A DNA stretch of 64,000 bases, from positions 9,672,001 through 9,736,000 of the forward strand of contig CM059445.1 of assembly GCA_030390025.1 (NCBI GenBank), read 5' to 3'. The translations under genes were made by a program, and so were the position numbers. This stretch comes from Squalus acanthias (lineage: Eukaryota). Below are positions 1 through 64,000 of the stretch, piece by piece. The notes beneath the pieces are model-generated. The model was not told the DNA's origin and made no database searches. It worked only from the letters and a program-made list of their open reading frames with translations. The number at the start of each line of letters is the position of its first letter. The first letter of the stretch is position 1.

Positions 1-331
1 CTGGCTGAATTGTTCCATCCTTTGTCTGGGGTACTGAGCTCAGTTGCAATAGCCTTGGGCTCAGTCAGCTAACTCGGGATAGACCAGTAATTGAACCAGT
101 CTTGTGAATGTGGTTCAGTACTAATACATGTGCATTTATCAGCTGATTTATCAGTCCAAATCTATTTAAGGTTAACTTGAGGCAACTTTTTGGGTTTTGA
201 TGATAACTGTTCCCTGATGCAATATCTGCCTGCGTGCATAATAAAATAAATGAAGATAGCAATACTCAATTAGTGAGAAATATTGACTAAATAGCTGCTA
301 TTTAAATACTCTTGGTTGTGTTTTATTGCAG

Positions 332-379
332 GCTATGGAACTGGTGATTCTTGGAACACTGGAGCCACTAATTCTCAAG
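332..379 (+). CDS. akap8l: AKAP8/AKAP8L-family gene, first coding exon in window (internal exon)
   Basis: ttttattgcag|GC TAT GGA...CAA G|gtaaga; encodes GYGTGDSWNTGATNSQ, resembling the Gly/Tyr-rich N-terminus of AKAP8/AKAP8L; phase 1-1 fits the next exon. Confidence 0.8.
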
Positions 380-805
380 GTAAGATTTTCCACTAGTTTC
401 TTGGTTGTCTATCTCCTAATCTCATTGTATTTTACAATGAGTATATCACACTTTTCTACTAAGGCAAAAGAAAATTAGCTGCTGGTTGAGTTTGACTTCC
501 AACTGGCAATTGATGAGTGGATACCACTCTGCAAAGTTCGCTGACCAAATAGTGAAACTCTTCATTGATATGAAACTCTGTTCTACTTAAGTTAGATGTT
601 TTGCACTTGAGCACAGTTCCATCTTAGCATGAAAAAATGGTATGGAAGGTGTGTGTGTGTGTGTGTACCTCAGTTTAATGTATGACCAGCACACTTTGCT
701 ACAGGTGCAAAGCAATTTTTTTAATATAAAAGTAGTATTTAAGAAATCATATTGTGCTGCTGCTAACTTGGAGAAAACAATTCTCTCTGATTGACTGGGA
801 TTTTT

Positions 806-3800
806 TTTTATTCGTTCATGGGATCTGGGTGTCTCTGGCAAGGCCAGCATTTATTGCCCATCTCTAATTGCCCTTGAGAAGGTGGTGGTGAGCTGCCTTC
901 TTGAACTGCTGCAGTCCGTGTGGTGAAGGTACTCCCACAGTGCTGTTAGGGAGGGAGTTCCAGGATTTTGACCCAGCGACAATGAAGGGGCAGCGATCTA
1001 CTTCCAAGTCAGGATCGTGTGGGACTTGGAGGTGGCGGTGTTCCCATGCGCCTGCTGCTCTTGTCCTTCTAGATGGTAGAGGTCGCGGGTTTGGGAGGTG
1101 CTGCCGAAGAAGCCTTGGCGAGTTGCTGCAGTGCATCTTGTAGGGTACACACTGCAGCCACGGTACGTTGGTGGTGGAGGGAGTGAATGTTTAAGGTGGT
1201 GGATAGGATGTTAATCAAGCGGCCTGCCTTGTTCTGGATGGTGTCGAGCTTCTTGTGTTGTTGGAGCTGCACTCATCCAGGCAAATGGAGAGTATTCCAT
1301 CACACTCCTTACTTAGTCATAACGGCACAGAAGGAGGCCATTTGGCCCATCTAGTCCATGCAGGCTCTCTGTAGAGCAATCCAGTCAGTCCCATTCCCCC
1401 ACTGTATCTCTGTAGACCTGCAAGTTTATTTCCCTCGTGCCTATCCAGTCTTCCCTTAAACATTGAGTGTCTCCGCTTCCACCACTTCTGTCGGCAGCGA
1501 ATTCCAGGTCCTCGCCACTCGCTGCTTAAAGTTTCCCCTCACTTCCCCCCGTATCTCTTGCCCAAAACCTTAAATCTGTGTCCTCTAGTCCTTGTACCAT
1601 CAACTAGTGGGAACAGCCTTTCCCCGTCTAGCCTATCCAAACCTGTCATATCTTGTACACCTCTATCAAATCACCCCTCAACCTCCTTTGCTCTAATGAA
1701 AACAAATCCAGCTTCTCCACCCTGTCCTTGTACCCAAGATCCCCCATCCCCAGAACCATTCTGGTGAATCTCCTCTGCACCCTCTCAAGGGCCTTCACAT
1801 CCTTCCTAAAGTGTGGTGACCAGAACTGGAAGCAGTACTCCAGTTGTGGCCTAACCAGCGCTTTATAAAGGTTCAGCATAACTTCTCTACTTTTGTACTC
1901 AATACCTCTATTTATGAAGCCCAAGATCCCATATGCTTTGCTAGCCACTCTCTCAATATGTCTTGCCACCTTCAGGGACCTATGCACATTAACTCCCAGG
2001 TCCCTCTGTCCCTGTGCACTCTTTAAAACTGTGCCATTAAGTGTATATTGCCTCTCCCTGTTCCTTCTGCCAAAATGCATCACCTCACACTTCTCTATTA
2101 AATTCCATCTGCCACTTGTCTGCCCATTCTGCTAGCCTTTCTATGTCCTGTTGCAGTCGATTGGTATCATCTCATTGTTTGCCACACTCCAAGTTTGGTG
2201 TCATCGGCAAATTTAAAATTTCTACTCTGTATTCCAATGTCCAGGTCATTTATATATCAAAAAAAGCAGTGGCCCCAGCACTGACCCTTGGGGAACACCA
2301 CTGTCTACCATCCTCCAGTCTGAAAAACAGCCATTTACCACAACTTGCTGTTTTCTGTCCTTAAGCCAATTCCTTATCCAAGCTGCCACTGACCCACCTA
2401 TTCCATGCGCCTCAATTTTGTTAACCAGCCTTCTATGTGGTACTTTGTCAAACGCCTTCCTAAAATCCATGTAGACAACATCCATTGCATTCCCTTCATC
2501 AATCCTCCCTGTTACTTCATCAAAAAATTAAATTAGCTTAGTCAAACATGATCTGCCTTTTACAAATCCGTGTTGGCTCTCATTAGTTTAAACCTCTCCA
2601 AGTGCCCGTTAATTTTTTCCTTGATTATTGTTTCTAAAACTTTACCCACCACTGATGTTAAACTGACTGGCCTGTGGTTACTAGGATTGTCCTTACACCC
2701 TTTCTTGAACAGTGGTGTCACTTGTGCCTTGTAGATGGTGGAAAGGCTTTGGGGAGTCAGGAGGTGAGACACTCGCCGCAGAATACCCAGCCTCTGACCC
2801 GCTCTTGTTGCCACAGTATTTATGCGGCTGGTCCAGTTAAGTTTCTGGTCAATGGTGACCCCCAGGATATTGATGGTGGGGGATTCGGCGATGGTAATGC
2901 CATTGAATGTCAAGGGGCGGTGGTTAGACTCTCATTTGTTGGAGATTGTCATTGCCTGGCACTTCTGTGGCGCGAATGTTACCTGCCACTTTTCAGCCCA
3001 AGCCTGAACGTCGTTCAGGTCTTGTTGCATGTGGGCATGGACTGCTTCATCATCTGAGGAGTTGTGAATGGCACTGAACATTGTGCAGTCATCAGCGAAC
3101 ATTCTCATTTTTGACCTTATGTTGGAGGGAAGGCCATTGATGAAGCAGCTGAAGATGGTTGGGCCTAGGACACTGCCCTGAGGAACTCCTGCAGTGATGT
3201 CCTGGGGCTGTGATGATTGACCACCAACCACCACAACCATCTTCCTTTGTGTTAGGTATGACTCCAGCCAGTGGAGAGTTCTCCACCCCCCCCCCCTCCC
3301 CCTGATTCCCATTGACTTCAGTTTTACTAGGACTCCTTGATGCCACACTCTGCCAAATGCTACCTTGATGGCAAGTGCAGTCACTCTCGCCTCACCTCTG
3401 GAATTCAGCTCCTTTGTCCATGTTTGGACCAAGGCTGTAAAGTGGTCTGGAGCTGAGTGGTCCTGGTGGAACCCAAACTGGGCATCAGCAAGCAGGTTAT
3501 TATAAGTGCCGCTTGATAGCACTGTCGACGATGATTGAGAGTGGACTGATGGGGCGGTAATTGGCTGCATTGGATTTGTCCTGCTTTTTATGGACAGGAC
3601 ATACCTGGGCATTTTGCCACATTGTTGGATAGATGCCAGTGTTGTAGCTGTACTGGAACAGCTTGGTTGGAGGCGCGGCTAGTTCTGGACCACAAGTCTT
3701 CAGCACGACAGCCAGGATGTTGTCGGGGCCCATAGCCTTTTCTGTATCCAGTGTGCTCAGCCGTTTCTTGATATCACGTGGAGTGAATCGAATTGGCTGA

Positions 3801-5035
3801 AGACTGGCTTCTGTGGTGGTGGGGACCTCGGGAGGAGGCCGATATGGATCATCCACTCGGCACTTCTGGCTGAAGATGGCCGCAAACGCTTCAGCCTTGT
3901 CTTTTGCACTCGCGTGCTGGGCTCCACCATCATTGAGGATGGGGATATTCATGGAGCCTCTTCCTCCCATTAGTTGTTTAATGGTCCACCACCATTCACG
4001 ACAGGACTGCAGAGCTTTGATCTGATCAGTTGATTGTGGGATTGCTCAGCCCTGTCTACAGCATGCTGCTTCTGCTTTTTAGCATGCATGTAGTCCTGAG
4101 TTGCAGCTTCCTCAGGTTGGCACCTTATTTTTAGGTACGCCTGGTGCTGCTCCTGGAATGCTCTTCTACACTCCTTATTGAACCAGGGTTGGTCACCTGG
4201 CTTGAGGGATATGCTGGGCCATGAGGTTACAGATTGTGGTGGAATACAATTCTGCTGATGGTCCATAGCCCCTCAGGAATGCCCAGTTTTGAGCTGCTAG
4301 ATCTGTTCTGAATCTATCCCATTTAGCACAGTGGTAGTGCCACACAACACGATGGAGGGTGTCCTCCGTGTGAAGACAGGACTTCTGCTACCAATACTGT
4401 CATGGACGGATGCATCTGCGACAGGTAGATTGGTGAGGATGAGGTCAAGTAGATTTTTCCCTCGTGTTGGTTCTCTCATCACCTGTCGCAGGCCCAGACT
4501 GGCAGCTATGTCCTTCAGGGCTCAGTCAGTAGTGGTGCTATCGAGCCACTCTTGGTGATGGAAATTGAAGTCCCCCACCCAGAGTACATTCTGTGCCCTT
4601 GCTACTACTCTCAGTGCTTCTTCCAAGTGGTGTTCAACATGGAGGAGTACTGATTCATCAGCTGAGGAAGGGCGGTAGGTGGTAATCAGCAGGAGGTTTC
4701 CTTGTCCATGCTATACCTGAAGCCATGAGACTTCATGGGGTCTGGAGTCAATGTTGAGGACTGCCAGGGCCACTCCTTCCCGACTGTATACCACTGTGCC
4801 GCCAACCTTGGTGGGTCTATCCTGCCGGTTGGACAGGACATACCCAGGGATAGTGATGGAGGAGTTTGGGACATTGGCTGAAAGGTATGACTGTCAGGCG
4901 GTTGCTTGACTAGTCTGTGGGACAGCTCTCCCGATTTTGGCACAAGTCCCTAGATGTTGGTGGGGAGGACTTTGCAGTGTCGACTGGGCTGGGTGTGCTG
5001 TTGTCGTGTCCGTAGCCGGTGCCGAGGTTGATTCC
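806..5035 (-). mobile_element. Long degraded CR1-group LINE (endonuclease + RT remnants), interrupted at 1315-2719
   Basis: Frameshifted fragments: PTRGKNLLDLILTN (APE), KAMGPDNI, NYRPISPLS, GVPQGSVLGP, FADD; 3' tail at about 806-870. Confidence 0.85.
1315..2719 (-). mobile_element. 5'-truncated CR1 LINE nested in the element above
   Basis: RT fragments DVVYMDFRKAFDKVPH, GVPQGSVLGP, LVRPQLEYC; host sequence resumes at 2720; 'actt' flanks both sides. Confidence 0.88.
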
Positions 5036-6544
5036 GGATGCCCAAGATTTATTGATTTTAAATTGATCCCATGAGTTGCACCCTATCTACAGAATATGAT
5101 CCTCATTAGATTAAATAATTATTTGTAATACAATAATGCTAACTCGCTGGGGACCAGTGCCCCAGCAAGATTATGTGGACACGTGGAGCCATCCGGATCA
5201 AGAAGGTTTAGGTTTGCTGAGCTAGCTTGCTGACAGTAGGAGGCACTCCCAACTTGCCTCAGTGACCCTGGATTACAGAGTGGAAAAAATGGTTAAGGGG
5301 TCTACTCCTGATTATATCTGTGATGCCTATGGGATGTCTTTGTGGATGATGGGTGAGGACACGAAACAGCTTTGCTGTGACTACACCTCTCTCACAGTTG
5401 ATTAGCGCACTGTTACGCACGCATGTTTCCTTTCATTATTTTCTGTTACGTATCTTCAATTATATAAATTTGACATTTACATATTGAGCAGTTTTCACTG
5501 ACCGGTTTGCTTTGATGTATTGAAATCTGTACTGAAGGTGCTGACCTCTGGTGTGGTATGGTTCTGTGCACTCTTTCAGATGTTCGCCCTATTCTTCAGG
5601 CGAGGGCCCCACTGCCGAGCCCAGTCCTGATTGCACCCGACATCCACATGTACATTAGGATTTCAGTACTTTTTCACGTGCACAGCATGATGAACCAGAT
5701 CCGTAGGCAAGTCCCTGATTTAATGAACTGAAACGTGACCTTGTGCATGAAGTAAGCTCAGAGGTAGTGTGCCCAGTGCAACCACAACACCGATTCTCTT
5801 TGATAGACTGGCAAATAACACTCTTGACAGACTATATTTGTGAAGCACAAGCTAAGAAGTAAACTTGGATTCAGTGTTCCCACCATGTCAGCTGTCTGGT
5901 GAATGCAAGTTGACGCCAGAGCGTAGTTATGGGTCAATAATTGTATTCAGCCCTTCGCTTTGAACCCAGAACTAAAACAGTAGTTTTTTTCCAAGTCTTT
6001 AACTGTTGAATACAGCTCTCCTACACAATCAGGTTCTACCTCCTTCAGGGCAAAGCCAAGCTGGTAACATCTTGCTTTTGGACCTCATGTTGTGACAAAC
6101 ACTCAGTTGATTGGTTGTGTATCTTGCAGCCAGATGAGCCATGTTATAAAGTCATTCTTCCATCTGTGTGACTCAGTTATTAGTGATCCTTATTTAGAGT
6201 TGATTCATTTCTTTTTTAACCCCCCAACCCCTGCCTCCCCACCAAAAGTGACAATATGCACTGTAGGTCCAATGGAACACATTTTATTCTGTAGAAGTGC
6301 ATGCCACAGTTAACCCTCCCTCACTCACACTTTCCTCGCCTCCAATCCCAGAAGTTTGAAAACTTGGAAGCCTCGGCTCTTTAAACCTCCCAGGATTGGT
6401 AAAGGTTACTCTTCACTGCTAGCAGGCAGCCTTTTCCACTCTTCCAGTCCCTAGAAGTTTAAGGAACTGTAGTAACGTTCACCGTGTATGCAAAGATGAC
6501 GAACCTGTGGGGGCTTTTGAGATTTCTTTTGGCTTGCCATGGTA

Positions 6545-6850
6545 TCCTAGGTGCCTCTTGCACATTTTCTTGATATTTGACTCTAGCCTTTTGTGGATCT
6601 CCTCCCTCCCTTCGCTTCATTGGCAGCCATACCTTCAGCTATCTAGGTCCAACGCTCTGGAATTCCCTCCCTAAACCTAAAGCTCTCTACCCCCATCTCC
6701 TCCTTTTAAAGATCTCCTTAAAATCCACCTCTTTGACCAAGCTTTTGGTCAACCCCCCTGAATAGTTTATCTTTGTCTTGACGTCGACTTTTGCCTCTGA
6801 AGCACCTTGGAGCATTTTTCTACATGATATAAATGCCAGCTGTTTTTAGC
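6545..6850 (+). mobile_element. L2 LINE 3' remnant
   Basis: ctctggaattccctccctaaacc...ctctttgaccaagcttttggtca...tataaatgc; same tail as the L2 at 51310-52115. Confidence 0.65.
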
Positions 6851-7393
6851 AGCTAGTCTGTTTTCAGCCAGCAGTAAATTAATTGAAGTGACCACCGCCG
6901 CAAGCTTCCATAAATTAAAAATAAAATTGACCTGTTGTGTTGAAATGATTTTTGGGTCTGTCGGTGCAAACTTCACTAATGACACACTTCCTCAAAAAGA
7001 GGCTCAAATTCCAGCAGTTTATATTTTCCCACATTTTATTTTTGTTTCATTGAGACTTGGATGCTAGTGATTCTAGCTGCTCTTCACCATGATATCATTT
7101 AAAGAGGAATCAAATGTATCTTGTTCTCTGATCTCTCAAAGGTGTGCCATTCTGGGAGTTCAGGAGCCACATGACTAATGCAAGTTGCATTAAGGGATTT
7201 GGTGTGTTTACTGTTGATGTATTGTGATGTCGAGTAAATGTCAAGATTGTTGAGTGATAATCCCTGGAAAATGAGAATATGTCACAATTTGCTTCTGATG
7301 CTTGACTTTGGAGGTAATATGTATATCTGGGATAGTTTTAAAATCTAGGAGTTGTACATCTTGCCTAAAAAATCATTCTCCTTTCCCTTTCAG

Positions 7394-7598
7394 AATATGA
7401 TGGCTATGATTACAGTTACACCCAGGATACAATACCCAGTTCTGCAACAAATTATGGCTACAATGCTGGCAATAAGACTTGGGAGCTCCCCAAAAATACA
7501 GCCACCGACACCATCATTGCTAAGATCAACAAGCGCTTGGACATGCTTTCTCAACTAGAAACTGAAAACCAGGCACAAGACACTTACCAGGACAACAG
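7394..7598 (+). CDS. akap8l: AKAP8/AKAP8L-family exon
   Basis: cctttcag|AA TAT GAT...AAC AG|gtattt; EYDGYDYSYTQD...DTIIAKINKRLDMLSQLE matches the conserved I(A/S)(K/R)INQRLDM motif of AKAP8/8L. Confidence 0.92.
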
Positions 7599-10161
7599 GT
7601 ATTTGCTGGAATGTCGGTGCAAACAGGAAGAATAATGCCATATGTAAATTCCTTTTAAAGGCATTGCACCCAGGCACAAACACATTTCCTCTGTGTATCA
7701 GTGTGTTCTTAGATGGAGGGTTTCAATCGTAAAGGTTTAAAAGTAAACTTTCAAAATACTTGATGGCAAACTTTTAAATTCTGGAGAAGACAATCTTCTC
7801 TTGACTAGAATATTTTCTCTTGGAGTTTAAAATCCACTTCATCCATCATTCAGTCTCTACCACACTGGTCATCTTTTCAATGGGACTGCTCATTTGACAA
7901 GTGTGGGTCATTGTCAATGGAGTCTTTTTAAAACTTGCTGTAAATTTTAGGGTTTAGTGAAGACATTTAGAGAAGTTTCCTGGAATTCACTTCCAGGAAA
8001 AAGTACAGGGTTTCACCATGTTGTTTTGGGGGGCTAATGTCTGACTTAAACAAGCTCCTCTTGATGGTTCCATGACTCTTTTAAATGGGCAGTTTTTGAA
8101 TTGGTAGGATCAAAGTTTACAGTGAAATTTATTCTAATACGTTATGTTTGGTAATTTGATAGTTAAAGCTGACACTTTGAACCAAGTAGATTAATATTTT
8201 AGATCTCCGTTCTGAGAGAATTGGTGATCCACTAGCTGAATCAGTCAGATTGCTTTTAATTTATTTGCAAAATGATTAAACAGGTTGTCAAACTGCTTCT
8301 GAATTGTAGACCCTCTAAATAATTTTAATTACAAAAGTTGCTACCTTTCCACAAGAATTTCATAGCCCCCAACTTCTATGTTGAACATGTTTTTTAGATA
8401 CCAAGGCGAAGGTGTGTAATATAGGGTCCCGCTCAAGTTGAAACGAGTAAAAGAGGTTCAGGTAGCAATTAGGTGAAGCTTGGATTTTGACAGTTTGGAG
8501 ATTGTTGGAGGAATAAAAGTTTGAAGAAGTCTTGTTGAGTGTCAGGAAATTGGGATGAGTTGATTTTGAAATAGTGTGGATTTTTGTTAGGCGAGGGTAT
8601 TGAGGTTTACGGAACCAAGGTGGGTGGATGTAGTTGAGATACAGATCGGCTATGATCTAATTGAATGGCGGAATGGCCAACTCCTGTTCCTATCTAGGGA
8701 AGAGGAAGAGACTATAATTATTTTACTCTTGCCAGCACAATGTAAGCCAGTTGCAACATGCCTCAGGTCTAAAAATCATTGATGCATTTCCTCCAAACAC
8801 TTCAATTGAATTTTCATAAAATTGAAGTTTTGCAAAACTTGCCAAGATAGACTGATTGTCCTAAGGAGTGTTTTCAAACTGTTGACAGGAGTGTTGCAGA
8901 GTTGCCAACCATCAGTTTTCAGGGATATGGCCCCTTTTTTTAAACCTTGAATTCAACATTTTCTTTTCAGCATCAATCTTAGTTACATGCAGGGTGATAG
9001 TTCCCCAGATGAGTACTGTTGCCCCAGATTTTCGTACGAGTCTAGCTCCTCCTTAGCCCATGGGAGATTTGAGACTCAAATTTAAACAGGAAATTTGAGT
9101 CATTGGCATAGAAAGAGTGGGGTGGAGGGGAAACAGTCACCCTAAATGCTTGAAAGGTTGGCATCTCCTGTGCTGTTACTTCCTTCCATGTACTGCATGT
9201 GCTCAAACACCCTGGTATATTTACAACCCCATTTACGCAATCAGATTAGTTACTGATGCAAAACTAAGCTTACTTAGCACTCTGAGCTCCACTGCTTCCC
9301 ATTTGTCTTGGAATTTAGACAGGTAGTCCAATGCAACGTTAACGATCCATTCACAGCAAGGTGCTACATTTAAAATGGTGAAATTAATTGCACTTTAAGG
9401 TCCCTTTTAAGCTGGATTGGCAATGTAAATGGGGCTTCAGCAGGGTATCTGCAGTAATATCTGTACTTGGCCTAGAATGTGTAGCACGGTGGAAAAATCC
9501 CCATCGTTTCTGCTGGCTGTAAGGACGAGATCTGGTTCTCAAAGGTAATGTGTCCAATAATGTCAGGTAAATGATGTAAGCACATAAAAGCCAATAAGCC
9601 AAACAATTCTGTTTTGTCATTTTAAGGTTGCCATTGAGTTCATAGCCTCTGTAACTCCTCCCCTTCCCCCCCACCCCCCCACATCTCCCATATGTAATGG
9701 TTAACATGGCATACAACTTTAAAATGGCTAAAATCCAAAAACTGGTGGATTTTTCCATTCTGCTGTTTACTATATTGCAGCACGCTAATAGATGGCAGTG
9801 TGTACACAAGAAGAGTGACCACACTGCCAAAAAGCTATAGAACGTGGACCATTATAAAGTATGTTGCAGTTTGTTAACCCATGTTGAGATATTTATCCGT
9901 TAAACTTTTCCAGTGACCCATTTTCTGCTATTGTAATCAGCAGTTTAGTAAATGCAATAGAAGTGTTTGTTAGAGGCTGGCCATTTCAGCCAGTGCTTAT
10001 TTACTTACTGCAAATCACCTAGGTTCTGTGATTAGCAAAAATGTCATTAGCTGAAACTATGTTGTTTAGTTTTTTAGTCTGCAATCACTTCTTGGCAGAC
10101 TTGTACCATGGTACTTACCAGCTACTGACCAGATTCCTTGCTTGCTGTGCGACTCTTGCAG

Positions 10162-10642
10162 GTTTACACCTTACGAGTCCTACGACTCCGGGTCTTCACT
10201 GAATGACCGTGATCTGTACAGATCTGGCTACGGTTACAGTGAATATGGGCCTGATTATAACGATTCCTATGGAGGTCGCTATGACCACTACGACAGCTCC
10301 TACGGGACCCGCAAAGATCAGTTCCAGAACAGAGCACGTGACCCATACGGCCCTACTAACCAGTGGGGCCAGAACTGGTCTAGAGACCGGCCTCCATATA
10401 ACAGACCCAATCGGAACGACCCCTTCATGTCACCTGCAAGTTCCGGGCGAATGTCTGCACGCTGGAATGAGCTGTCGATGGGAGGCAGGGGCCCCAACGC
10501 CGCCACCGCCTCCTCCACCAGGAACCTCCCTTCGCTCTTCTCCCCAAACATTATCCCCATGGACCTGTTCAGAGTTCAGGGATCGGGAAGACCGTTAGGA
10601 GGTGGCAGACAGCGAAGGAGAGACAGGATTCGAAGCAGAGGC
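10162..10642 (+). CDS. akap8l: AKAP8/AKAP8L-family exon (Tyr/Gly/Arg-rich disordered region)
   Basis: cttgcag|G TTT ACA...AGA GGC|gtaagt; FTPYESYDS, DRDLYRSGYGYSE, WNEL, LPSLFSPNIIP motifs. Confidence 0.93.
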
Positions 10643-11929
10643 GTAAGTACCTTTTTTTTAATACTTTTTATTTTATCCAGTAATGAATAGGTAAAATGAG
10701 GGATTGGGAAAGTTTAATCATGTTTGTTTGTAGCGGGACAGTTGTCTTTGGTTTTTTTTTGTTTAAGGATAGGGTTTTTAATTTTTTTTTTATTGAAGTG
10801 GACCAATGTGATCTTCCAGCAGTTTGTCCAAAAAGTTTCATTTTCATGTACAGTGTTTCAACTAGTGCAGAATCGAAGGTGCTAAAAGATACTAGGGTGT
10901 CTATAATCCAAGTCACACCACCCCTTTGTTTAAAGCCAGAAATCTGCAGTGTACTATAATAGCATTGTGGTTATTTAAGTCTTGAGAATCATTAACAGTG
11001 AGAATATCAATTTCCACAACCTGAATTCAGTATTAAATCGGCGATGAGTCACTCCTACTTCAACCTAGGGTATTTGCACGCAGATGCTTATTAGACTGAG
11101 TGTACAATTTGTGAAACAGATTTTAAGGTCTCTGTCTTGAATTACAAGATGAACATTTCCTCCTTTTTAGTGTCTTCACATTATAAAATTCAGGATCTGA
11201 ATATTGAGTCCTGCTTAACTTTTTTCATCAATTGATTTCCCCCCCTAAATACTGTGTTAAACTTGTATATTAAAAATGCTACATCTAGTGCTCCCAGACT
11301 GTTGGTGATACAAAATGGTCTTGAAATGCTGAGTGTTTCTGATCTGTACTTTTTACTTCCAGCCTGGAACTGACAAGCACATTCCAATTTTCAGATTAAA
11401 CAATTAAACTGAGCACAATTAGACTCTGCGGCCTTGAAAGGGACACGGCTGCACTGTAGAATGTAATACACTACACTGTTTAATGCACAATGTATCATCT
11501 GCCTTAGAGTGCGCAATGCCACTGGAGATCTGCTTATTAGTTGAGCAGGTGCAGTGTAACTTGAAAATGCAAGGGCTTTCGTCGTACTGAAACAAAATTA
11601 TCTAAATGTCTTGTGAAATGTTGTGGTTTCTCCAGTGTAAATAATGAGCATATTTCCATAATCCATCACACGGCAATGATCCTATTCTAGTTGAAGCTGT
11701 TTGGTAGGCTGCAGTATCCCTTCTCTGGTCACATTTTCAAATTTGAAAGCATTTTCAGACGCTTGATCCGCCATCCCTCTGAATTCGGTAACTTTTTAAA
11801 AGGAAAATCTAATTTACGATGAATTATTTCAAATCACAAAGGTAGCAGTGTTTGTTTTGGCAGGCATCAGGGTAAAACCTGATTTCTGAGGGCCAACGAC
11901 TTGCTGAGTTTAATAAAATGGTAACAGTT

Positions 11930-13600
11930 TCAGGCAGGAGAACAGTTGATCCATCTAGCCCAGCTATCTACAGTTTTCCCTTGATGCATTTTTAACAACC
12001 CTAAATCACATTTGTTGACATGAACCTGTCTAATCTCTTCTCAAAACCCAGTGAGGTTTCTTGTTCCACCTTCCATGTATGTTCACATCCTTGGCACCCT
12101 TTCAGTAAAAATAGTTTCTCCTGCATTTCCTATTTTCTTTTGTTGTCCTTAATTTGTAAATACGACGCCTTGTGTTTAATTTCTGTACACAACAGAAAAG
12201 CTTTCTTGGATCAAATTTGTCCAAACCTTTCATGATTTTAAACGCTTCTCTCGAGTGAAAACGAATCGGGCTAGTCAATCTTTCTTCATACGCCATTCCC
12301 TTATGTTCTGGGATCATCAGTATAGCTGTTCTCTGTATCTCTTCTATTCACATCATTTTTGAAGTAGGGAGACCAAAACTGCATGCACTACTCCAGATGT
12401 AGTTTCACCAGGGTCTATTAGTGTTTAAATTACCTTTCTGGGTCTTGATGTTATGCCTCTTGCTGTGCATCCCAAATTTCTGTAGTTTTTTTTTTAACCG
12501 TCTGGGAACCTTGTGCTAATTGTTTGTGACCTGTCCACTTAAACCCCCAAGATCTCGCTCGCCTGCTCTGATACCTCGAGCACATTCCCATTTAGCATAC
12601 AATCCATATGAACCTTCCCTCTGCCAAATCTCATAACCGTACCGAATTGAATTGCATCTGCTATTTCGCCTTCCACTGCTCCCAATTTGGTATTGTCTGC
12701 AAATTTGGACATAATTCCTTCCTGTCATTTATAATTTTTTTTATATATCAGTAATACCTGCCCCCACACTGAATCTTATGGCACTACTAACTGAGATTGA
12801 TAGATTTTTGTTAGATAACGGTATGAAGGGATATGGAACAAATTTGGGTGAGGTGGAGTTGAGGTACAGATCAGCCATGATCTAATTGAATGGCAGAACA
12901 GGTTCAAGGGGCTGAATGGCCTACTCTTGTTCCTATGCCTGCCCATGCACTACTGCCTATCTACCAACCAACCATTTGTCAGTCCATTTTAATACATTCC
13001 CATCTATCCCATGGGCTTGCCCTTGCGCAGTAGCCTATTATGTGTGATAGTGTCAAATATCTTCCTGAAATCCAGGTAGATAACATCCACCACTCTCCCT
13101 TATCTAATAGGTCTGATGCCATCTCGAAGGAATCTAATAATCAGGTATAACCTCTCGCTCCTAAAACCATGCCCCTCAAGATACTCCCTTATATTATCCA
13201 TCTTAATACTTTCAAACATTTTCCCAACAGTGGCCACAACACCAGCAGATCTATAATTTGATGATTTATATCTCTCATCACTTTTTTGAAGATGGGAGTC
13301 ATGATTTTCCAATCCTTTGGGATTTGGCCTGAGTCCAGTGAACTCTGGAAAAATATCCACAAGAGGACTTGCAATTGTTTGAGCCAATTCTTTCAGAACC
13401 CTGGAATGAGAAGTTGAAATGAAATTCTACCTTGAATTTCATTAACCTCCCCAATATGCCCCCTCTTGTGATTTAACATTTTTTCGTCTACATTTACCTT
13501 TAAGCATACCCCCAATTCTGACATTTCTCTCCCATTTCTTCTGTCAAAGCTGATGAACAATACTGAGGCAGTTCCACAACCCTCAGACACCACTTCCCCA
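11930..13600 (-). mobile_element. Highly degraded CR1 LINE containing a + strand CR1 tail (about 12790-12937)
   Basis: Remnants IFQSSLDSGQIPKDWK, YEERL, FKIMKGLD; inserted tail cagccatgatctaattgaatggc. Confidence 0.7.
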
Positions 13601-15031
13601 TTGTCTTTTTCTGTAGGCCAGCCCCTCTTTGCACCCTTTCCCTTTCTCCTGGGTTTGTTGCTTGGTTTGCAGTTAATCTGTATGAATTACAGGCGAGTAT
13701 AATTGCACTGCATTACTTTGTCCTCCTAGTTTGCAGGATTTGTGCATTACGGAGTGTTCCAAGGAAATGTCGTTCTTTTTGCTGAGCATAACATGGGCAA
13801 TTTTCAATAGGGTATTAACAACCCGTTAGTGGTGAGATCATGTTCTAAATAAGTGCCAAGAAAAGGGATACTATATATTTTGCCTTGTGATCCAGGAGTC
13901 ACAAGCTTTAGCTTGATCTCCTAATCCAATCTAGAACTGGCTGGGCATTTCACTTCACTTTAGTAATTAGTCTCTGGATCCAGCCCCGCCGTTTATTTTA
14001 TAATGTAGATAAAACACTTCTATTTCCTTTTTTCATTTTGTTAGGAAATTACACGTATCTGTTTTTATGTTGACTTTGAAAATTCATTCTCCAGTTCCTG
14101 TATTTGCCAGAATTTAGTGCTGGCTGCAGCATTTTGCTCCACTGAGCTATGTAATAATGGTTGATATTTTAACTTGTTTTTCCTGTTTTTTTTTTCCCCT
14201 CCATATTTGTGTCGACCTATTTTGTAGAGGTGGCAGATTATTGCTGGGCTGTTGGCACACTTTAGACAACCAGTGGCTAACATGAGTGGCTAGTGTGTTG
14301 TACTGGTCACAGACGAGTATCCCTCTGATATGCTCTATTATTCCATGAAACTGGCAAAAAGCATTTTCATGGTATCTTTCAAAAGAAGTGAGTTTCTGTG
14401 GTGACAGAATGGTGTTCATCACAGTCATGAGTTGACAAGATCGAGTGTTCCAAGTAAGTATGTAGGAGTGTGACATGTATTGCACCATTCAAAGCTACTT
14501 TCATGGTCTGTTTATAATACATTTGATTAGTGTATTTCTAATGTGACCGGTATTGACTATGAAAAAGCGAATTCTAGCCTGTGTTGTACTGCCAGTCCAA
14601 AAGGTTAGTGGTTTAGATTTGAGATCTCCACTTTTGTGAAGTGTCCAAATGTGATCAATGCTGTATAATCTGACCCTTGTACAGCATTGTCAATATTTCA
14701 AGCAGTGGTCTTGATGCTGCCTTTGTCTTGGGGCAGCTAACATTGGGCTTAACTTCAGCTTGGATAGGGAATGTTTTGTCGGGGATAAAGCCATCCCAAG
14801 GGCAAAAGCCCAAAGTTACGAATTCATTGAATGGGAAATGGAAACTGCACCTATTTCGACTTGTTATTCTTGGAGGTTACAGCATTAAATACTGGAGTGT
14901 TTGGAGACGGCTTACACACATCGTACAAGCAAGATGGGAGACCTATTCGACACAAGTGATTTTTTTTTAATGCTTTCAAACTGCATTGGTGCCTGAAGCG
15001 TGGGAATTGAGTTGTCTTTGATCTTTAACAG

Positions 15032-15143
15032 ATGAAGAAAAAGGATGCAGGCTTTGGTAGGAAGAGGAAGCAGTCCACGGCTAGTACCGACGAACCAGAG
15101 AACAAACAGGCAAAAACTGAAGATCCGAATGCATCCGATGCAG
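15032..15143 (+). CDS. akap8l: AKAP8/AKAP8L-family exon (basic NLS-like segment)
   Basis: tttaacag|ATG AAG...GAT GCA G|gtatgc; MKKKDAGFGRKRKQSTASTDEPENKQAKTE matches the RKRKQ...EPD.K motif. Confidence 0.9.
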
Positions 15144-15840
15144 GTATGCTTGCTCCCACCCCAGCCAATTTCTTGTACTCTTTTCTGTCCCTCCTAATCT
15201 TCTCCTAAAAGTGTTCACTTCTACCTGGGATATGGTGGGCAGGCGATTTGAATGCATGTGGCACCAGAGCTGAGTCCAATCCCCTTTCTCCTTTTCTCTC
15301 TTTTCCCCCCCCCCCCCCCCCCCCATGTTGTCTACACATAAGCACTTCCAGCAAGGTTTACGAGTTGGTAATCAGGATCGGGAGTCTTGGCTACTCTCCC
15401 TCCTTTGTCTTCACTTCCCCTGTACCTTCCCTCCGCTCCGCTCCGCCCCGCCCCCCCCCCCCACTTCCAAACTTGGAGGGGGGAATATTTGTAAAATGAT
15501 GCATTGTTTCTGCCCTGGAACTTGTCCCTCTGGCACATTGAAGTACAGATGATGTGTTGTCGGTCCTCCTGGTATGTGAACATCTTGGGGTCTCTTGCAT
15601 TTTAAAATTGTTGGTTTTTATTAAGAAATTATCCTCTGATTTTCTCTCTAAGGCCTATAAGGACTCTCTAATAACTATACTCCAGGAGATGATTGTTCGT
15701 GTCTGAGTTTTGGCAGGATATTAAATATGCATTAATACTGGCATGTAAATGTGGATCGGAAAAGTTGGCATTAAACCTCTGGTTTTTGTTTGGCTAGATG
15801 ATATGTAGTTGCTAGTTGGGAATAAAGATTGGGTCCAAGT

Positions 15841-16110
15841 TTTTCGGATGAGATGTTAAACCAAGGCCCGTCTGCGCGCTCAGGTGGACGTAAAAGGTCC
15901 CATGGCACTATATTTATCCCTCAACATCACTAAAACAGATTATCTGGTCATTATCACATTGCTGTTCGTGGGAGCTTGCAATGTGCAAATTGGCGTCCGC
16001 TTTTCCCACATAAGCGACTACGCTTCAAAAAAAAAAGTACTTCATTGGCTATAAAGCACTTTGGCACATCTGGTGGTTGTGAAAGGCGCTATATAAATGC
16101 CAGTCCTTTT
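15841..16110 (+). mobile_element. DeuSINE-superfamily SINE fragment (SacSINE1/AmnSINE1-like)
   Basis: tttcggatgagatgttaaacc...caggtggacgtaaaa..tcccatggcacta...ttatctggtcattatcacattgctg...gtgaaaggcgctatataaatgc resembles the recalled Deu-domain consensus with an L2-type tail. Confidence 0.7.
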
Positions 16111-16780
16111 TTTCCCCCCCTCTTTTTCAAGTCAACAGTGTGGGCTGGAAATGACACATATTGTCGTCCGGGTTCAACCATGGTCTGTATCTAGTTAGCT
16201 GATCTGACCAGAGCAGCACCAATATAGGGCACATCAGCTGTATCACCCCAGTCAGAGAAGGGGAAAAATGGTCAGGTTTCCTCCTGATTGTTATACAGTG
16301 ACCTCTGCTGGAAATTCATGTGAATTAGCCTCAGCTGGGAGGTCCTGCACAGTCTCCTAGTCTGTCAAGAATGGGTTTCTTTACCACTGAACTATTTTGG
16401 AGAGCTTTGGAAATGGTTTCTGCTCAACATGCCAAGCAGTATGCAACATTCTGTGTGAAGTCATGTGCTGGAGCCCACACCTGTCATTCTGTTGCTCACT
16501 GACCAGCTCTGCCATAAACGGTCTATATTTTTAGTTTCCACCATTTTGAACTTGCATTCTTTTGCCTTTTATTTTGAAAACATCTACAGTCTTGTTACTA
16601 ATAGTTACAGGTATCTGTATGAGAAGTTACCCCATTTTCAATTGTTTGGACCTCCTTAATCATGTGCATCAGTGCTAGTTTAAGTTTAGGTAACTGACCC
16701 ATGAAATGCATCATCCAATAGCATTACCTGTTTGTGTACTTCTGTCTGTGTTCTTAAAATATTTTTTTCTTTAATTTCAG

Positions 16781-16818
16781 CTGAAGATGATGGTGGTGGT
16801 GAATCTGGTGATGGCGCT
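16781..16818 (+). CDS. akap8l: AKAP8/AKAP8L-family small acidic exon
   Basis: taatttcag|CT GAA GAT GAT...GGC GCT|gtaagt; 38 nt, phase 1-0 fits the neighbouring exons. Confidence 0.8.
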
Positions 16819-17644
16819 GTAAGTAATATTTACGTGCTGCTATGATTGAGTATTTCCTACTAGTAAAAGCAGAGCTTGCCTGCAGTTGTTTGAGAGAGTG
16901 GGTAATGCATCTTTAAGCTAGTGTTTTGCGAGAATGTAGCTGGCCTATACTCTGTTTGGTATGGAGGAGATTGGCCTCTACAGCTATTCTTCCATTTTGT
17001 ATAGGATTGATTCTGCCATCCTGTGGTGGGGCGGGAGAAACGAAAGGCAGATAATAATGTACCATGTCCCTGTTAAGTGACCAATGTATTCAACATGTGG
17101 TCTAATATGCCAAATAGCAGGTGTAATGAATGGCTTGGTGATTTTTACCTTTAGGTGGACGGTCAAAGTCTTGACGATGAGCACTTTTTTATATTGTTAC
17201 TGTCAGTCCCTGATGTGGGTATTTGATTCCATCAACAGTGTTCTCCAATGTAATGTACCTTGTTCCATTATCAGTCAAGACTCTGCTTTTTGTAGTTCTC
17301 AGAATCTACCTTTTCTATGGACCCTGCAGAAAATCGCTGGCAGACTTCAAATGTAAAAATAGGAGTGATGAGAGGTAGTCTTGGTGTCACTCCCAGTATC
17401 TGGACAACACCGTGTGGGGAAAGTTCTGAGAGATCTGAGGTTCTTCAGAATTTAGCAAGTCTTTAAACACTAGGAGATGTTAATTATTGCTGGCATGTAG
17501 ATATGGATGAGAAAAGTTAGCCATATTATGTATCCATTACTAGTCAATTTTTCCTCCTTTGCAAACATCTAACTGCAGAAGTCTAATTGTTAATATCTCA
17601 AATGTACTTGCTTTTATAGTTGCAAAGAAAATTTGTTACCGAAA

Positions 17645-17842
17645 CAGAATTCTCTGCCCCAGAGGGCTGTGAATGCTGAGTCGTTGAGTATATTCAAGGC
17701 TGAGATAGATAGATTTTTGGACTCTCGGGAAATCAAGGGATATGGAGATCGGGCGGGAAAGTGGAGTTGAGGTCGATGATCAGCCATGATCTTACTGAAT
17801 GGCGGAGCAGGCATGAGGGGCCGTATGGCCTACTCCTGCTCT
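17645..17842 (+). mobile_element. CR1 3' tail
   Basis: Near-copy of the CR1 tail at 22050-22250 (tcagccatgatc...gaatggcggagcagg...cctactcctgct). Confidence 0.8.
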
Positions 17843-18158
17843 TACTACTTATGTTCTTATGAAACAGTTCACATGAGTAAAGCACCAGATGCTGGTCAGT
17901 GGGATTAGATGCCTTTTGTGTAATTGCCCTCTAATGGACTATTACTGGTAGGGAGTGTCTATATTGAGATGCATCAGGCCTCTCCACTATATAGGATAGG
18001 CTCGGTGGATCCGTTAGTCTTTACCTAACCGTTATTTTATAAGCTTGTATGGTGTTTCCAGTAGTGTAGTGCTCCTTAGAGCATGATTACTCTGCTGCCC
18101 TGATGGGAGAAGGGTGGGGGCTCCAGTTTGAAGAATAATGCTCATTTATTTTTTTCAG

Positions 18159-18201
18159 ACTGGCGAGGGCAAAGAGCCTGGGGACAAGAAACCGAAGCGC
18201 T
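18159..18201 (+). CDS. akap8l: AKAP8/AKAP8L-family small exon
   Basis: tttttcag|ACT GGC GAG...AAG CGC T|gtaaga; TGEGKEPGDKKPKR; phase 0-1. Confidence 0.8.
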
Positions 18202-19239
18202 GTAAGATCAGGTTTCATTTAGTAAAATTCCCCCCTCCTACCACCCCCCTCTTCTCCTCCTCTCCCCCCCCCCCCCCCCCCCCCCAAACACAATAGCACA
18301 TCTCTTCTATTGGGCCTTTTCTGTTGATCTGTCTTTTCTTTCAACCCTCCCCAGGGCAGAGTGGCATGCGAGTGTCTTGGGTTGGTTGTTTTTTGTTGGC
18401 TGGCATTCTCACAGCCAACTTTCCTCCACTTGAGACTTTGTCAAACAAGTTAATTAAGATTCAGAACTTGTGACACTTGACCAGCCTACCATATTCTGTG
18501 ATTTTTTTATTTCGTCGTCGTCTTCGGCAGTCCCTCGGAACCGAGGATGACTTGACTTATTCTGTAAATGTTAGTTAGCTCCTGGCAATTTTTGCAACTT
18601 TATTTTTAACCTTTGCTTTGGAACTAAAGATGAAGTTTTGTACAAATTGCTCTTGTTCTAGTTTATGTTCTGAATTCACACAATTGTTTTATTGAAGAAC
18701 TGTTTGTTTAATATTGCTGTATAACATAACTGGGTCAAAATGTGATACAAATAGAATGTCACTATTTACAATGTTACGGTCACTGGAATGGTTTTAATAA
18801 GAGCATGTGTGAGTAATGATGTGTGGCAGAGAGTTACAAGCTGGTAATACATTGGAATAGTTTGATCTCCCAAATGGCATAAAGCAGAGCTCAAGCATCA
18901 GCAAATTGCTTTTATAAAGTGCCTTTAAGGTAGAAAAATGCCCCACAGTGCTTCAGATGCGTAACAAAAAATGAATGTCGAGCCAACAAAGGAGTGAGGG
19001 GTGACCCAAATCTTAGTCAGAGTGAGTCTTGAGGTGGAGGATTTGGGAAAGGAATTTTTAAAGCCTGGGGCCTAAAATGACTGAAGGCACGGCTCCCAAT
19101 GGTAGGACAAAGTGGGGGAGGAGGACAGATGCACAAACAGCTTTTATTAACATCAGCTGAACCTCAAGATTAAGCAAACTGCGTACTTTTTTGTTTTATA
19201 ATAACAGAGTGTGGACCTCTAAGGTAGCAGGGGTGGAAC

Positions 19240-22200
19240 AAAAATACATTTCATTGAGAAACAAAAACTCCACGGGAAAAGTGATCCAATCGTGGCTAAC
19301 TAAAGAAGTTAAGGTTAGCATTAGATTGAAAGAAGAAGCTTATAATATTGCAAAGCATAATAGTAAGCCTGAGGATTGGGAGAGTTTCAGAAACCAGCAA
19401 AGGTTGACCAAAAAATTGATAAGGGAAAAATAGAATGAGAGAAAACTAGCAAGAAATATAAAAGCAGATTGTAAGAGTTTCTACAAGTATGTAAAAAGGA
19501 AAAGAGTAGCAAAAGTAAACGTTGGTCCCTTAGAGGCGGAGACAGGTGAAATTATGGGGAATAAGGAAATGGCAGAAACGTTACACAACAAATATTTTGT
19601 ATCTGTCTTCACAGTAGAAGACACAAAAAGCATACCAAAAATGGTGGGGACCCAAGGGTTTAATGAGGGTGAGGAACTTAACGTAATTAATATAAGTAGA
19701 GGAAAAAGTACTAGAGAAACTAATGGGACGAAAAGCCGACCACTCTCCTGGACCTGACGGCCTACATCCTAGGGTTCTAAAAGAGGTGGCTGAAGAGATA
19801 GTGGATGCATTGGTTTTGATCTTCCAAAATTCCCTAGATTCTGGAATGGTCCCAGCGGATTGGAAGGTCGCAAATGTAACACCGCTATTGAAGAAAGGAG
19901 GGAGAGAAAAAACCGGAAACTACAGGCCAGTTAGCCTGACATCAGTCGTTGGGGAAAATGCTGGAATCCATTGTTAAGGAAGTGGTATCAAGTCACTTAG
20001 AAAATCATAACCTGATTAGGCAGAGTCAACATGGTTTTATGAAAGGGAAATAGTGTTTGACAAGGATGTAACTAGCAGGGTAGATAAAGGGGAACCAGTG
20101 GTTGTAGTATATTTGGATTTCCAAAAGGCATTTGATAAGGTGCCACATAAAAGGTTACTACACAAGATTAGGGCTCATGGGGTTGGGGATAATATAGTAG
20201 CATGGATAGAGGATTAGTTAAGGGACAATATACATTAATGATCTAGATAAGGGAATTAAATGTAATATCTCCCAAGTTTGCAGATGACACAAAGCTGGGT
20301 GGGAGTGTGTGCAGCGAGGAGGATAGCGAGAAACTCCAGGATGATCTGGACAGGTTGGGTGAGTGGGCAGAAGCGTGGCAGATGCAATATAACGTGGATA
20401 AGTGCGAGGTTATCCACTTTGGTGTCAAAAACAGAAAGGCAGACTATTATCTGAATGGCAATAGATTGGGAGAAGGGGAAGTGCAACGAGACCTGGGTGT
20501 CCTTGTGCACCAGTCGCTGAAAGTAAGCATGCAGGTGCAGCAGGCGGTGAAGAAGGCAAATGGTATGTTGGCCTTCATAGCGAAAGGGTTTGAGTATAGG
20601 AACAGGGATGTCCTGCTGCAGTTGTACAGGGCCTTGGTGAGACCACACCTTGAGTACTGTGTGCAGTTTTGGTCGCCTTATCTGAGGAAGGATGTTCTTG
20701 CCATGGAAGGAGTTCAGCGAAGATTCACAAGGCTGATACCTGGGATGGCAGGAATGACATATGAGGAGAGATTGGGTCGATTGGGCTTGTACTCACTGGA
20801 GTATAGAAGAATGAGAGGGGATCTCATCGAAACATATAAAATTCTGACAGGTCTGGACAAACTAGATGCAGGAAGAATGTTCCCGATGGTCGGAGAGTCC
20901 AGAACCAGGGGTCATAATCTACGGATAACAGGTAAACCATTTAGGACAGAAATGAGGAAGAATTTCTTCACCCAGAGAGTGGTGAACCTGTGGAATTCTC
21001 TACCACAGAAGGTAGTTGAGGCGAAGTCATTAAATAAATATATTCAAGGATGAGTTAGATATATTTCTTAAAGCTAAAGGTATCAAGGGATATGGGGAGC
21101 AGGCAGGTACAGGGTACTGAGTTTAGATGATCAGCCATGATCTCAACGAATGGCGGAGCAGGCTTGAGGGGCCGAATGGCCTACTCCTGCTCCTATCTTC
21201 TATGTTTCTATGACAGAAAACAGAGTAGGGATAAACTGATCTTTTTCAGGTTGGCAGCCTGTAACTAGTGGGGTGCAGCAAGGATCGGTGTTGGAGCCTC
21301 AGCTATTTACAAACTATATTAATGACCTAGATGAAGGGACCGAGTGTAATGTATCCAAGTTTGCTGATGATACAAAGCTAGGTGGGACAGTAAGCTGTGA
21401 GGATAACAGAGTCTGCAAAGGGATATAGATAGACTAAGTGAGTGGGCAGTCAGGTGGCAGATGGAAAATGTAGGGAAATGTGTGGTTATTCACTTTAGTA
21501 GGAAGAATAGAAAAACAGAATATTTTTTAAATGGTGAGAAACTTTCAAATGTTGGTGTTCAGAGAGATTTGGGTGTCCTCATGCAAGAAACACAGAAAGC
21601 TAGCATGCAGGTACAGCAAGCAATAAGGAAGGCAAATGGCATGTTGGCCTTTATTGCAAGGGGGTTGGCGTATAAGAGTAAGGAAGTCTTGCTACAATTG
21701 TACAGGGCCTTGGTGAGACCACACCTGGAGTACTGTGCACAGTTCTGGTCTCTTTATCTAAGGAAGGATATACTTGCCTTGGAGACGGTGCAACAAAGGT
21801 TCACTAGATTGATTCCTATGATGAGAGATTGTGTAGAATGGGCCTATACTCTCTGGAGTTTAGAAGAATGAGAGGTGATCTCATTGAAACATACAAGGTT
21901 CTGAGGGGGCTTGACAGGGTAGATGCTGAGAGGTTGTTTCCCCTGGCTGGAGTGTCTAAAACTAGGGGGCATAGTCTCAGGATAAGAGGTAGGCCATTTA
22001 AGACCGAGATTAGGAGGAATTTCTTCACTCGAGAGGGTTGTGAATCTTTGGAATTCTCTGCAGCAGAGGGCTGTGAATGCTGAGTCTTTGAGTAGATTCA
22101 AGGCTGAGATCGATAGATTTTTGGACTCTTGGGGAATCAAGGGATATGGAGATCGGGCGGGAAAGTGGTCGATGATCAGCCATGATCTTATTGAATAGCG

Positions 22201-22250
22201 GAGCTGGCTCGAGGGGCTGTATGGCCTACTCCTGCTTTCTTATGTTATGA
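19240..22250 (+). mobile_element. CR1 LINE remnant (host), interrupted at 20228-21211
   Basis: RT fragments SPGPDGLHPRVLKE, NYRPVSLTSVVG, DFQKAFDKVPH, FADDTKL; typical CR1 3' tail. Confidence 0.88.
20228..21211 (+). mobile_element. Younger 5'-truncated CR1 nested in the host CR1
   Basis: Uninterrupted 248-aa RT C-terminal ORF; tail ctatgtttctat; 'gaca' at 20224-20227 and 21212-21215; host continues at 21212. Confidence 0.9.
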
Positions 22251-22659
22251 AACATTGATCTGGATTTCTGATTTTAGTCATTGTCCACCGACACTTGCTG
22301 GAGTGAATGTGTTGTGTAATGATCGCTCAGTGGTTGGATAGTTTATTTAGGTTTGTGTGAGAAATGGCCGCTTGGGTGAGATCCTTGAAGGATGCTGTAC
22401 TTGAGCTGGAGTTGGTGCCTTCAGGAGCAGAAAGAATTGACGGGGGAGGAGGGTAACTATGTAATTTAAATAGGGTGATACTTTAGATAATTAGGTAGTA
22501 GATGTTAATAATGTGGGACCTGAAGGTATTTTGGCCTCGTGAACAGTAACATATACTGATTGTGGGAAGGATTAGTCTTAAAGGTAAATACGGAGGAATT
22601 GGATAATTACTACCTAGTGTGTTTGTGTGTGCTGAAATATTGTGCTTTGTTTTAATTAG

Positions 22660-22726
22660 TTCCTACGATGCAAGAGAAGAAGAAGGCGAACAAACCAAAG
22701 AAAAACCGGGACCGTCTTGCAGAAAG
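22660..22726 (+). CDS. akap8l: AKAP8/AKAP8L-family exon preceding zinc finger 1
   Basis: taattag|TT CCT ACG...GAA AG|gtctgt; ...[10 protein letters not shown] matches the RDR(M/A)..R segment before ZF1. Confidence 0.85.
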
Positions 22727-22818
22727 GTCTGTAGTAATGGCAGCGTGAATAGATTTTTCTACTGTTACATTGTTCAACCTGTGCAGTTTCTCTATGTACC
22801 GTGTTCTTTGTGTTGCAG

Positions 22819-22960
22819 GATAATGTATGCCTGCTCCGTTTGTAAGTTCCGAACATTCGAAGATGAGGATATTTCTTCCCATGTGGACAGTCGGTTCCAC
22901 ACAGAAACTTTCAAGTTCATTGCGACCAAACTTGACAAGCAGACTGCTGACTTTTTGCAT
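22819..22960 (+). CDS. akap8l: AKAP95-type C2H2 zinc finger 1 exon
   Basis: gttgcag|G ATA ATG...TTG CAT|gtatgt; [23 protein letters not shown]...KQTADFL. Confidence 0.95.
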
Positions 22961-23211
22961 GTATGTATCTGTGGTTCTTTCATCTTTGGCTTGTTTAAAT
23001 ATGGCTACTTTCACCAATGTATTTTTTCCAAATCCCATTCTTAATTACATTTGTGTATGGATTGGCAATGCATCAGTGCTAATTGAGTATTGGAGACAAT
23101 ACGTATGTCTAAAATAACCATGCAATTGCTCTTTTCTTTAAACCAAGGCTATTGATGGAATAAAAAACACTGTCCCATATGAAATGTGCTTAATGTTTGA
23201 ATCTCTTTCAG

Positions 23212-23317
23212 GAATATATCTTAAACAAGATCCAGAAAACTCAGAAGCGTAGGGAGCAAATTGGAGATAAAACGATTCTGAAAAAGCAGCTGATGCAGCA
23301 GCAAGACTTGCTGCAAG
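23212..23317 (+). CDS. akap8l: AKAP8/AKAP8L-family inter-finger exon
   Basis: ctttcag|GAA TAT ATC...CAA G|gtatgt; EYILNKIQKTQKRREQ...QDLLQ. Confidence 0.92.
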
Positions 23318-24695
23318 GTATGTTGGACCTGGTTTAAATCATCCACTTTATAAATGATGCAGACTTGTTCCTGCAAATGGCCTGCTCAATTCGAATCTTA
23401 GCTGAGATTTGGCTTTTCAAGATTAATGAAAATTTCCCAGCATCACATGATGCTACTTTCATACAGCAAAGCAGTGTTACTTAAACTTGCTGCTTCTTGG
23501 CCTCTGGGTCTCCTTTCACAGAATGGCTGTAATATCTTGTACAATTGCTGCTGTTTTCTGGTGAGGGAAGGGAATACTATTGAGAGGCAGGGCGATCCCA
23601 GTACCCATACAAAGCTCTACAAAAAAATTGCTCCAATATTTTTAACTCCCTCTTTCCCCCCCCCCCCCCCCCCCCCAAACTTCCTCTGGAGAGGTGCTTG
23701 ACCATCGCTTAGCAGCTGTCTATCGGGACATGGCCAAAATCTGCAGCTCCGTGAGGAATAGCGGGTGCAGATTCATACCCCACCAAAACCACTGCTTGGG
23801 ATTGTATCCTTGGGAAATGTTAGAATTGATGGTGGTGGTCGGGAAACAGTGGGCAGTAGATCTGAAGTGCATATGTGTTAATGGCACCGATTATGGCATA
23901 GAAATTATGGTTGGATTACAAACTGCAGTTCGAAGGAGTTTTAAAATTCTTGGATGGAACTTTCACGGCATTAGAACAGGGTTTGAATCAGAATGAACTG
24001 CGATGAGGACCGAGTTCCAGTTTACTCTGCTTGCACATAAATGGGTCTTGACCGTTTTCAGATCAGACTGGAAATACAACTTGAAATCGCAGATAATTAT
24101 TTTTCAAACCATGTATGTAGGGTGGAGTCGTGCAGCAGTGAGGTGTAGATCTATTGTGTACACATTCCTTGTATTCTAATTCTGCAGTTTGGAGTTCATG
24201 GGGGAAAAATGGGGTAATAGAGTAGCTTTTAAGATGGTCAGGATTGGATATCCAACCTATGCAATGGCTTGTATACCATATTGGATAATACTTATTATTG
24301 GTCACCACCTAACACAGGAATCTGGTTAAACTGACTCGGCCAGAGACCTGAATGATCACTAATGGCAGCTCACCTCTCCGTCCAGTGTTGCTGGTGTCCC
24401 CACGATGCTGAAGTCTGTTGTTCTCAGCCGCGTTGCATAACATTTTAGCAAATAACCAATAGGCAGTAATCAAACCCGTGCACCTTCTGATTTTCGCCAT
24501 GCCATTTTACCAACAAATAACACAAAAAGGTTAAAGTTCACATGGATACGCTGTGCGGCTGAGTATTGAGATCACATGCCCAACAACGGTTTCTGTTACT
24601 AATTTTTTAAACATTTACTAATCAAATGTAATTTTCTGCGTGTAGATTCCCAATTGGCTGTATGCAGCTCGTGGCTAATGTGTTCGACAACACGG

Positions 24696-24828
24696 CAACG
24701 TTCCCTCTCTGCTGGTCCTACATAGCCTGGGGCCGGCTTTTTCAATGTTACATTTTGCGTAGGCTTGAAACTGAATGGGCCGCCCCTTAAAGGGGTCGTG
24801 CACCGAAAAAAACTTAGGGGGAACATTG
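24696..24828. mobile_element. hAT-type MITE, copy 1
   Basis: TIR caacgttccc / gggaacattg; imperfect 8-bp TSD caacacgg / caacacta; internal ccccttaaagggg shared with the 41881 copy. Confidence 0.7.
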
Positions 24829-25282
24829 CAACACTATTTCAGGCAATCCCTGTTGTTTATTGCTGAGCAGTGCTGGTCAACACTGTCACTTTAAACAACC
24901 GATTCATCTGCTCCCCTTCGATGTTGCTTTCATTGCTGTTTTGCATTCATTACATCCTGAGTAATCTGAGTGCAGTGCTGCTGTGCATTAACTTATACCA
25001 TAAACTGGTGAACAACCAGCTCACTGGCAATGTCAGAAACTAGAAAACATCAAGGTGGAAAAAATAGTGAGGATACCAACACAACTTAACAGGACCACCA
25101 GTGTAACATTCACAATTGGTGTACATAGGTTTTATTAATTGTAATTAGAATGCCATGATTGCTACAAATCGATCTCACTGTAGTGATTCTGTTCTTTGTC
25201 CCCTGGCCCCCAACAAAATTCCATTTGAATTTGTTCAGCTGTCATTTTTGCTGCATCTGATTCTTTGTAATTGTGTTTGTAG

Positions 25283-25413
25283 ATGTTGGTCTGGAGCATT
25301 TCATGAAGAAGGTGGAGGCAGCACACTGTGTGGCCTGTGATCTGTTTGTACCTTTGCAGAATGCCCTCCTTATGCGACATCTGAAGACGCCTGATCATGG
25401 CAGGAACCGCAAA
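25283..25413 (+). CDS. akap8l: AKAP95-type C2H2 zinc finger 2 exon
   Basis: tttgtag|AT GTT GGT...CGC AAA|gtaagt; EHFMKKVEAAHCVACDLFVP...HLKTPDHGRNRK. Confidence 0.95.
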
Positions 25414-26804
25414 GTAAGTGCTGTGTAGTACGAGAAGCTGTGTAGACTTGCAGATCTGAAGTATAAGCAGTAGTTTATCCAGGTGGCTAACTTACTATTA
25501 TAAACTGCTTAAAAAAAAAACTATCAAATGCTTTCTCTTCGCCCCTCCACCTTTCGTCATGGCTTCCTCACTTAGTAAAGTCAGCAATTAGCTGGTCTGT
25601 ATGGACCAGAGATCCCAGGTTCAATTCCTGGTCTGTGGTGAGTTAGCCAGTTCCAGCTTCAGTGGCAGCAAGGGCACCGATATCAGCCAGTCCAGGGTCC
25701 TCTTTTCTGATGGCTGTCCATTTACCGCCTTCTGTAAAATCATGTAGATCTGTGGAAAAGGTTTTGAGCTTGGTTATGATACTGACGGTCAAATAACCCT
25801 GACAACGGTCACTGCTTAGTACTGGAGAGCATGCGATGGCTGTCGACCTGTAACCCAGTATAAAAGTTGACGTTTTCGAGGATCATTTGGGGCCGAACAG
25901 CCTGTTACTGTGCTGTACGTGCTATGTAGAGGAGAGAAAAACCCCATGGAATACAAATGTGGCACCTCTTCATTCCACCTCCTTGGGCTCAGTGATTAGA
26001 AGCACAGATTAGTGAGACCTGTTAGAAAGAGAATGAATATGGAAAGCAAGACTGGATCAATTTTAGTTGTGACGTCCCCCTTGGGGGAAAATAGAGGCTG
26101 ACCTGTACCGTCTAAACAAAGAATGGCTGCTTAAGACGCATTACAAAAGAGTTCCTGTCCATGTCCTTTCAGTAAAGTGCTGTAAATCAGGGGTTAGCAT
26201 TGTGCGAGAGAGAGAGAGTCACTTTTCGGAGTTGTTTCGAATTAGATCTTTGGTTCTTGGGGTTTGACTTCAATTCTGCTTAATGTTACATATCTGAGGG
26301 ATTTGTCCAGCTCAGAATATAATCACAGTGCTACTACTGTAGAACTGAGGTGCATGGGAAAAACAAATTAGCTTTTGATGCATCTTGCTCCTTGTGAAGT
26401 TTAACTTCCTATTGCTGTTTGATGATGTGCTCAAATACTGTACATGAAACTACTGCTTTGCTGCAAGTACAATTTTTCATGTAGGCTGCATTTAAAGGCT
26501 TCCCTCTGGCTGCACACCATCGCATCAACAAGCCTCTTTCCCTTATGCAGGACAACATTATAAACCCATGTTTTCATGGCTTTAGGATTCTACTGTCCAG
26601 AGAAAATCGTCCCAGTTTCATTTCTGTAAACTTGGGGAGCTGGTACCTTGAGTTTGGTTTCTGCAGGTTTCTGAAAGTGGGCCCCAGTACATGAAAGAGA
26701 GCACTCCAGAGTCCCAAATATAAAAGCAGAAGAATGGCACATGGATGTTGCTCTCCTAAACTGCACTAAGTGCTTCAAAGTCGGGGTGTTTTAAAAAAAA
26801 AATC

Positions 26805-27122
26805 ATTCATGGATGTGGGCGTCGCTGGCAAGCCCAGCATTTATTGCCCATCCCTATACTGAGTGGCTTGCTAGGGCAGTTAAGAGTCGACCACGTTGCT
26901 GTGTCTGGAGTCGCATATAGGCCAGGCCGGGTGAGGATGGCAGATTTCCAACCCTAAAGGACGTGAGTGAACCAGATGGTTTTTTATGAGAATCCGGTAA
27001 TTACATGGTCACCATTATTGATAGATTTTTATTCCAGATTTATTTAAATTCCCCAGCTGCTGTGGCGGGATTTAAACCCATGTCTCTGGATTACTATCCA
27101 GTGACATAACCACTATGCTACC
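26805..27122 (-). mobile_element. tRNA-derived SINE with CR1-derived 3' tail
   Basis: Minus-strand head ggtagcatagtggttatgtcactgga...gggtttaaatccc (A/B-box-like); tail gggatgggcaataaatgctgg shared with the LINE end at 820-870; a partial + copy lies at about 63495-63700. Confidence 0.7.
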
Positions 27123-27437
27123 GTTCCGGGCGTGAGGTCATGGATACTATATGGTACCAGGATAGGGTAGAGAAAGGAGTAGACCTGTGCCTCTTTTTGA
27201 GGCTCTAATTCATAAACGGCCGAACCTAAAATCTGTGAATTAAATAGTTCTGGGTATAGTCTTTATTCTAACTTGACTTACTTCAGGCATAGCGAGTGCA
27301 GAAATTAATCACTCTCTATCTAATCAGCCTGGCTTTCTTTGGAATCTTGCATCTACTATCTACAATTTAAAAAAAAAAAAGAAGAAATTACCAGCTTTAT
27401 TCTTGGATTGTCCTTTACCATCTCTCTTCCTTACCAG

Positions 27438-27533
27438 GCAATGCTAGAGAAAGCCAAGAAGGGCAGCCTTGTTGTCGCTAGGAGTGTCCTGAATAACCGC
27501 AACATTGCAGCAATGCTAGAAAAGTACAAAAAG
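27438..27533 (+). CDS. akap8l: AKAP8/AKAP8L-family penultimate coding exon
   Basis: ttaccag|GCA ATG...AAA AAG|gtaagt; KKGSLVVARSVLNNRNIAAMLEKYKK. Confidence 0.94.
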
Positions 27534-28444
27534 GTAAGTGTGCCGTGTTCAAGTGTAATTAGTTCTATTATTGACAACATGGCTATTGTTTGGCAGCGAA
27601 CCGCAGGGAGAAACTAATAGGCATTGGTTTGCAAACTCTTGCAAAATTGGTTGGTTATTCTGGGTTTGAAGCTTGGGAAGAATCTGGCAGTTTGTATTCC
27701 ATGCTGTTGATCATCGTGCTGTCTGGAAGGCCCTGCTGCCATACAGGGGAGCGCACGCAGTACAAAACCACATGTTCTGACTTGTATTAACCGTGATTTG
27801 GACACTGTTCCAATGGTATCTTAACTAATATGTCAGTGGTCAGTTCAGTCACCTGCTAGGTAGAAATTAAGTGTCTCTAAAGGTAAAAATACAACCAATT
27901 GTTGCCAAAAGAGTCAGTGTTCCTACTGATGGCCATTAGCATTTTGAAGAGTTTCAATGGCAGTCAGTAAAATCTAGATGACTCACTAATAGATTTTTAA
28001 CAGGCAGGTGTATTTAAATTTGTGATTTATTCTGTAACATTTTACCGTGCTCCATCTTGGTTCCAATATATTTTGAGGTTTTTTATCTCAATGCTTTGAA
28101 AGTTCTGTTCCTCGACAGGAGTAGGAATGCTCTGAAGCCTTTGAGTGAATTCTATTCCTCAATCATACGGGTGATTTGTGAGACTAATAATTCCTGGTGT
28201 CTCCAAGGACAATTCAAATATTTTTTTCTGGGGGGGGAATACATTTGATTTCAAATGATGAGGGGGGGCACACTTTTTTGGACTTTAAATTTAGTAATTT
28301 GATATGAAAAAGCATTTCTCATATTGCTGGCCTTAATGGAGCACTTGAATATCTGATCACTTCATCTCTGTTGGCATTAATACTTGAGTCTTTTCTTCCA
28401 GGAATTCTATTAAAACTGGCTAATTGTATACCTTCCTTTTGCAG

Positions 28445-28864
28445 GGCGAGAACCCATTCACTGATGACCCAGACAAAGATGAGGAGGATGCAGGTGATGA
28501 GACTGCTGAGGGCGATGGCTTGAAGGATAGCACCATGGAGGTTGAGAACAAAGGGGAGACTGAAGATGCCGAGAACAATACCATCGACACAGATGGAATA
28601 AAAGTGGTAGATCCCTCTGAAGAAAATGCTGGGAAGGCAGCGGAGGAGGGGGCTGAGGGGGAGGCAGCGGAGGAGGGGGCTGAGGGGGAGGCAGCAGAAG
28701 AAGGGGCGGAGGGGGAGGCAGCAGAGGAGGGGGAGGCAGCAGAGGAAGGAGCTGGGGTGGTGGTTGGGGAGGCAGATACTGCTCTTGCTGCAGAAGACAA
28801 GGAGGTAGAATTGACAGCTGAAGAGGAAGATGAGATGTTGAAGGGAGAGGAACAGTTGGAGTAA
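28445..28864 (+). CDS. akap8l: AKAP8/AKAP8L-family terminal coding exon (acidic tail)
   Basis: tttgcag|GGC GAG AAC CCA TTC (GENPFTD), Glu/Ala/Gly-rich tail, TAA at 28862-28864. Confidence 0.93.
   Translation, partial: GENPFTDDPDKDEEDAGDETAEGDGLKDSTMEVENKGETEDAENNTIDTDGIKVVDPSEENAGKAAEEGAEGEAAEEGAEGEAAEEGAEGEAAEEGEAAEEGAGVVVGEADTALAAEDKEVELTAEEEDEMLKGEEQLE
28634..28753 (+). repeat. Coding 27-bp tandem repeat (EAAEEGAEG x ~4.5)
   Basis: gaggcagcggaggagggggctgagggg units repeated in frame, one unit shortened to 18 bp. Confidence 0.9.
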
Positions 28865-29062
28865 ATTTTAGTACAACTTTTCTGCAGACGTGCAGATATA
28901 TAATTCTATCCCATACCAGCTATTGAGGTTTATACTAGTTTAAGAATTTCATTGTTTTTAACTTGCCAGTACATTTGTGTTCACTTGCTGTTTTGCAGTT
29001 TCACCTGATACGGCTGATAACCAAGTCCAGTTTTCTCTTACATCTGATGTGAATTTTTTTTA

Positions 29063-29068
29063 AATAAA
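29063..29068 (+). promoter_or_regulatory. Proximal polyadenylation signal of akap8l
   Basis: AATAAA about 200 nt after the stop, followed by GT/T-rich sequence. Confidence 0.65.
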
Positions 29069-29918
29069 CTTGGTTCCTGTAATGTGATTAACGTGGTGTT
29101 CAATTGACCCTATTAACTTTTCTTTAAGGACTGGCATGAAGTTTGTTTGCAGTAATCGAAGCTTAAGTGATCTTTAACTCGTAAGGTCTGACTGTCTTGA
29201 TTCCAAGCGATGCAACCCAGAATTGTTCTCACGTGGTCCTGATAGAGCAGTTGCAAAGCTAAGATACTGGTTTAAAATTTCTCATTTGGTTTGTGTACAG
29301 ATGAGGTGTAAATATGCAGCAGGATTTGGGTAACTGGAATATTTTGTTGTATTAATTAGCTCTCTTGCATGAAGATGGTGGTGAATGGCACTTTTGAGCA
29401 TGTTGCTTTGTTTTAATTCTGATTTCGTAACTGCAAATACAAGACTAGCACTGCCTGCGGTAAAGCAGCTATTGTGAAAATCATCTAGAATGCTTTGGGG
29501 CACTAATACTGCATTCCTGCAGGGTGTAGACTGCCTCTTGAGGGTTCAAATTACCTTTTACATGCAGATGGTAAACTCCTTTCCTGGTGAGGCTGATCAG
29601 CCTGACTCGACTTGCATTTGCACCTCCGTGTTTTCAAACCAAATGCAGATCAACTGGCATGTGAACTGACCGGCCAGGTGATTCAGTATTGAGCTGGAAA
29701 CAGGTTTGGCTTGGCTCTGGGGAATGCAGTGTGGTTTAGCATTGTATAAACTGCAGGAAGTAGTTGCACTTTTCTTTTCTCCTATCCTGGGTTAATTCTA
29801 CCCTTGCTTTTCTGTGCGACAGTAACTTTATTTAGGCTATTTCAATGCAATGTACTTGGACTGGACTTCATTGTTTTCAATTTTATACACCACTGTAAAT
29901 CAGTTTGTAGCAGTGTTA

Positions 29919-29924
29919 ATTAAA
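29919..29924 (+). promoter_or_regulatory. Candidate distal polyadenylation signal of akap8l
   Basis: ATTAAA with upstream TGTA motifs and downstream GT-rich gtgtcttggttctt. Confidence 0.4.
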
Positions 29925-30934
29925 ACTTCCAATGCAATCCTCAGTGTCTTGGTTCTTAAAGCTCTACATTAAGTGTCCTAATTGGTCTATTGCATGTTGC
30001 TAACCTGTGAGTGAATGGAGATATTACTGCTGTTTTTCAGTGGGAATATGGAAACCATATCTAACCTGTACACTAACAACTTGGATTTGCATAGCCCCTT
30101 TTTAACGTCTTAAGAAAATGGATGTTGACCAAAAGCTTGGGCAACGGTGGTTTTTGAGGAAAGGCGTGCCAAAGAGCTTAAGATTTAAACACAAGTATGA
30201 GAATTAAGGGCAATGTGTTATAATCTGGGATTAGAGAGAGATACCACAACCACACAGTTATAGGGGGATGGTGTGGTTGCAGCTTGGGGGGGGCAGAGTT
30301 AGATATTGCATCATGGCCCATCTGTCTTGTCTGGTTGGGGATGCAGACAGCTGTGGTCCCACTGGACTTGGTATTGAGTTGTATGACTGGAATGAAATTG
30401 GCCTGGGGTGGGGTGCCAAGGTGCAATGCACCAACTAAAAAATGTTGCAAATACACAACAGGTCTTTCAGCAGCAGGAAAATGAACAAAAGGGACCCATT
30501 AATTACATCTACATTGTTAGAGCAAATTTTTTTCTCTTGTCCCAGATGGTGTCGGGCCTTTGTAATATGGATGTTTACTGGTTGGAGATGTGTACTGCCA
30601 TATTGTTCCTTTAGCTGCTCCCTCCACTATCTTGCCAAGGTGGACATTAGTGTAAACTTGGACACAAGTGTCAGTATGCAACCTGTTCAAGGACAGCCCA
30701 AGTGAACTCAATCCTTTCTTGATGCCTAATAACTTGTCTAGTAACAGTTACTGGAAAGTAGTAGGATTCCTGCTTCATCTGGGAATAACCTTACTTCTGC
30801 AGCAACAGTTTATCAATTGATGTGCAACCTGGATGTGTGCACAGTTCAGAAACTGCTGGTGAATTCACATTAATATTTCATCTTGAGTACCCAACTAAAA
30901 ACACATTCCAAATTCACCAGACTTTTTTCTTTAA

Positions 30935-31170
30935 TTCATTCCTGGGATGTCTGCATTGCTGGCAATATTACCCATCCCTAATTGACCATAAAGGTGGTGG
31001 TGAGCTGCTGCCGTCCAGGTGAAGGTACTCCCATAGTGCTGTTGGGGAGGGAATTTGACTCGGCTGCAATGAAGAAACAGCAATATATTTCCAAGTCCAG
31101 ATTGTGTAACGTGCAGGTGATAGTGTTCCCGCTGCCCTTCTCTGCAGTAGAGGTGGGTGTGGGAGGTGCT
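30935..31170 (-). mobile_element. CR1-group 3' remnant (same family as 806-1314)
   Basis: ggtggtggtgagctg...gaaggtactccca.agtgctgtt.gggaggga matches 880-960. Confidence 0.7.
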
Positions 31171-31229
31171 GTCGAAGTCAGAACAGATTGATTCCACTGG
31201 GCAGACACGTTTAGTTTTGATAGTTTTTG

Positions 31230-31235
31230 TTTATT
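31230..31235 (-). promoter_or_regulatory. Candidate distal polyadenylation signal of wiz
   Basis: AATAAA on - strand at the end of a roughly 2-kb U-rich, TGTA-rich, repeat-poor block. Confidence 0.35.
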
Positions 31236-34200
31236 TGGAGTAAATGGATAGATACACAACCTTCAGTAACATGTACAGCAGTAACAGTTTGTAGCTCTGA
31301 GGCACCAGCTTCCAGTTTGGTTTGTTTAACCTCCCAACAGTTTAGAACAAAAAAAAGTTAGTGTGGTAAGTTGAATCAAAATGGGCTGTATACACAAATG
31401 TCTTTCTTGGAAGCTTTACCATGTACTAAATTTATAAACAACTCCCAAGTACAAATATCAGTAAATACAGCTGTATGCACAATCAAGTGTACATATAAAA
31501 AAAAATTATAAAATGCAGTGTCTACCTAATTACAAATGTGTTCCACTGACCCCAGTAACAGAACCTCAACAGCTCAGGATAGGAGTAAGCAGTAGAAAGA
31601 CTAAAGGTTGCACTAAAAACATGGAAACTTATTTCTCAGGTTATACCTGAGAAATTTCACCATAGCTGTCAGGCATCGGCTTTGGGTTTCAAACTGTTTA
31701 ACACATGAACAGCCTCATTTTTACTGGTCCTCATTTTCATTAGATTACCAACAGCAAAGAGAAAAATACCAGTTAATGAGGATTAAAATAAGGATGTATT
31801 GGGCCCTGCTTGGAGAACATTTATATACATTGCAGAGAGAAAATCACTTACGTCTACCATCTAGTTAAACAGCGATAACTACCCAACACATACGTCCTAC
31901 CTTGCAGGGTAATACTGAGTGAAGACTTGCATTAAAAGCACAGATTCACAGTAACGCCGAGCCCTGGCTACCACATCACACTGTGCTAAAGAATGGAAGG
32001 AAGTATATCTGTGCTTGAAAGTCACTACACTAAAGGCTTTGATCTCTCCCCAGAGCAAACAACTGAAAAGAGAAGCTTGTGCACCTCCTAGAGGCCAAGA
32101 GGAAAAAAAAAGTTGCGCTAAGGCTGGGGAGGAAGAAAGATGATCTATAGGAATGTTAACGCCACGCAAAGCAAGGATAATAAATCCGACCAATGTTCAT
32201 TTGCTTCTTGACAATTATATTCTAGCAACCACATGATTGAGGCAAAAAACATCAATACTTCACCTGCCTGGACAGAATGCATCATCAGGGGAGCTTCTCT
32301 ATGTCCATGAAACCACTATCAAGGTGTCTTGCGCGCGCCCCCCCCCCCCCCCCTCCCCCTGCTCAGTTTACACTAGTCTTTTGTCTGGCCCCAGAATCTT
32401 GCTATCAAGTTTACAACATGTACACATACCAAACCTGGGAGCCTAATAACCCTCTATGGTTGGACTTCGATCACTACAAATTGGTTAAGTACTACAACTG
32501 ACTCTAGGAAAGCATGAGACACAGGCAAAATGCAATTATTTTACATCATACAATTGGAACTAAAATATCTTGTTTTTCAAAATAGACCTCAAAATGCAAT
32601 TGCTATATCTGTTTAAAAGATCTTTGTTATATGCTGGATGTTGTTGCCTTTCTATATATAAAAAAAAGCTTGTCCAATTATTCGTTAGCATCCTCGTGTA
32701 GCTGGCATCAGTGAAACACTTCATTTAAGACCATGAATTAGAATTCCAAGTGTAAAAGTGACTTTTAACCTACAAAATACATCTATACAAAAGCAGAATT
32801 TGACAACTTTTTTAAAAACAGTATGAGGGGGAAGGGGGTTTAATAATAGAATGGACTGGGCATCACTCACACTAGCAGGAAAGCTTTGAAAACTCAATGC
32901 TACCACAACAATTGCTCATTGGAAACTGAACTGTTAATTAATGTTTACATGCAGGCTACATTTCCATTCATTGATACTTGGCATTGATTTGAAAGACATT
33001 TGTCTTTCCCTCCTCCAGTCACAGTTGATGCCAGTCCCCCCCAATAAGCGTCTCCACATCCCCAACCTGAGGACTTCAGTGGGGGCTGATGAGGAAATCT
33101 GTAATCACTCAGGATTTCTTTTGACACTGCAGTTCAGCAAAACACAATCTTGGCTGGCATACTCTGATCGCTTACTCCTTACAGCTCCATTCTAGTTCAG
33201 CTCAGCCTGTAACCCACTGACTCTCCCACTTCCAATGAAAGGCTGCATTCTGTGGCCATGGGGAACCAGACATTGAGAGCATATCTGCCAGGCAGTTCTG
33301 TATTCTGGTAGAGTTGCTGCAATTTGTTTTCACAAGCAATAGCACGCAAGGTTTACAGTATACAGGGGTTTTAAAAAAACAGCATAGCTCCAATCAGTAT
33401 CTGGTACAGAAAGTGCCAGTCTGTGCAACACATGCAGGTGTGATGGTGCTCTGTAGAACTATCTGTAGTGGAATAACAGCAGCAATAAAAAATGGAAACA
33501 CAGGGGGCTGGTCAGCATCTGTCAAGAGAAAAGGCAGGTTAACATTTTGGGTGTGTGCACTTAAAAGAAGCACAAAGGGTGGTAGAGGCAGAAACCCTCA
33601 TCGCATTTAAAAAGTACCGCAACCTGCAGGGCTATGGACCAAGAGCTGGAGAGTGGGATTAGGCTGGATAGCTCTTTGTCGGCCTCTGTGCCATAAATTT
33701 CCATGATTCGATATACATCCTAAGCATTAACCTGGATTTTCATTTTACAGATGGGGACTGGCCTGCTGAGTATTCTGGGTTGCTAACTTGAACTCCAATT
33801 ATGTTTGCAGATAGGAGTCAGTGAAGCACTGGAAGGGCTGTTTGAGGTGTGGTGGGGGCAGGTAACTTAAGTGAAAATAACTCCTTAAAGCGGCATGGTA
33901 TTTTTGAGTCGCAATTCACTGTTGCTGGGATCTCCAAGCCGATAGACTAAGCAACCCAACCCCCACCAGCTGTTCTGCAGTACACCACTTTGGCAATCCT
34001 TCAGGGGCCCAGATGGCTTATGAATGGAGAAATATCTGCCACCACAAAGCAGTGAGGGAAACTGGAATAAGCGCAGGGGGAAAATAAACGGCGTTACTTG
34101 GCTTTGAGTGCAGTAGGAGGGCATCCCTCAAAGCAACAAGCCTCTATGCAGCTCAAAGATTCACAGCTGTGCATTCGGACTTCATGCATCCCACTTCCTC

Positions 34201-35415
34201 GCATAGGATCATTCACTGGAGATTCATCTCGAATGTTCCAGATGGTGGGCAATCAGTTTGGCCTCCGACTCCCAGGCTCTGCTTCTAGCTCACGAGGGGC
34301 AGAGTTTCCGAATACGCGCCTGAGAAAAAGTTTAACAAATCAGATCACCGACAGTTGTATCTTGGCTTGGAAGTGAGTTAGTGCCTGCCAGGCGTGTGGG
34401 TGGTCAAGGAAGGCAGATGCTGCAAAGGCACTCCTGTTGATTCACTAGCACAGATCCTACATCATTGTGTGGCTCACAATCTCCCTCTGGTGTAACTGAC
34501 TGTAACCCTGGAGATCCTGAGAGCAGGGAAAGATTTCAAGTGGGGTGTTCTACAGATGGGGTAAAGGAATGTTCTGTGGGTTTCAGACAGTGTCTCCATC
34601 CAGTTTCCCACCCCTCCTGAAGTCTCTTGAACGTGCTCAGTTTTGTTGGGAGTTGAGTTTCATAGGCTCCTACAGTCTATCCCATACCTCGTGCAATGTT
34701 TAACGTTAGTCAGAGGATGTCAGCAGGTTACTGAGCCACACAGCTGAGGCCAATCCTGCCCGCATCCGACATCCACAAGCATATCTTCCAACAGGAGCCA
34801 ATGGACAGCGATCATGAGCAGTAACCCCAGTAGATTTCTTTCTTCCCTTTCCCAAGATCAGCTTGTTCAACAGAGACTGGGAGTTAAACCTAGCACCTGC
34901 AGGACACCACATGGTGATCTACCACTGAACCATTGGGGAAGCTGACAAGCCAGGCAAGAGATATCCTTGTGATTTTCCAGTTACACAGCTTACCATAAAC
35001 CCAGGGTACAGACTGAAGAATGATCACAGTTACTGCCTGCGCCCTACCTCAGGATTCACTGACTGACTACGAGATGCTCTGTGCCTTGATCAGGATTGTT
35101 GGGTGAGAGTTCCAGGCTCCTACGCTGTATCTCATACCTTGCCCAAGTGGCTGTTTTTCAGAAATGGTAAACGATTGGCACATTTGAAATGGACCAGCTC
35201 TGCAGAGCCCACTGAAATCCTACAAACAGATGTCGGGGTCAGACGGTAACATCTCGATTGGCACAGAACTCCCCAATAATTAACTCCAGGATTCCCATTC
35301 CCCCATTCTCATCGCTTCACCATTGGCGGCCGTGCCTTCAGCTGCCTGGACCCAAGCGCTGGAATTCCCTCCCTGAACACCCCTCTCCTCCTTTAAAACA
35401 CTCCTTAAATCTACC

Positions 35416-35518
35416 CAGTTCTGACGAAGGGTCACCGACCTGAAATGTTAACTCTGTTTCTCTCTCCACAGATGCTGCCTGACCTGCTGAGTGTTTCCTA
35501 CATTTTCTTTTTTTATTA
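35416..35518 (+). mobile_element. 103-bp Penelope-like/retrozyme-like insertion with hammerhead core, inside an L2 tail
   Basis: 13-bp TSD ccttaaatctacc at 35403-35415 and 35519-35531; CTGACGA-A-GGGTC acc GACCT-GAAA core. Confidence 0.75.
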
Positions 35519-35854
35519 CCTTAAATCTACCTCTTTGATCAAGAGGCAGGCTTCTGAACCTTTTGTGGCTTAATCCATGTAATGAAAAAAAAATCAACGG
35601 GTATTACACATTGCCTTTGGACTCATTTGTATCGACAGGGTTAATGCTGACCTATACATTAATGCTAAAATCCCCATGCCGGCACATATAAAGTATCTTT
35701 AAATTACCTTTCAGATCACCGTTTAACAAAAAAAAATTACCTACTACTTATTTGTTAGCCAGCCCATTATAAACAGAGAAGTAACTGTAGGGAGCACAAA
35801 ATCTTCAAGAGACAGGATAACCCATCAGTCCACTGGACCCTATGCTGCCTGTAA

Positions 35855-36450
35855 CACAATCCTGCGCCCAACAAACTGGCGCTGCCCCCCCCCAATCCTG
35901 CGCCCCACAAACTGGCGCTGCCCCCCCACAATCCTGCACCCCACAAACTGGCGCTGCCCCCCATCCTGCACCCCACAAACTGGCGCTGCCCCCCCCACAA
36001 TCCTGCACCCCACAAACTGGCGCTGCCCCCCATCCTGCACCCCACAAACTGACGCTGCCCCCCCACAATCTGGTGCTGCCCCCCATCCTGCGCCCCACAA
36101 ACTGGCGCTGCCCCCCCCCAATCATGCGCCCCACAAACTGGCGCTGTTGTCTCCTGCGCCCCACAAACTGGCGCTGCCCCCCCCACAATCCTGCACCCCA
36201 CAAACTGGTGCTGCCCCCCCATCCTGCGCCCCACAAACTGGCGCCGCCTTCCCCAATCCTGCGCCCCACAAACTGGCGCTGTTGTCCCCCGCCCCAATCC
36301 TGCGCCCCACAAACTGGCGCTGTTGTCCCCAATCCTGCGCCCCACAAACTGGCACTGTTGTCCCCCTCCCCAATCCTGCGCCCCACAAACTGGCGCTGCT
36401 CCCCCACAATCCTGCGCCCCACAAACTGGCACCGCCTCCCACAATCCTGT
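35855..36450. repeat. GC-rich minisatellite, about 30-41-bp units, about 17 copies
   Basis: Repeated aatcctgcgccccacaaactggcgctg followed by variable C-runs. Confidence 0.95.
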
Positions 36451-39400
36451 CACGACTTGCAAACCAATCTCTACACCTACTTGCTACAACCGAGGGGAGG
36501 GGAGAAAGGAAGAAATGAAGGAACGTGAACTTTCTGAAATAGCACGCATCTGTAAGGGCATTTACCCTGCTCAGACAGAGACCATGCAGTGTGATGTTGC
36601 TGCCAGCAGATGGTGATGTAGCAGCACCGATGGAGCGGTTGGAAACTGTTTTACAGCACCCTGGAACAGGAGACAAACATTTACCTCTAAAACAGTGTGC
36701 GTACGAGCACAATGAAATTTAAAGCTGCGAGGCTCCAATCTACACAAAATGCAAATCCATTCTTACTGTGGTAATACTTGTATTAAAAAGGATTGGGTTA
36801 AAATACAAACACAGCTGAGAATCAATAATATTTAACAATACATGCGAGAGAAGCAGGTCAGGGAATAATAAGCATTTAAAAAAAGTTACCACTGCATCAG
36901 TAAAACAATAAGAAGAAACTTGCAGCAAAATACCATACACATCAACCACCACTAGAGGCACCATCTGAATAATCAAGCTCGAAGAAACTGTACAACAATG
37001 CTCGGATTCCCAAAAGATTCTTTTAAAATTCCTCTCAGACTCTTAGGAAAAACAACCAGGAACAATCGCTTTCCGAGTTGGTTGTTAGATGCTTCCTCCA
37101 ATCACATCAAGTTAAGCCTGAGGCTCACCAACTCGGTCACAGGGCTCACCTCCGCTGTAAGCCAAGACTACGCACAAGCTTCAACCCTCAAAACCAGCAT
37201 TAACAGTCAACGCCAACTACCCTGAAGATTCCTGTAAAGTTTGGAGCAAAAAAAATTAACTAGTCACCCCTACAAGTGCTTCAGAGACTAACCGCTGAAA
37301 CTTCAATAGTAACTTTCAAAAGGGAATTGGATAAATATTTAAGGGGCAACATTTGCAGGGCGATGGGGAAAGAGCAGGGCAGTGGGACTAATTGGATCGC
37401 TCTTCCCAAGAGCCGGCACAGGCACGAAGGGCAGAATAGCCTCCTTCTGTGCTGTGAGACACCGAGTCACTGTTTAACCGTGGACCTGGGAACTCCTACG
37501 TGCCTATTCGTATCGAGGAGACAGGTGGGGAAGGGGGCGGGCTGGGAGTTAAGGCTAAACAAAGACAGGTCATACTTCAGGGGCCCCAGGGCTGAAAGTC
37601 CCATTGAATGGGAGATCTGTCCAGCCACTACATAGCAAGGGGAGGAAAGCGTAAATAAATCCCCTCCAAACTATGCAAGTTCAAGAATAAGGACACGAGA
37701 GGCCTCCAGCATAGCTTAAAATGCCAAATGAACTACCCACTGGGTTGTTGACAATCTGACTGTAAGGCAGCAAACCCTCCATTGTATTTAACTGGAACCT
37801 CAGCAGAAACAAGCTTCCACTTCTCTGCCCAGCGAGTCAATGCTCGTCCGAATGAGCCACTCGCCCTGGGTGCGCATGTTGCATCGACACGCTGTGAATA
37901 CTCAATGGCCACTGGCCAAGGAATGGAAGGGAGCCGGTTTCGTAGCAATGCCCCAAGATTTCTGATCCATTACCCGGCACATTTTAATGCCCACCTTTTT
38001 CGCATTGTTGGACCGCAAATGAGCAGATCTCCTCGGCGTGGCCATGACTACAACAAACGGCTCGACACAAGTGCCAGCATCGGCAGCCACTTGCCGTTAC
38101 CGGCAACAGCTCACCGTGATGAGAGGTGCCTCGCGAAACCAGCTCCCCCCAGGTGGATTTTGGTGTCTCCAACAGCACGGGCACCTGGCGGTTTACTGCC
38201 CCCGAAAGCGTCTTTACCATGGGTGGTGCCCCGGTGAGCTAAAAGGCAGGATACGGCTCTGCAGTTCGCAGAGAGATTCGCCGTAATCTGGAGTTTCAAA
38301 ACCGGGAATGTAACCAGGCTCTGATCCCGTGAAGAGCTGAACCCAACTCCGCAAAGTACATGATTATGCAGGGAAACGGTGACTCGTTGAGAGGCTGGTT
38401 GTGGAGCGGGGGGGGGGGGAGGGGAGGAGAAAGAGAGGGAAGTACCTTCCTGTAACTGGCAGCAACTGAAATCCCAGGGCTGATTCAGACCGGGGGTTTT
38501 CAGGGCTGGCATTAGGAGTTCAGTAAAAATGAATGGTGGGCATGTTTAAATCTTCCATGGGAATTGCGAGAAGCTCCCAGGCTCTACAATGACGGGTCGC
38601 GTCTCCGTGTTGCAACTGCCGAGCATGCCGAGAGCGCGCAACACGAGGACGAAGCACCGATGGTGACAGGTTTGGCAGTGATGGTAGCGATTTCAGGCGA
38701 TGAATTAAGAGTGTCACACAGTGTTAAAATGCATCAAGTGTGAGTTTTCCTAAAGTGTGTTGACACCACCAACACTCAAAAAAAAAGCACAATTAAAACT
38801 AGCTCTACCCATTGAACATGGAAAGTGGATTTAAATGGACACAAAAGTCTGAATTCCCACCAGTTCAGCTGAAGAGCTTTTGTAAAGGTCTTGACACACA
38901 ACAGTCCATCCTCAAAAAAAAACCCTTATTCCCGGGATACCCAACAACCAATCTCATAGCACCTTTGGTTATGAAGGTATCTTTCAGTACACTCCAAGTT
39001 ACAACAATACATAGTCACAGGAACAAACAGTTAACAAGATTATTTTTTTTTTGGTCACAGAGTCTGATTGCATTAGATGCACAGACCCACATCACAACAA
39101 TGAAAATAGAAAGTGACCACAGACAGCAAATTTTAAATCCAACAGTTTTAATAAAAACAAACGGCCTTTTGGTGCCCGCTTGCAAACCAAAAGAGACGGT
39201 CCTCAGATGGGGGACAGGACTTTTCTTTTGGTGGGGGGTGGAGGAGAGAGGAAGAGAAGAAAAAATGTGAATCTGACGAGCATCTTTCTGGTGAACAGCC
39301 TTGAGAGAACTCCTTCCCCTTCCTCCCCACTGCTACATTACCCGGTTTGCAAAGGAGCAGCGACTGGTGCATTATCGTGGCCACAGGAAGGACACTTGGA

Positions 39401-41231
39401 AAGTGTTGCCGTTTACGGAAATGAACGAGTAGCCCCGACGGCCTTGGCTTAGGCAGCGGAGAGAGCGTGGCGCCAGTGGGGGGGGGGCAGCCTGTCGGGG
39501 GCTGCACGTCCGGTGTGGGCCACTCAAGCTGAAGCTGCATCTTCCACGGCCTGTGCTTCAGCGGCGAGACAGAGCGAGAGGTCCATGGGTGTGAAAGGGA
39601 GCACGACTAAAGATCCTACAACCCGCTTTTACACTTTGCTAAAAAATCAACCGTCATCCAGCACATACAAGAGGACCGATAGGAAGAAAATAAAAAGCAT
39701 CTTTACAGTACGACCATCACATACACTTTACATTTTTATGCGCAGATGTACTGCCACTTTGTGACCTAAGCACTTCTAAAAAAAAAAAAAAAAAACCGGT
39801 GCTTGGCTAAATATTAAAAGAGCAACTAAACTCTATAAACATCCAACAGGACGGGTTATCAACAGGTTACTGACCAAAATGCAGATTTAGTGGCTGAGAG
39901 TCAGAGGAATAAACCTGCCCATTTAGACCCATGACTGTCCTCCCCCGCCCCCGAGCCACAGGCCCACTGACACGGCTCGTACTGCACACGGGCGATAGAA
40001 TCCTCCACACAGCGGGAGTGCGGCAAGAGCGCGGCAGCTGCGGTGTTGCCAGTTTAAAAACCTTCCCGTGGATCCGATCCAGAAAGCAGTCTCGCCCAGG
40101 CACCAACAGGACTACCTTCCCACTGAGCTGGAAAGTGCATAAGATTTAACATGGTCCGAGCTTGTAGATGGTGTTAAAATACATGTCTGGTCAGCGCTGT
40201 GCTGATGAACCAATCTGAAAGGGGGGGGGGGGTCCCCGACCGACACGGTAACCCCTTCAGACCTGCTGTGTCTTTCCTGCCTTTGTTTTCTGTGTTGCAG
40301 TGCGCTGCTGCAGTATGTACCTCCGCCCTGCTACTACTGCAGGCTTCAAGCATGCCAAGTAACCGCCCCATCAGCACCCCCAGGGCAAAGGTCAGGTCCT
40401 CCAGCGCACATCGTTTAATACTGAACCAGCCTTGCACAGCGGCGTTACTGCTCAGACCACGACCCTGCAAGGTTTAGGTGGCCCACAGCCCCGTCACAAG
40501 ACTGGCAAGATGTGCGACCCCTCAGCTTCACACTATAGTGTTGGTCATAGCCAAACCTTCTGATCCCAGCTTCTGGGCTTTGCCTTAATGCAATGACCTG
40601 GAGCTCAGCAGCAAGTAGTCTTTTTCTGTCCCTACTATCCTATGAAATGATTTACAAGGAGAAACACTTAAAAAATTTACTCGTTACAGCTGGGTTTAAA
40701 AAGTGGCACAACTTTAAAAAAAAAAAATAGATTTTAAAATAAAATCGTCACCAATCCGCCTTTTGTTTCCCCTTCTCTCCCCCAAAGCATGAACTGATGC
40801 ACTGATCTATTGCCTGGGAGCAGCCAAATGGATCGCAAACAAACCATGCCTTTGCCCCAGGTTACATAACTGCCCAATTACAACGCCGCACACGCACCCC
40901 CTCCCCTCCCCCTCCCCATGCAGTGCGACTCCCCCTGAAGTGCACTGTGCTACGTAACTGTTTCTAGAGTGTATAAAATTAAATCGGGGCTAAGTTGCTC
41001 TTTTTAACATTCTAACTGTACGAGGTGAATGCAGAATTACTCTAAGGAAACCCACGTAAGGCAGATACTTCATTACTACACACAGAGTGTTTAGACGTTC
41101 AAGGCAAAGAAGAATCTTTCCAAACTTCACTAAACTAGGAGAACATAAAATCGAGTGCGTCTTGGACAGAGACTGCGACGGACGCTCTGCCCCCAATGTA
41201 CCCACGTTTCCACACGGGCGGCGGATTCAGC

Positions 41232-41376
41232 CTATTTCACCGGCTCGGCAGATACGGAGATCTCTTCGCGGGCAGCCTCCGCCTTTGGGAAGTTCATGTC
41301 CAGGATGTGTCGCTGCAGGTGCCTCACCCATTCCTCCTGAATCGAGAGGGGACCGTGGAACTCCACATCGCAAAAT
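41232..41376 (-). CDS. wiz: WIZ terminal coding exon (C-terminal zinc finger)
   Basis: cctgggcag|A TTT TGC GAT...; FCDVEFHGPLSIQEEWVRHLQRHILDMNFPKAE...*, nearly identical to the recalled WIZ C-terminus. Confidence 0.95.
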
Positions 41377-41880
41377 CTGCCCAGGAAGGAAGGAAGGAAG
41401 GAAGCATCAGGAGCAGCTAAACCAATTAACTCAATTCTTTGTTTGAAAAAAAAAAGCCACCTTCCCCAGTTCTCTCCCGCCCCGCCACCCCGTTACCTCA
41501 TTCAAGAGGATAAGGGGCACATCACCAGTGTGTTGGGTTTGGGCAGGACAGGTGGGGGAAAGCCAAGCCAGGTAGTGAAGCTTCAATAAGGGGGGGACGG
41601 TGTCGCCCGCCACCCACGAGCCCAAGTTTCAGTCAAAGCGAGGGTGTGCGTGCAATCCTCCATTAGAAAGTTGGGGCTCGTTCGCGAGCGCACGGACATT
41701 CTGGAGCGGAATGCGGAGAGGGGGCTGCGATCGCTGATCGACTGGGAGAGTCAGAGGGGCCAGGAAGGAGTTGAACGGAGGGGCTGAGGTAGCACAAACC
41801 CCAACAGTCAAGCACAAGCCCTTTTTTAAAATCTCTCCCCCCCCCCCCGAAGATGCACACTCCACCCAGCGTGTTACACC

Positions 41881-42012
41881 CAATGTTCCCTTCAAGCTGT
41901 GCGGCCGCTCTGTGCTCAGGACCTCCCGCGCATCTGGCTCACCGGCTTTTGAATGGGCCACGCAGCCCCTTAAAGGGGCCGAGCACCCCCAAAAAAATTT
42001 AAGGGAACATTG
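41881..42012. mobile_element. hAT-type MITE, copy 2
   Basis: Perfect 12-bp TIR caatgttccctt / aagggaacattg; perfect 8-bp TSD gttacacc (41873-41880, 42013-42020). Confidence 0.9.
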
Positions 42013-42699
42013 GTTACACCCCATATGGAGTTAAGAGTTGAGAGAGCTTGGGGAATGCTTTATTCCCTCGAGAAGTTATTCTGCACTAATGATAGTGTCG
42101 TTTATTAACATCAACATTTCTACAATCAACCTGCTTGATTTGACTAAAACAAATATTAGGATTCATTTCCGTTGTATGTTGCTGGGGAGTAAAAAACCAT
42201 ATACGGCAGCACTAGCTGCTTACTGTTAATATCCGTCCAATATACCCAACCTGGTACCACAGGTCCTGTCACATCAACAATGTACAGGAAGGCGGTTTAA
42301 ACTCCGCTCCCCTTTTTGCCCCACATCATGTGGCACCCCTTTCATCTTCAAACGGACTGCAACAGCGATAAGGCAGCAGCTCATAATTAAATCTCTCACT
42401 GGGTAAAGGTACTGCCTGCTGCAATATCGAGTCACACAGACCAGGTCCCAGGTCTGTCCTTATCTGGCAGCTTAAAACGGCCTCGCCATCCTATGACTGG
42501 GGAGTGGAAGGAAAAAATCGGCCAGGGTCCCTGCTGCCACCCGCCACCCAGTTATTTATTACTTGCAGAAAAGTGAGCATGTGTGGGCGATAGGCTCAGA
42601 CGAGCTCAGCTGTGATGCCCCCCCCAGAGTTGAATAGTCTGCCGTGCCGACTCAATTGTGAAAAATGAGCACTTGGATAAGGTGCAGCAGTACTATCGG

Positions 42700-43090
42700 C
42701 ACTGATTGAACCACAATCCCCATCACCCCACCACCAGGCTCAACAGCCATCCACTCCATCTACAGGACGCACTGCAGCGACTCACCAAGGTTATTCCGAC
42801 ACTACTCCTCTCCCTGCGACCTCTGCCGCCGAGAAGGACAAGAGCAGCAATGCGGCGAGAACACCATGGCCAGGTTCCTCTCCGAGCCGCACACCATCCT
42901 GACACGGACACGTACCTCTTGCTCCTTTTAATGGTCGCTGGGTCAGTATCCTGGAACTCCTTACCCAATACCATTGTGGGAGCACCATCCCCACAAGGAC
43001 TGCAGTGGCTCAAGGAGAAAGCCCAACACCACCTTGGCAGGGACTTGGGGATGGGCAATAAATGCAGCCGGGCCCAACGCCTCAGGAACA
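42700..43090 (+). mobile_element. CR1-group 3' remnant (same family as 806-1314)
   Basis: Translation LQDALQRL...PRRTRAA...VAGSVSWNSLPN...LQWLKEKAQHH parallels the 864..1272 ORFs. Confidence 0.75.
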
Positions 43091-43165
43091 AGTTTATAAA
43101 CAAAAAAGCCAGTTCAGATTTCCTCCACGGGTCACTGCATTCCGTCACGAGACCGCGGCACTTAC

Positions 43166-43370
43166 CTGCATTTCAAAGTGTAGATGTTTCCTATGAACTT
43201 CACCAGCGAGAGGGGTTCAGGCTTCGGCACGGGAAAGATCACGGGTCTCACTCGCAGCGGTCTTGCTTCCTCCGATTTTGGCCTGAATGTCTTTGGCTCC
43301 TTCCCTTCCTCGCGTTTCGGTGACAGATTCTCTGAACATACCACTGGCTTTTGCTGCTTACGCTCATAGT
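43166..43370 (-). CDS. wiz: WIZ penultimate coding exon
   Basis: ctaac branch point, ctttcgtgttcag|AC TAT GAG...TGC AG|gtaagt; RVRPVIFPVPKPEPLSLVKFIGNIYTLKCR. Confidence 0.93.
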
Positions 43371-44899
43371 CTGAACACGAAAGAGAAGCCGTTAGCTCGT
43401 AGTCCCGTTCGACGCGCAAGAGTCAGATCCGTTTCAACCGTATAAACCCTCGGGAAGACGTTTTCGAAAAGTTACTTCGGATCTAGTCACATTTTACTGA
43501 AAACCTGCCAGTACAGTTAAACCCTCCAAAGATCACATTGCTCGATAAAAACTCCTATTTTACTTGAATGGTAAAGCACTGCTCAAGATCGCATAGAAAT
43601 ATATTGCCTGAACGTAGTGACACTTGAAATAAGTCACGGCCTGGCCTAATCAAGGAACTGCTCATTGCTAAATATCAATTCCAACATCCGTGGGGCAAAT
43701 GAAAGCACACAAAACAGTTTAAGAGTCAGTGGGCACTTTTGTTCCAGGTGGATATGTTTTAAACAGACAGTGGTGTTCCGACCACACGTGAATGTAAACT
43801 TATATTCCAATCGATCGGTGCAGGAACATCATCAGGTTACTGCACTTCTCAAGAGTTTTAAGATATGCTGAATGGCTGCTTCCATTACCAAATTTTGGGA
43901 GAAAACGAGTCTGATTTTTTGGAACAGTGGCCCCAGTCAGGGCACAATAATCCTTCTGGTCCATGCATGCGGCCATTTAGAGGGTTTAACTGCACTTACC
44001 GGACAGGAAGGAGGACTATTCCACTTGGCCATGAATCGAGTGGGTATAAAAGAAATGTCATTTATCAGTTATAATCCCACAACGTGTCTTTTCCCATTGA
44101 GCGCCACACGTATTTTGTTTATTACTCGGTTATGCTCTAAACAGGGAAGAGAATCGGTGCAATTCATTTCCTCTACTTCTTTCCCAACTGTTAACCAGCC
44201 TTTCACTCAATTGGTTGAACTCAAAGTTATGCTTGCGAGGTGAATATTATGCAGGGTTTTTCTAAGTCGCCAAACCGCATGCAAACGGGGCTTGATCACA
44301 TCTTATACTGGTATAGGCTTACTTGCACATTAACAATGAATTATATACCCTGGCGCGGTGTTTCTAGACAGGGGAAAGAGTGCGAGAACAAAAAGGCACA
44401 ATAAATACAATCCACTCACGTGCAAATTAAAACAAAGACTTATATACATAAGCAAGCAAAAGCTGCAACTAGTCCCTGAGCTTCTAGGGTTAGGCTTTGC
44501 GTCCTCAAGCACGTCACAACCTGGACGCTCAACTTCATTCGGGGAGGGAGGGGGGGGGGGGGGGGGGGGAAGGATTAACTTTGTGCCTGGATCACAGCAT
44601 GTATAATCACACAGTTTCCTTTACAGTGCATTTCAATTTAACAAGCTCTCTCTTCAGCACTGTCAAACTTTACATTCAGGTTTCTTTTCCTGTTTTTTTT
44701 GGTTACGTTATACAAAGCCAAAGGGTCTCACATGTGTCGGTGAGTGCAGGTTCAGCCTTTTCGTGGAGTTCCTCAAACTGAGACAGACTCGGTAACTTCC
44801 TTTTCAGTCCCGATTTCAGATGGCCACGCATGTGGTTGGAGAGGCCTACACCCGTGGTTAGTGTCACTCCACAATACTCACAGGTTCCTAACTTGACTG

Positions 44900-45165
44900 G
44901 GTGCTCTGTTGTCCAAAATGAAATTAAGATTCAGTTACCACCCTGCCTTTCCACAGTTCGATTCCTACTTTCAATTGAGGTTCTGGCAGGTCTCAACCTA
45001 GTTCCCAGTGGACGCGAGTCCACACAAGCACAAATAGAGGCCCTCAAATTTAGGACTGACTGCCTGCAAGCTTCTTTAGAGGGGCACTGCGGGAAAGCAG
45101 AAATAGAGAGGTCACCGTGTACCATTAGGGGCAGCTCTTGGAGGCCAAGCATTGGAAGAGATGGT
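44900..45165 (+). mobile_element. Possible LF-SINE-related ancient SINE fragment
   Basis: ggtctcaacctagttcccagtggacgcgagtccaca plus upstream gttacca and downstream gaggccaag resemble the recalled LF-SINE core; not verified by alignment. Confidence 0.4.
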
Positions 45166-45783
45166 AGGCAGCTGGAGGATGGGACAGAGAGCTAGGGTAG
45201 TGCCCTGTCTTGACTAGGGAATTCTCAAAATGACTGCAAAGCAGAAAGATGCTCCACTTTCAAATCACTTCTCTCTCTCACAAACACACACAGTCACTCC
45301 TCATCCACGCACCAAGCCAGGTATTTGGAGGAAGGGGATAAAGTTGCAAAGTAAAGGAAGCCCCAGAGTCCACTCTCGGTGATTTAATCCTACGACCGCC
45401 ATTTACCACTGTACAATTATTTCCTTTCAATCTGTCAACGTTCTTCAGTGAATTTCCTTTCAAGATGCTGTGCTGGATAAAATCTGGACGCAAACTTTCT
45501 TTCGTTTTAAATTAGAATTTCATGCATTTTGATTGAGTCCTCATGTTGATGTTTGAGACACTAACAGATTCCTGTGAGCAATGTAGACTCAAACCAATGG
45601 AAATGCTGGATCCTCTAAGAAACGGTGTGCAGTTGAAAGACATGAATGTGACAGGTGAAAGGAGCACAAAGCTCATTAACCGACACCACTATTATGACCG
45701 CGCTCGAGGGCCACGGACATTTATTTACACCTGCAGTACAGCAAACAAATCAGTTCCACATCAACCGATCACAATACAGCTCC

Positions 45784-46770
45784 TGCCCCTGAATTGCCCA
45801 TTAGTGTAGCCCCTCCCCTAGAATTGTCCATTACATTGTAGCCCCTCCCCTAGAATTGTCCATTAGTGTAGCCCCTCCCCTAGAATTGTCCATTAGTGTA
45901 GCCCCTCCCCTAGAATTGCTCATTAGTGTAGCCCCTCCCCTAGAATTGCTCATTAGTGTAGCCCCTCCCCTAGAATTGCTCATTAGTGTAGCCCCTCCCC
46001 TAGAATTGTCCATTAGTGTAGCCCCTCCCCTAGAATTGTCCATTACATTGTAGCCCCTCCCCTAGAATTGCCCATTAGTGTAGCCCCTCCCCTAGAATTG
46101 TCCATTACATTGTAGCCCCTCCCCTAGAATTTTCCATTAGTGTAGCCCCTCCCCTAGAATTGTCCATTAGTGTAGCCCCTCCCCTAGAATTGTCCATTAC
46201 ATTGTAGCCCCTCCCCTAGAATTGTCCATTAGTGTAGCCCCTCCCCTAGAATTGTCCATTAGTGTAGCCCCTCCCCTAGAATTGCCCATTACATTGTAGC
46301 CCCTCCCCTAGAATTGTCCATTACATTGTAGCCCCTCCCCTAGAATTGTCCATTAGTGTAGCCCCTCCCATAGAATTGTCCATTAGTGTAGCCCCTCCCC
46401 TAGAATTGTCCATTAGTGTAGCCCCTCCCCTAGAATTGCTCATTAGTGTAGCCCCCCCCTAGAATTGCCCATTAGTGTAGCCCCTCCCCTAGAATTGCCC
46501 ATTAGTGTAGCCCCTCCCCTAGAATTGTCCATTAGTGTAGCCCCTCCCCTAGAATTGCTCATTACAGTGTAGCCCCTCCCCTAGAATTGCCCATTACAGT
46601 GTAGCCCCTCCCCTAGAATTGCCCATTACAGTGTAGCCCCTCCCCTAGAATTGCCCATTAGTGTAGTCCCTCCCCTAGAATTGCTCATTACAGTGTAGCC
46701 CCTCCCCTAGAATTGCCCATTACAGTGTAGCCCCTCCCCTAGAATTGCCCATTACAGTGCAGCCCCTGTC
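45784..46770. repeat. 30-32-bp minisatellite, about 31 copies
   Basis: tagtgtagcccctcccctagaattgtccat with variants (gtc/gct/gcc; tagt/tacatt/tacagt). Confidence 0.97.
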
Positions 46771-47709
46771 CCAGAACCATCCACTGGTGCAATCTGGAAA
46801 ATGTTCAGATTCCCACACCCAATGTAAAAGTAGGTCTTTGTTCCTGACCTGCCTGTGCATCAAACCCCAACCAGCACATACTGCATCTGTGTTTTTCAAT
46901 GAAGCCTCGGAGCTCTAATGAAAGTAACAACCAGTGAATGCACTGAGATTGTGGCTTAGAGTCCTAAACATCAAGGTACAGCACAAGATAAAAGCCATTG
47001 TAAAAGCAGCGTCAAGGAGAGTGAAAGTAAGCCAGAGTGAAACTTGAGCCATGAACAAGTGGAGCTTCTTTCCACCCCCCAATATGGAGCTACCTTCTGG
47101 GCTGTTATTGGTGACAGTTTACTTTATCTATTGATAAACTGATAGCATACCCCCTAGTGGGCCAACATGCTGTGCCATAGATGGCAGGATATGGATTAGC
47201 ACCCAATATTTCTCATCGACAGATTATGGCCCAACCTCGGAGAGAAAGTGGAGTACACGTTGTTGTGAAGGAGCAGCCAGGTCACGAGCTTGAGAAGAGA
47301 CATGCTCTCAGCCCCAGAGATCATCATGGCTACCCAGAAATGGTGGCATATCGTAACTCTAAAAATACCGAGGGGCATTTGGAGTGTATTAAATGAGCTC
47401 CCTCCCCTCCACTCCGCACATTACCCAGTCCTCTTCAGCCAGCCTCTATAGGAGTGCGAGAACCACTTAATTCACACAACTGAAAATTCAACTCAACCCA
47501 CTGGTGCAAGCTGCACCACAGTTATAATTCCACTTGTTGTAAATGACCAGTCTTGGCTCTTTCTGTGCTGTACAGAAGACATGCGCTTACTGCGGTGATA
47601 GCGGGGGGAGGGGAAAGTGTCAAAACAGCAAGAGGAAACATCACTCTGCCACCCTCTCACTTCTTATCTTGGTTATCAAGATAGGCGAAAAGAGTTGGGA
47701 TTTTATACG

Positions 47710-48260
47710 TAGACTTAGGGGAGAACTGATTGAGGTTTATAAGATAATGCAGGGAATAGATTGTGTTCCAGCTGGCAGTTTATTTCAATTAAACAGGTTA
47801 GGCAGGACCAGGGGTCACAAATTTAAGTTGTATAAGGCCAGATCTAGGTTAGATGTCAGGAGGTGGTTCTTTTCCCAGAGAATAGTGGACGTCTGGGACA
47901 GGCTGCCGACTCGTGTGGTGGACGCGGACTCGCTGAATTCCTTCAAGCGAGAGCTGGATTTGTTTCTGGCTGGGGCGGAGATTACCTCTTACAGAAGGTA
48001 GGTCCTGCAGGGAATTCAGGGCCAGAGTGATCTCCTGGACTAGTTTCCATCGCCTAGATGGGTCGGAGAGGAATTATCCAGGTTTTGTTTTTCTCAAATT
48101 GGCCTGGTTTTTTTTCGCCTCTCCCAGGAGATCACATGGTTTCGGGTGGGGTGGTGTGTATATGTTGTGATACACAAGGTATTGCAATTGTGTGGGACAG
48201 GCTCGATGGACCAGAGGGTCTTTACCTGCCAGTCATTGTTTGCATGTTCTCATCAGATCA
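47710..48260 (+). mobile_element. CR1 3' remnant (distinct subfamily)
   Basis: RRLRGELIEVYKIMQG...TRGHKFKL...FFSQRIVDVW. Confidence 0.8.
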
Positions 48261-48320
48261 ACTGCAGTGACGGGAAGCCCAGGAGCAGGATTCTCAACCT
48301 TCCCAGCCAGGTTTGGTGCA

Positions 48321-48614
48321 TGATGTGGAGATGCCGGCGTTGGACTGGGGTGGACAAAAATGAGAAGTCGCACAACACCAGGTTATAGTCCAACAGATTT
48401 ATTTAAAATTACAAGCTTTCGGAGCTGTCGCCCCTTCCTCAGGTAGAGTTACTGAGACACAATCTGATAATTGAATCGCATTTTCTCTGTTTATATTCTG
48501 TGAATTCTGGTAGACTGTCTCACAGTAACTCTACCTGAGGAAGGGGCGACAGCTCCGAAAGCTTGTAATTTTAAATAAATCTGTTGGACTATAACCTGGT
48601 GTTGTGCGACTTCT
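48321..48614. mobile_element. Penelope-like non-autonomous element with inverted pseudo-LTRs carrying hammerhead cores
   Basis: Perfect 94-bp inverted repeat 48361-48454 / 48523-48616; 13-bp direct repeat caggtttggtgca at 48308-48320 and 48615-48627. Confidence 0.8.
48532..48567 (+). ncRNA. Minimal hammerhead ribozyme motif (mirror copy on - strand at 48410-48445)
   Basis: Stem I TAC/GTA; CTGAGGA core; stem II GGGGC-gaca-GCTCC; GAAA; palindromic AGCT stem III; NUH site CTT. Confidence 0.6.
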
Positions 48615-49115
48615 CAGGTTTGGTGCAGGGAGGGAAAAGAAACCTTAAACAAACCACACTATTGAAATAAGAGTGCAGAGAGGTGCTCACATGCATGCTA
48701 TTGGTCAGCATGGCTGCTTATCCGACAGCTGTAAGGAGCGCTCGAAGATACCGGACCAGTGAATAGTGACAAAAGCAGAACAGGAGGAAAGGAGGAAAGT
48801 CTTAAAATGGAGCATGCAAAATAAGAGATTAGTGTCCGAAAGCAAAGAGAAGGATGGCCAAAGGGTTGGTACAGAAAGTAACCACTGCACAACTGCTACA
48901 TCAAAGCAACTAATCCTGATTGGGGCAATAGCACTCTAAGCCAGTGCAGCAGGAACTAGGAGTAACCATTTCCCAAATATAACGGGACCTTGGGGAAAAG
49001 CATTAAACTGAATAGGAAAGTCTCGACTAATATTTGCCCCACTAATCAAGTTAATTTGAGCCAATTTACAAAGCCACTGGAGACAGCAAAAAAAATGCTA
49101 AATGTCTGCGTTACT

Positions 49116-49984
49116 TAGAAAAATAGGAGCAGGAGTAGGCCCTTCGAGCCTGCTCCGCCATTCAATATGGTCATGGCTGATCCTCTATCTCAATACTATA
49201 TTCCCGCTCTCTCCCCATACCCCTTGACGCCTTTTGTGTCCAGAAATCTATTATCTCCTTCTTAAATATATTCAGTGACTTGGCCTCCACAGCCTTCTGT
49301 GGTAGAGAATTCCACAGGTTCACCACCCTCTGAGTGAAGAAATTTCTCCTCATCTCAGTCCTAAATGTCCTACCCCGTATCCTGAGGCTGTGACCCCTCG
49401 CTCTAGACCCCCCAGCCAGGGGAAACATCCTCCTTGCATCCAGTCTGTCTAGCCCTGTCAGAATTTTATACGATTCAATGAGATCCCCTCTCATTCTTCT
49501 AAACTCTAGTGAATACAGACCTAGTCGACTCAATCTCTCCTCATACGACAGTCCTGCCATCCCAGGAATCAGTCTGGTGAACCTTCGCTGTACTCCCTCT
49601 ATGGCAAGTATATCCTTTCTTAGGTAAGGAGACCAAAACTGCACACAGTACTCCAGGTGTGGTCTCACCAAGGCCCTGTATAACTGTAGGAAGACATCCT
49701 TGCTCCTGTACTCAAATCCTCTTGCAATGAAGGCCAACATACCATTTGCCTTCCTAACTGCTTGCTGCACCTGCATGTTTGCTTTCAGTGACTGGTGTAC
49801 AAGGACACCCAGGTCCCTCTATACATCAACATTTCCCAATCTATCACCATTTAAATAATACTCTGCCTTGCTGTTTGTCCTACCGAAGTGGATAACTTCA
49901 CATTTATCCACGTTATACTGCATCTGCCATGTATTTGCCCACTCACTCAACTTGTCTAAATTGCCCTGAAGCCTCTTTGCATCA
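49116..49984 (-). mobile_element. 5'-truncated CR1
   Basis: 201-aa RT C-terminal ORF 49171..49776; CR1 tail at about 49116-49200. Confidence 0.9.
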
Positions 49985-50097
49985 ACAAATCTTTAACAAT
50001 TGTTACAGGCAGTCTAAAAGTTGCAGTATCTAGGCTATGATCTACCTTGAGTAGACAGAAGCAAACTCCTCTGTTGTATAATATCACGAATCTTCCT

Positions 50098-50898
50098 GTT
50101 ATCCACTTTGGTGGCAGAAACAGGAAGGCAGATTATTATCTGAACGGCAATAGATTGGGAGAAGGGGAAGTGCAACGAGACCTGGGTGCCCTTGTGCACC
50201 AGTCGCTGAAGGTAAGCATGCAGGTGCAGCAGGCGGTTAAGAAGGCAAATGGTATGTTGGCCTTCATAGCGAGAGGATTCAAGTACAGGAGCAAGGATGT
50301 CTTGCTGCAGTTGTACAGGGCCTTGGTGAGACCACACCTTGAGTATTGTGTGCAGTTTTGGTCACCTTATCTGAGGAAGGATGTTCTTGCCATGGAGGGA
50401 GTGCAGCGAAGATTCACCAGACTGATACCTGGGATGGCAGGAATGACGTATGAAGAGAGATTGGGTCGATTGGGCTTGTATTCGCTGGAGTTTAGAAGAA
50501 TGAGAGGGGATCTCATTGAAACTTATAAAATTCTAACAGGACTAGACAGACTAGATGCAGGAAGGCTGGTCCCGATGGCGGGGGAGTCCAGAACCAGGGG
50601 GTCACAGTCTAAGGATAAGGGGTAAGCCATTTCGGACTGAGATGAGGAGGAATTTCTTCACCCAGAGAGTGGTGAACCTGTGGAATTCTCTACCACAAAA
50701 GGCAGTTGAGGCCAATTCATTAAATATATTCAAGAAGGAGTTAGATATATTTCTTAAGGCTAAAGGGACCAAGGGATATGGGGAGAAAGCAGGGACAGGG
50801 TACTGAATTTGGATGATCAGCCATGATCTCATTAAATGGCGGAGCAGGCTCGAGGGGCCGAATGGCCTACTCCTGCTCCTATCTTCTATGTTTCTATG
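50098..50898 (+). mobile_element. 5'-truncated young CR1 (same subfamily as 20228-21211)
   Basis: Closely similar to 20409-21211 by eye; RT C-terminal ORF and ctatgtttctatg tail. Confidence 0.9.
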
Positions 50899-51309
50899 TT
50901 AACTGGGAACAGCGACCGCACTGTCTGTGCTTATAGCAGTCAGGATACCAACTCTCCTATCCCACTGAAGGCTGCTGCTAACCTCTTGGTAATAGGCTGC
51001 ATGCGAGGATCCCCCGAGGTCATGACCTTGGGAGACAACTGTATTGATGCAGATATCATATACGTACTCATTTTATATTCATAAAAGATTATTGCAATTT
51101 AATCCGATCCAACCAATTACTAATTTTGCATATTTAATTTCATGCTTGGAACTAAGATCTATTTAAAAAGGTCTATTAAAGGAAACAAGCTCAGTATTCA
51201 GATGAATGTTTATTGTGCCATTAAGGCAAAAGGTATCAGGGCCAGGGATAAGTCGTCCTCATCTTTTGAATGCAATTTATCCTCCACGTACACTAGGAAC
51301 TGACAAATC

Positions 51310-52115
51310 ATAACAACTTGCATTTATATAGCACCTTTTATGTAGTAAAACGTCCCAAGGCGCTTCACAGGAACATTATCAGACAAAATTTGACATCGAG
51401 CTACACAAGATACTAGGACAGGTGACCAAAAGCTTGGTCAAAGAGGTGGATTTTAAGGAGCGTCTTGAAAAAGGAGAGAGGGGTGGAGAGGTTTAGGGAA
51501 GGAATTCCAGAGCTTAGGGCCCAGGCAGCTGAAGGCACGGCCACCAATGGTGGAGCGATTAAAATCATGGATGCGCAAGAGGGCAGAATTCGAGGAGCGC
51601 AGAGATCTCGGAGAGTTGCAGGGCTAGAGGAGATTACAGAGATAGGGAGGGGCGAGGCCATTGAGGGTTTTGAAAACCAGGCTGAGAATTTTAAAATTGA
51701 GCTGTTGCCAGACCGGGAGCCAATGTAGATCAGCAAGCACAAGGGTGACACGGGTGAATAGGACTTGGTGTGAGTGCGATATGGAGAGCAGAGTTTTGGA
51801 TGAGCTCAAGGTTATGGAGGGTGGAAGATGGGAGGCCGGCCAGGAGAACATTGGAATAGTCAAGTCTAGAGGTAACAAAGGCATAGAATGAGGGTTTCAG
51901 CAGAGGATGAGGTGAGGCAAGGGCGGAGACGGGCGATGTTACGGAGGTGGAAGTAGGCAGTCTTGGTGATGGAGCGGATATGTAGTCAGAAGCACATCTC
52001 TGGGTCAAATACGACACCAAGGTTGCGAACTGTCTGGTTCCGTTGACAGGGAGAGGGATGGAATCAATGGCTAGGGAACAGAGTTCGTTGCGGGGACCGA
52101 AGACAATGGCTTCGA
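51310..52115 (-). mobile_element. L2 LINE 3' part
   Basis: AFVTSRLDYSNVLLAGLP and LADLHWLPV remnants; tail (rc) gctatataaatgcaagttgtt; short copy of the same tail at 57811-57875. Confidence 0.85.
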
Positions 52116-54654
52116 ACCAATGGCAAACCATCCAACTGGGGTGAAACTACTGAGCAACTCATTTCCTACACTGCAAAGGCCACACAATCTTCCTCTACTA
52201 CACAAAACTGTACCCGCAAACCAGTTTCCCCACCTAATGTTTTCCTCTCCTGCTGGGGCATGGTTCCACAAGGGTTGTCAGCCCGCCACTACCTTGACCA
52301 AAAGACCATTCTTCATGTATGAGCCTATTCAACTACAGGGGCATCACAACTGACCCAGTTCTGTTCTCAGCCAACAATTCACATATGCCTGTTTTCCAAC
52401 CGGGGGGGGGTCACTGGGCAATAAAGAGAGGGAACCGTGGTGGATTTATATTCCTAATCCCTTGTCGAGGATAGCTGAAGCTAACTAGTACCGCAATTGC
52501 TAAGATCAGCTAACTAAGCACAGACTCTGGATCAAACCGGAGACATTCTGGTCTGTACGGTGTAGTATCACATTAACCCATCAGGGAGCAGTCCCCATTC
52601 TGTTACACAATGAGGAAGACCATATTGAAGATAGGCTATTTTACTCTCTTGCCCTTTTTGTTCATCATCCACGTACAGCAAATATACAAAAGTGTTATCA
52701 GGAAACAAAGTGGATTAACTCTGATTTGGCCCGACGATCTGCCTTAAGGATCAAGAATGGAAGAATCGAAGTCTCTCCTTTTGAAAACAAATCCAGAATA
52801 GACTGGCTCCACGGGCATACCGTCTGAATGCGATTCAACACAGCTAGAATACAATGAGCTTCCATTTGTCGTTGATCCTTTAGCTCATTAAGGGATGCAA
52901 GCGATGACAATACTCTGCAAAGTGACCCTCTCCAAACAAGATGGTGTCTAGATTTATGCAATTCTCAATTGCTGTTACAATGCATCAGAACTCTCAAGAA
53001 CGTTATGCAGTGAAATCTGCACTCAATTTCTGCATCAGAAACAATTACAGCACAACCACCTCATAGGAAAGGCAAAATTCCAAGATAAAATTCGGCGAGC
53101 GCCAAATAGAAACAGGGTGAATCTGCCGTGAGATCTTGGAAACGCTCGACTTGATGTGCCTAAACTAAATCGCAGGTGTGTCCGCCTTAAGTGCAAGAAA
53201 TTTAAGGCCATAAATTGAAACAGGCCCAGGGAGGATGATGGAGAAGGTGCTGAAGGCCCACAGCAATGTTGAGAGTCAGACAAAGGGCTTGACTGTCCCG
53301 ATTCCTTTCATGAACTTGATACCAGAAGATGCTCATCTCTAAGGCTGAGGCTTTAGTTCACTTGCTGGAGACACTCCTAGAGAGATGGCTATTTTCACCT
53401 TCAATCCAGTACAGAGCCATAGTACTGCCCAGTGTTTCTTGAAACAGTTCGGTCCTGCAACGGAGTACAATGCCTTACTCGAAACAAATCTCATTTGCAG
53501 CGTCGGTGCTCATCTTCTGATAGAATGGCGTCCTCCAATCTTCAAGGAAATAAATCTTCCACAACAGGAGGAGAGATATTTGAAGCCTGGTGCGGGCCAT
53601 GTAACGGAGCACTTTATTGCTCCAATAAATAGACCACAAGCAGAACAAAGAACTTCCAGCAAGTCAGGACGAATGAGGACTCCCTGAAGCTTCGCAAGTT
53701 GGAATTAGCCTGCTCTGGAGCTCAAAGTTTACTTTTCGACTTTTTGTTTTGGCAGAGCAACCACTGCTTGCAAGACTTTTAAGCAGTGCGGGATGGAATG
53801 AAGCAGAGAGGGGAGCACCCGATGCTCACTAGTTGAGTAAAAGCACACACATTCTGGAGTGCATTTCACTGCTGCAGGGGGATGGCTTCATTGCACAACC
53901 TCCCTTAATATCTTAGCTCAGATTTTTCAATGAAGCAACTATCATTACTTTCTCTTAACCCAAGTGCAATGCATTAAATGAAATATTCTCGTTAGATTCC
54001 CCTTTGAAAGATTTCTAAAATGTTCCATACTCTTTCTTATAAAAATGTATCTAGGAATATTACATGGTGGGGGGCTTTCCCCCTTTTTTGAAGGAGGGGG
54101 TACTTTGTGGGCAGTAGTACACTTTCTGGGATGCATTCTTGGAGTTTCCCTTTAAACCTTCTTTTGGCGCTAGACTGGTTAATGATGAAAAAGGCAGGTT
54201 ACTCAAGGGCACTGTTGGAGACACTGCTGGAAAAGGCATATGATCCATATACAATATAAAAGCACCTTAAAGGGTCACCAATACTGTAATGTTCCTTTAC
54301 ATTCTCTCAGTCTTCCCACCCAACTTTCCCGGCTATTGATAAACTTGGGACTATATTGTGTACATGAAGTGCACGATACTGTAAAACAAAAATTGGATTT
54401 TCACAAGGTTTATTTTAGCACATTTAATGTCAGCCCATTTGCCGTGAAAAAAAAGCCCAAATATTTGTCCCATCAATAATCTTAGCACTCGTTAAGGATG
54501 GAAACTAAAAGCAAGAATTTGTCCTGAGCTCTCAAACAAAAATAATTTAGCCCTGCATAAATTTTCCAATTTATAATAATAAGGTAATTCAGGATCACCA
54601 TTTCACTAAATATATCTGATAACTTCAGCCTTTGATTAAAAAGCTCTGAGCATA

Positions 54655-54785
54655 TTAAGGGAATCAAGGGGTATGGAGATAGTGCGGGGAGGTGGAGTTG
54701 AGGTAGAAGACCAGCCATGATCTTGTTGAATGGTGGAGCAGGCTGGAAGGGCCGAATGGCCTACTCCTATTTCTTATGTTCTGAT
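54655..54785 (+). mobile_element. CR1 3' tail
   Basis: ggaatcaagggg...cagccatgatc...gaatggcctactcct. Confidence 0.75.
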
Positions 54786-55919
54786 GACTGGCTAATCAGT
54801 CCAAGAAAGGTTTGGCGGCTGCTGCTGAACATCAGTTAACCCAGTTAATACGGCAGCTTCCCCTCTCGTTATTATACTAACATGTCGCTCCAGACACAAT
54901 CCAAGCTTAGAGTGACAAAACCTGCATTTCCTCTGCCGGGCGCTTTAGTTCAAGGGGCCCGTAGCACCGAAATTTCACACGCCCACCGAAACCCTGGTAA
55001 CAACACTGCACAAGGCGAGACACCTGGGGTATTATTAACGCAGAGACTCGGGGAGTATCTCCGAGAGCATTAACCTCCCGTATAAGTTTTTCCTGTAGTT
55101 CCCAGAGACTGTTTTACACGAAAACAGAAAACCCTGGACCCACACAGAAAGTCAATGTCTGCAAGGAAAAGGCAATGTTTTGGGGTGGGTGGGGGGGGAC
55201 CCTCCATCGAGCCCCAACCAAGACCGTAACCTCTTTCAGACATTGACTGACCTGCTGTTTCACCAGTGTTTTCTGTGTTTATTTTAGCCGCTGATTAAAA
55301 AAAAATTTTCTAACCTTTACTTTTTTGGCCTATAAAAAGTCGAATTAGATGGTGCCTGTAGGTTGGAGGATAAATCACAGCAGAGTCAAAAGTTCCAAAA
55401 AAATAAGCTGCCACACTGTAAAAATTTGTTACTGGGTTTCATTTCCCTGTGAACTTTATCTGCACTCCACTTAAAGCATTACAAGTAAAGATCATACACA
55501 CTTACACTGCAAATGCATTAGCTATATATTTATTCAATTCAGGAGGCAGGCTAGAGTAATCCAGGGCTTGTGAGATCAGCTTCGTTCTTAGAATGTACAC
55601 TCAATGAGTCGTACCTACACCACCAGGGCATTTCAAACAGTGAAGTGCTGCACCATGCCCCACCCCCCCCTCCCACCACCCTCCCCCATCCCCGGGGGTC
55701 CCTGGAGAGGCTGCAGGGGGACCACACAGTAGGCATCATACTCTACTTATATTCTATCATAGCCTAGCTGTGACACACAGATACCACCGTGGCAGGATGA
55801 CCCCATTTCTGTCCACAGAATCAAAAAAAGTGTACAAGTCTCCTCGGGACTACAGAGCTAGCACAGAACAATTAGTTTCATAGAACTCCGCACAGTAAGG
55901 GCTTCCATCTCGCTGAGGA

Positions 55920-56304
55920 CCCATTTGCTAAAGGCAATGAGTAGCTGAGATATACAAACCAGGAAGGAGCCAGGTTCGATTCCCAGGTCTGTGAATCGGG
56001 TTAGCTGAAATCAATCGGGGAGGAAGTAGGGAGACTCCAATTGGCAGCAGTACCCCTGAGTTTTGAGAGATGGGGGAAAGGGGACAAAAAACAAAGGATA
56101 AGCTTCCTGCTCCTGATTACTATCTAGCAACCCCTAATAAAAGTGTGCGCACGCGCGCGTTGGATGGGAACAGGATTGGGCACAGCTGTAATGCCGTTTT
56201 CCCCCCTCCCATCCCGGTGGGGGGGATGAGTAACCCGATGACGCTCACCATCTAGGGTCGCACATGAAGAATGACCACTTGGGGCAAAGTACCCGAGAGC
56301 TACC
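55920..56304 (+). mobile_element. Best-preserved copy of an old tRNA-headed SINE-like family
   Basis: B-box ggttcgattccc at 55973-55984; internal motifs (gttagctga, ttcctgctcctgat, gaagaatgaccacttggg) recur at 8 or more loci in the window. Confidence 0.6.
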
Positions 56305-56462
56305 TTTCGTCAGAACTGGAAAAAGTTACAGATGTAACAGGTCTTAAGCAGGTGCCTCTCCAGTTCTGACGAATGGTCATCAACCTGAAACGTTAACTGT
56401 TTCCCTCTCCACAGATGCGGTTTCTATTTCAGATTTCTAGCATCCGCAATATTTTGCTTTTG
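56305..56462 (+). mobile_element. Penelope-like remnant with short inverted repeat and hammerhead core (same family as 35416-35518)
   Basis: 15-bp IR ttcgtcagaactgga (56306-56320) / tccagttctgacgaa (56359-56373); CTGACGA...GAAACGTT, stem I cagtt/aactg. Confidence 0.65.
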
Positions 56463-56484
56463 TACCAGGAAATTATAGAATGGT

Positions 56485-57810
56485 TCGTCTATCATCTGTT
56501 GTGGAGAAGTTATTGGAATCTATAATTAAAGACAGAGTGGCTGAGCACGTAGAGAAATTTGAGATGATTCGAGAGAGCTAACATGGATTTGTAAATGGCA
56601 GGTCATGTCTAACGAACCAAATTGAATTTTTTGAGGACGTAACTAATGTAGTAGATACGGGAATGTCTATGGATGTAGGTTTCATATACTTCCAGAAGGC
56701 ATTCGACAAGGTTCCACATAAGAGACTGTTAGCGAAAATTAAAGCTCATGGAATTGAAGGCAAATTATTGACCTGGTTAGGAGATTGATTCGGCGGTAGA
56801 AGACAGAGAGTAGGGATAATGAGTATGTACTCGAATTGGAAGGAAGTGACTAGTGGTGTCCCACAAGGATCTGTGCTGGGGCCTCAACTATTCACTATGA
56901 CTTAGATAACATAAGAGAGCGCCATATATCCAAGTTTGCCAATGACACGAAGATTGGTGGCATGGTAAGTAGTGTAGACGGGAGCATAAAATTACAAGGG
57001 GACATTGACAGATTAAGTGAGTGGGCAAAACTGTGGCAAATGGATTTCAACACAGGTAAGTGTGAGATCATCCATTATGAACCAAAAAAGGATCGATCCG
57101 AGCATTTTTTTAAATGGTGAAAAGCTAGGAACAGTGGAAATCCAAAGGGATTTAGGGGCCCATGCACAAAGATCACTAAAATGCAGTGGTCAGGTACAAA
57201 AAATAATCAAAAAGGCTAATGGCATGTTAGCCTTTATATCTAGAGGGCTAGAATATAAAAGGGGAGGACGTTTTGCTACAGCTACACAATGCCCTGTTCT
57301 AGAGTACTGTGTACAGTTCTAGGCACTGCACCTTAGAAAGGATATATTGGCCTTGGAAGGAGTGCAGCGCAGATTCACCAGAATGTTACCAGGGCTCCGA
57401 GAGTTAAATTATGAGGAGAGATTACATAAACTAGGCTTGGATTCCCTGGAATATAGAAGGTTTTTAGGATTTTGAATGGAATTGATGGGATAGATAGAGA
57501 AACATTTTCCACAGGTGAGGGTGTCTAGGACAAGGGGACATAACCTTAAAATCAGAGCCAGGTCATTCAGGAGAGAAGTTAGGAGACATTTCTTCACACA
57601 AAGGGTGGTAGAAGTGTGGAACTCTCTCCCACAAAAAGCAGTAGATGCCAGCTCAATTAATAATTTCAAATCCGAGAGCGATAGATTTTTACTAGCCAAG
57701 GGTATTAAGGGATATGGAGACAAGGCGGGTGGATGGAGTTAGGATACAGATCATTGAATGGCGGAACAGGCTCGAGGGGCTGAATGGTCTACGCCTGTTG
57801 CTATGTTCTT
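56485..57810 (+). mobile_element. Degraded 5'-truncated CR1
   Basis: FQKAFDKVPH, GVPQGSVLGP and KKANGMLAFI remnants; CR1 tail. Confidence 0.85.
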
Positions 57811-58095
57811 CAACAACTTGCATTTATATAGCACCTTTAACGTAGTAAAACGTCCCAAGGCGCTTCACAGGAGTGTTTCAGGAAAGTAGAGGGAAAAGAC
57901 TTGACAGAAAATTAGCATCAATTACACAAATTTCACCAGCTCCTCATCGCTCACCCAAATGGCCATTCTTCATGTATGACCTGGACAGTGTGGTTAAATG
58001 GGCTATTTGACCATGGGTGCAGTGCACGTGTTGCAGCCAAGCCCAAACCACTCCTCACTCAACAGACCCAAGAGAAAAAGGACTGCATTTCCTGG

Positions 58096-58096
<1 letters not shown>

Positions 58097-58147
<51 letters not shown>
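58097..58147. repeat. (TG)n microsatellite, about 25 units
   Basis: Direct observation. Confidence 0.97.
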
Positions 58148-58148
<1 letters not shown>

Positions 58149-60804
58149 TTGGTAAACTGAAAACACATTTTTACTATTGCAATACTAATATTACAGATGT
58201 CACAAATACTGGCAATACTTGAACACTGAGAAATCCTAAAATTTGAAACAACATATAGAAGGGCGCTGTTGCGTGTTTTAGGCAATTACAACAATGCTTG
58301 GTAAAGTCGGTCAATACATTTTAATCAAGACAATGTGGCAGAATACGATTTCCTTTTAACATCAACCCTTTCTCTGAGGGGTTGACGGTCGTAGTTTCTA
58401 CCTAACTGTAGTCCTCGCACTCTAGGCGATATCTGGCCTCGCTCTGCTGCTGATCTGTTTATTACCGACCTGAATCATCCCCCAGTTTACGAGAGAGTTT
58501 GGTCATTGTACGTTAATTCTTCTCCATTTGGCCATTATCCAGTGGAGGTGCAGAACATTCATTGGTGAAGCATCTCAAGGAAAATTAACTTTAAACTGAT
58601 GACTGTATATGTAATTACATTGCAAAGTGCTTGGGCTTGAAATGTGCACTTAAAACCAGGGGAAACATGAATGGCAGTAATCTCATTGCAGGATTCAGAT
58701 GATAAAATCCAATAATGAAACTGGAATGGCCATCTGAACCCAGAGCAGAGATTGCAGCCATTCAATCACTCCTGTCTATTTCCAATTTTAGTATTTTTTG
58801 GTGGGGTGGGGTATCTGGGTGGCTCAGAGAGGGGAGGGGTGGAGTGGTTAATTAATGAGTTTTCGGTGACGTTTTGATGTCACTGAGTGTCACAGTGCAC
58901 GTGTATGCTTTAAGTTCAATCACCACAAGCAGTGCTGTGCAGGGAGAACAGGCCACAGACAAAGCTGTGGATTATTACACAAGCAGAAAAATTTCAGACA
59001 TCAAAAGCTGTAGAGGCTTGCTGGGCGAGACGGACTCGAAGCAATTGGGTGCTGCAGCTATCTATTTAGATATTTAGGATCAATTAGCAGTTTAGGGCCC
59101 TGGTGTAAAGGTAGCTGTTTGCACCTTTCTCCTGAACTAGTTTTTCCTACAGTAGGTTAACACATGGTGCTTTTCAACTACAACTGCTCTCTGTGTACAA
59201 GTCTTCATTGAGAAGGTGGGGAAAGGGGGAAGGAGGAGGATGAAGAGAAAGTGCTCCCACTTCTGATTGCTATTCAGTGACCCCGCACACGTGGCCGCCA
59301 CGAGCATAGAATCAGGGCAGCTCCCACAGTCAAATAGTCTGCCGACACACACTATTCAAGTCCAAAAAGTACTGGAAGACTGCTCATGGCCAGGAATCAC
59401 ACCCCAGCCTGAGTCATTACCACGAAGGGATAACACGGGAGGGGAGGGGGAAAAAAAAAATCAAACACCAAGCGAGACAAAACTTCACCTTGGAGGATTC
59501 AGAGTTTTGGAGTATTAGTGCAGTACAGCAACATGATTACCGTACAAAAAACTACATGACCCAGATGAATGCACAAAAAGTTGCATAACAGCACAGGTAA
59601 ATTAGGAGCACCACAAAAGAGGGGCTATTGCAAAAATCATAAAAGAAAACTTTACTTTAAAAAAAATAATTTCAAAAGAATATGGGGAAAGGACCAGGGA
59701 ACGCGACTAAGTGTAAAGCTCTAAGACAGCCAGCAAAAGCAGGACGGGCCAAATGGCCTCCTTCTGTGCTATAAGATTCTATGATTTACTAACAGGTGGT
59801 GAAAAATCAATACTCTCATCCCTCCCTCCCTCTGTCCTAGGAGAAAGGAAATAGAGCAATGGTGGAAAAAAGTAGCAAAATGTGGAGAAACTGAAATGGT
59901 TTGCAAGTCCTGGTTCAATAAAAATGGCCCACGGTTCAGTTTAATGAGCAGAGTCACACTGCACTTAAAGATGCCTGTGTAACTAATCGGAAACTCTGAG
60001 TGACAAAGAAAAACGCAAAACAAAATTCAATGCGATGTACCGACGTGCATCATGGGATGTTATTATGCAATGAAGGGCTCTTGTTAAAAAAAAGACGTTA
60101 AATGGGGGGAGGCAAATATCAAAACAAGGACCGATCAAACTGGAAATCCCCTCGAATCTGCTGCCAGCAGGAGTGTATTAATCCATTCTCTTAGGAATTT
60201 ATAATTACTGACAACACTGCGTAAAAGTTAGTGCTATAGGTGAGCGTACTGGCCCGCCGAGGATTTATAATGTGGGGAGAGATTCGTATTGCTTTAAAAG
60301 GACATGACTGACTGACACCAATGGCTGACAATTAGAGGGTAATCTTTCAACCTGTACTTCCTCCGCTCCATCCAACATTGAGACGTCATTCAGCTGCAAT
60401 GATGGATTAAATAAGGACTGCTACAGAGTTGGGTGCTGCCACGTTGGTCGTGATAGGAGGTTAACTACTTGCCATGCTAAGCCCTGGCCCTTCTGCACCC
60501 AAACCACTGGGATCTGTTTTTCTTTTTTAAAAAGAGGAGCAAAAAGACCTTTCATTTTTCTTTTAAATATAAAGTTGAAGTCCTTACTTTTGCTAGAAGC
60601 CTATGTACAGTGGGGCTCCACAGGAACTGGCTCTTAAAGTGGTAGGTCAAATCTGAACAGTTGGGTCTGTCCTGATCTGCAGTTCCAACCTACGCCTTTA
60701 AGATGAGAACTCTGCACAGAAACAAGTGACCAATTTTTCTCTTTGTTTAAAAATTTTCTTTTTTTCTTTTTAAATATTTGCTCAAATACCGAATACAAAC
60801 TTAC

Positions 60805-61293
60805 TTCTCTTTTTCTTTGGATGTGGCTCATCGTCTTCAGATGGCATAGAGGAGCTTGGGGTGCACTCAGTTATGCTGCCATGGCTCAGATCTGTGGGAA
60901 TGTAGCACTCGGTCGGAGGCATTTTTTCTGTCTCTGGATTCTTCTGCACCGGTGAGGCTGGAAACCCCAGCTCTACTGTTTTGGGCTGCATTGGCTCCAA
61001 CTTCACCGTCTTACCCCCTGGCAGTGAACACAGCTCCCCCGGCAACTCCTTAACCACAGATTTGATGTGGTTTCTGATGGGCTTTGGAAGAGGGCGGTCC
61101 TGCACACAGTTCAGAGGCGCGCCCGGGCTAATGTTGGGCTTCTGGCGGATCCACTCCCTCAGGGTGTCTATCGGCGAGCCGTTGATGTGCCATTCAGTCA
61201 CCCCGAACTGTCTGAGATGGGCTCTGGCATGGCTGGCTAAAGCTTTCCGGTTTTCAAAGTAGTGGCCGCACAATTCGCAGCAAGTGTCTGCGG
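60805..61293 (-). CDS. wiz: WIZ zinc-finger exon
   Basis: ccctgcag|CC GCA GAC...AGA A|gtaagt; CELCGHYFENRKALASHARAHLRQFGVTEWHINGSPIDTLREWI; phase-1 end joins the 43370 acceptor in frame. Confidence 0.93.
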
Positions 61294-62921
61294 CTGCAGG
61301 GGAAGAGACCAGGACACAAATCAATGTGTTAATGTGACTCTGGCTGTTGAGTGCTGCAGCCAGCTATTCAAGTCAAATGAATGTTCAACAGTCCTGATTG
61401 CAAAGACTGTGGTTTGCTCGGTGTTTGCTGAGCAAAACATTTTATAGCACAGAAGGCGGCCAGTCGGGCCATCGAGCCTGTGCCAGCACATAAATAGTTT
61501 AAGCCACTTAGTCCCATTCTTTTCCATATCTTCACAAATTTTTCTTTTTCAAATATTTATCCACTTTCCGTTTAAAAGCGATTATGGATTCTGCTTACCC
61601 CACTGTTTCTGGGAGGGCATGCTACCTCCTAACAACCCTCTATGTATATAAAAAAAATTCTAATCTCTTCTCTTTTGGTGATAAACTTCTGCCCTCTAGT
61701 TCACAACTTGTATAGCAGTAGTAATAGCCTTTCCCCATTTAACTTATCGAAACCTCGCCATTTTGAACACCGCTATTGGATCTCTTGTCACCCTTCTCTA
61801 TTTCAACGGAAAAAAGTCCCAGGAGATAATGCAGATTCCAGTGCTAGAATCTGCAGAGAGGGGCGTTATAGATTTCAGTTTGGGCTCTGCCATAGGCCCA
61901 GTGATGTAAAGGAAGTGGCCGGTGTCATGCCAAACAGGAATGGTCTCTAAATTGAGTTACTTGATCTTAGCCAGGGGAGCGGGGGGGAGCAGGACAAGTG
62001 ACCTGAGCCCCCGGGCTAGGATGTAGGGAGAAACAAAAAGAAAACCAACTAAGATTCCCGCTCCTGATCTCTACACAGTATCATTATACAGTGACCTGTA
62101 CTGGAAAGTATGTATGCGAGGACCTTGTGTAAGGTCATGGTTGGGTTCAGTTGCGATGCCCTCCATGGTTAAATCTGTAGATACCCTGTGTCTAGGGTTC
62201 CCCATGTGAAGAATGCGCACAGAGCACTGCTCCCACCCTTAGAGCTGCACCCAGCAAGAGTTAGTGCCTTAAGGAGACAAGGAGAGAAACTGGAAAAAAA
62301 CAGGTAAAACAAGGAGTGTTCTTTTCACAACTGTAATTATTTAAAGATTTTATTCCACATCATTACGAGTGACAGTTCTCCGTTATTTCTTCTGCTTGCT
62401 TTGAATCCTCATCGGTACCATTACAAAATATGGAATGGTGAAGAATTTCACAAGATTACACACACAAGATGTCTGTAGTTTCAACGCCCCACCCACCCCT
62501 AATAGGGAAGGGCAGTTGCGCCATTATAATCAGAAAAGACTGGGCGATGTTCAACGGGATGGAAATGCTCCCTCAGCAGATCTGATTTGAGTTGTTTCCC
62601 CTCCTGTACATTCCTAATGTTAAGAATGAAGCCGACCCATAATACAGAGACTCAAAATAAAACTCAAAACTTCTCCCAGAGTACAAAGGTAATCAAGTCG
62701 AAGCTCCAGGTTAGCAATGCAACACCCAGAATCGAACAGATTTAGAACCCGTTAGGGGCCAATCATTTCAAATAGAAGAAAGGGAATATTACTTTGGGAA
62801 TAGAGCAGTCATCTCACCAATAGGGCCTCGCTTAAAAATGCAAGTTCAAACCAAAGTCTATCGTGTGCAGTTATTTGTCTTATTGCTAATGAGCTAGGTC
62901 CAGAAAACTTCACCTTGTTAG

Positions 62922-63091
62922 CGATGTTCCCTGTAAGCTGTGCGGGTGCGTGGCCGTGCAGCCATCTGGACAGGTACTGCGCAGTCCGCTCACAAGCTGT
63001 CCCGTTGAAGGTACTGCGCGTGCAAATTTAACGGTACCGCCCATTTAAATAGACAGGCCGCGCACCACGGTAATATTTAGAGGGAGCATTG
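62922..63091. mobile_element. hAT-type MITE, copy 3
   Basis: TIR cgatgttccct / agggagcattg; perfect 8-bp TSD cttgttag (62914-62921, 63092-63099); start aagctgtgcgg shared with the 41881 copy. Confidence 0.85.
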
Positions 63092-64000
63092 CTTGTTAGG
63101 TATATTTCTTGACGGGTCAGTATCCTTTCAACTGTTGCAATAAATCTTTTCTGCTGGGAAGCTGTGTAAAGCAGCTTTGGCTACTGTCCTTTTCTTCTGC
63201 ATTCCCGAGGCGAGCTTCACCGCGTGGCCACGTCAGTGTTCGGTCGTAAGCAAACAACAGCATCGATTTCAATTTTGTCTCTCATCATAATGAATTTACA
63301 TTTTGGGAGGGAACTGAAGAGCGAGAGAGAGAGATCCGTGAAGTGGACGGGAGGAGAAGATTGCTTCAGCAATCTGGTCACTGGAGCTCACAGTAAACTC
63401 AATTAAAACAAAAGGACACAAATCGTAATTTTTTTTATTTTTAAAAAAGGCTTTTTTTTGTTGATTAAAAAGGAGAAACTGTCCTTTCCCTGCAGGGAAC
63501 CTGCCATCCCAACCTGGTTTGGCCCATACTTAATTCTAGTCCCACACTACGTTGACTCTTAACGCTCTCTGAAATGGCCTAGCAAGCCACTCGGTTGCAC
63601 AACTGCCCAAGAAGGCAGCCCACCACTTTCTCAGGGCAACTAGGGATGGACAATAAATGTAACATTGCCAGTGTCGTCGACATCCTAGGAACAGATTTAA
63701 GAAAATAAAAATAAAAATGGGTAACCGTGAATCTTCCCAGCTTTCTTACAACCAGGAACTACAGAAATCATTCAACAGTAAAAACCTGGGTGTAAGTGCA
63801 GCAGTTGCAGTGTATCACAGTTGCAATGCGCTGCACCAGGGTGCGGCAAGATGCGGGCCTGTGGCTGGATTCCCTGCACAACAAGGTCGCTAAATCTCAG
63901 CTGCGCGGCTCGGAGGATGCAGAGAAGGAACGCCAAGCATTTACACCACACCACAGGGAAGAGAAACATAAAACAGAGAGAGGCTTGGGACGACCATGGA

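What the first reader, a model, noticed from the sequence alone, without database searches (positions are those of the whole stretch)
48308..48627. Self-antisense hammerhead cassette: perfect 94-bp inverted repeat with a ribozyme core on each strand, inside the WIZ intron
Seen: a 294-bp insertion with 13-bp direct flanks (caggtttggtgca) whose arms 48361-48454 and 48523-48616 are exact reverse complements. Each arm reads TAC-CTGAGGA-A-GGGGC gaca GCTCC-GAAA-GCT-T-GTA, giving stem I, the CUGANGA core, stem II, GAAA and a palindromic AGCU stem III. Known: Penelope-like elements carry minimal type I hammerheads with palindromic stem III, proposed to act as dimers, and often have inverted pseudo-LTRs. 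Inference: a transcript from either strand, including the WIZ pre-mRNA, holds one ribozyme plus its perfect antisense copy, so it could fold either as a self-cleaving motif or as a long dsRNA hairpin (ADAR/Dicer substrate). Perfect arm identity suggests recent insertion or homogenisation.
Basis: partly seen in the sequence, partly recalled or inferred. Interest (0 to 1): 0.75.

Follow-up and report, generated by a model that had tools for sequence, protein, structure and literature searches.

The report
Stub of a Penelope-like jumping gene
This hairpin-shaped insert in a WIZ intron is two broken-off ends of a very common Penelope-like jumping gene joined head to head, a layout already described for this class, and its ribozyme motifs are predicted to be locked in double-stranded RNA rather than acting as a switch.

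Summary
It is best read as two 5'-truncated ends of a very high-copy Penelope-like element (PLE), joined head to head. Contigs of 4 of 4 runs laid show the same family ending at the tail end, and one run also lists a pile at the tail-less end. Inverted pLTR, one-sided tail, short TSD and opposite-strand hammerhead pairs are all in print for PLEs. The scan has also found such stubs before, in other genomes. The 'ribozyme or hairpin' switch is not supported: on either strand the antisense arm is made first, the ribozyme fold costs 76 kcal/mol, and no second sense copy is present for the dimer. One useful detail: each arm holds sequence the other lacks, and their inner 11 nt match two different family variants, which fits two separate priming events. 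The empty site, the link to an RT/GIY-YIG ORF, cleavage and editing were not shown. Ordinary; interest low.

The parts
48308..48320 (.). Left copy of the target-site duplication (13 bp; 9-bp core 48310-48318 if both terminal CA pairs belong to the element)
   Evidence: empty site not observed
48321..48360 (-). 40-bp PLE 'tail', present at this end only
   Evidence: loose ends with mixed flanks pile at 48319-48320 in 4 of 4 runs, and depth steps up 1.3-2.2 fold past 48361 in 4 of 4 runs
48361..48465 (-). Left 5'-truncated pLTR end (perfect arm 48361-48454, plus 11 nt that match a second family variant)
   Evidence: table 7 (X9 loose end behind 48465, 1 contig) and table 2
48410..48445 (-). Minimal type I hammerhead motif on the WIZ-sense strand; predicted cut between 48413 and 48412
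   Evidence: motif parse; no Rfam match; cleavage untested
48466..48474 (.). Head-to-head junction (approximate); only a 4-bp hairpin, not a palindrome
   Evidence: read from the sequence; depth trough in X1, X5 and X9 (table 2)
48475..48522 (+). Further upstream pLTR sequence, present on the right copy only
   Evidence: multi-copy depth at 48482-48511; strand-switch joint 48454/48522 in X5 (2 contigs) and X9 (1 contig)
48523..48616 (+). Right 5'-truncated pLTR end without tail (perfect arm)
   Evidence: its outer end mirrors 48361, where X7 lists 54 contigs ending with mixed flanks
48532..48567 (+). Minimal type I hammerhead motif: 3-bp stem I, CUGAGGA core, extra A, 5-bp stem II with 4-nt loop, GAAA, loopless AGCU stem III, U17; predicted cut after 48564
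   Evidence: family variation tables 3 and 7
48615..48627 (.). Right copy of the target-site duplication (first 2 bp shared with the arm)
60785..61363 (-). Host context: WIZ-like zinc-finger reading frame upstream of the insert (stop-to-stop span, not exon borders)
   Evidence: zf-C2H2_4 E 0.006, below cut-off
41235..41459 (-). Host context: WIZ C-terminal zinc finger downstream of the insert (reading-frame span)
   Evidence: zf-WIZ PF23015, 67.3 bits, cut-off 27

Best explanation
It is a dead, stub-sized insertion of a very abundant Penelope-like retrotransposon. Shown: two 5'-truncated copies of the element's hammerhead-bearing end lie head to head with their 3' ends facing out; the left has the 40-bp tail and the right lacks it; a 9-13 bp duplication flanks them; both outer ends coincide with places where many other copies of the family end. 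Inferred (about 55% for this step): the PLE protein nicked both strands 9-13 bp apart, each nick primed its own reverse transcription, one from the tail-inclusive start and one from the tail-less start, both stopped early (about 145 and 140-150 nt), and the two cDNA ends were joined in the middle. Inferred: the hammerheads are passengers from the donor's pLTR. In WIZ pre-mRNA the arms zip into a 94-bp duplex, so the motifs should not cleave; the hairpin may be an incidental ADAR substrate, as inverted repeats in introns generally are (established knowledge, not tested).
For: Sequence anatomy. High copy number: 12,483, 10,243, 2,107 and 2,109 contigs laid in X1, X7, X5 and X9. Two termini: loose ends before 48319/48320 in 4 of 4 runs (114; 88 + 60; 16 + 13; 24 contigs, agreement 0.36-0.43, so mixed flanks) and before 48361 in X7 (54 contigs); depth rises past 48361 in 4 of 4 runs. 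Depth in X1 falls from 7.3 million at 48372-81 to 8,314 at 48452-61, as expected for 5' truncation. Orientation of the centre: joint 48454/48522 on opposite strands in X5 and X9. Literature: inverted pLTR, 31-bp optional tail and 8-10 bp TSDs (PMC3846280); inverted 5'-truncated copy and a 30-40 bp tail at one end (PMC8557442); opposite-strand minimal hammerhead pairs and inactive monomers (PMC4209133); a PLE protein that cuts and extends both strands from two RT starts that bound the tail (PMC11167929). Folding.
Against: No RT/GIY-YIG ORF was tied to this family here: no genome is held, a protein search with the frame through the tail found 0 hits among 3 candidates, and four pattern scans of prokaryotic, viral and metagenome collections found 0 matches. 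The empty site was not seen: the unique left flank had zero depth in 4 of 4 runs, so none is shown to be this locus or even this species. The 48361 terminus is listed as a loose-end pile in 1 of 4 runs among the 24 of 325 rows shown. The second upstream variant rests on one X9 contig plus a depth pattern in X7. The depth decline could partly reflect subfamily divergence rather than truncation. Identity over 94 bp is only moderately expected from two unrelated family members (roughly 12% from X1 allele shares, assuming independence), so the two templates must be close kin or were homogenised later.
Confidence: 0.82

Rival explanations
1. Same element, but the inversion arose by self-priming (fold-back) of one nucleic-acid strand, as proposed for head-to-head PLE junctions on an antisense template.
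For: PMC3846280 proposes self-priming on antisense templates for head-to-head pLTRs; perfect arm identity is what copy-back gives; a 4-bp hairpin sits at the junction.
Against: Each arm holds sequence the other lacks (tail on the left, about 50 nt upstream on the right), so neither is a simple copy-back of the other. The inner 11 nt differ, and both versions occur in other family copies (tables 5, 7). The junction is not the long palindrome that motivated the model.
Confidence: 0.25
2. The whole 300-bp unit is a non-autonomous, MITE-like or retrozyme-like family that moves as one piece.
For: Small size, near-terminal inverted repeats, flanking duplication. PLE proteins can mobilise sequence between pLTRs in trans (PMC3846280).
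Against: Depth at the junction (48462-71) is 68 in X1 against 51,360 at 48492-501 and millions on the arm; none of the 32 contig pieces listed (of 27,191) bridges it. The repeat is asymmetric. Non-LTR retrozymes are head-to-tail tandems with same-strand ribozymes (bioRxiv 2026.07.22.740005). X7 has 2,500-3,900 depth in the junction bins, which I read as two separate variants ending there, but this is not resolved.
Confidence: 0.08
3. A host-exapted RNA switch or small-RNA precursor that regulates WIZ by toggling between self-cleavage and dsRNA.
For: Intact core on the WIZ-sense strand; perfect 94-bp duplex.
Against: Ribozyme fold excluded by 76 kcal/mol, and the antisense arm is made first; no dimer partner in cis; perfect identity points to youth, not conservation; the same intron holds a longer imperfect inverted pair of LINE-like fragments; miRNA-precursor matches reflect hairpin shape only (MIR821 121.7 bits against a cut-off of 249).
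Confidence: 0.03

Closest known systems
Complex insertions of canonical EN+ Penelope-like elements with inverted pLTR and tail (Arkhipova et al. 2013, PMC3846280; Craig et al. 2021, PMC8557442)
   Same: Head-to-head inverted 5'-truncated copy, 3' ends outward, 30-40 bp tail at one end only, TSD of about 8-10 bp.
   Different: No ORF body and no direct pLTR remain, only two ends of about 145 nt; the junction is not a long palindrome; the inner 11 nt of the two arms differ.
Minimal hammerheads (min-HHR) of metazoan PLEs (Cervera and de la Pena 2014, PMC4209133)
   Same: Type I layout, CUGANGA and GAAA core, unpaired base before stem II, G10.1-C11.1 pair, loopless palindromic stem III; pairs on opposite strands 100-700 bp apart were noted there.
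   Different: Stem I is 3 bp and stem II 5 bp (4-5 and 7-8 bp in their Schistosoma families); the cleavage base here is U17, while a C17 variant is present at 4-16% of depth in the four runs.
Poseidon element of Anolis carolinensis, PAc (Frangieh et al. 2024, PMC11167929)
   Same: Two discrete 3' termini bounding a tail; both-strand cleavage and extension would give this two-ended structure.
   Different: [quoted passage not shown]
Non-LTR retrozymes of animals (Li et al., bioRxiv 10.64898/2026.07.22.740005)
   Same: Short, non-coding, type I hammerhead, pLTR-derived.
   Different: Retrozymes are head-to-tail tandems with ribozymes on one strand; this is a head-to-head pair with one ribozyme per strand.

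Membership tests
Penelope-like element insertion | Terminal repeat belongs to an element with a telomerase-like RT and GIY-YIG endonuclease ORF | tested here: inconclusive
   No genome held; tail-frame protein search 0 hits of 3 candidates; pattern scans empty. An earlier scan note (e1-7857333) reports an intact hammerhead-bearing PLE in this genome; whether it is the same family was not checked.
Penelope-like element insertion | Hammerhead motif in the pLTR | tested here: met
   Motif parse; no Rfam model matched.
Penelope-like element insertion | Optional 30-40 bp tail at one 3' end (two discrete termini) | tested here: met
   40 bp at the left end only; termini at 48319-48320 in 4 of 4 runs and at 48361 in X7, depth step in 4 of 4.
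Penelope-like element insertion | 5' truncation with an adjacent inverted copy, head to head | tested here: met
   joint 48454/48522 in 2 of 4 runs and depth profile.
Penelope-like element insertion | Short target-site duplication | tested here: met
   9-13 bp direct flanks; empty allele not observed.
Self-primed PLE inversion (PMC3846280 model) | Palindrome at the inverted junction | tested here: not met
   46-68 nt asymmetric centre with only a 4-bp hairpin.
Minimal type I hammerhead (min-HHR) | Core bases, extra base before stem II, G10.1-C11.1, palindromic 15.2-16.2 | tested here: met
Minimal type I hammerhead (min-HHR) | Covariation in stems with a fixed core across copies | tested here: inconclusive
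   4 of 14 listed variant rows fall in the motif (stem I 3' base, base 17, loop II, and U16.1 at 4% in one run); none in CUGANGA or GAAA. The partner of the stem I change appears as loose ends in 4 of 4 runs, and two X9 variants (6 contigs each) keep stem II with A-U for G-U and 3- or 5-nt loops. The changes are not phased on single molecules, and copies share descent.
Minimal type I hammerhead (min-HHR) | Self-cleavage as a dimer | not testable with these tools
   Needs an in vitro assay; folding predicts no access in the full insert.
Non-LTR retrozyme | Head-to-tail tandem with two or more same-strand hammerheads | tested here: not met
   One motif per strand; no tandem array here.
MITE-like non-autonomous unit | Terminal inverted repeats at both ends and the whole unit repeated in many copies | tested here: not met
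   40-bp overhang at one end; junction depth trough in 3 of 4 runs and no listed bridging contig; X7 unresolved.
miRNA precursor | Rfam family match at the curated score | tested here: not met
   Best 121.7 bits against 249 (MIR821), driven by hairpin shape.

The most novel reading that the evidence does not exclude
Stubs like this record the PLE integration reaction in vivo: both strand nicks are primed separately, from the two RT start sites, on two different pLTR templates, and the cDNAs are joined in the middle. Because the two arms here carry different family variants at their inner ends, a genome-wide allele comparison of left and right arms would decide between two-template priming and self-priming, an open question in PLE biology. 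I did not find this model stated in the papers returned by searches (open-access library only).
Probability: 0.35. Interest if true: 0.45.

Novelty: new member of a known kind. Interest (0 to 1): 0.15.

Why it matters
As a single locus it matters little: it is one of very many PLE ends, in a layout described in 2013-2021. Its value is as a data point. The origin of PLE inverted repeats is called undefined in PMC8557442, and short stubs with both ends, a TSD and distinguishable arms can test the models. If such stubs are common in introns, they also form a class of perfect dsRNA hairpins in a lineage with PLEs, comparable to inverted Alu pairs in primates (recalled analogy, not tested).

Tried and rejected
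Rfam at gathering score over the window: 0 matches. Rfam at E up to 10 over 551 bp: 13 matches, none a ribozyme, all below cut-off. Self-comparison: no other copy of the element in the window. Host genome not held, so copy number, empty site and ORF linkage could not be taken from the assembly. Exact-pattern scans: metagenome contigs 0 and 0, viral contigs 0, prokaryotic genomes 0; expected for a vertebrate repeat. Protein search with the 28-codon frame through the tail plus 12 flank codons: 0 hits of 3 candidates, weak evidence. Empty-site test: the unique left flank 48232-48301 had no cover in 4 of 4 runs; a hole proves nothing. Only 4 of the 24 runs listed were laid; the small shares of the other 20 are not used. 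All were contigs, so strand, RNA ends and editing cannot be read, and X5 is only guessed to be RNA. A-to-G differences occur in DNA runs too and are not taken as editing. Lone-arm folding is not more stable than shuffles (z -0.55 to +0.37 for the three arm stretches); a cofold of two sense cores did not return the AGCU dimer as its minimum. The sigma-70 scan is irrelevant to a vertebrate. Supplement search of PMC4209133 for shark names and the motif: 0 hits in 2 files, file 1 unreadable. Full-text motif search: 0 papers. Lunse et al. 2017 is not held. Search of earlier findings by sequence: nothing.

Full report
Observation. The stretches 48361-48454 and 48523-48616 are perfect reverse complements of 94 bp with a 68-bp centre, and the 13-mer CAGGTTTGGTGCA flanks a 294-bp insert. 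Allowing mismatches, the arms run to 111 nt at 95%. This is the longest exact inverted repeat in the window; the next is 38 bp. The hammerhead core pattern occurs twice in the window, both times here. The host gene is WIZ-like on the - strand: zf-WIZ matches at 41235-41459 (E 6.9e-19), and weak C2H2 hits lie at 44706-44930 and 60785-61363. The insert therefore sits in an intron-like gap, though exon borders were not mapped. The organism was not identified with tools. From recall the repeats look like those of cartilaginous fish, and earlier scan notes on this genome call it shark-like (unchecked).

The insert is lopsided: 40 bp (48321-48360) lie outside the left arm only. Both arms read in ribozyme sense from the centre outwards, so this is a head-to-head pair with the 3' ends facing out. 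The terminal CA pairs can be given to the element or to the flank, so TSDs of 9, 11 or 13 bp give the same empty site.

Other copies. No genome is held, so I listed public runs (24) and laid contigs of 4 of them on the left flank, tail, left arm and centre. The element end is a very large family: 12,483, 10,243, 2,107 and 2,109 contigs were laid. Contigs leave the sequence with mixed flanks (agreement 0.36-0.43) at 48319-48320 in 4 of 4 runs. X7 also lists 54 contigs leaving at 48361, and depth rises 1.3-2.2 fold past that point in 4 of 4 runs. So the family has two preferred ends, with and without the 40-bp tail, and this insert uses one on each side. Only 24 of 325 loose-end rows and 32 of 27,191 contig pieces were shown, and the tool warns that depth is not copy number. 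In X5 (2 contigs) and X9 (1 contig) the arm continues into 48522 on the opposite strand, so the right part of the centre is the genuine upstream sequence of the right arm. One X9 contig instead continues through 48465, matching the left arm's own inner 11 nt, and X7's depth pattern fits that variant. Depth drops at 48462-48481 in X1, X5 and X9 (68 and 257 in X1, against 51,360 at 48492-501), which places a rare junction there; X7 shows 2,500-3,900 in these bins and is unresolved. The unique left flank had no cover in any of the 4 runs, so the empty site was not seen and the runs are not shown to be this species.

The ribozyme motif. Each arm has a 3-bp stem I, the CUGAGGA core, one extra A, a 5-bp stem II, GAAA, a loopless AGCU stem III and U at the cleavage base. 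This fits the minimal hammerheads of PMC4209133 (read: parts 1-2 of 4; one of three supplementary files could not be searched). No Rfam model matches. Family variation is of the expected kind but is not phased. Of 14 listed variant rows, 4 fall in the motif: the stem I 3' base (13-64% of depth), base 17 (U to C, 4-16%), loop II, and the core base U16.1 (4% in one run). None falls in CUGANGA or GAAA. The pairing partner of the stem I change shows up as loose ends in 4 of 4 runs. Two X9 variants keep stem II with a different loop length. From recall, U17 cleaves more slowly than C17.

Can it cleave here? Probably not. The full insert folds into one hairpin at -221.5 kcal/mol (z -22.9). On either strand the antisense arm is transcribed first, and forcing stems I and II costs 76 kcal/mol. 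On the WIZ strand, stem II probability is under 1e-17 at 6 of 6 nascent lengths, against 0.95-0.98 at 4 of 4 lengths for a lone arm, where stem I is itself weak (0.04-0.11). These are equilibrium estimates, not kinetics. In print, a single minimal hammerhead showed no cleavage and dimers little (PMC4209133); the Anolis PLE ribozyme cut only with protein and was dispensable for insertion in vitro (PMC11167929, parts 1-2 of 4); 1 of 9 Xenopus dimers cleaved (bioRxiv 2026.07.22.740005, parts 1-3 of 5; supplements closed). A review's passages repeat the dimer requirement (PMC6765202); Lunse et al. 2017 could not be read. A pre-mRNA carries one sense copy only. The realistic RNA consequence is a 94-bp duplex that ADAR might edit (inference, untested). 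The same intron already holds a longer imperfect inverted pair of LINE-like fragments at 49.2-50.7 kb.

Comparison with what is known. PMC3846280 (12 passages) gives the typical PLE layout as an adjacent inverted pLTR, an optional 31-bp tail on one of the inverted pLTRs, and TSDs of 8, 9 and 10 bp. PMC8557442 (10 passages) says the same, with a 30-40 bp tail often at one end only. A curation guide lists both traits (PMC8969392, 8 passages). PMC4209133 reports dual minimal hammerheads about 100-700 bp apart on opposite strands. Five structural PLE features are met here; the link to an RT/GIY-YIG ORF is not shown. Retrozyme, MITE and miRNA readings fail their tests. The scan has noted such stubs before in two other genomes (e1-7858806, e1-7789271) and PLE hammerheads in this genome (e1-7857333, e1-7790369); these notes were read after my first reading was filed, and they are not independent evidence.

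How it formed. PMC3846280 proposes self-priming on an antisense template, from palindromes at inverted junctions. This copy fits that poorly: the junction has only a 4-bp hairpin, each arm has sequence the other lacks, and the inner 11 nt match two different family variants. PMC11167929 shows a PLE protein cutting and extending both strands, with two RT starts that bound the tail and a predicted dimer. The simplest reading is that each of two staggered nicks primed its own short cDNA, one from each start, and the two were joined in the middle. This is inference from one locus (about 55%). Against it, two unrelated family members would share all listed alleles over the arm only about 12% of the time (rough), so the templates must be close kin or the arms were later homogenised. 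I did not find this model stated in searches, which cover an open-access library only; older PLE reviews outside it may hold it.

Verdict. Real, correctly seen, and ordinary: a new copy of a known kind of PLE insertion. Interest 0.15. The boldest reading not excluded is that such stubs can settle how PLE inverted ends are made (probability 0.35, interest 0.45).

Noticed in passing
window 48315-48321 and table 7: The consensus of loose ends before 48319 ends in TAGT or TGGT in 4 of 4 runs, so some family copies probably run a few bases past the tail end, through an ATG on the element's sense strand. A 28-codon open frame leads into that ATG. The target flank here ends in a similar 6-7 bases, which may be primer-template microhomology.
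   Followed up: partly
window 49171-49818 (-) and 50041-50625 (+): Two LINE-like 3' fragments in inverted orientation in the same WIZ intron, with exact inverted pieces of 22-33 bp; a second, longer dsRNA candidate. The CR1/L2-type label is recalled; Pfam gave no hit for the first.
   Followed up: no
window 45778-46767: 30-bp minisatellite, about 32 copies at 93% match, in the same WIZ intron.
   Followed up: no
window 35857-36449: 35-36 bp C-rich minisatellite, about 16 copies, downstream of the last WIZ-like exon.
   Followed up: no
window 10070-28864 (+): Exon-like frames of an AKAP8/AKAP8L-like gene (weak AKAP95 hit, E 0.0034), convergent with WIZ; the two are neighbours in mammals too (recalled). 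A 27-bp coding repeat at 28631-28733 encodes an acidic tract.
   Followed up: partly
window 48452-48522, table 2: X1 and X7 carry the same organism code but differ sharply in which upstream pLTR variant is abundant (48512-22: 17,856-27,710 in X1, 0 in X7). This may be filtering, partial reading of X7 (55%) or real subfamily differences.
   Followed up: no
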